Positions 1 through 64,000 of a DNA stretch of 64,000 nucleotides are shown here, in pieces. Numbering within the stretch: the first letter of the stretch is position 1; the number at the start of each line of letters is the position of its first letter. The DNA comes from Macrostomum lignano (taxonomy: Eukaryota), in NCBI GenBank assembly GCA_002269645.1, contig NIVC01001521.1:186001-250000 (forward strand). The letters run 5' to 3'. The position numbers and the translations under genes were made by a program. The notes under the pieces are model-generated. The model saw only the letters and a program-made list of their open reading frames with translations, was not told where the DNA came from and did no database searches.

Positions 1-571
<571 letters not shown>

Positions 572-1430
572 TAAGCAAAGTGGCCATTCTGTAAAAGGTT
601 TTCAGCACTGACTCGCTGCAGTGAACGCAGCACATCAGTATGCAATTTTCCAGCAAAGTTGGCAGAAAGTCTTCTCGTATCTCTCTTTGCTTCTTTGAGG
701 AGCCGCTTTTTGTCTTCCGCGTAACCCACCCTCCGGGCATTTCTGTTTGCTTTCTAAATCTGGCCCAGTCGAGTTCAAGAGTGCCCAGAGGCCAAAACAG
801 GACTCCGAGCTGCTTTGAGAGAGCCACTTCTAGAAGAGCAGGAAAATCTGCTTGACTGCTCTCGCAGCGATATTGTTGCTTTTGGCTTTCCGGCTCCTGC
901 ACTTGCAGTTGTTGCGAACAAGTTCAATCGAACTTGAAGGCAGACTTTTTTCTGACTTGAAGGATTTTCAAAGATTTTTTTGCGCTGGACTTCCGGATTG
1001 CCAAGTTCTGCTCACGGATGGTCTCTGTTCGGAGACAACGTCCCACAACATCCAGCGTTGACGGCATTCTGACTCTTGAGAGCACATTCAGGCTAAGCCA
1101 ATACTGTACACAGGCACAAACTCGACATGCACACGCTCACACTGGGTGTACATGTACAGCGGCTATCGTGTGACTTTCCTATCGTCAGGCGTGTGCGCCC
1201 CTCTCTGGGCCACGTTCGATTTGGTTTGGCTGCTTGTAGTGAAGCGCAGTGGCTTTGTTTGTTAGCTTCACTAATTGTGACAATCGATACAGTTAAGAGC
1301 AAAAATTCAGGCAACGTTTTCTTTGATTAATTTGCAAGCCTAAAAATAACGCTGCACAAATTACAAAGCGGATGCTTTAATAAAGTTTACCTGTAAGTAG
1401 GCATTGATTCAGGTCTGTTGGGTTACTCAC

Positions 1431-8066
<6,636 letters not shown>

Positions 8067-8744
8067 TTTTAGAATTTAAAATCAATTATTTGATTGCTGT
8101 TAATCTGGTTGTTGTTTTTTTAAAAACAGAGCTAATTAGCCAATAAAAACTACTGCTTTCTGGCTTAAGAAAAGGAATTTATGGACAAGACTGAGAGAGC
8201 CCTACTGCCCAATGAGGCGGGTCACCTGCTGATTGGCTGAAAGGAGCAAGTCGATGAAGACGGGAAAGTTCTCGAGTAATTAGGGAGTCTGCATAGATGC
8301 TGCCCCCACCCAACCCAATAAATACGTCAAATAATTTTAAATCTACGCCAAATTTGTTATTTTTCTGTTTTTAATTCTCGCTAATCCTTAAATATATCTA
8401 CTGAAATATCTAAAATATAGATTTCCAGTTTAATTTAGGGTGAGGCTTGCAGTCGAGATGTCCCCCCGACCTACAATATACTTTCGGTCCTTTCTGTTTT
8501 GTCCAGTCTAGTAATTTAGGCGCTGCAATTCCTTGTGTCCTGTCTGTATTGTTCCTGATACCGTCTGTACGCGTTGAGTATGTAATAATAATAATGTTAC
8601 CCTCGCGAAACGCCTTTCGGAGACATCGCCCTACAATGACCAGCTCTGACGGCAATTATGAACTCATTCTGCTCACTCCTTGAGCACATTCAAGGGCGCC
8701 AATACTGAACGCAGTGACGCACTCATACACACGCTATCTCCTAT

Positions 8745-9290
8745 TCCCGTTTCTCAGGAAGGGAAATGGGAAATAGAAGGGATAGGAAGGGAGATAGGAA
8801 GGAACATTGGAAGGGAGAGAGGAGAGGAGATAGGAAGGGAGATAGAATGGAGATAGGGAAAGAGGTAGGAAGGGAGATAGGAAGGGAAATGGGAAATAGA
8901 AGGGAGATAGGAAGGGAGATAGGAAGGGAGATAGGAAGAGAGATAGAAGAGAGATAGAATGGAGATAAGGAAAGCGGTAGGAAGGGAGAGAGAAAGAGAG
9001 ATAGGAAGGGAGATAGGAAGGGAGATAGGAAGGGAAATAGGAAGGGAAATAGAATGGAGATAGGGAAAGAGGTAGGAAGGGAGATAGGAAGGGAAATGGG
9101 AAATAGAAGGGAGATAGGAAGGGAGATAGGAAGGGAGATAGGAAGGGAGATAGGAAGGGAGATAGGGAGATAGAATGGAGATAAGGAAAGCGGTAGGAAG
9201 GGAGAAAGAGAGATAGGAAGGGAGATAGGAAGGGAAATATTGATAGAATGGAGATAGGGAAAGAGGTAGGAAGGGAGAGAGACGAACACG
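8745..9290. repeat. Purine-rich 12-bp minisatellite GGAAGGGAGATA, left block
   Basis: Direct; EIGR/PSYL ORFs are artefacts. Confidence 0.95.
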
Positions 9291-10189
9291 AGCCGATGGC
9301 GCCAGCTGAAGCAGACATTGGCTAGGCAGAAAAATTGCTTGTGCTTTTTTATTAAAAAAGTCGCTATAAGACTTGGAACTCAACGCAGACAGAAACTACT
9401 CTGTTCAATCGGTTCTGCTTGTCTGTCTGTTGTCTTGCAGCAGAGGCATGCGTACTTTTACAATAACACCACGAATTTCAGCCGATGTATGACCATCATA
9501 TTATTATATCGACGTCGAAAGCGAAATTCTTCTTTCCTTGGTTCTTTAACATCAATAGTACAACTGCATGGCGAATACTGTAATTAAAAATTAAAGGAAT
9601 TCTCCCAAAGTCCCATCGACATGTTTACACAAGCTATCGTCACACTCACACACGATTGAGGCATGCAAAGCTCAAATTAAAAGTGCAATTTCTGGTCTGA
9701 ATTCGAAGGCTTTTATCTGCAGTTACATTTGTCAGACTTTAACGCAAAGATTATAACTGCTATTATTTGATCAAATCGTAAAAGTTCTCCCAAAGTCCTT
9801 TATACATGTATTATGCTATTAATTCTGAGTTGTACTTTTGAATTCTTATTTAAACAAAGCACATGCTTCTTTGGCCTCGTCGCAAAAATGAGCAGTTGAT
9901 CAAGTGAGGCATTGCTGAAGAAATTTGAGGGAAATTTTCAGGCAGGGATTAGAATTCCGGAAATAGATCACCGGGAGCGAGTGTGAAGATGGAGAGGAAG
10001 GTGAAAATTATTCAGGTTGACTGGGGTTTTGAGAATAGCACAGGTGTGGGGAAGCGAAGAAGGAAGCGATGGAAAAGGAAGTGAAATAAGAGACACGGGA
10101 AAGCAATAGAAAGGGGGAAAGAGAGAAGAAAAAGAGGGGATTAAGAAGAGATCGAGTATAAATAGAAAAGGGTAAGATATGAATGGAGA

Positions 10190-11220
10190 TCGAAGGGGAG
10201 ATAGGAGGGGAGATAGGAAGGGAGATAGGAAGGAAAATGGGAAATAGAATGGAGATAGGGAAGGAGGTAGGAAGGGAGATAGAAAGGGAGATAGAAAGGA
10301 AGAGAGAAAGGGAGATAGGAAGGGAGATAGGAAGGGAGATAGGAAGGGAGATAGGAAGGGAGATAGGAAGGGAGATAGAAAGGGAGATAGGAAGGGAGAG
10401 AGAAAGGGAGATAGGAAGGGAGATAGGAAGGGAGAGAGAAAGGGAGATAGGAAGGGAGATAGGAAGGGAGATAGGAAGGGAGATAGGAAGGGAGATAGGA
10501 AGGAAAATGGGAAATAGAATGGAGATAGGGAAGGAGGTAGGAAGGGAGAGAGGAAGGGAGATCGGAAGGAAGATAGGAAGGGAGATAGGAAGGGAGATAG
10601 GAAGGGAGATAGAAGAGAGATAGGAAGGGAGATAGGGAGATAGGAAGGGAGATAGGAAGGGAGATAGGAAGGGAGATAGGAAGGGAGATAGGAAGGGAGA
10701 TAGGAAGGGAGATAGAAAGGGAGATAGAAAGGGAGAGAGAAAGGGAGATAGGAAGGGAGATAGGAAGGGAGAGAGAAAGGGAGATAGGAAGGGAGATAGG
10801 AAGGGAGATAGGAAGGGAGATAGGAAGGGAGATAGGAAGGGAGATAGGAAGGAAAATGGCAAATAGAATGGAGATAGGGAAGGAGGTAGGAAGGGAGAGA
10901 GGAAGGGAGATAGGAAGGAAGATAGGAAGGGAGATAGGAAGGGAGATAGGAAGGGAGATAGAAGAGAGATAGGAAGGGAGATAGGGAGATAGGAAGGGAG
11001 ATAGGAAGGGAGATAGGAAGGGAGATAGGAAGGGAGATAGGAAGGGAGATAGGAAGGGAGATAGGAAGGGAGATAGGAAGGGAGATACCAAGGGAGATAG
11101 GAAGGGAGATAGGAAGGAGATAGGAAAGGAGATAGGAAAGGAGATAGGAAGGGAGATAGGAAGGGAGATAGGAAAGGAGATAGATGGGTATATAGGGAGA
11201 TACCAAGGGAGATAGGGAGG
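10190..11220. repeat. Purine-rich 12-bp minisatellite GGAAGGGAGATA, right block, with higher-order duplications
   Basis: Direct; same unit as 8745-9290. Confidence 0.96.
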
Positions 11221-12247
11221 GATATAAAAGGGTAGATAGAGAGATAGATAGAAAGGGTTAGAGGGGACAGGGGGTGGAGGGTATATAGAGACGAAGTAAG
11301 GGGGATCTTTAGACGAAAGATTGCGAGTTATCTGATACATAAGCACAGGCATTTAGACAAAAAACAAAGGCTTTTATGACTGTTCATGAAAATAAAAGCA
11401 GCCAGGAAAGTGAAAGAAAATAAAAAGGCAGTCACCATAGATAATGTGGAAAAAAGAGACTTGTGTGTACCGTACTTCCAGCTGTTACAATCCTGACATC
11501 TCCGTCCAACACCAACTGGCATCACAGCTCATATGCGGAGTTGGCCTGAAAAAAATCTGTTGTAGAAATCGCTCTGCAAAGACAAGAAACAAGAAATAAA
11601 GAGGCCTCCATTAGCTGATGGCGTGAGCTGATAACGCTATACGCTTAACAATCGGGGAACACGATACCATAAAATACCTACTATATGCCTGCAGGGCAGC
11701 CATAGTTCACGTTCAAACCAAATGGGAGCTGGCGCGAACCCTTAAGCCACGGACCTTCCGATGCATGAAATTGTGTTATCAAAAGCGTTGACTGAAAGAG
11801 CTATAACTCCTATACGAGTACATGCCAAAAAACAACCCACACCTCAGCACAACTCCTAAAGGACTAAACTACATAAACTACATATTAGACGCCGTTATAC
11901 ACAACTACAGCAAAACCACAACACAGCCACAACAAAACACATTTAATTGCATGCACCTACACGGGTACAAATGAAATTAGAGATCGCGATAAGAAAAAAG
12001 CCTTTAAAAGTACGAATCTTTCATAAAAAATTGGAATTTCTCACAAGTTTTTGGGTCGACTACACTAATCAAAAGAATGGCTCATTTGAGCTTGATGCAT
12101 TTAGAATTAAAAACTTTGCTAAGCTCACAAACTAATCGACTCAAATAGCAGGATTAATTACAGTGCGGAGACAGAGGCAACGGCTCACAGGCTCGCAGGA
12201 ACGAATGAAGCATGAATCAAATTGACACAGCAACCAAACGTTAGTAA

Positions 12248-12568
12248 CAGGCGCGTCGCCACCGGGGGGGAGGACAGGGGGGACATACCCCCCAGTAAAA
12301 GCTCTGGGGGGGACACGCCAATGCTTTTGTCCCCCCACCCCACCTTGTGAGTCGTTGTGGCAATCAATAATTTTTCTTCAAGGCGCCAAAATATATCGAC
12401 TTCGGCGCCAAAAGGAGTGCCTGCGGCGCCAAAATAAGTGCCTGCCTGAGGCGCCAAAAGGAATGCCTGCGGCGCCAAAATGAGAGTGCCAAAATTTAGT
12501 CATGTACATTTAAATGTTGAATTCTTGGCTTTGTCCCCCCCCCATAAAATCCATGGCGACCCCCCATG
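12248..12568. mobile_element. MITE-like element with imperfect TIRs and internal GGCGCCAAAA repeats
   Basis: Left CAGGCGCGTCGCCA versus reverse complement of the right end CATGGGGGGTCGCCA; G-run/C-run subterminal blocks; several GGCGCCAAAA motifs inside. No clear TSD. Confidence 0.55.
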
Positions 12569-13129
12569 ATCAAGCTCTAGTGGATGAAAGACAAAAACGT
12601 TGAAAGTTGAAAGTGCAACCGAGTCATATATACCCCCTAGGTTGAGAGATAGGGGTGAGAAATTATTGCCAGAGAGAAAAAATACTGTATCACCATGTCT
12701 GCGCGTCAATGAGTGCACCCGATGAGGCATAGATAGGCGGGAGCCATTTAATTGAGTGAGAGCGTGTTGGAGAGTATAAGACAATTGTAGTTGAGAATGA
12801 AATTATCCACTGTAACACGTGCCAATGGTTTAAATGCATTTTACCTTCAACTATTCCCCTATCCAATAGCAGCCCTCGGCAATTCCATAAAAACCCCATG
12901 CACGATCGCAGAACTATATGCAGCTTTTATACGCCTTGCATAGCAACCAACTGAGGAGTTTTTTCTCCCCATCGATTAGCGAGGAGTGATAGCAGGGCTG
13001 AGAAACAATTTAAGTGCTGAGCTAAATATTATCCCGGCAGTAATTAGCATGCATGTCCTTTGTACTAGTTAGGCAATGCAAACTCACCTGAGTCGATGAG
13101 GGGAGAGGCAGCTTGAGACAAATAGAGAC

Positions 13130-13720
13130 AGGGTGAAAGTAGAGAGGACAGCGGGTGGGATTTGAAACACACAGGTGAGATCGTCGATACAGGATAAGAT
13201 TGGAGACTCATAATTAGAGTAGACACACAGGGTGAGATTAGTCACTGGGGGAGACTAGTTAAAAGGTGAGATTAGAGGCTTTTGATGAGTTTAAAGACGC
13301 CGGTGAGTTTAGAAACAGGTTGGATTAGAGACACGGGGTGAGATTAGAGACACAATGTGAGATAAGGTACACAGGGTGAGATTATTCACTGGGTGAGACT
13401 AGACAAAAGGTGAGACACTGGTGATGTCTATAATGAGTTGGTAGGCACAGGTGAGGTGATATTAGACACAAATTGAGATAGGAACACACACACAGGGTGA
13501 GATTACAGACACAAGGTGAGACTAAATGGCAGGGAGAGTATAGAAACATGACAAGATATTTTGTGGCGCGATTTCTGCCGAAAATTGGTTAACTTTATTG
13601 TTGTACTAAAAGCCCTGGGTAGAAGGAGAAACAGCAAATGGTGAGATTAGAGCTAGCTACAGACTGAGACTAGACGCAAGGTTCAGAGTGAGAAGAGGAG
13701 CAGGGCAGTGCAGTGTTTTC
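13130..13720. repeat. Old degenerate tandem repeat (CACAGGGTGAGATTAGAGA-like)
   Basis: Recurrent GGTGAGA(T/C)TAGA motif about every 20-45 bp. Confidence 0.7.
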
Positions 13721-13998
13721 AAGCAAAAATAATAATAAAGTTAATATAGAATATTAATATCCGCAGGACAGTGGACACCCTGGTAATAAGCCTTCGGCGA
13801 CATCGCCCCACAACCAGCGCTGACTTCTGAGCACATGCAAAGCGCACCAGTACTTTACACAGGCACGGACTCATGCACAGCTCACACAGGGTCTACAGCG
13901 GCCCCTGAATTTCTAATCATTTTGAGGAGCCGTGCGGGTCGTGTGACGCCTACATGTAAAGTCTTCAGTGTAACCAGTTAATAATTCCAGTCACAGTT

Positions 13999-14380
13999 CA
14001 GTGGCGGGGCAGGGGGGAGGGGCCCAGGGGGGCAGCTGCCCCCAGGTGACCACAGGTCACTGCCTCAAGAGGGGTGACCACCCTACCATCCTCACGGCCC
14101 TCTAAAAGACCTAGGAAGGGAGGGCAGATGGTCACGGCCCCTGCTATGCAACTTGCACCAATGATTAAAAATGCATTTTTATACGAATTTTCGTGTTGTA
14201 CATTCGTTTTGTAAGACGTATCATAATTTGTTCGTAATTTTTTACTTTCTTAGAAAAATTGTGTTCTAATTCAACTGTTTTTATTTGTTTAATTACAATT
14301 GGTAGGGAAAGGGGGTGACCACCTACACATGTAACTACTGCCCCCCCCCCCCCCCAACCAGAGATACTGCGCCGCCACTG
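13999..14380. mobile_element. 382-bp MITE with 12-bp TIRs and a 9-bp near-perfect target duplication
   Basis: CAGTGGCGGGGC...GCGCCGCCACTG (11/12). Flanks GTCACAGTT (13990-13998) and GTCACAGGT (14381-14389). Confidence 0.75.
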
Positions 14381-15815
14381 GTCACAGGTGCGGCAAAATT
14401 ACATGCAATTACTGCATATTTTTAAACAGTTTAACTATAGATTTGACGTCACGGAGAGAAGCGAAAGTGCCTTAGTTAGACTGTGTAATATTGGATTTGA
14501 AGTTTCACCCATTGTCTATAAACAAGCTTAATTTGAGCATATTCTCAACCATTCTGTACCACGTCAATAAGCTTAAAACCTTTCTTAGCGGAAAACCTCA
14601 TCAATTATGGGCATAATTAATATTATTACAAGTAAGACAATGAAAGTCGACTAGCGAGTGAATATGGCATTTTAGCCTGTGTGTAATTGTCACTGCAGTC
14701 TTAACTTAACAGCAAATGCCTTCGTGCATGTTGTTAGCCTTCTAATTAGCTATTATGTCCAACATTAATTGACAAAGGTGAGCCTTCTTTAATTAATTTC
14801 TCGGTTTTTCGGCACTAAACAGGTAAAATAATTCCTTTTTTATACAGATTTGCTACAATATATTTATTGGATAATTCAATGTGAACCCTGCAGAATCTAT
14901 CAAGCTGATAAACGGTTGTTAGCTAAATAGATAAAGAATGGACAATCAGATGGACAATTTAAGATTTGGCATGCAGGTAATTCAGAGTTGGTAGCAGCAG
15001 TTGGGGATTTGTGGCACGGATGTGACAAGAAGACTAAAAATCAGTTGATTTATAGGATATCAAAAAAAAATAAATCGCAAAGAAATTGACGAGAAGTAGT
15101 ACATCGCTATGGTTCAAACGGAAGCAGAAGTCATACAGTTTCGGAAAGCGCGGTCTAAAGTTATAACGGCAGCTAAAAAAATTGTACTTGGCGAGCAAAG
15201 TACATTGTTGGTTAAAATTTAATTAAAAAGCGCTCTTACAGGTGAAGCTAAAACTGCAAGAGAAAAGTTCTGGCTCAAGCAGCTCAAATCAAAGTTTACA
15301 CAGATAATTATTTTTTTAATTACAAGGCAAGTCAAAACCCTTTACTGGTGACGCAAAAAATTTTCTAGTAGAAAACAGTAATATAAATTTAGCAAATTTT
15401 GGCACCGATTTGCCTGAAATGGAAGGATAACTGATATTACTGAGAGAACATGGCACACATTGCTCTACAGAAGCATGTAATAATAGCACGAGTCTAGCAG
15501 TAGATAAAAGGAAGCCTTCGGATCGCGTCAAAGAGCAATTCAATAAAACCGAATATTTGTACTATTGCACAATGAAAACCTTTCGATTTTAAGTGAGTAA
15601 GGATCATTTTTGGAAGTAATAAAATCATTTGAGAAAGCCTGCGTCGAAAATTCCGTTCTAGAAGTGCAGTCAACTTACTTACCTACTTAAAGTAGCCTAA
15701 CTAACACTAAGCTGTAATTATTTGTAGTAGGTAGGCTTCGGCACTTTTGCGACCTTTTTGTTTGAACTAGAATTTTTTAACTGCATGATTTACCAACGCA
15801 AAAAACACGAATTGA

Positions 15816-17423
15816 TCAGACAATGTTCGACTCGCGCAGGTTCGGATCTTGCAGTTTTCTGATCAGGCCCGCATCGGCCGTTACATCCGAGTCGTCCGAT
15901 ATACGGTTGAGCACAATCTGCCTGCTCGGTCGGTTCTGCCGCCGTCTCCGCCGCCGTCTAGCCAGCAGACTGCAGGTCAGCGCCACAGCGGAGATCCAGA
16001 CGATGCCAACAGCGATGATGACCCACTGGGCCAGCGCGACAATCTGGATTGGGGCCAGCAGGTGCGCTTTGAACAGCTCGGCTGACACTGGATCGATGCG
16101 GCCAGACTCATTCAGCCACATCAGCGGCATCATGAGCATTGGATCGATCAATTTTTCAGTGTCAGTGAAGCCGCTAATTCGTTCCAGCATGATGTTCATC
16201 TGCATTCGACGCTGGGCGTTGATGACAAATCCAGTGTTGGGCTCGATGCAGATGGCAGTGCCGAACTCCTCCTCGCTTGGACTCACGCCGATCACAGCTT
16301 TAGCGTAGGTCGGTGCGTTAGTGAAGTGCGGCGACGAGATGGCCAGAGGCACGCCGCCTTTGCACAGGCTGATGTTGAGCACGCCAGAGTCCAGACAGCC
16401 GCTCTCTGAGCAGAACGCTTTATTCTCTGGTCTCAGAGTTGCATTGAGCATAATCTCCGGCGAAGGTCGAAAGCCCAACGCTGGAATGCCCTCAATGTCG
16501 GCTGGTTTCTCGTAAACAAGATGCAGGGACAAGCAGATGTCCGTGCTGAAAATGTCCAGCTTCGATGATGACGTCACCCCTGGACCGAACATGCTGCCGT
16601 CTGTGCCAACAATTTTATTGGCGCTCTTCTCCGGCCAGACGCTCAACTCCGGTTCGCCGTTCCACCGTTGGACTCTGTTGAAGCTGGACAGATTCCCCCG
16701 GCCTGTGTGGACCAGAAACTGGCCCTTGTGCGTGTTGTTGGTGCCAATGAACAGGCCAGAAGTGCTCTGGAAGGGCATGTGCGGCAGGAAACGACGTACC
16801 ATGCCTTCGACTATGCTCAAAGCTCCGTCCTTGTAGCCGTGCAGAATCTCAGACGCCGGTCTAGTAATGAACAGGCCGCCACTGTTCTGGGCAAACATTC
16901 TGCCCGCTATGTTGCGCATGAACGGCGAAACTGCCTTCATCTGGATGCTGGTGACGGCGTACGGCATGTTTACAGAGGTGATCATCAACTCAGAGATGTT
17001 GCCGCAAGACTTTTCGGGTAGGTAAAAGAACTGCTGATATTCAAAAAAGGACACAGTGTCATTTGGATAAAATGTAATGTTAGCTTTGTAGCGCCGTTCG
17101 GCAAATGCGAACGGGCCAACCTGTTGCAGCACGGGCCGCTGGCCCATGATCACCTCCTTGGGGTTGGTGATGTTCCACAGCCAGATCTGGAACGTGATCT
17201 TGTTAGGCGGCTCGGACCAGCCCCTGTAGGACATTGACCCGTTAGCCAGAGGCATCATCACCTTGAGCTGCTCCTGGAAGACATAGTCAAATGCAAACGT
17301 GATTCCAACTCCCACTGCGATGCATAGCAGGGCGAGGACGCCGCAGAAGCAGCCAACGCATCGACGGATGCACCGACGCCGTCTGGTGTTGAATTTCCTG
17401 CCAATAACTGCTTGGGATGGCAT
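15816..17423 (-). CDS. CD36/SCARB (LIMP-2/SR-BI family) scavenger receptor class B, intronless CDS, about 535 aa
   Basis: Single ORF. N-terminal TM, W..PP..I..Q.W.WNITNP.EV..G..P.LQQVGPF.F.E motif, [45 protein letters not shown]-terminal TM. First in-frame ATG at 17423; the track start 17465 is a TTG inside a polypyrimidine tract. Confidence 0.96.
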   Translation of the reverse strand: MPSQAVIGRKFNTRRRRCIRRCVGCFCGVLALLCIAVGVGITFAFDYVFQEQLKVMMPLANGSMSYRGWSEPPNKITFQIWLWNITNPKEVIMGQRPVLQQVGPFAFAERRYKANITFYPNDTVSFFEYQQFFYLPEKSCGNISELMITSVNMPYAVTSIQMKAVSPFMRNIAGRMFAQNSGGLFITRPASEILHGYKDGALSIVEGMVRRFLPHMPFQSTSGLFIGTNNTHKGQFLVHTGRGNLSSFNRVQRWNGEPELSVWPEKSANKIVGTDGSMFGPGVTSSSKLDIFSTDICLSLHLVYEKPADIEGIPALGFRPSPEIMLNATLRPENKAFCSESGCLDSGVLNISLCKGGVPLAISSPHFTNAPTYAKAVIGVSPSEEEFGTAICIEPNTGFVINAQRRMQMNIMLERISGFTDTEKLIDPMLMMPLMWLNESGRIDPVSAELFKAHLLAPIQIVALAQWVIIAVGIVWISAVALTCSLLARRRRRRRQNRPSRQIVLNRISDDSDVTADAGLIRKLQDPNLRESNIV

Positions 17424-18934
17424 AGCGGGGCCACAGCACTCACAGCTGGCTGTCTGCAAGGACAAGTCAGGTCAGTTTAAGGCTTGAAAGTACTATATAG
17501 GTAAGCGCAGAGTGTCAGTGGCCAGATTTTTCCAAACCGATTGTTGCTTAAAGAGAAAAACCGCACGAGTCCCCCAAACTGCTGATTGGACGCGGCATGT
17601 TGGGCATTAAATTGCACACATGCGTTTATTTGTATAGGAATTGATAAGATATTATCTGGGTCCTACTTTAATCGCAGAAATTTTGCTTTATAAGCTAACT
17701 GCAGCCAGGCTAGCTGTGCTTCTTTGGAGTGAGGTGGGGGGCAGAGGCAGAGTTACAGTTGTCAGGCTGTAAACTAAACTGCTCACTGCTTGAAAAAGAC
17801 AGACATTAACAGCTCAGTGAACAACCAAGAGACAGATTTCAATAATATTCGACTGGAAAACGCGCATTGCTAACGCGCTCTTTTTTCTACAATCGATCGC
17901 ATTTTGTACCGAGAAAAAAAACGCGTGAAATGCGAGCCGGCAAGAACGAGTTCGACTCTTGAGTTGAGTTGAGAAGTGCGCACGTGGAATTGAAAAATAA
18001 AATTCAGCTTGAGCTGACAGAAAATAGCATTTATACTCATTTGGGACGGCGAGAAAACATTGGAAACGTTGAAAAAAAATGAAAAAAAACTTTTAAAGAT
18101 CATGCGAAGGAGAGACATTTGGACTGAGAAGAAATGAGATTATCAATATTAAAGGCAGGAGCAGGAAAGGTCGGCATAGGGCAGGACTGATAAGGAATCT
18201 GTCACGACTGTCAATCTCTATACTCAATGAAGTTGTCATTTGTTGCATTATAACAGTGAGAGCAGCAGTAACTGACTTTATCAAATTGTATTTTCAATCA
18301 ATAAAAAACCCAGAAGATTAAGAATAAGAACTAATTTTTTACACTGGAATTCTAACAACATGAAAAGAGAAAAATGCTACATTTTCGCCATAAATACACT
18401 TGAGCACGTTGTGTAGAACAAGCTTTGTTAAGCGAAAAACGAAATATGGTGCTTGAAATGTTAAAACTAGCTCAATATAGTTTTAGACCAGTACGGTCGA
18501 ACTTTCAAGTAAACTATTCAACATGCTAGCTGAAATGTTTAAACATTTATTTACAGCTACGACAGGGTTCATGTCTTGCACCTGCTTCACCCTAACAAGT
18601 ATTATTTCTGTATATTCTGTTACACCAACAACAGGGTATGAGTAATTAATCCGCTGCGCTTATACATGGCTTAGAATTTTTTTCTTTCTCAGCCCGCAAA
18701 TAGCGCAGGTCAAACTTGGATTTTAATTAAAATGTTCTTAGGTGTTGCTTTACCGTTTGTGCAACCAGGGTGACACCTGGTGCGCGCAAACTCTAAATAA
18801 ATAAATACAACACTAGAAATTGGAATAACTAATAAGAGAAATGTTTAATCAGTCAGGGGTTGCGTGCCTGCGAGGTTTGCGCGAACTTAAACTTTCAAGT
18901 TTTTATTTTGACAGAATGTGAGGCAATGGGAATC

Positions 18935-20465
18935 AGGGAGAGGGAGGGGACAGATAGAGCCTAGAGGGTACAGAGGGTAAAGGAGGGAACAATAAAATGT
19001 TGCGGAGGGGACACAGGGTGACGGATGAGAGAGAGGGTGACGGAGGGGACAGACTGAGGGAGGGACAGAGGGGACAAAGGGTGACAGAGGGGACAGAGGG
19101 TGACGGAGGGGACAGAAGCTGAGGGAGGGACAGAGAGGGGGCAGAGGGTGACGGAGGGAACAGAGTGAGGGAGGGAACAGAGGTGCGATAGGGAAGGACA
19201 GAGGTTAACGGAGGGGACAGAGGGTGCAGGAGTGGGGGACAGAGGATGACGGAGGGGACAGAGGGTGACGGAGGGGACAAAGGGTGATGGAGGGGACGGG
19301 ACAGAGGGTGCAAGAGGGAAGGACAGAGGATGACGGAGGGAACAGAGGGTAACGGAGGGGACAGGGTGACGGAGGGAACAGAGGGTGACGGAGGGGACAG
19401 AGGGTAACGGAGGGGACATAGGGTGACGGAGGGGACGGGACAGAGGGTGCAAGAGGGAAGGACAGAGGATGACGGAGGGAACAGAGGGTGACGGAGGGGA
19501 CAGAGGGTGACGGAGGGACATAGGGTGACGGAGGGGACGGGACAGAGGGTGCAAGAGGGAAGGACAGAGGATGACGGAGGGGACAGAGGGTAACGGAGGG
19601 GACAGGGTGACGGAGGGGACAGAGGGTGACGGAGGGGGCAGAGGGTGACAGTGGGGGCAGAGGGTGACGGAGCAGAGGGTGACAGTGGGGGCAGAGGGTG
19701 ATGGAGGGAACAGAGGGTGAGGGACCCGCCTAGCAAATTTTGGCCTTGTCCTGCGGCAATTCATCCGGCTGCAATTCCAGTTTTCATCCGGGAGTGTAAT
19801 GTATTTCTGCCATTTGAAAACCGGAGAAAAACTGAAAGTTATGTCTACAAACCAGACGAACACGTTTCATGTCTCCCGTTTCATCCGGAATTGAATCCGG
19901 ACACCGGATGAAAAACGGAGTACATCCGGAACAACAGCCAGGCGGGGAGGGGAGATAGGGTGACGGAGGGTACAGAGGGTGACAGTGTGACGGAGGGTAC
20001 AGAGGGTGACAGTGTGACGGAGGGGACAGAGGGTGACGGAGGGGACAGAGGGTGACGGAGGGGACAGAGGGTGACGGAGGGGACAGAGGGTGACGGAGGG
20101 GACAGAGGGTGACGGAGGGTGACGGAGGGGACAGAGGGTGACGGAGGGGACAGAGGGTGACGGAGGGTGACGGAGGGGACAGAGGGTGACGGAGGGGACA
20201 GAGGGTGACGGAGGGGACAGAGGGTGACGGAGGGGACAGAGGGTGACGGAGGGAACAAGACAAAGGGTGACGGAGGGAACAAGACAAAGGGTGACGGAGA
20301 GGACAGAGGGTGACGGAGGGGACAGAGGGTGACAGAGGGTGACGGAGGGGACAGAGGGTGACGGAGGGGACAGAGGGTGACGGAGGGGACAGAGGGTGAC
20401 GGAGGGGACAGAGGGTGACGGAGGGGACAAAACAGAGGGTGACGGAGGGAGCAAAGGGTGACGGT
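18935..20465. repeat. Purine-rich about 20-bp minisatellite CAGAGGGTGACGGAGGGGA, interrupted by a 222-bp insertion
   Basis: Direct tandem units on both sides of 19725-19946. Confidence 0.95.
19725..19946. mobile_element. Small TIR element inserted in the minisatellite, with multiple CATCCGG/CCGGATG internal motifs
   Basis: CCCGCCTAGC (19725-19734) versus GCCAGGCGGG (19937-19946), 9/10 inverted match. Flanks GAGGGA/GAGGGG. Repeated TTCATCCGG motif in both orientations. Confidence 0.55.
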
Positions 20466-22884
20466 AAGGATTTTCTAGCTATATCTGCCCTTGGTAGTAT
20501 TTGTAGTTATTTTCTATATACGAGTACTCTTCCAAATTCATAATTGCTGCGTCATGCAAACGTAGCATTTATTAATTATTAACAAATTTGGAAAATGAAA
20601 CTCACCTACCTGTTGCTGTAGCACAGCCGCTGAGATGGTCTAGCTCAAACCCGGGATCAAGTCGTAGCCAACAGTCTGCAACAATAGGCCTCGCAACTCG
20701 AAATCCGGACTCGAATCGGAGGCCCGGAGAAAATTCGAGCTCGAATGAATTCGATTGTAGTTCCACAAAATTCGACTGGTTGTTGTAGCTGACTTCATCA
20801 AGTCGAATTGAGTGCCGTTGCACTTACATTCTTTAGGGTATTATAAGTGTCTATTTATAGCAAGTAAATCAGCTGGTTAAAAGCAACACCATTTGCTTTT
20901 GCGTACTTTCGTCTGTAAGTTTAGTTTATTTGTTTTTAACTTCAATCGCTAGAGCTTGAATCTTTCAATAGCATAACACAATACAAATAAAGTATACAAT
21001 GCACTTTAAAATACTTCTCGGTGACACACGCGGAAGAATGGTGCGATGGATGGCGTGTGGGAGAATCAGATTGGGAAAATCGTAGAAAAGGACAGACAGA
21101 CCATTTTAGGATAACGGAACGGAGTCTCCCTTACTACTTTACTCTGCTGGAAGTTCAAGGTCGTTTTAATTATATAAGCAAAATTGTGCATCGTTCAAGT
21201 TGTGCAAATATCCAGCCCCGGTGGCGGTTATTCCAGCCAATGTACATTTGACTGGATGACAAGCGGGGCGGCCTTATCTAAGATTTGCTGGAAAGTGAGG
21301 GGGCTGCCTGGAGTGAACCCTCTGCTCCCTCTCACTTGAAATTGAGGGGTGCAGGGGCAGGGGACGGAAGGGTAGCGAATTGACTTTGCGCTGGGCCTGG
21401 ACAGCGGTGGCGCTTTTGTTAAACAATTCACCCCTCTCCCCCCAGGCAGTGAATGTACACTGGGGTGGGGTGGGCTGGGGTGGGTGCAATTATGGTGGGG
21501 TGATTTCGCTACTACGCGTTGCGCATAACGCTCTGGCGGAGGGGGAGGAGAGAGTGAGGGAGGGGTTGCACGGACTGCGCGGCACTTTTGACCTAGAAGA
21601 AATCGCGCCATTTCAGTTGTGCTTTGTGTTGTGCTATTGCCTATTATGTTTTGTGGTTTCTCATTTTCTTTTTGTTTGATTTTATCATAACAACTACTCT
21701 TCTTTGGCGGCATTCTTACATATAATATTTTTTTTAGTGTTGAGTCTTAATGTTTGAATGCCTTCACAAATTTTATTATACGGCGTGAACAAGACGGCAT
21801 GCACTCAGCGAGTTTCTTTTTCAAGTAAATTCGAATTTGTGCTTCTAAAACGCAAGATTATCCTTACTCTGTCGAAGGAAAAGTACTGTACAATACAATA
21901 CGCCATTCAAATTAGGAATATTCGAAAGCGTTTAGGAACGCTTCGGCCACTACATATCAATCAAATCAAATGATCATACTCGATCGTAATCAGTGGGGTG
22001 GATAGTTACTGCAGTGACGGATTTAATGGGGTCAAGGGGGTCAGCCGATCCCCCCCCCCATGTCACAATCCCGAAGTTTCACGAGCTCGAATATTCACAA
22101 GCTCAAAAATTCTTCATATCGTTGTCGAAAAGTCGTAAGCTTTAAGTTTCACTTCGTTGAATTACGAGCGTAGTTTTAAGGTTATAAAGCTCGATAAAGC
22201 CCAATCATACAGATTACAACAAAGAAAACAATTATTTAACCAGTTTGTACTAACTATCGCGATACAGATCGCATCACAAAAAAACTTTATAGCATATTAT
22301 TTTCCAAGAGTAGAGTGCATCGTTAGAAAAACCGTCAGCTTGAAGCGAAGCAAAGTGCAAAGATCGAAATGCTGTTAATGTAGCTACATACTAATAGCTG
22401 AGGGGCTGCTGGGGCTGGGGGTGACTGATGAAGATGATTGCTGCTTTATTGTTGCAGAAAAAGCATCCACTAGCTAGTACCTAGTTTAGTGTGGTGCCTC
22501 GGTTCGAGGAAATACAACCCCCAGTTTGCTATGCATGTATGTTTGCTATATACTGCCAAAGCGAAATGCACTGATTCATCGCATGCAGAGTGCAGATGCA
22601 GTGCACTCAGTGCCTCCCTTAGGTGCTGTAAATGAATTTTTATATTCGTATCTGCAGCTTGTAACGCCATAGCTTCAACATGCATACTCGTTGCCACTTG
22701 TACTGTAAGACTATATATCTGTGTGTGTGGCAATGCCATTCGATGGTTCTTCAAGCGTATGCGTACCTTTTAAATGGAATGATGAAGCTCGACTTTCTAA
22801 AACGAAAATGTAAACTCCTACTGTCATTTAAAGTTGAATGATATGATTTGTCAGCAGTTGAATGGCGATATGTCAAAGTTGACA

Positions 22885-23470
22885 AGCACCAGAGCGCCAG
22901 CACGAGGGGCGCCAGCACCAGGGGCTTAAGCACCAGGGGCTTTAGCACCAGGGGATTTAGCACCAGGGGCTTTAGCACCAGGGGCTTTAGCACCAGGGGC
23001 TTTAGCACCAGGGGCTTTAGCACCAGGGGCTTTAGCACCAGGGGCGCCAGCACCAGGGGCTTTAGCACCAGGGGCTTTAGCACCAGGGGCTTTAGCACCA
23101 GGGGCTTTAGCACCAGGGGCTTTAGCACCAGGGGCTTTAGCACCAGGGGCTTTAGCACCAGGGGCTTTAGCACCAGGGGCTTTAGCACCAGGGGCTTTAG
23201 CACCAGGGGCCTTAGCACCAGGGGCTTTAGCACCAGGGGCTTTAGCACCAGGGGCTTTAGCACCAGGGGCTTTAGCACCAGGGGCGCCAGCACCAGGGGC
23301 GCCAGCACCAGGGGCGCCAGCACCAGGGGCGCCAGCACCAGGGGCGCCAGCACCAGGGGCGCCAGCACCAGGGGCGCCAGCACCAGGGGCGCCAGCACCA
23401 GGGGCGCCAGCACCAGGGGCGCCAGCACCATGCAGGGGCGCCAGCACCAGGGGCGCCAGCACCATGCAGG
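22885..23470. repeat. 15-bp minisatellite AGCACCAGGGGC(TTT/GCC), about 38 copies in two variant blocks
   Basis: Direct; KPLVL/STRGF/APGAK ORFs are its frames. Confidence 0.97.
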
Positions 23471-25059
23471 GGCGCCAGAGGCACCATGCAGAAACCAGGT
23501 GCCCCCAGCACCAGAAAAAATAAGTAGAGATGAAGCGAAGCATCTACTTTGAACAAAATATTAAAACTAATTTTTTTCTTCTTATAGCAATGAGCTATTA
23601 TAAGTAAAAAGAGCAGTCGATCGTGCGTACAGAAATCTCCAATGAAAGGCCCATATAAAAGTGCGTACTCGACTCCAAGTGTAAGTGCTCAATCGATTGC
23701 TAAAAGTCGATTTTTAATCGGCAACACTACCGAATGAAAATCGACTGTCATTGAACCGAAAAAGAGACACGAAAAATCTACGTTTACAAGAAATTCTCTA
23801 ACCTCGTGGGCTAAAGAGAGAGAAAGAGAGAGAACCTGTGAGCCGATCAAAGAACTTGCAGTCACGCCACAGCTGCGCACAGCAATCCATGCAGCTAATT
23901 CCTTATCTGTTTGAACTCGAGGACCCCCGGACAGAATAATAATTAAATTGCAGTTTTATGCCCGCAGCCCAATAGAGCAATATACTAATCTTAGACAGCT
24001 GGGGTTTTGGATTACCTACTACTGTAAGAAGTAATAAAGTCTTTACCGAAACGAATATAAGCCTGCCCGTCAGGTAGCTATGCTATATACTTCTGCACAC
24101 TGTATCCCTATACTCAACTGAATGCGGGCAGTGCAGACATTATACGTTTAGGTGCATTGGCTACCATTTATGGCTTAGCTTAATAACAAGTCTCGCGGAC
24201 TCTGGGGCTGCGATACTATTTGCTCAAGACAATTCCTTTCTGATTGTGAGACCCAATTTTCTTCCAACATTTCCCAGGAATTATATCGCGGATCCTTCCG
24301 TCTGTCTGTCTGTTTGCTGAAGTTAAACGAACAACAGCAGCAGCAGTAGCAACTTCTGCTGTTAAAGTACACAAAGGCTAAAACCTTGAGACTAGCATTA
24401 CTATGCTATAATTTATTCCCAGTCCAGGCAATCAGTTTTTTATTGACAGTTTTCTTGCCTTGTTAATTTTCTAATCGCCTGTTTTCATATGGTAAAACTG
24501 GAATGCACAGGTTTTAATGCAAATTTACTTAAAGGATAACTGTGACAATATAAATGATGCGAAGTACACAGTATTTATTCAAGGCTGCAGTGAGGACAGA
24601 TAGAGCAGCTAATTAAATTCTATAATTTCGCGTTAAACTACGCACTCATATATGGTTCGATTCATTTGGGAATTGCAGTGTGCACACAAACTCATTGTTC
24701 ATGTACATGTCTCTGACGCGTAGAAAGCCAGGGCCGCTGTACACAACCGTGTGTGATCGTTTTGATGAGTTCGTGCCTAAATATTTTAGTGCTCCTGGTC
24801 AGCTGAATGGACAGAGTTGACGTCAGAGAGCTGGTTGCGAGAAAATGTCGCCGAAGGTCCACATTATGGCCACATGCTAAAGCCCCTCATGGTTTTCAAC
24901 GTGTTTAATTCATTGTGTCTTCATTTTAATTAAACTACTCATATAATTAAGCATTTTAGCTTAATAGAAATCGGCCCAGCTATGATCATGCAAGTGCAAA
25001 GAATTAGGAGGAACCTGTTAAGTATTGTATTCGTATAGTTATGATTGCAGTCTAGCGCA

Positions 25060-25550
25060 TCGCCACTCACCTGAGCAATCAGCAGGCTGCTCAAGCTGCA
25101 GTTCAGCATCACCACTCACCTGAGCAATCAGCAGGCTGCTCAGGCTGCAGTTCAGAATCACCACTCACCTGAGCAATCAGCAGGCTGCTCAGGCTGCAGT
25201 TCAGCATCACCACTCACCTGAGCAATCAGCAGGCTGCTCAAGCTGCAGTTCAGCATCACCACTCACCTGAGCAATCAGCAGGCTGCTCAGGCTGCAGTTC
25301 AGAATCACCACTCACCTGAGCAATCAGCAGGCTGCTCAGGCTGCAGTTCAGCATCACCACTCACCTGAGCAATCAGCAGGCTGCTCAGGCTGCAGTTCAG
25401 CGTCGCCACTCACCTGAGCAATCAGCAGGCTGCTCAGGCTGCAGTTCAGCATCACCACTCACCTGAGCAATCAGCAGGCTGCTCAAGCTGCAATTCAGCA
25501 TCGCCACTCACCTGAGCAATCAGCAGGCTACTTAGGCTGCAGTTCAGCAC
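25060..25550 (-). repeat. 49-bp x10 tandem array whose unit is an exon end plus GTGAGT 5' splice site
   Basis: ACTCACCTGAGC at 25065, 25114, 25163, 25212, 25261, 25310, 25359, 25408, 25457 and 25506 (exact 49-bp spacing). Confidence 0.97.
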
Positions 25551-25760
25551 CGCCACAATGCTGAGCAGTCGGCGGAAGCTGGACCTCTTCGTGATGCCGC
25601 CTTTGCAAGCAGCCGCCAAGATGAACGAGTTGAGCACGGAGCTCAGCGCACCGGCGGCCCCGTAGGCAGTCAAGAAAGGCACATTGAGATGCGTCAGCAG
25701 AGCGTAGGTCTTCGTCTGCGGGCAATCAGCTGTGTGCGCTTCAGTTGAAGCTGCTGTCAT
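25512..25760 (-). CDS. Orphan first coding exon of a probable 7TM/GPCR-like membrane protein (TM1-loop-TM2 start); downstream exons not found
   Basis: MTAASTEAHTADCPQTKTYALLTHLNVPFLTAYGAAGALSSVLNSFILAAACKGGITKRSSFRRLLSIVAVLNCSLSSLLIAQ ends at CAG|GTGAGT. GC3-rich codons; two hydrophobic stretches separated by a basic loop. The family call is inference. Confidence 0.5.
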
Positions 25761-26126
25761 TTTGCCAATGCAATGAAAAGAATGTTTGCCATAAATCAAA
25801 GCATGCGATCTGTCAATCCAGCTGTCAGAGGGACATTTTTAGCCTTTAAATCAAGCAGTTAATAGCAGTATCGTTGGCATCGGCTGCTGCGGGTCTGGGG
25901 GTGTGACATCCAGCTCCCCTTAGCAACCAGAACTTCTATTGAACCGGAAGTGCGGCTGTGCGTGCATCGCCCATTGTCCCGCACAGGAGAAGTGAGCAGC
26001 TGCTCCGAACTGGGGCAGACTGGATTGACCAGCTGAAAAAGAAGCTGATTTTGGGAACTCCACGAAGTTTACTCTGACAACGAATGGTAAAAAATGGCTG
26101 CTGGATGCCAAACTGTTTTCTGCAGC

Positions 26127-26220
26127 AACCAAGAGACAGGGACGCCAACCAAGAGACAGGGACGCCAACCAAGAGACAGGGACGCCAACCAAGAGACAGG
26201 GAGGCCCGCCAAGAGACAGG
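26127..26220. repeat. 20-bp repeat CCAAGAGACAGGGACGCCAA x5
   Basis: AAGAGACAGG at 26131, 26151, 26171, 26191 and 26211. Confidence 0.92.
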
Positions 26221-26479
26221 TGCGCCTACTCAAGAATCCGAGGACTTAGTTTGAAACCACAGATTTCATAATATAATTTCAGTATGCAACACATCTTGAA
26301 GGTAGCAGATTATGGACAGACACACAGGACCGCAGGCGCAGGACAATAAAATCAAATGCAGTTGGTCTGGAAGGCGGCTGTCAGGATGTCAGACCCTCAT
26401 TCGAGCCCATAGCAACCGCTCTGCTCACAACATGAGAAGCCTAACCCACATAAACTTGTGCACAGGTCACCAAAAGTAA

Positions 26480-27720
26480 CCAATCGAGTATTTCAAGAGT
26501 ACCAATTGGTAGTTTCAAGAGTGACCAATTGATAATATCAAGAGTGACCAATTGATAATATCAAGAGTGACCAATTGATAATATCAAGAGTGACCAATTG
26601 ATAATATTGTTGTGCAATCGTGCCCTTTCTCGCCCTCCTGCCCCGCCCCAACCCTCCAGTCTGCCCCACCCCTCCAATCAATAATCAATGCGTACGCCGA
26701 TCACGCCACCCCGCCCCACCTCCCCTGCTGTACCGTACATTTGTTCTTAAGTTATATTCATGTACGCGTAGGACCAATGAAAAATATATAGTCGCTGTCT
26801 GGAGGGCAGACTCCTCCCTTGCGCGCGTTGGTCCGCCTCCGTTGGCTATTAACGACTCGTCGATCTACCATAAAAAGTGCACGGCGAACTGCATCGGCTA
26901 CGGTGTGTAAGTTCGTGTTCGCGAGTTACTTTCCTTTTTCTGCTTCTCCCTAGGGCGCGGGACGGGAGCTCTGACTGGGGACCTGGGGGTCGCAGCTTCC
27001 CGACAGGTTAAAGCTGTAGGCGTTGCTCCGGAGGACGGGGCTCACAACAATATCAAGAGTGACCAATTGATAATATCAAGAGTGACCAATGGATGATTTC
27101 AAGAGTGACCAATTGATAATTTCAAGAGTGACCAATTGATAATTTCAAGAGTGACCAATTGATAATTTCAAGAGTGACCAATTGATAATTTCAAGAGTGA
27201 CCAATTGATAATTTCAAGAGTGACCAATTGATAATTTCAAGAGTGACCAATTGATAATTTCAAGAGTGACCAATTGATAATTTCAAGAGTGACCAATTGA
27301 TAATTTCAAGAGTGACCAATTGATAATTTCAAGAGTGACCAATTGATAATTTCAAGAGTGACCAATTGATAATTTCAAGAGTGACCAATTGATAATATCA
27401 AGAGTGACCAATTGATAATATCAAGAGTGACCAATTGATAATATCAAGAGTGACCAATTGATAATATCAAGAGTGACCAATTGATAATTTCATGAGTGAC
27501 CAATTGATAATATCAAGAGTGACCAATTGATAATATCAAGAGTGACCAATTGATAATATCAAGAGTGACCAATTGATAATTTCATGAGTGACCAATTGAT
27601 AATTTCATGAGTGACCAATTGATCGTTTTAAGAGTGACCAATTGATAACTTTGAGAGTGACTAATTGATAATTTTGAGAGTGACCAATTGATAATTTCAA
27701 GAGTGACCAATTTATAACTT
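26480..27720. repeat. 23-bp minisatellite TTCAAGAGTGACCAATTGATAAT, split by a solo LTR
   Basis: Direct; the unit resumes in register after the insertion. Confidence 0.96.
26608..27049. mobile_element. Solo LTR (442 bp), Ty3/Gypsy-type 4-bp TSD
   Basis: Begins TGTTGTG and ends CACAACA (perfect 7-bp inverted termini). ATAT duplicated at 26604-26607 and 27050-27053. TATA-like CATAAAAAG near 26868. Confidence 0.88.
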
Positions 27721-27745
27721 TTTCCTTCGCCCTCCGCCATCACAG

Positions 27746-27948
27746 ACTGGGGCTTCGAGGACCAGAGAAGGCTGATGCGCACGCTGATGTTTCGGCACTC
27801 GCCCCGGATCCAGCGGTCTTCAAGGCACTCGATGGCCGCACTGAGCCACAGTGTGAGCAGCCAACTCAGATCCCATGGCCTCATCGGCATGGACCGCTAC
27901 TTGCTGGACAATTTTGGCCGCTTCCTCAGTGACGAGTTTCTGCTCTGA
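27746..27948 (+). CDS. Candidate terminal coding exon of an unidentified gene (DWGFEDQRRLMRTLMF...GMDRYLLDNFGRFLSDEFLL*)
   Basis: Strong acceptor ttttccttcgccctccgccatcacag|; open GC3-rich frame to TGA; unique island between two minisatellites. The upstream exon is uncertain (possible donor AG|GTGCGC at 26219). Confidence 0.4.
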
Positions 27949-27999
27949 AAGAGAGGTTTGGATTGGCTGGGATTCTCTAGAGAGATTAGCTCTGTGCTG

Positions 28000-28217
28000 G
28001 GACTTGAGCACTGTGATCTGTCACTCTGGACTGGGACCTGAGCACTGTGATCTGTCACTCTGGACTGGGACCCGAGCACTGTGATCTGTCACTCTGGGCT
28101 GGGACCTGAGCACTGTGATCTGTCACTCTGGACTGGGACCTGAGCACTGTGATCTGTCACTCTGTGCTGGGACCTGAGCACTGTGATCTGTCACTCTGGG
28201 CTGGGACCTGAACACTG
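28000..28217. repeat. 34-bp minisatellite GAGCACTGTGATCTGTCACTCTGGACTGGGACCT, about 6 copies
   Basis: Direct; spacing 28006 to 28040. Confidence 0.93.
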
Positions 28218-28899
28218 ACGGGTGCCATCTTGACGGCATCAACGTGGAGGCGCTAGCAGCGCACCTGAGTCCTTTATCTCAATTCGCACTGGAAGGAGTG
28301 GCGGGTCGGCAGTGAGGGTGAGACAGAGAGAGAGGGACAGAGAGCCGAGCTGCTCGCCAACCAACTGGCTAGAGCTGCGAGTACAGGTGAGGGACTGAGC
28401 AGCATTTTATATATTTTGAAGATCTCAGACTGCACTGAGGCACAATGGGTCAGCTCAGCCTCATCAAGTACAGCTTGGGGTGGCCGCTGCAGTCACTACC
28501 TCTCCGTTGCCATGCTGGGTGCACAGAGGCGAAGGCGACGGACTCAGCGCTCATGCTCAGGAGAGAAGTTTCGGTTGCTACGGCTGGGGTGGTTGGCCTC
28601 GCCAGAGGCTGCAAAAGGGAGGGCAGCTGATAGATGAGGCGGTAAAATCTTTCTGGCAACTGGCTGCACAAACCTTTGAAACACCTGCCGCTCTGACAGC
28701 ATGGAGCATCAGTAAGATTCATCAAATTTCATGATTTGAAATTCGTTGCAAACATTAAAGCAGTGAAGCCACCCTCCACTCTTTCAGCCTCCCTGTGCCT
28801 CCCCTTTCTTCAAGTTAATTTAATTCAAAACGCAACTCACCCATCAACAGGGAAATATTTACCTTCTAGTGGAAATCACTCACCAGCGTGCTAAGTAGA

Positions 28900-30221
28900 A
28901 TGAGCCAACAAATTACTGCTGACAAGGCTGCCAAAAAAGGAGATGTCGAGGTACTCAGAGGTTATCTGACTTTTCAACAAACAGAAAACGACATATATAA
29001 CTTCTGCAAAAGCTATTCAGTATTTGCTGCAAGCGAGGGGCAGTTAGAAGCCCTCGAGTTTCTTGCGCTTAGTGTCGTTGATAAACAAAAAAGAGATGAC
29101 TGCTGCATCGAGGCTGCAAGATTTGCTACAGTTAAAGGTCAGTGGGAAGCCTTCGAGTTTCTGGTGCACACAGTCGCTGACCAGACAAACGGAGATCAGG
29201 GCTGCATCGATGCTGCCGAATTTGCAGCATCCAATCGTGTTTGGGAAGTCGTCAAGTTTCTCGTGTCGACAGTCGCTGACCATACAAAAAGAGATGACTT
29301 CTCCGTCAAGTCTGCGAAGTATACTGGAAATATTGGTCAGTTAGAAGTCGTAAATTTTCTCTTCGACACAGTCCATGACCAAACAAAAAGATATTACTTC
29401 TGCATCAAGGCTGCCAAATCTGCTGCAAGCAATCGTGAATGGGAAGTCGTCGAGTTTCTCGTCGACAAAGTCACTAGCCAAACAAAAAGAGATCACTGCT
29501 GCATCGAGGCTGCTAGATCTGCTGCAAGCAATGGTCAGATACAAGTCGTAAAGTTTCTTGTTAACAAAGTGGCTGATGAAACAGAAAGAGATCATTGCTG
29601 CATCGAGGCTGCTAGATCTGCTGCAAGCAATGGTCAGATACAAGTCGTAAAGTTTCTTGTTAACAAAGTGGCTGATGAAACAGAAAGAGATCATTGCTGC
29701 ATCGAGGCTGCTAAATCTGATGCGAAAAATGGTGAGTCGGAAGTCGTCCAGTTTCTCATTCAAACAGTCGCTGACCAAACAAAAAGAGATCACTGCTGCA
29801 TCGAGGCTGCTAAATCTGCTGCGAGCAATGGTCAGAAAGTAGTCGTCCAGTTTCTTGTCGACAAAGTCACTGACCAAACAAAAAGGGATCAGAATTGCAT
29901 CAAGGCAGCTGAAACTGCTGCACTTTACCGTCAGTGGGAAATCTTCGAGTTTCTTGTCCAGAGAGTCGCTGACCAAACAAAGATCAGTGTTGCATCGCTG
30001 CAGCTGAAACTGCTGCATGCAACTGTCAGTGGAAAGTTTTCAAGTTTCTTGTCCAAACAGTCGCTGACCAAACAAAAAGAGATCCGTGCTGCATCAAGGT
30101 TGTCAAATCTGCTTTGAGCAATCGTGAGTGGGAAGTCGTCCAGTTTCTCGTACTGACAGTCGCTGACCAAACAAAAGGAGATCAGTGCTGCATAAAGGCT
30201 GCTGAATCTGCTGGATCCTAG
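28900..30221 (+). CDS. Intronless divergent ankyrin-like repeat protein (about 13 x 33-aa repeats); 4-bp deletion frameshift near 29980 (pseudogene allele or assembly error)
   Basis: 99-bp/33-aa period with consensus DxCCIEAAxSAASNGQWEVVKFLVxxVADQTKR. After ACAAAGAT (versus ACAAAAAGAGAT in other units) the repeats continue in another frame to TAG at 30219-30221. Confidence 0.8.
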
Positions 30222-30959
30222 TGGAGCAGGGTGAGGTACACAAAGTTCGCGAATTGTTCAGTAAAGTATTTAAACGAAACAACAGAAACAGAGACTAATA
30301 TTGGTACAAGCGTAAATAAAGATCTTACATGCATTGCAGAAGTCCAAAGGCCCGACAGGCAGCAGCCGCTCGAAAGTGAGTTTGATGGTTGAAATTGGGT
30401 TTGACTGAGTGCTGCAGCAGCCGCACTCTCAGCTCTCTTGCTTGTTCTGTCCATCCAAATCTGAGTGTTGTGTATGAACTTTAACTCCATGGTCTATGGC
30501 GAATCTTTCTTTATGTTTAACTATAGCAGCCAGCTACTTCGCTGCTATAAAAATACACGATGCCTCTTCTATCTTTTCCGTCTCGACATATTAGTTTTCG
30601 TTACTACAAAGTACAAATGGTGACAAGGAACATTTAATTCTTCGCTGGACGATGCTGCAGTCACCAAATCTTCATTCCGATGTTTTCCGGGCCCGATTTC
30701 TGACTGTGGGAGATGCCGATGTGCTACCTCGATGTCGAACAGTATTTCAAGCGCCTCAGGTTTTACTAGCGCAACGGAATAGACTGACCAGAGCAAAGCC
30801 GTTCTACACCATTTTACCTCCTATTTTGAAAAAAAGTCTTATTCAAAAGAAACAAGCTTCTTCAAACACTTTAAGAAATATCAGAGCTTGCAGAAATTCA
30901 TTTCAAACAAAGTCCGTTTCTATTGACACAGAAGAACTTTAATTTAAACTGTCTGTGGC

Positions 30960-33900
30960 CAAAATTGTCCCCGAGTGACGCGCATGCTTCAGCCAAGGCT
31001 TAGGCTTAACTTAGGCTTCGGGGCTTTGTTCTCGACCAAGTTGAGCACGTAGCTTATAGCTTGGTTGGTGCACTGCGCGTCGACAAACTGTTGCCGCGTC
31101 ATCGGCAACCTCAGAAAATAAGTGAGCACGGCGCGGCATGGCTGAGGGTTCATGACTCCCGCAGTCTCCGCTTCTTTGGGTCGCAGTTGATCACGCGACT
31201 CCGTCATGTCGGCGTCAGGATTAGGTCGCTCCGAGGGACTTTGTCTCACGACGTCGGCGTACGATCGCTGATCTCGTTTCGAAGTTCTCATCATCGCTCT
31301 CTTGACAGGAATTTCTGCAGCTGGAGCAGTGCACTTGCCTCCACTGCACAGCCCAGGCGACTCTTGGCTGTAGGGCGAGACGCAACACGTGAAGCACGCC
31401 TCCTCACAGGCAGCCGTAGCTGTCGGCTCGATCATCATCGTCATTGGGTGAGTCTTTTCCAGCACCGGGCGGTGTTGCAACGGGGGACTCGACTTTCCGC
31501 ACAGGCGATGAGCAGCTGTCTATCGGCTCGGGGGACAGAGCGTTGACCTTGCAGCCGTCGCGAGAGTCTGGCCTCTGTCAACACGGCGAGAACTCTCAGC
31601 GCAAAACTCCGGGGGTTGAACTTACATTGCTGCTCTGGATCTGCGTTGTGGGCCGTCATCAGGAGGGCTGCTTGTTCAGTGGCCTCTGAGTCGTGGTCCA
31701 TGGACGTCTCCAGGTTCCGAGATCCGCAGTCTTGGACATCATCACGGAGGTCTACGTCAGCAGTGGCCTCCGAGGTCTTGTCTGGGCGAATCTCCAAGTA
31801 ACGGCAACCGGCGTGGGCATCTCTGCGGAGGGCTGAGGTATCAGTGGCCTCCGGGTTGCTGTCCAAACCGGTCTCCAGGCGTTGACTGCAGCAATGGTCG
31901 TCGTGCTGAAGGGCTGCTGGCGCAGTGGCCTCCAGGTCTTTGGCCAGGGCAGTTTCGGCCTCCTTGTTGCGAGTGTGAACCTTCTTCGTGCTGGCTGCTC
32001 TCGCAGTGGCCTCACGTGTGGTGTCCAAGTCCGGCTCCAGGCTGGTGTCATCACCGTGTCGGGCTGCAGAACCGGGGTGCTCCAGCAGTCGGCCATGTCT
32101 GAAGTCAACCGGTGGTGTCTCCGGGCGTCTTGACAGGGCGTCAGCGTTGGCGTGGTGATTGCCTTTGCGATGGTGAAGCTGGAAGCGGAACTCGCTCAGT
32201 CGCTCAATCCAACGGCCCAAGATGCCTGTGACCTGCGTCTGGTTCAGCAACCACAGCAAGGCCCAATGGTCGGAACGAACTTCAAACTTCTTGCCGATTA
32301 AATAATGACGGAAATGTCGCTAGCGTCCACGATTGCAAGCAGCTCTTTCTTCGTAACCGTGTAGCGCTTCTCAGGATCACGAAGTTTCCGGCTAAAGAAT
32401 GCAATTGGGCGCTCGACGCCGTCGGATTGCCGTTGTCCAAGACAAGCGCTTATGCGAATGTCTGAGGCATCAGTGTCTAGGACAAACTTCACATCAGGAT
32501 CTGAGTTAAACTCGGGCAGAGCGAGAACTTCAGTCGAACACAACTTCTTCTTCAACGTGTCGAACGCTACCTGGTGCTAATCAGTCCAATGCTGCCACAG
32601 GCTGCCGATGTCCTTTCGAGTCAGGGCATGCAACGGCGCAGCAACTCCAGCATAGCCGTTGACAAACTTGTGGTAGTAATTGGCGAGGCCTAGGAATTGT
32701 CTCAGTTGAGTAACGGACTGTGGCACAGGCTCGAATAGCGGCCAACAGATTGTTTGGGCGGACCCAATAGAGCCGCTCGCGCAGATCTGGTGTCCTGATG
32801 CCAGCTAAGAACTGATCAGCCAGCTCTCGCTCTCGATATTCAGGGTGCATTCGAGGGTACGCTTGCTCTCCTAAGGTGCGCAGGGCATCAGCGTACTCTT
32901 CTGCTGACTCGTTCTTGCCTTGCTGACGGCGCCTCAGCAGCTCTCGATATTCATCAGCGCTACCATGGCGGGCAAATCTCTCGATCAATTGCTGCTTGAC
33001 CTCCTCGTAGCCAGCATAGCGTGGGAAGTGCATACTCAGCAGAGCCGGATAAGAAGTTGCCAGATCCAGACTCGCAACGAGGTGCTGCTTCATCTCGATC
33101 GGATCTTCAATACGCTCCATCTCGCAGTGTTGCTCAAACGCGGCGAGCCAGACGTGGATGTCCTGGCTGGGCGTGTACTTTACAATCTTAACAGACTTGC
33201 TTACCGGCCGCTCCATCTGCTGCTGCGGAGCTGCCATCATCGTTCTCACATCCTGGGGCCTGATGTTCTGGCCGAGGTCGTCCAAACCTGGCAGAAGCTC
33301 GTCTGGCGGGTCTTCGGATGCCTCACCTCTCGAATTTCGCCGTGGCATCTGCTGACCATCTGCTTGACTGCTGCTGCTGCTGCGGCAGCCGCTGCTGCAG
33401 GCCTTGAACTGCTGATATGCTCATGCGGACTCAACCGGCTGCTGCACCGGCTCTCTTCTCTCTCGTTAAACATTTCAAATTAGTAGAATAGCCGAATTCT
33501 TACTCGAAAGAGCGATTGGCTTGGGTGTTTCGAAGTCGGATCCTTGACTTGTCGCTCGAATCCCTGACTTGTCGGATCCCACCGCCGAGTCACCAGTGAA
33601 GTGGTTGCTTGTACTTTCCTCGATAGCGTCTAGAGGTGGCCTGGCAGGTCTTTGTGCAGGTCCCACCGCTGCCACCAGTAAAGTACTTGGTTGGTTTCTT
33701 GTCGCTACTTCCCAATCAGTCAGGTGAGCTGCCTACCTTGAGCTCTTCTGGGAAGTCTCCGGGTTGATCTAGTAGCGTTGGTAGTGCTGCCACCAGCTTC
33801 GCAGAGTTGCAGCCTTCGGTGAGGTGCTGAGCTCGTAGAAGCAAATGAATAAGACAAGAGAGAGAGACTCACACTTCGTGCAGATTTAGCAGTTCTCGCG

Positions 33901-34672
33901 CAAAGGTGCCCACCGTCAGCCGTCCCTGCCGGGCTGGTGCGGGGTGAGAGCGAAAGTGCTAGCTCCGGGCGATCTGAGCTGGCTTTTTAATTGATAGCAG
34001 GAGCAACGGAAGCAGGCACGCGCAAAGTTGGGAGTCTTGGAGTTAAACTTAAGCACAAACTTTGACAAAAACACTTAGAAGATTCGCTGGATGAGGAGAA
34101 ACGCTACGCGGAAAACGGAAAACGCAAAACGCTTGTCTGAGCCAAGCCATGAGAGGGGCTGCATTTATAGGGAGAATCGATTGTACCATAGCACGAAAGA
34201 CCCCCGCCGAGAGTCACCTCTGACTCTGATGCTAAATTTAACAACAACAAGCGGGCCCCTGCCTCAGAGGAGGCAGGGGGTCCTGGCACGCGTGATCTCC
34301 CTCATAAACACGAGCCCAGCGTACAATGATGAAATCATTGCACTTTGGACTAAAGAAGGAAAAAGGCCCACAAGTGAAGGCACTCATGACCGTGAGACCG
34401 GAAAACATAACAGCACTCCAAATTTGGAGAGGTAAACAGAGAACGAAACAGAGACAGGCCAGACCAAGCTGTCTGGGCACTGCAAAAAAAGGGAACACGA
34501 AACAGAAGGGGACAAACGAGGACAAACAGACAGACAGGCAAACGGGCAAAGGACAGGCCAGAGGACAGGCGGGAGGGACAGACAACTGCCCAGCGGCAGA
34601 CAGAAGCCTGGGGCGAGGGCGAGGGAGACAGCTGACTAGTGCGGCGCCTAACTAAACTAGCGACTCACTACA
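30960..34672 (-). mobile_element. Internally deleted, non-autonomous Ty3/Gypsy LTR retrotransposon: 5' LTR (about 34672-33678), PBS, gag, RT thumb-RNase H, repeat linker; no protease, RT palm, integrase or 3' LTR
   Basis: Gag: RRRQQGKNESAEEYADAL, LADQFLAGI. Pol remnant: PVPQSVTQLRQFLGLANYYHKFV, VLDTDAS, IAFFSRKL, KELLAIV, EVRSDH, GRWIERLSEF, HANADALSR. In-frame stop near 32578 and frameshift near 32318. LTR starts TGTAG at 34672; TATAAA at 34164-34169. Confidence 0.93.
33661..33677 (-). promoter_or_regulatory. Primer-binding site complementary to the tRNA-Leu 3' end
   Basis: Plus strand TCCCACCGCTGCCACCA equals the last 14 nt of metazoan tRNA-Leu(AAG/TAG) (...GAATCCCACCGCTGCCA) plus CCA, recalled from the human sequence. 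It lies between the LTR and gag. Confidence 0.88.
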
Positions 34673-35281
34673 CTTATATAAGTATAAATTTCTAGCTTTC
34701 CAGTTTTTAAGCTTATAATAATACCATTTAAACAAATGTTCATGCATATAGACTTTTCACAATAAATAGTATAAACAGAAAACTAAATAATCAACTAAAT
34801 TATCAGATTACAAGGGTCTTTGATGCCATGCAAAAAGTAGTATTCCACTGTAAGGAAGATCCATATACTATAGCCGACCAGCCGTAGCCATAAGCAAATC
34901 TATGGCTTGTTCTAATTCTATGTATTCTGTAGCCATAGGGACCCAATATTACCATATTCCCATTGTTCCTGTAGCCATAGCCAGTTTTAACAAAAAGTCT
35001 AGAAAACAAAATATTTTAAACCAAGAAGATAACCTGGTGCTTAAACAACTGTGAATTAATTTAAAAAGGAAACACTCAATTGCCTTTGTAAGATTATATT
35101 TCATCTTTTTACGGAGCAACAATACTTACTGGTAATTGCTAATCAAGTACCCTACTAATGTTGTATTTTTTCACATTAATAAAAATTAGAGTTAGCTAGT
35201 GTTTTATTGTACTTTAATTGGTATATCCTATAAGTTTCTCAATTGATAATATAGTTTACTAAAGTATCTTTGTTTTACTTA

Positions 35282-36040
35282 TGTTACAGGCGTGTTTCCT
35301 CTTACTGAAATTATCCCACCGTTATGTCACCAATTAAAGTTGTCGTAGGGGTTACTTTTGTCCTCCAACTATCCCACTAATTGCCACCAAGCTGTGCTAG
35401 GGCTACTAACTTCCTACACTAATCTTTAAGTGTTCTTGTTAAGTTGCTGCCACCAGGATTATCCTATTAATAAATTATGAGTTTATCAATCTTAGAATAA
35501 TCCGAGAAACGTTTCTTAGAATTGATCTGAGTATATATCTTAGTTTAGTCTGAGTATTTAGTCTGAGTATTATTCTTGGAATTATTCTTGGATATTATTC
35601 TTGGAAACTATTAGCCCTTATAAGTATTATTTCTTTGTTATTCTGGTAGCGTTTATTCTGATTCCGGTAGCGTTTACTGTACTTTTGGCCTGACTGGTCT
35701 ATTGGCTATACTGGTATTATTCCATGTACTTTGCAAGTCCTTGGGCGTTACCGAGATCAGAGGGTTACAGCCTCCGGTTATTCTTACACGGATCACTTCA
35801 GATCTACTTCGTATTCTCTTACTACTCAATACTGCTGCTTCTTAATAGTATGTACTGTATACGCTTCAGTCTATTTCACTCTTACTTCGTAAAAGGAATT
35901 AACACAGAAAGCACTTCTTCAATTCTTATTTTCTCGGAACTCTTACTATTCGCTATCAATCACTTATTGCGGAACCGCGATGCGCGAGGTTGTCTTCTCC
36001 TCCGCTGAAATCGCTTCTATTTATAATAAAATTTGCTACA
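35282..36040 (-). mobile_element. Possible LTR-like or retroelement-derived non-coding segment, TG...CA bounded, with three degenerate tRNA-Leu PBS-like motifs
   Basis: Minus strand starts TGTAGC and ends GTAACA. Short internal direct repeats (CCAAGAATAAT x3, TACTCAGA x3). PBS-like motifs at 35313-35332, 35371-35389 and 35446-35455. No TSD found. Confidence 0.35.
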
Positions 36041-36419
36041 GTTTTAAACAAAAATTCGTTAGCGCAAAATAATATAGAAAATACGAGTATTAAAACAAAA
36101 TATGTTTCTCAGTTTTTTCGCGCGAATTTGAATGACATAGTTTCGATGAATAAAACAGACTAATAGAATAAAGAATAAAGAAGAATTGCCTGCCTCACTT
36201 ACTCTACCTATTTCTAATATTTTTTCAGTTTTTTAAATTAATAACTACAGCTACAGCAATCTACAAAATGTGATAGCAATTACCATATTTCCAAGGCCCC
36301 TAGTCATAGCCATAAGAGCAGCTAGCTACCATAGGTGTATCCATAGTTGCCATAGGCACCTATTTTACCATATTTGCCATGGGATCCCATAGCTGTAGCT
36401 ATGGCTATGGCGGAAAACT

Positions 36420-36575
36420 AGCAAAAAGGTCATTTATTGTTATAATGCAAAAAGGGTCACTTTTTGTTATAATGCAAAAATGGTCATTTATTGTTATAAT
36501 GCAAAAAAGGTCATTTATTGTTATAATGCAAAAAAGGTCATTTATTGTTATAATGCAAAAAAGGTCATTTATTGC
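36420..36575. repeat. 27-bp minisatellite GGTCATTTATTGTTATAATGCAAAAAA, about 5-6 copies
   Basis: Direct. Confidence 0.92.
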
Positions 36576-36987
36576 TGTAGTTGTAGTATAGAATTCAGAG
36601 TATGTAGGCATGCACATATTTTGGCATACATTTGTAACCCTTTAATTTTTGTTTACACATACCTAGTGCTAGTATAATCTAGACTATGACATGGCATACC
36701 TATGCTAGAAAAAAAAATCCTATCCAAAATGTTTTATTGTGCTATGTGCCAGAACTATTCCCATAAAATAAGTTTGCTTGCACTATGTGCTAAAACTTTT
36801 GTCATAAAAAACAAAACACAATAATCTATATTTTTTAATTTGAAAAATACTTATATTTGTAAAACTTTAGCCTATATTTGAATCTGTTTTATAAAAAATA
36901 CAATGTTAATTAACATATTTTAATTAAAGAAGCCATCAATATACCTAAAAACAAAAAAGTGCTACTTTTCTATCTGTGAAGATATTG

Positions 36988-37415
36988 GGCAATCTTCTAG
37001 TTTCGCACGTTTAATTCAAACTGTTTTTAAAACGACAGTTAATGATAGTTTTGTTTTATGTTTTATGCCTTAGACGGCATAATAGTGCGCCACCCAGAAA
37101 AGGATGTTCCCAAAGGTGTTGCGCGGGTGGCAGCGATGCCAAAGAAATTCGTCCAAGTGGGTGTCAAACAGGGCCTTGGACGTGCCATGCATGGCCCTGA
37201 AATGGGCCTTAGCGTGGGCCCATGTGCCCTCCACTGTGTTCATGTGGACTTCTGGGTGGTTAGGGTCCACAAAGTGTAGCCGGTGGTTCACCATCAAATG
37301 ATTGGGCAGTTGGTTGTATGCTTGCCACTGGTCAGTGATAATGCGAGTACCTGCTTTGCTGAAAATAATTAAAAATGCTTTAAAATAATTAAACGTGCAA
37401 AACTAGAAGATTGCC
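36988..37415 (-). mobile_element. Non-autonomous Merlin (IS1595/ISXO2-like) DNA transposon deletion derivative, 428 bp
   Basis: 29-bp TIRs GGCAATCTTCTAGTTT(C/T)GCACGTTTAATT (36988-37016 and 37387-37415, one mismatch). Perfect 8-bp TSD AGATATTG. Retains a transposase exon 37358-37070: KAGTRIITDQWQAY...HLMVNH..HFVDP...VHMNTVEGTW...HLDEFLW. Confidence 0.95.
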
Positions 37416-37626
37416 AGATATTGTCTTGTTAAAACTTTTTGATTTTGCACCAAATTGCACCATTTTTTGTTTTAATGCCAAATTGCATAGGATTCTCCAT
37501 GTAATACAAGTATGAATGAGGGTACTTAAAATGTTTTTGGACTCCAATCTTTTCAAGCAAATGGTAAAATGGTTGAGTCTAAAAAACTTTTTAGATACCC
37601 TTGTAGTTACATTAGTTAGGTTAATT

Positions 37627-38174
37627 TAGGAGTTGGCAAACTCTGGCCTGCCAGCTACATGTAGCTTGTAAAGCCTCTCTATCCGGCCCTTGGGCTCACA
37701 ACAAAAATCTAGCCCACTCAATATTAGTCTTTTCTCTACTCTTTCTTATCCCCTCTGCCCCCTCTCCACTTTCCTCTCTTCTATCCCCTCTCTTCTCCCC
37801 CTTTCTTCACTCCCCTCACTCTTCTCCTCATCTCTCCTCTCTCCCATCTATCTCCCATCTCCCTCTCCTCTCCCCTTTATCTCCCTTTCCTCTCTCCTCT
37901 CCTTTCCCCCTCTCCTTTCCCCCCTCTATCTCCCTCTCCGCTCTCCCCTCTCTTTTCTTCTCTCTCCTCTTTCCCCTCCCCTTTCTCCCCTTTCTCCCCT
38001 CTCTCCTCTCTCTCCTCTCTCTTCTCTCCCTTCTCTTGTCTCTCCCCTGTTATCTCATCTTGTTTTGTTTCTTATCTCTTCTATTACCCTCTCCTTTCTT
38101 CTCTCATCTGGCCCCATAGCTTTGAGCTGGATTCTCCATCCAGCCCTTGAGGTAAAAAAGTTTGCCGATCCCTG
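37627..38174. mobile_element. hAT (MER58/Charlie-like) MITE with an internal CT-rich simple repeat
   Basis: Left TAGGAGTTGGCAAACT, right AGTTTGCCGATCCCTG (consensus-type CAGGGGTCGGCAAACT). Flanks GGTTAATT and GGTTAGCT (6/8 TSD). Interior 37730-38110 is pyrimidine-rich. Confidence 0.75.
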
Positions 38175-38438
38175 GGTTAGCTAGATTTTAGATGTGTATG
38201 AATCCCAATAATCTTGACCTTGCAGTATGATTCTTGGATAGCTTGACCTTAATGTCTTCAAGTAATTTTATTTGCATTGTATTGATAGAATTATTTGTTT
38301 TTTTATTCGAGGCAAGAAGTGCACCATTTTGCACTTAAATCAACATTATCAGACAACTTGCCAGATGCACAGAGTCACAGACAGACACCAGAGAAATGAC
38401 TTAAAAAATAATCCCATTTTTTGCATGCAAGCGCAGCG

Positions 38439-41400
38439 ATGGCTGAAACAATATATGACACAGTTGTCAGCTATATTGAGAATTGCAAAGCCAGCCAATT
38501 ATCTGCCAATGCGTTTGTTCTCGACGTGCTCCAACGTCTCAAAGATGAATCCGCATTTGATGACGATGTTGAAACATTTGATTTGAAATTGTGCGCCAAT
38601 AATAAGCTGTCGAATACTAGAGATATTCGTCTGGTTGATGCTGATGCTGCAGTGCTGTGCCGGACTCTGCGTTCAAGCACCATTTTTGTCTGCGTGGATC
38701 TGCGTTATAATTCCATTGGAGACTCTGGTGCCGAAGCCATTGCCGATATGTTGAGTAGTAATAAAACTATTACCATGCTCAACCTGATGTGCAACAATGT
38801 TGGAGAGGCCGGCGCCAAGGCTATTGCTAAATCGTTGCACACCAACCAGACCTTGTTGGAGCTGAATTTAGCTGGCAATAAAATCAATGATGCTGGTGGG
38901 ATGCTGTTTGCCGAGGCGCTGCAGGTTAATGCTACGTTGGAGTTTCTAGATCTCGGCGATTGCGATTTGAAAATTAATGCCGTGATTGCTCTGTCAACTG
39001 TGCTCAAGTATAACGATTCGCTGCGTGGTATCAATGTTAATAGGCCGCTGCTGTGGACTCAGCAGGAGGAGACCACTGTGAGTGCCGCATTGTTGAAGGT
39101 TCGGGTAACTGGTTCAGGGTAGGGGTTTAGACTGGAGGTTCAGGTAGGGGCTCTGACAGAGGAGGTTCAGGTAGGCGTTGAGATAGAAGGTTCAGACTGA
39201 AGGATCAGGTAGGGGTTCAGATAGAAGGTTCAGATAGAAGGTTCAGATAAAAGGTTCAGATAGAAGGTTCAGGATAGGGGTTCAGGTAGGCGTTCAGATA
39301 GAAGGTTCAGATAGAAGGTTCAGATAGAAGGTTCAGGGTAGGGGTTCAGGTAGGCGTTCAGATAGAAGGTTCAGACTGAAGGATCAGGTAGGGGTTCAGA
39401 TAGAAGGTTCAGATAGAAGGTTCAGATAGAAGGTTCAGATAGAAGGTTCAGGGTAGGGGTTCAGGTAGGCGTTCAGATAGAAGGTTCAGATAGAAGGTTC
39501 AGGGTAGGGGTTCAGGTAGGCGTTCAGATAGAAGGTTCAGACTGAAGGATCAGGTAGGGGCTCAGACTGAAGGATCAGGTAGGGGCTCAGGCAGGAGGTT
39601 CAGGTAGGGGCTCAGACAGAGGACCTTTAGGTAGGGTTTCAGATAAAATATTCAGGTAGCGGGTTCAGATTCAGGTAATTGATTAGCTAGATACACTGCA
39701 GGTTCAGTAAGAGTAGTGGCAGCAACGATTAAGATGTAGTGGCACCATTAAGTATAACCATTCATCTGATTTCTAAATTTCTCTTGACAAGTGATAAGTA
39801 TTTATCTTTTTTGCAGTCCATTTGGGTATTGAAGTTAAAATTTTGTCAAATGCAATTCCAATTGCCACGAAAAAGTGCATGTAGAGGCCATACAGTCAAA
39901 TACAATATAGAACTCGTTGACTAAGACAGATCGTTTAAAGGCGTTTCCTGTCTTGGGTACAGTCTTATAGTCTGTATAAGCATTTGTAGCAGTTTTGTCT
40001 AACTAGTGTCAGTGCGAGTGTGTGGGTTGACTTGCTGAGTGAAATCTTCTGTGCTGTGCGCGACAGTGGGAGGTTGTGGAGGCCGCCTACGCAATGTGAA
40101 GTCAGACAAGTGCACTACTTATATGGAAGAGAAATCAATAAAATCAAATCAAATAGTCCATATGAATTCTAGTCAGTGCTCAATAAGACTTACACTGGTC
40201 AATCTCATAAATGTACTTCTTGGCATTGTTAGCTCCTATATTTATATCGATTGGCACAGTTTTTAACTGGTCACAGTTGATCTAATGGACATTTCTGTAC
40301 TGACTGACTGGGTCTAATCTCTAGCCTTCTAATCTCAGCTACTTACTTTATTTCACTAAATGCAAGTGTCTTCACAGCCACCACTGAACGTATATCACTA
40401 CTACAGCCCTGAAGCTATCATCACCACAGCCCTGAAGCTATAATCACCACAGCCCTGAAGCTATAATCACCACAGCCCTGAAGCTATCATCACCACAACC
40501 CTGAAGCTATCATCACCACAACCCTGAAGCTATCGTCACCACAGCCCTGAAGCTATCATCACCACAACCCTGAAGCTATCATCACCACAGCCCTGAAGCT
40601 ATCATCACCACAGCCCTGAAGCTATCATCACCACAGTCCTGAAGCTATCATCACCACAACCCTGAAGCTATCATCACCACAGCCCTGAAGCTATCATCAC
40701 CACAGCCCTGAAGCTATCATCACCACAGTCCTGAAGCTATCATCACCACAGTCCTGAAGCTATCATCACCACAGTCCTGAAGCTATCATCACCACAGCCC
40801 TGAAGCTATCATCACCACAACCCTGAAGCTATCATCACCACAACCCTGAAGCTATCGTCACCACAGCCCTGAAGCTATCGTCACCACAGCCCTGAAGCTA
40901 TCATCACCACAGCCCTTAAGCTATCATCACCACAGCCCTGAAGCTATCGTCACCACAGCCCTGAAGCTATCATCACCACAACCCTGAAGCTATCGTCACC
41001 ACAGCCCTGAAGCTATCGTCACCACAGCCCTGAAGCTATAATCACCACAGTCCTGAAGCTATCGTCACCACAGCCCTGAAGCTATCATCACCACAGTCCT
41101 GAAGCTATCATCACCACAGCCCTGAAGCTATCGTCACCACAGCCCTGAAGCTATCATCACCACAGTCCTGAAGCTATAATCACCACAGCCCTGAAGCTAT
41201 ATCATCACCACAGTCCTGAAGCTATCATCACCACAGCCCTGAAGCTATCATCACCACAGCCCTGAAGCTATCATTACCACAGCCCTGAAGCTATAATCAC
41301 CACAGTCCTGAAGCTATCATCACCACAGCCCTGAAGCTATAATCACCAGTCCTGAAGCTATAATCACCACAGCCCTGAAGCTATAATCACCAGTCCTGAA

Positions 41401-42650
41401 GCTATAATCACCACAGCCCTGAAGCTATCGTCACCACAGCCCTGAAGCTATCATCACCACAGCCCTGAAGCTATCGTCACCACAGCCCTGAAGCTATAAT
41501 CACCAGTCCTGAAGCTATAATCACCACAGCCCTGAAGCTATAATCACCAGTCCTGAAGCTATAATCACCACAGCCCTGAAGCTATCGTCACCACAGCCCT
41601 GAAGCTATCGTCACCACAGCCCTGAAGCTATAATCACCACAGCCCTGAAGCTATAATCACCACAGCCCTGAAGCTATAATCACCACAGCCCTGAAGCTAT
41701 AATCACCACAGCCCTGAAGCTTTAATCACCACAGCCCTGAAGCTATAATCACCACAGCCCTGAAGCTATAATCACCACAGCCCTGAAGCTATCGTCACCA
41801 CAGCCCTGAACCAGCGTCACCACAGCCCTGAAGCTATCATCACCACAGCCCTGAAGCTATCATCACCACAGCCCTGAAGCTATAATCACCACAGCCCTAA
41901 AGCTATCATCACCACAGCCCTGAAGCTATAATCACCACAGCCCTGAAGCTATAATAACCACAGCCCTAACGCAACAGCTCTGAACCCATCATCACCACAG
42001 CCCTGAACCCAGTTCCCGCTCCTCACCCGCAGGTGCACATGGGCGAGATGCTGGCCCAGAACCGCAGCCTCCGCGAGCTTCATCTGGCCAAGTACGAGAT
42101 GCGCGACTTTGGCGCCAACCGCATCGCCGATGGCCTTGTTGCCAACCGCGCCCTGACGGTGCTGGATCTCAGCTGCAACCGCATCACCCGGGACGGCGCC
42201 AAAGTGCTTGCCAATGTGCTGTGTCGCGACACGCCACTGCAACTGCTGGATCTGTCCTACAACCGGCTGGAATGCGACGGCGCCAAGTGCATCGCTAGCG
42301 CACTGATTGGCGCCAACACCAATCTGCGCTGTTTGGTTATCAAATTTAACGAGATTAAAAGCGACGGCCTGGTGGCTGTGGCGGATTCGCTCAAGTACAA
42401 CACCAGTCTGGAGCGGCTTTTCATCTGGGGCAACGACCTCACGGATGCCAGTTGTGCAGCTGCGTACGCTGAACTGCTGGGATCAAGCGGTCGCTTGCGC
42501 GAGGACGACACGGATGTGCGAGCTTACAGCGTTGACGATCGCTGGTGCCTGTCCCAGGTGAACAGGGATGTGGACTACCGGTTGTACAGGTTCACGGCAC
42601 CTGTGTACGGAGATCAAGTGCCGCAGGATAGGCGGTTTCGGCTGAATTAA
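38439..42650 (+). CDS. LRRC34: Leucine-rich repeat-containing protein 34; exons 38439-39077 and 42033-42650, 418 aa
   Basis: RNI-like LRRs. The spliced junction INVNRPLLWTQQEETT|VHMGEML matches human LRRC34 INLNRPILYSEQEESTVHVGRML. Also LDLGDCDL, LDLSCNRIT, IWGN and DTDV. ACT|GTGAGT and cgcag|GTG, phase 0. Confidence 0.93.
39110..39680. repeat. 13-bp-based minisatellite GGTTCAGATAGAA / GGTTCAGGTAGG in the LRRC34 intron
   Basis: Direct. Confidence 0.92.
40405..42010. repeat. 23-bp minisatellite CACAGCCCTGAAGCTATCATCAC, about 70 copies, running to within about 25 bp of the LRRC34 acceptor
   Basis: Direct. Confidence 0.98.
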
Positions 42651-42859
42651 AACTGATTGAGCTCATCTGATGATCCATTGCGGCTGAGTACTCTTTTTTG
42701 TGATGACTTGAAGTTTTATGATTTTTTTCTTTTATATCTTTCTAAATGCGAAGTTTTTGTTGATAATTTTATTAGTAAGAATCAGTCTAGAGAGAGGCTC
42801 CTAATTGTATAACCAAACTTTTCAAATGGTCACTGTCAGTGAAATCAATAGCTAAAAAT

Positions 42860-43090
42860 TGGTCTCTGACAGGAAACCCAATATCTAAACACAATGGTCT
42901 CTGACAGGAAACCCAATATCTAAACACAATGGTCTCTGACAGTGAACCCAATATCTAAACACAATGGTCTCTGACAGTGAACCCAATATCTAAACACAAT
43001 GGTCTCTGACAGTGAACCCAATATCTAAACACAATGGTCTCTGACAGGAACTCAATATCTAAACAATGGTCACCGACAGGGAACCCAATG
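42860..43090. repeat. 35-bp minisatellite TGGTCTCTGACAG(GA/TG)AACCCAATATCTAAACACAA, about 6 copies
   Basis: Direct. Confidence 0.92.
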
Positions 43091-43879
43091 TCAGAATCTT
43101 TTAATTAGACAGATTAGAGATTAATATCTATGAATTGGAATCTCTACATAATTAAATTTTAACAATAACTACTGTGGGAACTGCCGATAAGCATGATTGC
43201 TAAAATTTGTTTAAAGCTGTGATACACTTATTATGTTTATTTATCAAATCCAATTTTGCTTTCTTATATCCTAATGTAGTTTTTCTTTTTATTTTTCTCC
43301 TATAAGAATAAATGTTTTTATAATCTGCAGTAATTTTACAATACCGAGAAACTGCTGTTTTTATTTTTCAAAGAAACAACAACTTCAAGATCTCAAGCGA
43401 TGTTTTCGATCCGTCCTGTACTCCTGTTGCTTGTTATACTGTATTATAAAAAGCTAAAATATCTGATTTTCTGTTTAGATTTTCTCTAGACTAGCTTCTA
43501 TTGCTGAAAATAAAAACCTGTTTTTTTTTGGTTGGTTGAAAAATCATCCCTATTTTCACTTGAAGTCACCTGCTTGTTTTTAATTTAAAAAGGGCCTAAT
43601 TAAGCTACAATTAGATTTTTATTATTAATTGAAATTTTGTCGGACCGGTAATTGACTTTGGTGCTTAGATTTAATTGCGCGTGCCCGGGAGTGGTTCAGC
43701 AGGGGGGTGTAATAAAAGGTCAAATGCTAATTACAGCCGCTGCGCAGATAAAATCAGACTCGTATCAATTTAGTTGATTATAAATTAATTTTCGTATGTA
43801 GCACGTTTTCACTACTAAAAGTAGTTCAAATATGATAACAAATGATAATTCATGCTATCTTCGCGAGTGTGTCTGGTTT

Positions 43880-46800
43880 ATGTCAGCCTTCGGTTCACCT
43901 GACGGCTCCTCAGCGTAAGTCTGGAAATTCATTTAAGCTGTTTTAACTACTTATTTCAAGCCCGAAAAAGTAGTATAAAGGCAAAATAAGCTCTAATATT
44001 GATGCAAAAACTTGTGTTTTTTTATAGATTCGAGGAGCTGTCATCGCTGAATGAGACATTTTCCTACTTAAACCCAAACGATCACAGACTTTATCACGAA
44101 GTGTGAGTTGTTTTTGATTTTCACTAGTACTATCAAGTGTTTTTACTACTGCTAATTATTAGTAGTATATTGTTTGAAGATTATTTATGTATTTAATATT
44201 AATATTTATTTTTCCAGATCGCCCAAATCTAATTACACCTACGCTTACAGGTAAGGTTACTGCTAAGTAGTATAGTGTTGTTGTTATGCTAAAAGTGTAG
44301 TTGAATAAATAATAATAATAATGATTATGATTGCTTAATATACTACTTTCCAGCGGCAGCTATCAGACCGAGTTGCTGCACCGTAATTGGCGCAGTCCGA
44401 ATTTGAGTCGATCACCTTTGCACAGCCCACCTGGCAACACGGCTGGCTGTTTTGCTGGCTCGCCCAGTCCTTTCAACAGTGAGTCATCCGTGTTTTTGAC
44501 TTTTAATTTGTTTGGATTGTGAATTGTCATTTTAAAAATCCGAAAATTTGGATTAAGTGTCTTAATCCTGATTCGGTGGTCTCTTAATACAGATTCGGTG
44601 GTCTTTTAATCCAGGTTCGGTGGCCTCTTAATCCAGATTCGGTGGTCTCTTAATCCAGGTTCGGTGGCCTCTTAATCCAAATTCAGCACCCCTTAATCCT
44701 GGTTCGGTGGCCTCTTAATCCAGATTCGGTGGTCTCTTAATCCAGGTTCGGTGGCCTCTTAATCCAGATTCAGCGCCCCTTAATCCTGGTTCGGTGGCCT
44801 CTTAATCCAGATTCGGTGGTCTCTTAATCCTGGTTCGGTGGCCTCTTAATCCAGATTCGGTTGCCTCTCAATCCACATTCGGCGTGTCTCTTAATCGAGA
44901 TTCGGCGCCCCTTAATTCAGTTTCGGCGCCCCTTAATTCAGTTTCGGCGCCCGTTTAATCCAGGTTTGGCGTATCTAACTAACGCCCTAATTCCTGATTC
45001 ACTGCACTACATATGCGAACTTGCAAAGCATTTTGAAGTATAAATTTATTCCCACTAACGCCACATTGCAGTTGCTCCAGTCAGCCCCGTTAGCATCGTT
45101 GGCTCCTCGTCGGCCTCGACTGCCAGCGGCAGCGTCGGCAGCAGCGGCATTGGCATCCGTGAGCGTCGAAGATTTTCAGCGTCAACTCTGTCGCTACACG
45201 GCAGCAGCGAGTCCGATCGTGTGCTCAGATCGCGCTGCCGGGCCGAAGGCGGCGTCCACTGCGGCCACGTCGATTGTCGGCTGCACGGCGTTGCTTCGTT
45301 GAAGTCGACATCTTCTGGTGGTCGACGATCTGTCCGATTCAAGCTGCGAACTGCCGACGGCGATACGTTGACAGCGGGAGATGCTGCTCATGAATATGAT
45401 GATGATGGCAGTGACGATGAGGATCACCAGGGAGACAGAGGCACGGTTGAGGCCACTCTGAGCAGGCAATACTATGAAGGTGCTCAGTACCAACCAGACT
45501 ACGCTTACAATTCTGGTTTGAGTAGTAGGACTACCATGTCAACTGTTAGAACAGCAACAACAACAACAACAACAAGTAGAACTATGCTGGCAAATACTAA
45601 ACAAAAGATAGTCTCCGGTTTGTTCACCGCAGTAGCTTTCTCGGCCAATTTGGCAAAAGCGACTGCTCAGTTTGCATTGGCTCCGCTGGTTTCTGCAATA
45701 TCGGCAGTTAAAGATTCAGTTACTGCTGTGTCATCTTCTAGGTCTGCGGCGGTTTCTGTCACTAGACAGCAGCATTATCGGAATGTTCAACGCAAAAGCT
45801 CGTGGTGTTTCTGTTCTAGTTCGACTCTGCTATTGCTGTTGTGTTTGCTAATATTTCTTCCGCTAGCTTTGCTAACTGTCTGGTGGTACATATTGCCACC
45901 GATTCTTGCTGCACTGCGCAATAGCAATGGTACCACTGCGCACACTTCCACTGGAGTTCCGCTAGATGCAGTCGGCGGTCAACAAGGATGCTGCGATTCG
46001 AAAATCGTTGCCAACATGGAGCTGCGCTGGAATCAAGAGCTGACAGAGATGCGTAGCATGTTGAACCTGCTGGCCCAACAGAGGGAGAATGATGAGGCGC
46101 AGAGGAAGCTGCTGTTGCAGCGATTAGCTCAACAGACTAATAGCCAAGTTGTGGTCGGTTTGGATTCTACAGACGAGAATAATTCCACAGAAATTGAGCG
46201 TCAAATTGCTGTTTTACGTCAAGCAGATGCGGATCAGCTGCAGTTCACCTCGTCAATGTCGGATAGGATTAGTAAATTGGAGCAGGCGCATTTGAGTTTG
46301 GCAGGCAAGCTTCGACAACAGATTTTGAGTGAGCTGTCAGGGCGTATGGACACTGTGACGCAACGGGTTAGAAACGAAGAAGAGCGTAGTCAGCAGAAGT
46401 GGAACGAGCATGAGCAACAGTTAACGTCGTTAAAAAAACATGCAGATGAGCAAGCTAAGCATATCGCAGCTGCTGTCAATCAGTTAGACACCGTTGAAAA
46501 AGCGGAGAAGTCGCTATCTAAGTCGGTGTCAGAGCAACAGCGTGCTCAGCAAGATGCTGAAAAAGAGCATTTAAAACTGGCCGCCGATGTTAGAGAGCAG
46601 TTGGGCGAGTATGAAAACCGGCTATCATTGTTGCAGAAGACACTATTGGAGCAGAAGTCGCTTGTCACTGATACTAATAATCGCTTGGTATTAATTGAAG
46701 GCTCAACATCTGAGTCTGCCATTGCTGAGAAGCAGCAGCAGCAGACCTTATTAGACTTGCAGCGTGACATAGGTGAGCATAAAAGCATGATACTGCTTTT

Positions 46801-49800
46801 GCAGAAAGCCAGTTCAGAACAGAAAGAAAGCGAAGCTTTGGTGGCCAAACGGTTAGATTCGGTTGAGCAGAAAAGTGATGAAGAACGCCAGAAGCTTGCG
46901 GAGCTACTTCAGCAGCAATTAGAGAAGCAGCAGAAGCAGCTAACTGCTTTAATGAATTCTGAGTCGAAGTTAAACAAGCAGACGTCGGACATATCCGAGC
47001 GTCTTATTGCGATTGAAAAAATGCCTCCAAAAGCCTCTTCAACTGAATCAGTTGTCAAACCAAGCGAAGGTGATACAATCTATCAAACTTTGACGGTAAA
47101 GATTCAACAGCAGTTAAATGACAATAGCCAGGAGATTGTGTCGCTTAAAGAAGCAGATTCTGAGCAGAAAAAGAATGCTGCGAGTGTTGCTGATCGGCTC
47201 ACTGCGATTGAGAAAGCCTCTAGGGAGAATCAAGACAAGATGCAGCAGGATATGCAACAGCAAATGGCCGATTTCCAGAAGCAGTTGGCACAGCTGCGCA
47301 AAGATGGTGATGAACAGCGAGAATCCACCACTTCTTTGTCTGGTCGCTTGACTACTTTAGAATCGTCTGTAGAATCTGCCACAATAAACGAATCAAATGA
47401 AAACAAGGATCGAAGTAATTTGATGAAAGAGTTCAATGAGCAGTTGAAGCAGCATCAGAACCAGTTTGAATTGCTGCGGCAGACTGATTCTGGACACCAA
47501 GAGCTGGTAACCGCCATTGCGAAACGTTTAAGCAGCTTAGAGACGTCAATGTCATCTGCTACGAGCACGAGAAAGCAAGATGATAAGAGCGAGGAGGGCG
47601 AGAAAATTTCCGATGTGATTCGACATCAACTAGGCGAGTTAAAAGATCAAGTATCACAGCTTCAACAAGTGGAAGCTGAACAACGAAAGCTGACTGCCAC
47701 AGTATCTGATCGACTAGATGTGGTCGAATCTAAGCTAGCCTCATCGTCATCTACTCAGCAAAATGATGATGCTGTTGCCCAGCAAAAGCTTATATCTGAT
47801 TTGCAACAGAATCTTGTCAACTATCAGAGACAGATTGACTTGTTGAAACAGGCGGATGTACAACAAATCGAGACAGATGACTCCTTTGTCAAACGTTTAA
47901 TTGCTGTAGAAAAATTAGTCTCAGAGGTGAAAACTGGATTGCGCAATAGTGACTCAGACAGAGAGAAGCAGCTTCTGGAACTTCGCAACCTAATGGAGAC
48001 CTGTCAGAAGCAGCTGTCGCAGTTGCAAGAGTCTGAAATCGAGCTGAGAAAATCCAGCGTTTCTATGTCGGAGCGTATCGAATCTGTACACCTCATGGCT
48101 TCATCTAATCATGAGAATGCAACTGCTGAGCGGCTTAAGCTGGCCAGTGACTTAGATAATCAGAACAGGCTGCTACAGCAAATGCAGCTGGCAGAGTCTG
48201 AACAAGTAACTACAATTAGTGGCATCTCAGAACGCTTGCTAGCTATTGAAGCTGTGCTCTCCTCTGCAGCTAGCCTAAAAGACGGCGGCGAGGATGGTAA
48301 ACGGCGAAAAGCAATGATTGATCTGCGACAACATTTGAGCGATTATCAAAAGCAGTTGGAGCAACTGCGCCAGGCTGAGGCTGAGCAGAAAAAACTGGTA
48401 GAAGCTGTTCAGCAACGTTTAGTGTCGGTTGAATCGACTCTGAATTCGTTTGGCGAATCTAAGCCAGTAAATGTTGAGTCTGCTGAGACTTCACAACCAA
48501 ATTCTGATCTTACCAAGCAGAATAATGAGATTTCGGTATTGCAGGAAAAGTTAAAAGAATATCAAGTTCAAATAGGCGCCATCTCTGAGCGGCTCGATGC
48601 AAATGAGAAGATTTCTGAAAATGCTTCTGTAGAGGCTAAGTCGGCTGTAGCTTTGGTTAAGCAATTTGATAGTGACGAAATGCAAAAAGAACTAATTGCA
48701 GAGATGAAAAATCAATTGAGTGGTTATGAAGATCAGCTGAAGCTATTGCAGGACAAGGAGTCTGAAAAGCAAAAGTTTGTTGCAAAATTGTCGGAACAGT
48801 TGACTGCTCTGGAAGCTGCTGTCTCGGCAAATGCGCTATCAAAAGAAGCTGAGGTTAAGAAACAAGAGAAGCAGAAATCCGATCTGGAAAAACAACTCAA
48901 TGCCTATCAGCTGCAGTTGGCGTTGCTTAAAGACGCAGAAGCGGAACAGCGAAAACTTTCCACGGCCGTCTCTGAACGTCTAAGTGCTCTTGAGACTGCA
49001 TCCACTTTGTCAGATGAGCACAACTCAGCTGAGCGTTCCAAACTAGCTAAAACTTTCGAGCAGCAACTGTCCGGTTATCAAGAGCAGTTATTGCTATTAA
49101 AACAGTTTAGTACGGAGCAGCAGAGTGTGAATGCTAATGTTTCTGATCGATTATTTGCATTGGAATCGTCAATAACCTCATTAGGAGCAGATAAGGAAAG
49201 TCTGGTTGAAGATCTCGTAAAGCTTAAAGAAGCTGAAGCTGAACTGCGTAAACTTGCAACATCCGTGTCGGAGCGTCTTGCAACTGTTGAATCAACCGTG
49301 GCATTGTTGACTTCTAGCAAGTCGCAATATGCAGCAGATCAGTCCAAGTTAACAGTGGAATTGCAGGACCAGTTCAGCACTTACCAGCAGCAGCTGGCTG
49401 TCCTCAAAGAAGCAGAAGTTGAACAACGCAAACTTGCTTTAACAGTGACAAAGCGTCTTGATGAGCTCGAGTCCAGCTTGAAGACGGTCACTAAACAAGT
49501 AAAAGCAGAAGATTTGAAGCAGCAGCTTGAAGAGTATCAGAGAAATTTAGATGCTAAGCATCAGATTTTTGTTTCAAATGTATCCGAACGGATAAATGCT
49601 GTAGATGCATCCTTCTCTGCTGCACAGGAGAACGGTTTAGGCGAACAGCAAAAGCTAACAGTCGAACTACAACAGCAGTTAAACAACTATCAGCAGCAGC
49701 TGGTGCTTCTGCAACAGACTGAAAGCGATAATAAACAACGCCTATTCGCTGTTGAATCTTCTGCAGCATCTATTGCTGGTGAAGACGAAGGTCGCAGACA

Positions 49801-51574
49801 GTCTATTGCTGCACTACAGAGGCAGGTAAATAACATCGAGGAGCAACTAGCTCAGCTGAAAGATTCTCCACCAGTGCCTGGTAGCAGCTGCAATGACACC
49901 GTAAACGAGACTTATTCAGCTGGTAACGTCACCGAAGCAGTTCGGCTGCATCGTCAGCTGGCGGAGTACCGCAGGCGACTTGTCGCCGTTGAACGACTGG
50001 CCTCTAGCAGCTGCAACTGCAGCATTCGCGACTTCAAAGCTGAGGATCCATTTCCAAACTTAGTGCCGGACTTTGCTCTGCACAGCGCTGGCGCCTACGT
50101 GGTTGGCACCCGGTGCACTGTGGCCTATAACGGCCAGGCCTCCGTTGTGGAACTGTTCGGCTTCCCTGTGTTGGCCTTCTCACGGTCGCCAACTACAGCA
50201 TTGGAGCCCGACACCAATCTGGGCGAGTGCTGGGCCTTCCAGGTGCGCTGACTACGGGCTGTTGCAGAGTTTCTGACAAATCAAAACTTGTCTGACTGTG
50301 TGTCAGTGTCTGTCCTTGTGTCCGACTTAGTGGCTGTCTCAGTGTCTGTCTCAGTGTCTGTCTTAGTGACTGTCTCAGTATCTGTCTCAGTGTCTGTCTC
50401 AGTGTCTGTCTTAGTGACTGTCTCAGTGTCTCTCACAGTGTCAGTCTCAGTGTCTGTCTCAGTGTCTGTCTCAGTGTCTGTCTCAGTGTCTGTCTCAGTG
50501 TCTGTCTTAGTGACTGTCTCAGTGTCTGTCTCAGTGTCTGTCTTAGTGTCTGTCTCAGTGTCTGCCTCAGTGTCTGTCTCAGTGTCTGCCTCAGTGTCTG
50601 CCCAGTGTCTGCCTCAGTGTCTGTCTCAGTGTGTGTCTCAGTGTCTGTCTCAGTGTCTGCCCAGTGTCTGCCTCAGTGTGTGTCTCAGTGTCTGTCTCAG
50701 TGTCTGCCCAGTGTCTGCCTCAGTGTCTGCCTCAGTGTCTGCCTCAGTGTCTGTCTTAATGTCTTTCTCAGTGTCTGCCTCAGTGTCTGTGTCAGTGTCT
50801 GTGTCAGTGCCCCTCCTAGTGTCTGTCTCAGTGTCTGTCTCAGTGTCTGTCTCAGTGTCTGCCCAGTGTCTGCCTCAGTGTGTGTCTCAGTGTCTGTCTC
50901 AGTGTCTGCTCAGTGTCTGCCTCAGTGTCTGCCTCAGTGTCTGCCTCAGTGTCTGTCTTAATGTCTTTCTCAGTGTCTGCCTCAGTGTCTGTGTCAGTGT
51001 CTGTGTCAGTGCCCCTCCTAGTGTCTGTCTCAGTGTCTGCCCAGTGTCTGCCTCAGTGTCTGTCTCAGTGTCTGCCCAGTGTCTGCCCAGTGACTGCCTC
51101 AGTGTCTGTCTCAGTGTCTGTCTGTCTCACACAGTTTATAAACAAATTTTTCTATCAGACAGATCTTTATCGGCTATTTATAATTAAGTGTATTTTTAAA
51201 AAACAAACTCGCTTCAATCTCTCTGTCCGCAGGGCTTCCCCGGACATCTCATAGTCCGCCTGGCCGTGCCCGCCAGAGTCAGCTCGGTGACCATCGACCA
51301 TGCCGCCAGGGAGGTGTCCTACAATGCCTCCATGAGCAGCGCGCCGCGGAACTTCTCTGTCTATGGCCTGGAGTCCTCCTACACAGCTTTCACCGAAGCT
51401 GTGATTTTGGGTTCCTTTGTCTACAACGCCGACACGGGACCCGCTTCGCAGACGTTTCATCTCAATTCGACCACTGAACGCTACTGGGAATACGTGGAAC
51501 TGGTTGTTGAGAGTAACCATGGCAACGAGATGTACACCTGTCTGTATCGGTTCAGGGTGCACGGTTTGGCCTAG
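43880..51574 (+). CDS. SUN-domain (Sad1/UNC-84, SUN1/2-type) inner nuclear membrane LINC protein, about 1926 aa; exons 43880-43914, 44028-44102, 44218-44250, 44354-44478, 45072-50242, 51233-51574
   Basis: All six exons join in frame with GT-AG sites (phases 2,2,2,1,0). N-terminus SNYTYAYSGSY...SPNLSRSPL resembles SUN1 TGYTYALSSSY...SPRMSRRSL. TM near 45827-45895. C-terminal PDFALHSAGA, TRC, LFGFP, PDTNLGECWAFQ|GFPGHLIVRL, TIDH, SAPRNFSVYGL, SNHGNEMYTCLYRFRVHG. Confidence 0.93.
44560..44970. repeat. 22-bp minisatellite G(A/G)TTCGGTGG(T/C)CTCTTAATCCA in SUN intron 4
   Basis: Direct. Confidence 0.93.
50290..51130. repeat. 12-bp-based minisatellite TCAGTGTCTG(T/C)C in SUN intron 5
   Basis: Direct; VS/QCLS ORFs are artefacts. 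Confidence 0.96.
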
Positions 51575-51679
51575 CGCTGTGACTTATCATATTTTTAATA
51601 TATATTACTGTCACTAAGGTGTGCTTTGAAGTCTCAGTATTCAGTGTAGGACACCTGCCATTGAGTTCAAACATCAATC

Positions 51680-52080
51680 CTTGAGAGTCTGCCCTCTCGA
51701 CTCCCCTCAGTCCGTGAGAGTCTGCCCTCTCGACTCCCCTCAGTCCGTGAGAGTCTGCCCTCTCGACTCCCCTCAGTCCGTGAGAGTCTGCCCTCTCGAC
51801 TCCCCTCAGTCCGTGAGAGTCTGCCCTCTCAACTCCCCTCAGTCCGTGAGAGTCTGCCCTCTCAACTCCCCTCAATCCGTGAGAGTCTGCCTCTCAACTC
51901 CCCTCAATCCGTGAGAGTCTGCCCTCTCAACTCCCCTCAGTCCTTGAGAGTCTGCCTCTCAACTCCCCTCAGTCCTTGAGAGTCTGCCTCTCAACTCCCC
52001 TCAGTCCTTGAGAGTCTGCCTCTCAACTCCCCTCAGTCCTTGAGAGTCTGCCCTCTCAACTCCCTCAGTCCGTGAGAGTC
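51680..52080. repeat. 33-bp minisatellite GAGAGTCTGCCCTCTC(G/A)ACTCCCCTCAGTCC(G/T)T, about 12 copies, 3' of SUN
   Basis: Direct. Confidence 0.95.
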
Positions 52081-53199
52081 TGCCCCTCCACTCTCTCAGG
52101 CCTCAGTCCCTGTGAACCCGTGAAACCTACTTAATACCTATGCTTAAGCTTAAAAAAAACAAGTAGTTTTTTTGTATTTTAACTTGTATAAAGGCGTATT
52201 ACACGTGTAATCGTTGCAACGAATGTTAAATTAGTTTTTGTTTGTTAAAGAAAATTTAATATTTATAGTAGGAAATTTTGTTAACAACTTTGAACTTTTA
52301 TACTTTGTGTGTTAATAAATATTTATTTATCAAGTTTACACAGTATAATATTTCTACTTATGAAACGGCATTTTCACTTAATTACAAACCGCATCATGAA
52401 CAGCCTGAGTTAATGAAAATTTGTTTAAATTCGTGTTGTTGCTAAATTTAAAATCGAACAATTTTTTGCATGCTCATATCTCTGAATGATAACTTTGATA
52501 TTTGCCTGTTTATGAATCGAGGTCCATTGTTTTTATTTATATGAATTCTGTGTCATTTTTATTCACTTTTTCACATTAAAATCCGCATCTTCATGTGCAA
52601 TCGCTTAACTCCATGATTTCTAAGATTTCCCAAAAAATTGGCTCAAATAGCGCACTTAAAAAAACAAAGGAAAACTTTTTTCTTAGAAAAGCATTTTTGG
52701 AGGCTGGGTTTTTGGGAACAAGTGTTGCTAGTTAATAACGAATTCTTCTCATAGTTAACTCTCATTAAGCATTGTGTTAATTATCCATTTTGAGCACGTA
52801 TAACATAACACATGAGAACCGCAAGATTAGAATCTCCCTAGTTTTAGACTTATTTAATATTTATTATAATAACGCCATATTTTTTGCCAGGTTTGTCGTT
52901 ATTGTTACACACCAAGTTTTTTATTGTTCAATTAATTTATCAGCGTGTCTCTCAGCAGGATATCAATTTTACCGTACTCTGTTGTTTTCTAACAAAAATG
53001 TGAGATTACTCAATTTCTTTATGTAGCTTGTAAAAAGTCATGAACAAGCACATTTTTGAAAGTGAAGACGCTGTCATATTTAAATACAATTTAGGGAATT
53101 TGTTGCAGTATCTTAATGTCTTGTGGTTCTTGTTTTATATTATTATAAATTTTTGTATTATCTTGGAAACTGCTATAATTTAGATAGGTGAATTTTGAG

Positions 53200-53320
53200 C
53201 TTGTGAATCAAACTGGTGAATTTCGGGGTTGTGAAATAAACTGGTGAATTTCGAGCTTGTGAATCAAACTGGTGAATTTCGAGCTTGTGAATGAAGCTGG
53301 TGAATTTCGAGCTTGTGAAT
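53200..53320. repeat. 28-bp repeat GGTGAATTTCGAGCTTGTGAATCAAACT, about 4-5 copies
   Basis: Direct. Confidence 0.88.
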
Positions 53321-53446
53321 TGTGGTTGTAATTATCTCATAGTCTAGCAAGAACCCAACTGTTGAACTATATGAAATCTTTTCAGCTCATTAACTAATAT
53401 TAAAATCGATCAATTATTGAGCAAAGATCGCTCATCCAGCAAAATA

Positions 53447-55272
53447 ATGTCGGATTCTGCAGGCATTCACGAGACCGATCTGAACCCGTCATATGCCCCT
53501 ACTCGCAATCGGTCAAAGCAAATATTTGCTTGCTTACTAAAGCTGCTCATGGTTGGCGTCACCCTTAGTCTTGGCATCCTACTCATAGTAGTCAGTATAG
53601 TTTTAGTTGCAGTTTTCCCGTCTGTATTCCGTTCACGAATTGCGAGCTCAATGCCGCTAGTGAATGGCAGTTTCACTTTCAAGGCTTGGAATTCTCCCAG
53701 TACACCAATCTACATGCAGTTCTGGCTGTTCAGCATCACTAATCCCCAAGAATTCCTGTCTGGCGGTAAACCCCTGCTCAATGATGTCGGACCGTTCACC
53801 TATCAGGAGCGACGAGTGAAGTCTGGCGTTGAATTCAACTCAAATGGCTCTGTGCTGAGATATCAGCAATCAACATTTTATCATTTCAGGCGGGATTTGT
53901 CCTGCTGCTGGGAGGATACAAATGTCACAACTTTGAATCTGATGTACGTTGGTTTGACCCACAAGATGCAGTACAGTAGTAGTTACGTCAAAAACATTGC
54001 AAACAATTTATTAAGAAGCGGCAAGCATCGATTGGTGATGACCCGGCCTGCTAAACAGATTCTGTGGGGTTATCACGATGTACTTTTGAAAACTATGCAG
54101 CCAATAGCCAGGCTAGCTGGCGCTACACTAAAAAGTGAACTGGGTCTATTTGCCGATAAGAATGGCAGTCTAGGCGACCCCTACCAGATCCGCACCGGAG
54201 CTGATGACGTCAATCGTCTTGGAGAAATTATCACTTGGAAAGGTTTAGATCGTCTGCTACATTGGAACAGCTCTCAGGCCAATATGATTAATGGCACTGA
54301 TGGGGCCATGTTTCCGCCGTTTGTGTCTCGCTCCGACTTGCTGTACTTGTTCAGCTCCGACATATGCCGGTCGATTTATCTCAAGTATAGGGGCGATGTG
54401 ATGCTCCACAATACTGTGCCATTGTACAGGTGAGCTATAGCTGCGTGTTCACTGCCCGTTCTGTGCTGTGTGTGCAATGTTTGTGTCTTTAACTTAGTTG
54501 GTATAGTCACTCTTGTGGGTATGCTTCTGTCACTCTTGTGTTGATGTTTCAGTCACTCTTGTGGGGATGCTTCTGTCACTCTTGTGGTGATGCTTCAGTC
54601 ACTTTTGTGTTGATGTTTCAGTCACTCTTGTGGGGATGCTTTTGTCACTCTTGTGGAGATGCTTCTGTCACTCTTGTGGTGATGCTTCTGTCACTCTTGT
54701 GTTGATGTTTCAATCACTCTTGTGGGGATGCTTCTGTCACTCTTGTGGGGATGCTTCTGTCACTCTTGTGGGGATGCTTCTGTCACTCTTGTGGGGATGC
54801 TTCTGTCACTCTTGTGGAGATGCTTCTGTCACTCTTGTGGGGATGCTTCTGTCACTCTTGTGGAGATGCTTCTGTCACTCTTGTGGGGATGCTTCTGTCA
54901 CTCTTGTGGGGATGCTTCTGTCACTCTTGTGGGGATGCTTCTGGCACTCTGTGGAGAATGTTTGTCACTCAGCCGCCACTTGCCCCCCCCCAGGTTTCAA
55001 GCACCAGCCGAGATGTTCATGAACGCCACTCTGAACCCCAGCAATCGCGGCTTCTGCTTAGACGGCCGCTGCCTGGACTCCGGTGTGCTCAACATCTCCG
55101 CCTGCGCCGAGGGCGCCCCCATCCTCATGTCGCAGCCGCATTTCTACCAGGCCGCTGCGCAGTACCAGGACGCTTTGGGGGGCCTCAGTCCCGGCCCCGA
55201 GTTTGACACCGTGCTGGATGTGGAGCCCAACACTGGACTGGTTATGCGGGCCGCCAAGAAGCTGCAGGTGTG

Positions 55273-55305
<33 letters not shown>

Positions 55306-56008
55306 TAGTGTCTGTCTTAGTGTCTGTGTGTCTGTCTGTCTGTGTGTGTGTCTGTCTGTGTGTCTGTCTGTCTGTCTGTCTGTGTCTGTCTGTCTGTTTG
55401 TCTGTCGGTCTGTCTGTCTGTATGTCTGCCTGTCTGTTTGTCTGTCTATCTATCTATACCTACCTACCCACTCGCAGATCAACATGGCGGTGACCCCCAG
55501 CCGGCAGTTCGCAGACCTGCAGAACCTCAACAGCACACTGATCATGCCGCTAGCCTGGCTGAATGAGTCGGCCTGTCTGGACCCGGAGTCGGCAGGGAAA
55601 TTCCGAGCCGGGGTGCTGCAGCCCCGCGACACAGTGGCCCGAGTGCAGTGGAGCCTCCTGGCTATCGGCTTCCTGCTGTGCGGCCTCGCTCTGCTCTGCC
55701 TCGGCTTCAAGTGCCGCCGGCGCTACCTGCGTCAGCGTGCCGGGCCGCGCAGCCTCCGACTCTGCGCCGGCAAAGCCTCGTTCGCGTCCACCTCGTCAAC
55801 GGCGTCGCCATGCAAACGGGGCAGCTTGGCGGCCAACCCTGGCAACGGCTTGGTTAGCAACGGGTCCCACGGCGGCGACATGGATGATAACACTCCCGCT
55901 TCCACTCTGCTGGCATCGGCCTCTGCCTCCGCGGCTGCAGATGCGGCTAGTCAGCCTCTTGATGATGAAGCTGAAACTGCCGAAACTGTCATTGGTGCTG
56001 GAGCTTGA
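53447..56008 (+). CDS. Second CD36/SCARB-family scavenger receptor; exons 53447-54429, 54994-55267, 55478-56008, about 595 aa
   Basis: Same motif series as the first paralog ([73 protein letters not shown], two TMs). Splice sites AG|GTGAGC..cag|G (phase 2) and CAG|GTGTGT..gcag|ATC (phase 0). Confidence 0.94.
54505..54950. repeat. 23-bp minisatellite GATGCTTCTGTCACTCTTGTGGG filling CD36-2 intron 1
   Basis: Direct. Confidence 0.96.
55268..55465. repeat. (TCTG)n/(TG)n microsatellite making up nearly all of CD36-2 intron 2
   Basis: Direct. Confidence 0.96.
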
Positions 56009-56034
56009 GTCTGCGGATGCATTGGGCTAGATGC

Positions 56035-56430
56035 CCCAAATACTCAGTTGCTATGCGAGCCTCCCGGATCCTCAGTTGCTATGCGAGCCTCCCGGATCCT
56101 CAGTTGCTATGCGAGCCTCCCGGATCCTCAGTTGCTGGGCCAGCCTCCCAGATCCTCAGTTGCTAAGCCGGCCTCCCAGATCCCCAGTTGCTGGGCCACC
56201 AGCCTCCCAAACCCTCAGTTGCTGGGCCACCAGCCTCCCAGATCCTCAGTTGCTGGGGCACTAGCCTCCCAGATCCTCAGTTGCTGGGGCACCAGCCTCC
56301 CAGATCCTCAGCCGCTGAGCCACCAGCCTCCCAGATCCTCAGTTGCTGAGCCAGCCCCCCCCAGATCCGCAGTTGCTATGCCAACCTCCCAAATCCTCAA
56401 TTGCTATGCCAACCTCCCAAATCCTCAATT
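56035..56430. repeat. 27-31-bp minisatellite CAGATCCTCAGTTGCTGGGCCA(CCA)GCCTCC, first block
   Basis: Direct; begins about 30 bp after the CD36-2 stop codon. Confidence 0.93.
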
Positions 56431-57234
56431 GCCACGCAGTCTTACCTCTACTTAAAATATTCTGCATGTATTTATATATGTGTAGGCCAATCAAAATCGC
56501 CAATATTCTGTGCAGTTGAATTATTTCTTTATATATACATTGTAATGTCCTTAGCATGCTACTCAGGAGTAGTGCATGAGTAAAAAATGATTATTTAGTA
56601 TTTATTAAACATTTGTTAAACGAGTATATTGCGTGTTGCCAATTTTAGAACTTTAGCTGCTCTACTTGTGTGTTCAAGCCAATCCTTGATTCAAAATTAC
56701 TCCTGCTCGTAATGCTGGACTTAGTTTATTTAGTTTTGCGCCCTTATCTATGCATGAAATGTGCAATATCTATTGTAGTTTCCGTTTCTCCGGCTGATTT
56801 GAGCTTAATTCTATTTCTCTTTTCGTTATGGGCATTAATGCAAAAAACCTATATCTACTTTAAAAGCATGTTTTATGTTGTTATAATCTCTGTTTATTTT
56901 GAAAAGTGAATTTTCAATTGCTAGCCAACTGAATCAAATCGCTATTTAATTATTTGCAGTTGACAAGTGTGCTGTGCTTGATTTTTCATTGACAATTTCT
57001 GTTCTGCTCACTGCAGGTGGTCCCTGAATTGGCAGCTGATCAATGTGCGGTCTTCTGCATGCATGCACGATGGACCTTATACAGTTGTTGGTTGCAATCG
57101 TTTATTTTTTTGGTGGCTCTGTTTTTGTATTGAATTTGCTGTGACTTTGCTTTAGCTTGAAACTCTATGCTTCATCCGTTTATCATTTGTTCATTTTCTC
57201 TTTTTAGAATTCCTGTGTTTGATGTATTATATAC

Positions 57235-58250
57235 CACTGCCCTCCCAGATCCTCAGTGTCTGGGCCAGCCTCCCAGATCCTCAGTTGCTGGGCCAGCCGC
57301 CCAGATAGATCCTCAGTTGCTAGGCCAGCCTCCCAGATCCTCAGTGTCTGGGCCAGCCTCCCAGGTCCTCAGTTGCTGGGCCAGCCTCCCAGATTCTCAG
57401 AGGGCCACCAGCCTCCCAGATCCTCAGTGTCTGGGCCAGCCTCCCAGATCCTCAGTGTCTGGGCCAGCCTCCCAGATCCTCAGTGTCTGGGCCAGCCTCC
57501 CAGATCCTCAGTTGCTGGGCCAGCCGCCCAGATAGATCCTCAGTTGCTAGGCCAGCCTCCCAGATCCTCAGTGTCTGGGCCAGCCTCCCAGGTCCTCAGT
57601 TGCTGGGCCAGCCTCCCAGATTCTCAGAGGGCCACCAGCCTCCCAGATCCTCAGTTGCTGGGCCACCAGCCCAGATCCTCAGTTGCTGGGCCACCAGCCT
57701 CCCAGATCCTCAGTTGCTGGGCCACCAGCCCAGATACTCAGTTGCTGGGCCAGCCTCCCAGATCCTCAGTCTCTGGGCCAGCCTCCCAGGTCCTCAGTTG
57801 CTGGGCCAGCCTCCCAGATTCTCAGAGGGCCACCAGCCTCCCAGATCCTCAGTTGCTGGGCCACCAGCCCAGATCCTCAGTTGCTGGGCCACCAGCCTCC
57901 CAGATCCTCAGTTGCTGGGCCACCAGCCCAGATCCTCAGTTGCTGGGCCACCAGCCTCCCAGATCCTCAGTCTCTGGGCCAGCCTCCCAGATCCTCAGTT
58001 GCTGGGCCAGCCTCCCAGATTCTCAGTTGCTGGGCCAGCCTCCCAGATCCTCAGTTGCTGGGCCACCAGCCCAGATCCTCAGTTGCTGGGCCACCAGCCC
58101 AGATCCTCAGTTGCTAGGCCACCAGCCCAGATCCTCAGTTGCTGGGCCACCAGCCCAGATCCTCAGTTGCTGGGCCACCAGCCTCCCAGATCCTCAGTTG
58201 CTGGGCCACCAGCCCAGATACTCAGTTGCTGGGCCACCAGCCCAGATTCT
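57235..58250. repeat. Same 27-31-bp minisatellite, second block with higher-order duplications
   Basis: Direct; QPPRSSVAG ORFs are artefacts. Confidence 0.96.
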
Positions 58251-58854
58251 TAGTGACAAAATTTATCTGTATAATGAATAAACAAATTTGCACAAAAAAT
58301 TGTGAAATAAGTTTTTTGCCACAAAAATCTAAGCCATGCAATTTGAATTCTCGCGGTCTGTCTGGTGGTTTTTTCGTTTTCGTTATGACCGTGCTCAGCT
58401 TGATCAGCAGCGAGGTGCGCAAATGCAGTCCAAGCCTTAATGCTGACTGACTTGAATTGAAGCCTTTCCAACTTGCCAAAGTAATTATTTGAAATATGAA
58501 TTTCTACTTAATATTTCTTCTTTTTCTGTTACGAGCAATACCAGCAAAAGCCGTGCGTTTTGTTAATTTTTGCTTTTGGACTTTTGGGCTTGGTTGCAGC
58601 TATAATTTCTGCTATCCTTCATCAACTCCTGCTCACACAGTTGCTTGTACCGTAAACCGGGTGTTTTCTGGCAGTTTATTGTGATTGTTTAGCTCTGTCT
58701 GTCGCAATAGTATTTGCTGATGACTGTTATTTCAATACGATTTTCAGTTCAGGTTGATTGCTTCAATCATGTACATTAGGCATTGTGCGTGCCTTTGAAT
58801 CTATTTTGCGTTTATTGGTTGCTTTTTTGTAAGACCATGCAGTCAAGAAACTCA

Positions 58855-59660
58855 CTCTCGGGAAGGATTGGTCACTGTGGGGAATTGATTTGTCACTCTG
58901 GTAAGGGATTGGTCACTCTGGGGAATTGATTTGTCACTCTTGGAAGGGATTGGTCACTCTGGGAAATTGATTTGTCACTCTTGGAAGGGATTGGTCACTC
59001 TGGGAAATTGATTTGTCACTCTGGTAAGGGATTGGTCACTCTGGGGAATTGATTTGTCACTCTTGGAAGGGATTGGTCACTCTGGGAAATTGATTTGTCA
59101 CTCTTGGAAGGGATTGGTCACTCTGGGAATTGATTTGTCACTCTGGGGAAGAGATTGGTCACTCTGGGGAATTGATTTGTCACTCTGGTAAGGGATTGGT
59201 CACTCTGGGGAATTGATTTGTCACTCTGGTAAGGGATTGGTCACTCTGGGGAATTGATTTGTCACTCTGGTAAGGGATTGGTCACTCTGGGGAATTGATT
59301 TGTCACTCTGGTAAGGGATTGGTCACTCTGGGGAATTGATTTGTCACTCTGGTAAGGGATTGGTCACTCTGGGGAATTGATTTGTCACTCTGGTAAGGGA
59401 TTGGTCACTGGGGAATTGATTTGTCACTCTGAGAAGGGATTGGTCACTGGGGAATTGATTTGTCACTCTGGTAAGGGATTGGTCACTCTGGCGATGGATT
59501 GGCCACTCTGGGGAATTGATTTGTCACTCTAAGAAAGGGATGCGTCACTCTGAGAAGGGATGCCTCACTCTGAGAAGGGATGTGTCACTCTGAGAAGGGA
59601 TGCCTCACTCTGAGAAGGGATGTGTCACTCTGAGAAGGGATGTGTCACTGTGGTAAGGGA
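58855..59660. repeat. Dimeric about 41-bp minisatellite GGGATTGGTCACTCTGGGGAATTGATTTGTCACTCTGGTAA grading into a 20-bp GTCACTCTGAGAAGGGAT unit
   Basis: Direct. Confidence 0.96.
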
Positions 59661-59954
59661 TTTGAAGAGTGACGAATAAAAAATTACGTTGTTGATTTTG
59701 ATAGTGACAGACGTACGGTTAGGACGCGTCTAGGTTATCAAAAGTACATTGCTTGTACTTTTGGATTGGGGGCGGATACATTGCATCGAGGGGGGGGGGG
59801 ATTGGGTGCGGATACATTTGCATCGTGGGGGGAAGGCAGATGGGTAGATGCATGTAAATAATATTGCAGTGCACATATAAATCTAGAATAATACGCTACC
59901 TTGATATTTATTGCCTATATGTTACATGTATATTTAAACTAGAAAACTATTGGC

Positions 59955-60785
59955 CACGGGTCAGCAAACTCTGCATGCCCGCAAAGCCTCTATTCGGGCC
60001 TCGGGTCCTTGAAAATTTCACAAAAGCAATCCCGCCCGCTCAGGCTTGTCCCCTCTCTCCTTTCTTCTCTCTTCTCTCCTCTCTCCTTTCCTCTCCCTTC
60101 TCTCCTCTCCTCTTTCCCTTCCCTTCTCTCCTCTCTCCTTTCCCCTCCCTTCTCTCCTCTCTCCTTTCCTCTCCCTTCTCTCCTCTCTCCTTTCCCCTCC
60201 CTTCTCTCCTCTCTCCTTTCCTCTCCCTTCTCTCCTCTCTCCTTTCCTCTCCCTTCTCTTCTCTCTCCTTTCCTCTCCCTTCTCTCCTCTCTCCTTTCTT
60301 CTCTCTTCTCTCCTCTCTCCTTTCCTCTCCCTTCTCTCCTCTCCTCTTTCCCTTCCCTTCTCTCCTCTCTCCTTTCCCCTCCCTTCTCTCCTCTCTCCTT
60401 TCCCCTCCCTTTTCTCCTCTCTCCTTTCTTCTCCCTTCTCTCCTCTCTCCTTTCCTCTCCCTTCTCTCCTCTCTCCTTTCCTCTCCCTTCTCTCCTCTCT
60501 CCTTTCCTCTCCCTTCTCTCCTCTCTCCTTTCCTCTCCCTTCTCTCCTCTCTCCTTTCTTCTCTCTTCTCTCCTCTCTCCTTTCCTCTCCCTTCTCTCCT
60601 CTCCTCTTTCCCTTCCCTTCTCTCCTCTCTCCTTTCCCCTCCCTTCTCTCCTCTCTCCTTTCCCCTCCCTTTTCTCCTCTCTCCTTTCTTCTCCCTTCTC
60701 TCCTCTCTCCTTTCCTCTCCCTTCTCTCCTCTCTCCTTTCCTCTCCCTTCTCTCCTCTCTCCTTTCCTCTCCCTTCTCTCCTCTC
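59955..60785. mobile_element. One end of the same hAT-like MITE family as 37627-38174, followed by an about 730-bp pure pyrimidine (CT) array; opposite TIR not found
   Basis: CACGGGTCAGCAAACTCTG...AAAGCCTCT..T.CGG.CCCT.GGG aligns with the start of the 37627 copy; the CT array begins near 60050. Confidence 0.6.
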
Positions 60786-62629
60786 TGTGCTATAGGTGCT
60801 GTCTTGAAAAACGTTATTAATTGCTACTATACTTTGCATTAGGTGCTAATACCGTAGCAGTTGCTGCTTCATAAAATTAGATAGAAAAAAAGAAACATCC
60901 ATTGGTAAAGCTAAGAGAATGAATTGTGTGCCCACAACGATGCTACCTATCAAAACTCAAAATGAATTTGTATAGCGCGTCTACCGCTAGACTTCTCCGG
61001 CTTCTTATTCTCCGTTCTTACTCTTATTAGGTACCGTAGACCGCCTCAATGCAGAAACTCTGTCAGCTATTGTAGACCCACAATTTATAGCTTGAAAACA
61101 CATTTCACGCATTATAGCATAGTAGCTTCATTTTTCACGTTTTTTTGCGCAGGGTCTACTCTGTCAAACAATTTACGAGAGGGCCGTCTTTAGCCGCGAT
61201 GACAGCCAAAAACTTATTTTCAGAAAGAAAGAAACGGAACTTGCATAGAGACAGCAGCTATAGAGATGAGAGGGTCCCTCAAAACTAGACGTATAAACCT
61301 CATTCATATATAGAAATATAGTCGAAGTGAATATAGTTAGAATGCTTTATAGACGCCAAGAAGTGATGGGGCCGGTTGTGCAGTGTGGGTATTGTGCCAG
61401 CTCAACTAAACAAACTATAGATAAGTAGCTAATTGCCATGCCCCAGCTCAACTCAACTCTCTGCCTGGCAGTTTCAAACTGCCAATGGTGTATAAATAAA
61501 AACTTACAGCCAGGTGCAAATTGGGCTGCCGCCAGTGTATATTGCGCTCAAATCTTTGCACGCCAGACACTCTAAAGGGAACTTCCGAAATCAACGTTTT
61601 TTCAGTGAGTAATAAATTTGTTAATTTATAAATTACCGTTAACATTCTGAATTTTCACAGTTTTTATAGTAGCTACGAGCGCTACTTGTACGTACGTTTT
61701 TAGTCAATTATATCAATTAAAGAAAATACATTAGTAATTTCACGGTTGAATCAGTGCGTAACAGTCCCATTGTAGGTACCTGTGCAAGTACAGTATATTT
61801 AAAGGCCCGAATTTTAGCTAAAAACTGAAGTACACTGTATTACGTATCAGACTTTTTTTGCGAAGTGCAGACCCATTCTACAGATTGAATTTTAAGCAAA
61901 ATTGGGCCCTAGATGTTTTTGTAGATAACGCGAATGTTACAATGTACGTCCTGATATTACATGCAACTGTTAATTTATTGGTCTTTGTGATTGAAACTAC
62001 GACGATTCATACTTACTCGTAAATGTCAACTTTCAACTGCCGTTGTTGTCTTTTTGCTAGAAATGTACCTGCATGCATGCTTACTATTAGTGTAGTTATT
62101 GATTAATCAGGAATAAAATACTAATAATACTGTAATTATCTAGGCATTAAGCATTACTTTTATTTATGATATTTTTATCGCATTATTCTTATATATTGCT
62201 ACTAATTAGTAGAGTACCAAGTAAAAATTAATAAAAATTACGCTAGGCCTCAGATAGCTTAGTTGTTAGTAGTCACTATAGCGAACTTGTGATTTTAACT
62301 ACCTACATACAATATAAAATGTTTGAAACTTCGACGGTGAATTTTTTATGAAATTTACCAAGCTCATGTTTTTCTTAACAAGTTTCGATAATGGTAAAAT
62401 ATATATATACTAAAAATGAAACCAATTATTCATTTTTAGAAAGATTCAACGCCTAAAACTGGTTACCATACAATAAGCTCAGTTTTCGTCTGGGCTTTGA
62501 AGCCTGCTGAGGCGGCAAAGGTGAGTCGATCAATACAGCAATAAATTTCCTGTTTACCTATAAATGGCAGTAAAATTCCACTTGTTTTAGCTAGTAATGA
62601 AATCCCAAAGTTTTTTATGGGAATGAAAA

Positions 62630-62845
62630 TAAAAATAATATAATTGATTACATCTGCCTTCATGACCATTTGTGTAACCGATACCATCTAAAGGCTGCGT
62701 ACGGCAGTTCAGTCCAAGAACTAGGGGAGGGGGCGCCACAACACCTTCAATTACCCCAGCTAATGCTGGCACCCATTTTACAGCTGCATGGGTGAACAGA
62801 AGCAATCCAGAATTGATATAAGTGTCTTGTTCAAGGACACAATTT
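62630..62845 (-). mobile_element. Second, 5'-degenerate copy of the CORE-type SINE
   Basis: Minus strand TGTGTCCTTGAACAAGACACTT...CAGCTGTAAAATGGGTGCC..ATTAGCTG.GGTAATTGA.GGTG...TCGGTT.CACA...AAGGCAG aligns with 1758-1935. Confidence 0.85.
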
Positions 62846-63370
62846 TTTTCAATTATGGTCGTGAAGCTATAGCTACTGATGTGTACTTTTGTTTTGATTG
62901 CAAAGATTGCTTTGAAAAGTTTTAATGCTCCCACTTTTCAAAACAGAATTATAATTAGGCCATAGCGGAACAAAAACCGTTATAAATTATATAATTCTTT
63001 TTCAAAACTTTTGTCTTCATAAGATAAGTTCAACTATGTAAAATCGTTGGAAATTTGCACACTTTTAAATTTTTAAACTACCGTGTCCTATAAGTCGATT
63101 GTACTTGTTTTAAACTCGATAAAACAATATTTCTGTCACAAACAGCCGAGTTGTACGAGCTCTGGAACATTTCTAGAAAAGGATGGCTTTTTACGGGACA
63201 GTTTTTTAACTACTAGTAGCATTACAAAAAATTATTTATTGTACAAGGCATGAAACTTTGCGTAATCACTTGTTAAATACGAGACGTAACTGTTAACCAG
63301 TTTTGTAAAAAGTCTCCAACACTTATTTGCAGATCCTACCTGTCAATCAGCAGCACTAAAGCCTCTTTCG

Positions 63371-64000
63371 ATGGCGGACGATTCTAAAGATAAAAAGAAA
63401 TCTAAAAGGCCTTTGAAAAGGACCATTAGTACTTGGGGAATAAATCCGATTCGAGATCCAAACAAGGAGCTGCTTGAATCTGAAAATAAAGATGAATTCG
63501 CCAATGCCGTAGCTATTTTAAAAAGGACTCCAAATAATCTGGAGCTGCTATCTGACGACAATGGCAAAACAGCCGCTCATTATGCAGCCATGGAGAACGA
63601 TGGAGAAACTCAACTCGCTGAACTCATCCAGATATTCGGAACAGACTGCCTCACAAGTCCTGATATTATCGAAATCACTCCGCTGCATCTGTCAGCGCGC
63701 TATCACTCAGCTCAGTCTTGGGAACAGAACTTCAATGCTGTGAAAACGGTCAACCTATTTAGGTTAAGAGACGCTAACGGAGACACTTGCGCTCACTGGG
63801 CAGCTCAAAACTCTAAAGACTACAAAATGATGCTTACAGTAAAAAAATAGCTTCAACAGCTTGCTTGAAATGGAAAAACAATAGAAATGAAACAGTATTG
63901 CACCGTGTGTTTCAGTATTGCAAAAATGATGTTATTGAGGAGATCATGAAAGAAATTGGTAATTTAAAAGACATACTTGGCGAGGAAGATATGCAAGGCA
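63371..64000 (+). CDS. Canonical ankyrin-repeat protein, N-terminal part, runs off the window; frameshift in A-runs at 63841-63878
   Basis: Ankyrin motifs GKTAAHYAA, ITPLHLSA and GDTCAHWAA. After TAG at 63848-63850 another frame continues NNRNETVLHRVFQYCK...EEDMQG. Upstream acceptor tatttgcag| at 63332. Confidence 0.78.

Follow-up and report, generated by a model that had tools for sequence, protein, structure and literature searches.

A SUN Protein of Macrostomum lignano With a Predicted 1386-Residue Lumenal Stalk of Tandem Coiled-Coil Modules

A gene in a 64,000-nucleotide window of the Macrostomum lignano genome (contig NIVC01001521.1, positions 186,001 to 250,000, forward strand) encodes a SUN protein of 1926 aa, in which a 340-aa N-terminal domain is followed by one transmembrane (TM) helix, a stalk of 1386 aa and, C-terminally, the SUN domain. 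The stalk is a chain of about 21 jointed helical modules and not a single continuous rod. The canonical perinuclear lumen is 30–50 nm wide. We give a probability of roughly 45% to the reading that this is a lineage-specific SUN paralog with an old, repeat-amplified stalk, which would act as a jointed trimeric tether and lie bent or oblique in a lumen of normal width.

Results

Gene Structure and Public Record

The six exons of the gene join into a coding sequence of 5781 nt (1926 codons, single terminal stop), exactly the protein length given by an earlier sequence-only reading of this DNA, and all introns are bounded by GT..AG. The gene and its non-coding neighbors are as follows (positions are those of the window):

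43866..43867, + strand: AG, putative acceptor for spliced-leader trans-splicing, 12 nt ahead of the ATG
43880-51574, + strand: whole gene, six exons
43880..43914, + strand: exon 1, ATG start, aa 1-12, identical in PAA66908.1
44028..44102, + strand: exon 2 of the joined coding sequence
44218..44250, + strand: exon 3 of the joined coding sequence
44354..44478, + strand: exon 4 of the joined coding sequence
44560..44963, no strand: 22-bp minisatellite in intron 4
45072..50242, + strand: exon 5, 5171 nt, a single open frame, aa 90-1813
50299..51123, no strand: 12-bp minisatellite (TGTCTCAGTGTC x69), which fills intron 5
51233..51574, + strand: exon 6, second part of the SUN domain (aa 1814-1926) and stop codon; the splice restores the conserved 'CWAFQG/FPG'

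Exon 5 codes for most of the nucleoplasmic domain, the TM helix, the entire stalk and the initial ~58 aa of the SUN domain. As TM helix, stalk and SUN start lie within one 5.17-kb exon, a fusion artefact is ruled out, and an open frame of 1676 codons within one exon likewise rules out a chance origin.

The GenBank entry PAA66908.1 contains the same exons, 100% identical, plus 3 extra 5' codons (1929 aa). The earlier view that no such SUN protein had been described holds for the literature searched, in which we found neither a published description of this protein nor anything relevant on long or giant SUN proteins or on SUN proteins of flatworms, but not for the databases, as the sequence is already deposited in GenBank as 'hypothetical protein'. 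The public annotation of M. lignano derives from an RNA-seq transcript assembly with StringTie/TACO/TransDecoder (PMC5730564), and its model retains the whole 45072-50242 exon, including the region 46200-49800 that the sequence-only reading had considered might be spliced out.

At the 5' end, the annotated proteins P0240 and P0093 begin with CVWF-M and VWF-M, respectively, which corresponds to the translation of positions 43868-43879. As both annotated ends start directly after the AG at 43866..43867, this dinucleotide is a putative trans-splice acceptor; trans-splicing is common in M. lignano (PMC5730564).

Domain Organization

The encoded protein contains the following features:

45236..45277, + strand: motif C-x7-C-x-H-x2-C, aa 145-158, in the N-terminal nucleoplasmic domain
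45824..45916, + strand: TM helix, aa ~341-371 (Kyte-Doolittle 19-aa mean up to 2.87)
45917..50074, + strand: lumenal stalk, aa 372-1757, 1386 aa (heptad pattern; AlphaFold2)
46175..50002, + strand: ~21-22 tandem repeats of 50-67 aa, aa 458-1733 (self-HMM)
50066..50242, + strand: first part of the SUN domain, aa 1755-1813, including Cys1771 (Pfam and phmmer)

Pfam places Sad1_UNC (PF07738) at aa 1793-1924 of 1926 (E 1.1e-33, 116.6 bits, cut-off 22), so that only 2 residues follow the SUN domain. With phmmer, SUN2 and SUN1 structures were matched at E 1e-40 to 1e-42, and the alignment to the human SUN2 structures 4fi9/4dxt (E 3.4e-42) starts at aa ~1755, where the domain start had been placed from sequence inspection. 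The cysteine of the TRC motif, also predicted there, is kept as Cys1771 (window 50114-50116), with 'GTRCTVAY' aligned to 'STRCSETY' of SUN2. The cysteines of the SUN disulfide pair are kept in 'ECWAFQG' and 'YTCLYRFRVHG', and the KASH-lid region is free of indels in an ungapped alignment to SUN2. The SUN2 counterparts are C563 for the cysteine of the KASH disulfide, and C601/C705 for the intradomain pair.

A Kyte-Doolittle scan revealed one strong hydrophobic segment only, at aa ~341-371, in agreement with the proposed TM helix near aa 342-365, and none C-terminal of the SUN domain. Basic residues flank this segment on its N-terminal side and 15 N-x-S/T sequons lie C-terminal of it; because of these features and the disulfide cysteines, the predicted topology has a nucleoplasmic N-terminus and a lumenal C-terminus. 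The C-x7-C-x-H-x2-C motif of the N-terminal domain is a possible zinc knuckle.

Judged by its sequence, the protein is a genuine C-terminal SUN protein of the SUN1/2/UNC-84/Klaroid type, with the SUN domain placed C-terminally, the KASH-binding residues, a TM helix before the stalk and a coiled-coil stalk. It shares the type-II single-TM layout with human SUN1 and SUN2 (4dxs, 4fi9, 6r15, 5ed8), and its SUN domain is ~45% identical to theirs (E 3e-42). The short testis-type proteins (SUN3/4/5, SPAG4) are set apart by a short stalk, as against 1386 aa here, and the mid-SUN class of plants, fungi and protists by a central SUN domain and further TM segments after it, neither of which is present. 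Searches with Pfam and Foldseek did not place the stalk among spectrin-repeat or other catalogued helical-repeat rods.

Tandem Modules of the Stalk

Heptad periodicity of the stalk is evident from the autocorrelation at lags 7 and 14, and from an a/d contrast of 0.43, compared to 0.255 ± 0.014 in shuffled sequences (~12 SD). An HMM built from the stalk itself identified 22-24 domains, the majority with i-E 1e-11 to 1e-18. The module measures ~58 aa and occurs in about 21 copies, each a helix with a heptad pattern and, after it, a short linker rich in Ser and Thr; within it, a conserved core of 38 aa (consensus QQQLNEYQRQLSLLQQAESEQRKLVASVSERLDAVESS) precedes a variable Ser/Thr/acidic linker. 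The cores are on average 30% identical (range 13-53%), yet L14, R31, L32 and E36 are near-invariant across them, which argues that the array is old and constrained, and no assembly artefact. As no tandem repeat was found at the DNA level in the 5171-nt exon and the repeats are only ~30% identical, a recent DNA-level expansion or an inflated assembly was rejected.

Core positions 4, 7, 11, 14, 25, 28, 32 and 35 are hydrophobic and correspond to heptad positions a and d in our reading of the register. In this register R31 takes position g and E36 position e, and we read the two as the i to i'+5 pairing that parallel coiled coils would be expected to show. Glycine and proline are scarce in the cores (13 of 45, though the cores make up 58% of the stalk), and the linkers between the helical modules are enriched in Ser, Thr, Gly and Pro. 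Single-sequence AlphaFold2 models, which are of low confidence (mean pLDDT 52-55, pTM ~0.3) and, as monomers, silent on oligomeric state and fold-back, predict ~88% helix in the stalk, with helices of ~50-170 aa that are broken, and show dips in pLDDT, at the linkers. A contour length of ~180-200 nm would follow as an upper bound. The ~200 nm previously estimated for an extended coil is acceptable in that sense, but not for a continuous rod, given ~21 modules with linkers.

At E <= 0.01, Pfam detected Sad1_UNC only, and neither a spectrin nor another bundle family on the stalk. A Foldseek search of the AlphaFold2 model against the PDB gave zero matches at E <= 0.001; insignificant matches to generic long-helix axonemal proteins, obtained with this low-confidence input model, were discarded. 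None of 259 other SUN proteins showed a detectable match to the module.

A Second Genomic Copy

A second locus, on contig NIVC01000038.1, encodes PAA92837.1 (1930 aa) with the whole reading frame intact and is flanked by the same genes (LRR, CD36). The two copies of the 5171-nt exon are 98.55% identical (73 differing sites), of equal length and gap-free when aligned with MAFFT. Of the 43 gap openings in an 8.2-kb alignment around the exon, no more than 2 fall inside it. Between the copies the stalk differs by 41 nonsynonymous and 19 synonymous changes (dN/dS ~0.6), indicating that constraint on individual residues is weak.

Such weak purifying selection would be in line with a gene that decays after a recent genome duplication, and the transcript support for the gene model consists of short-read-based assemblies only (PMC5730564), which leaves room for main mRNAs in which much of the array is spliced out. 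We nevertheless regard an annotation or isoform artefact of either kind as very improbable: the 5.17-kb frame is kept at two loci without gaps while the flanking non-coding DNA has accumulated ~40 indels, repeats of 30% identity retain the heptad pattern and the invariant residues, and the transcript-derived coding sequence includes the whole exon.

Stalk Length and Relatives

Among 144 other SUN proteins with a detectable TM helix, stalk lengths have a median of 307 aa and a maximum of 724 aa. The stalk described here is thus about 4.5 times the median, close to the roughly fourfold excess (~1390 aa) proposed before, and about twice the maximum. Two other approaches did not serve as a length survey. 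The last 317 aa, used as query in a word-indexed search, yielded proteins of <=550 aa only; the identical 1929-aa entry was not among them, and this search was set aside. With full-length and stalk-masked queries the protein itself was alone among the matches listed, which is uninformative on other long SUN proteins.

The best SUN-domain matches outside Macrostomum are trematode proteins (39-48% identity) from Schistosoma (1114 aa), Dicrocoelium (1141 aa), Fasciola (1146 aa) and Trichobilharzia (959 aa), with stalks of ~430 aa; those of Dicrocoelium and Fasciola have the N-terminal Cys/His motif in common with the giant protein. M. lignano itself has a second SUN protein, PAA65290.1 (P0096; 1003 aa), with two further copies (three in all). 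Its SUN domain is 58% identical to that of the giant, and the two share the C-x7-C-x-H-x2-C motif (59% over 37 aa) and a 'GCC' motif after the TM helix. The paralog has its strong hydrophobic segment at aa 433-470 and reaches the SUN domain at aa ~820-830; the stalk in between is ~350 aa long and contains no significant copy of the giant's repeat. The flatworm relatives found thus have stalks of ordinary length; the sequence-only reading had named similarly long SUN proteins, if common in related taxa, as speaking against its claim. A further candidate for a giant, P0094 (2451 aa, 24 matched stretches), was rejected, as it tandemly reiterates the last ~50 residues of a SUN domain; it is a gene-model or assembly artefact without a long stalk. 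The giant SUN is known from one lineage and may be restricted to one kind of cell.

With an ordinary SUN protein present in three copies, the giant might be no general somatic LINC subunit, leaving the 1003-aa paralog as the housekeeping SUN. Somatic and germline SUN proteins are often separate in animals. The giant could then serve the germline or sperm, in a structure for nuclear shaping, head-tail coupling or meiotic telomere attachment, or else act in ER membranes. Its dN/dS of ~0.6 is reminiscent of the rapid evolution described for reproduction-related genes of Macrostomum (PMC7336406). We consider such a specialised site unlikely. The SUN proteins known from the germline (SUN3-5 and SUN-1 of C. 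elegans) have been characterised as the shorter members of the family (PMC4615189), and no expression data for the gene IDs Mlig007247 and Mlig020561 were found in the literature and supplementary data searched. This proposal concerns location and is compatible with any structural model of the stalk.

Discussion

Two known systems offer a comparison for the stalk. A published model of the lumenal part of human SUN1 has separate trimeric coiled coils with flexible linkers between them (PMC10320395). Human stalks have two coiled-coil segments in ~300 aa, whereas the giant has ~21 segments in 1386 aa, derived from a single amplified module, and the helix-turn-helix family of SUN2 (PF18580) was not detected in it by Pfam. 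The second system, C. elegans UNC-84, is a somatic SUN protein of large size whose long lumenal linker is poorly conserved; it has served as the experimental system for the 'molecular ruler' idea of SUN stalks (PMC4615189). In UNC-84 only shortening has been tested (removal of residues 556-861), whereas the giant represents a natural lengthening by about 1000 aa.

Following the original ruler idea (PMC4615189), a trimeric stalk standing perpendicular to the membranes could make or stabilise a cisterna of 100-200 nm, or local evaginations of the outer membrane, in the expressing cells. The modelled contour length of the ~88% helical stalk would suffice for this, and the g-e' pattern, which favors parallel in-register pairing, would suit elongated assemblies. 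Still, we hold an upright ruler to be quite improbable, as removal of 300 aa from the UNC-84 stalk left the nuclear envelope no narrower (PMC4615189), a stiff rod of 200 nm is unlikely given about 18-20 flexible breaks, and no report on perinuclear spacing in Macrostomum was found in the literature.

The regular geometry of the array, with helices of ~50 aa and flexible linkers of 5-16 aa, is what would be needed for fold-back, in which successive helices of the chain or trimer would form hairpins or three-helix bundles. Such a stalk might have a resting length of ~50-80 nm (by our arithmetic, 21 helices of ~7 nm taken three by three give ~50 nm, near the normal lumen) and, in the manner of spectrin or titin repeats, absorb mechanical shocks by unfolding under load. 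There is precedent in the helices preceding the SUN domain of SUN1 and SUN2, which fold back into an autoinhibited state (5ed8, 5ywz; PMC10320395). Against a folded spring, Pfam found no spectrin or bundle family on the stalk, Foldseek returned nothing significant beyond generic long-helix proteins, and the invariant R31(g)/E36(e) pair fits parallel better than antiparallel packing; we therefore view it as unlikely, though the first among the alternatives.

The jointed tether remains our preferred reading. A coiled-coil module of ~58 aa would have been amplified in tandem long ago to about 21 copies, giving rise to the 1386-aa stalk of a lineage-specific paralog of the ordinary flatworm SUN protein. 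Like other SUN proteins, the giant would trimerise in parallel and bind KASH peptides at the outer nuclear membrane. Its stalk would consist of short trimeric coiled-coil segments joined by flexible Ser/Thr-rich hinges, in essence the 'linked coiled-coil domains' design of human SUN1 extended about tenfold. As shortening of UNC-84 left the envelope width unchanged, the stalk most likely takes a bent, zig-zagged or oblique course through a lumen that keeps its normal width, and would thereby provide slack, extensibility or lateral reach for the LINC complex, without holding the membranes 200 nm apart.

The finding bears on whether the nuclear envelope owes its 30-50 nm spacing, or a limit on it, to the length of the SUN stalk, a question whose sole direct test, in C. 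elegans, relied on a shortened stalk and gave no narrowing. The giant is a natural lengthening with a canonical KASH-binding head, and an ordinary-length paralog in the same genome provides an internal control. Its 38-aa core with invariant L/R-L/E positions makes it a clean case of a coiled-coil tether grown by module duplication, in parallel to the 'linked coiled-coil' model of human SUN1. Since M. lignano is transparent and amenable to RNAi and transgenesis (PMC5730564), localisation, spacing and mechanics are open to experiment. It seems unlikely to us that in particular cells the full-length stalk bridges a perinuclear space several-fold wider than 30-50 nm or works as a long extensible tether. 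If the latter were true, force would be transmitted only once the outer membrane and cytoskeleton had shifted against the lamina by ~150-200 nm; if the stalk were used at full length, the protein would be the first natural 'long ruler' SUN and a direct gain-of-length test of the spacing hypothesis.

Gene Model, Transcript Support and Second Genomic Copy

An uninterrupted open frame of 1676 codons (45221–50251) is accompanied by short exons on either side. Enumerating the GT/AG combinations compatible with an open frame gave a six-exon model for the giant SUN gene:

43880–43914, + strand, exon 1
44028–44102, + strand, exon 2
44218–44250, + strand, exon 3
44354–44478, + strand, exon 4
45072–50242, + strand, exon 5 (5.17 kb)
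51233–51574, + strand, exon 6

The resulting CDS of 5781 nt has a single terminal stop and encodes precisely the 1926 aa claimed in the sequence-only reading; the conserved CWAFQG/FPG is restored across the exon 5/exon 6 junction. Exon 5 carries the transmembrane (TM) segment, the stalk (the lumenal part between TM segment and SUN domain, aa 372–1757) and the first 58 SUN-domain residues together, which excludes a fusion of two genes as the origin of the protein.

Using the full-length protein as query, we found a 100% identical GenBank entry, PAA66908.1 ("hypothetical protein BOX15_Mlig007247g1, partial", from the free-living flatworm Macrostomum lignano), located on contig NIVC01001521.1 of assembly GCA_002269645.1. 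The annotation of this assembly was built on RNA-seq transcripts (StringTie and TACO together with a de novo transcriptome), in which TransDecoder predicted the ORFs (PMC5730564). In exon structure the public CDS matches the sequence-only model, and it retains the entire 5.17-kb exon, which answers the earlier concern that most of the stalk exon might be spliced out; that the giant SUN is an isoform or annotation artefact appears very improbable. An AG is present at 43866–43867, 12 nt upstream of the ATG, and both annotated products begin with the translation of the following 9–12 nt (VWF-M, CVWF-M). This AG is probably a spliced-leader trans-splice acceptor, in which case the mature mRNA would have the ATG at 43880 as its first start codon.

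The second copy of the gene (PAA92837.1, 1930 aa, contig NIVC01000038.1) lies, like the first, between an upstream LRR gene and a downstream CD36 gene. The large exons of the two copies are of equal length, differ at 73 of 5171 nt and align gap-free in MAFFT (two gap openings in blastn), whereas the 8.2-kb alignment including introns and flanks contains 43 gap openings, with approximately 3.5% mismatches outside the large exon. Frame-breaking changes are therefore being purged from the stalk-coding sequence. With a dN/dS of approximately 0.6 for the stalk (Nei-Gojobori; 41 nonsynonymous and 19 synonymous changes), the comparison indicates conservation of the frame and overall character, but fast evolution of single residues.

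Membrane Segment, SUN Domain and Nucleoplasmic Motif

Hydropathy analysis identified a single strong membrane segment at aa ~341–371. Pfam reports Sad1_UNC alone (aa 1793–1924, E = 1.1e-33), and the C-terminal 250 aa match the sequences of the human SUN2 and SUN1 crystal structures (E = 1e-40 to 3e-42). The alignment to human SUN1/SUN2 is near-gapless from aa ~1755, and retains the "TRC" cysteine and the cysteines of CWAFQG and YTC-x-YRFRVHG; the KASH-lid region has kept its length. Between the TM segment and the SUN domain the stalk measures 1386 aa, so that the architecture first described (TM segment, SUN domain from aa ~1755, conserved TRC cysteine, stalk of ~1390 aa) is confirmed throughout. 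At the sequence level, the protein shows every tested hallmark of a KASH-binding C-terminal SUN protein, and an inner-nuclear-membrane LINC subunit is the most economical reading.

The nucleoplasmic domain contains one further feature:

45236–45277, + strand, N-terminal R-S-x-C-x7-C-x-H-x2-C motif (SRCRAEGGVHCGHVDC), aa 145–158

This Cys/His motif has no Pfam match and is shared with the 1003-aa M. lignano SUN paralog and with the SUN proteins of Dicrocoelium and Fasciola; it could be a zinc knuckle conserved in flatworms.

Repeats and Predicted Coiled Coil of the Stalk

Autocorrelation of stalk similarity has maxima at the heptad lags, 7 and 14, and others close to multiples of ~60. A repeat HMM started from a single unit and refined by iteration within this same protein detected 22–24 units between aa 458 and ~1730, spaced 49–67 aa apart. 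Each consists of a 38-aa core (consensus QQQLNEYQRQLSLLQQAESEQRKLVASVSERLDAVESS) followed by a linker of 4–31 aa rich in Ser, Thr and acidic residues. Core identity is 13–53% (mean 30%), with L14, R31, L32 and E36 each recurring in 16–17 of the 18 units, and E20 recurring in 15. TRF found no DNA-level repeat within the large exon, detecting intronic and 3′ minisatellites only. Together with the divergence of the cores, this shows the array to be old and diverged, neither recently expanded nor an artefact of assembly.

Core positions 4, 7, 11, 14, 25, 28, 32 and 35 are hydrophobic, and the polar residues E18 and Q21 lie centrally. We read this pattern as a continuous a/d heptad register, placing R31 at g and E36 at the following e, a putative i to i′+5 interhelical pair classical for parallel coiled coils. 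The heptad a/d contrast is 0.43, compared with 0.255 ± 0.014 in shuffled sequence, and the cores, comprising 58% of the stalk, contain only 13 of its 45 Gly/Pro residues. Two single-sequence AlphaFold2 runs (aa 372–1301 and 1289–1926; pLDDT 52–55, low, and hence used for secondary structure only) predicted ~88% helix, in helices of ~50–170 aa that break off at the linkers, where pLDDT also falls. A 25-aa juxtamembrane segment is predicted to be non-helical, as is a 19-aa break (PPVPGSSCNDTVNETYSAGN) ahead of the last, SUN-proximal helix.

Minisatellites and Neighboring Genes

Minisatellites and neighboring genes in the window were as follows:

44560–44963, minisatellite in intron 4, 22-bp unit x18 (TRF)
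50299–51123, minisatellite occupying most of intron 5, 12-bp TGTCTCAGTGTC x69 (TRF)
51674–52093, minisatellite beginning 100 nt past the stop codon, 33-bp unit x13 (TRF)
15816–17465, − strand, CD36-family scavenger-receptor gene, 549-aa ORF, apparently intronless (Pfam CD36, E = 3e-122)
53393–56008, + strand, CD36-family scavenger-receptor gene, spliced, downstream of the giant SUN gene
28888–30117, + strand, ankyrin-repeat ORF

Minisatellite copy numbers are unequal in the two genomic copies of the giant SUN gene. Micro- and minisatellite arrays are unusually dense in the window (36 TRF rows scoring ≥ 300; for example at 1–571, 3464–4914, 5909–6955, 10175–11257, 19003–20464, 40403–41967 and 57241–58254) and account for the strong swings in GC/AT skew seen in the composition profile. 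The 33-aa repeats of the ankyrin ORF can still be recognized in the DNA as a 99-bp tandem repeat (x11.5, 76% matches); this expansion is far younger than that of the SUN stalk.

Comparison With Other SUN Proteins

An exhaustive phmmer search of the C-terminal 1200 aa against 1.84 billion cluster representatives returned 186 proteins at E ≤ 1e-30, and among the best 150 of these no second protein had both a SUN domain and the stalk repeats. Across 261 SUN-containing proteins, a sample that includes cluster representatives and metagenome fragments and may miss other Macrostomorpha and planarians, the repeat HMM matched just the two M. lignano copies. Taking the stalk as the distance from the last strong hydrophobic segment (simple hydropathy threshold) to the SUN domain, the 144 other SUN proteins with a TM segment have a median stalk of 307 aa, a 90th percentile of 451 aa and a maximum of 724 aa, compared with 1386 aa here, which bears out the proposed outlier status. 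The longest SUN proteins overall (1200–1481 aa; prawn, Owenia, abalone, lamprey) are large because of their N-terminal regions. Nor are similarly long stalks found in the flatworm relatives sampled: those of Schistosoma, Heterobilharzia, Dicrocoelium, Fasciola and Trichobilharzia measure ~430 aa, and that of the ordinary M. lignano paralog (1003 aa, three copies) ~350 aa. The SUN domain of this paralog is 58% identical to that of the giant SUN, and the N-terminal Cys/His motif is common to both. Literature searches found neither this gene nor any SUN stalk of similar length described; as far as we found, the protein is deposited as hypothetical and undescribed. One 2451-aa database protein from another animal genome carries ~24 reiterations of the last ~50 SUN-domain residues plus linker, and has the appearance of an artefact, either of tandem duplication or of the assembly or gene model.

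Stalk Mechanics and Function

With a helical rise of ~0.15 nm per residue, ~1200 helical residues correspond to a contour of ~180 nm, and 1386 fully helical residues to ~205 nm. The reach of ~200 nm suggested initially stands as an upper bound, not as the length of a rigid rod, as the chain is jointed. Human SUN1 has been modelled as discrete trimeric coiled coils with flexible linkers that barely span a lumen of > 40 nm (PMC10320395); the design principle is equal, with two coiled-coil segments in SUN1 and ~21 in the giant SUN. A jointed chain might also fold back as a "spring", which we regard as unlikely. An UNC-84 stalk shortened by a 300-aa deletion brought no narrowing of the envelope (PMC4615189), which favors a bent or oblique stalk; an upright ruler in a dilated cisterna would be decidedly unlikely. 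We tentatively prefer (probability roughly 0.45) a stalk that would bend or slant inside a lumen of normal width, where it may serve as a tether with slack or extensibility, or provide lateral reach. A specialized germline or sperm role, rather improbable in our view, concerns the site of action and would fit any of these structural models. The giant SUN represents a natural gain-of-length test of the nuclear-envelope spacing hypothesis in a tractable animal.
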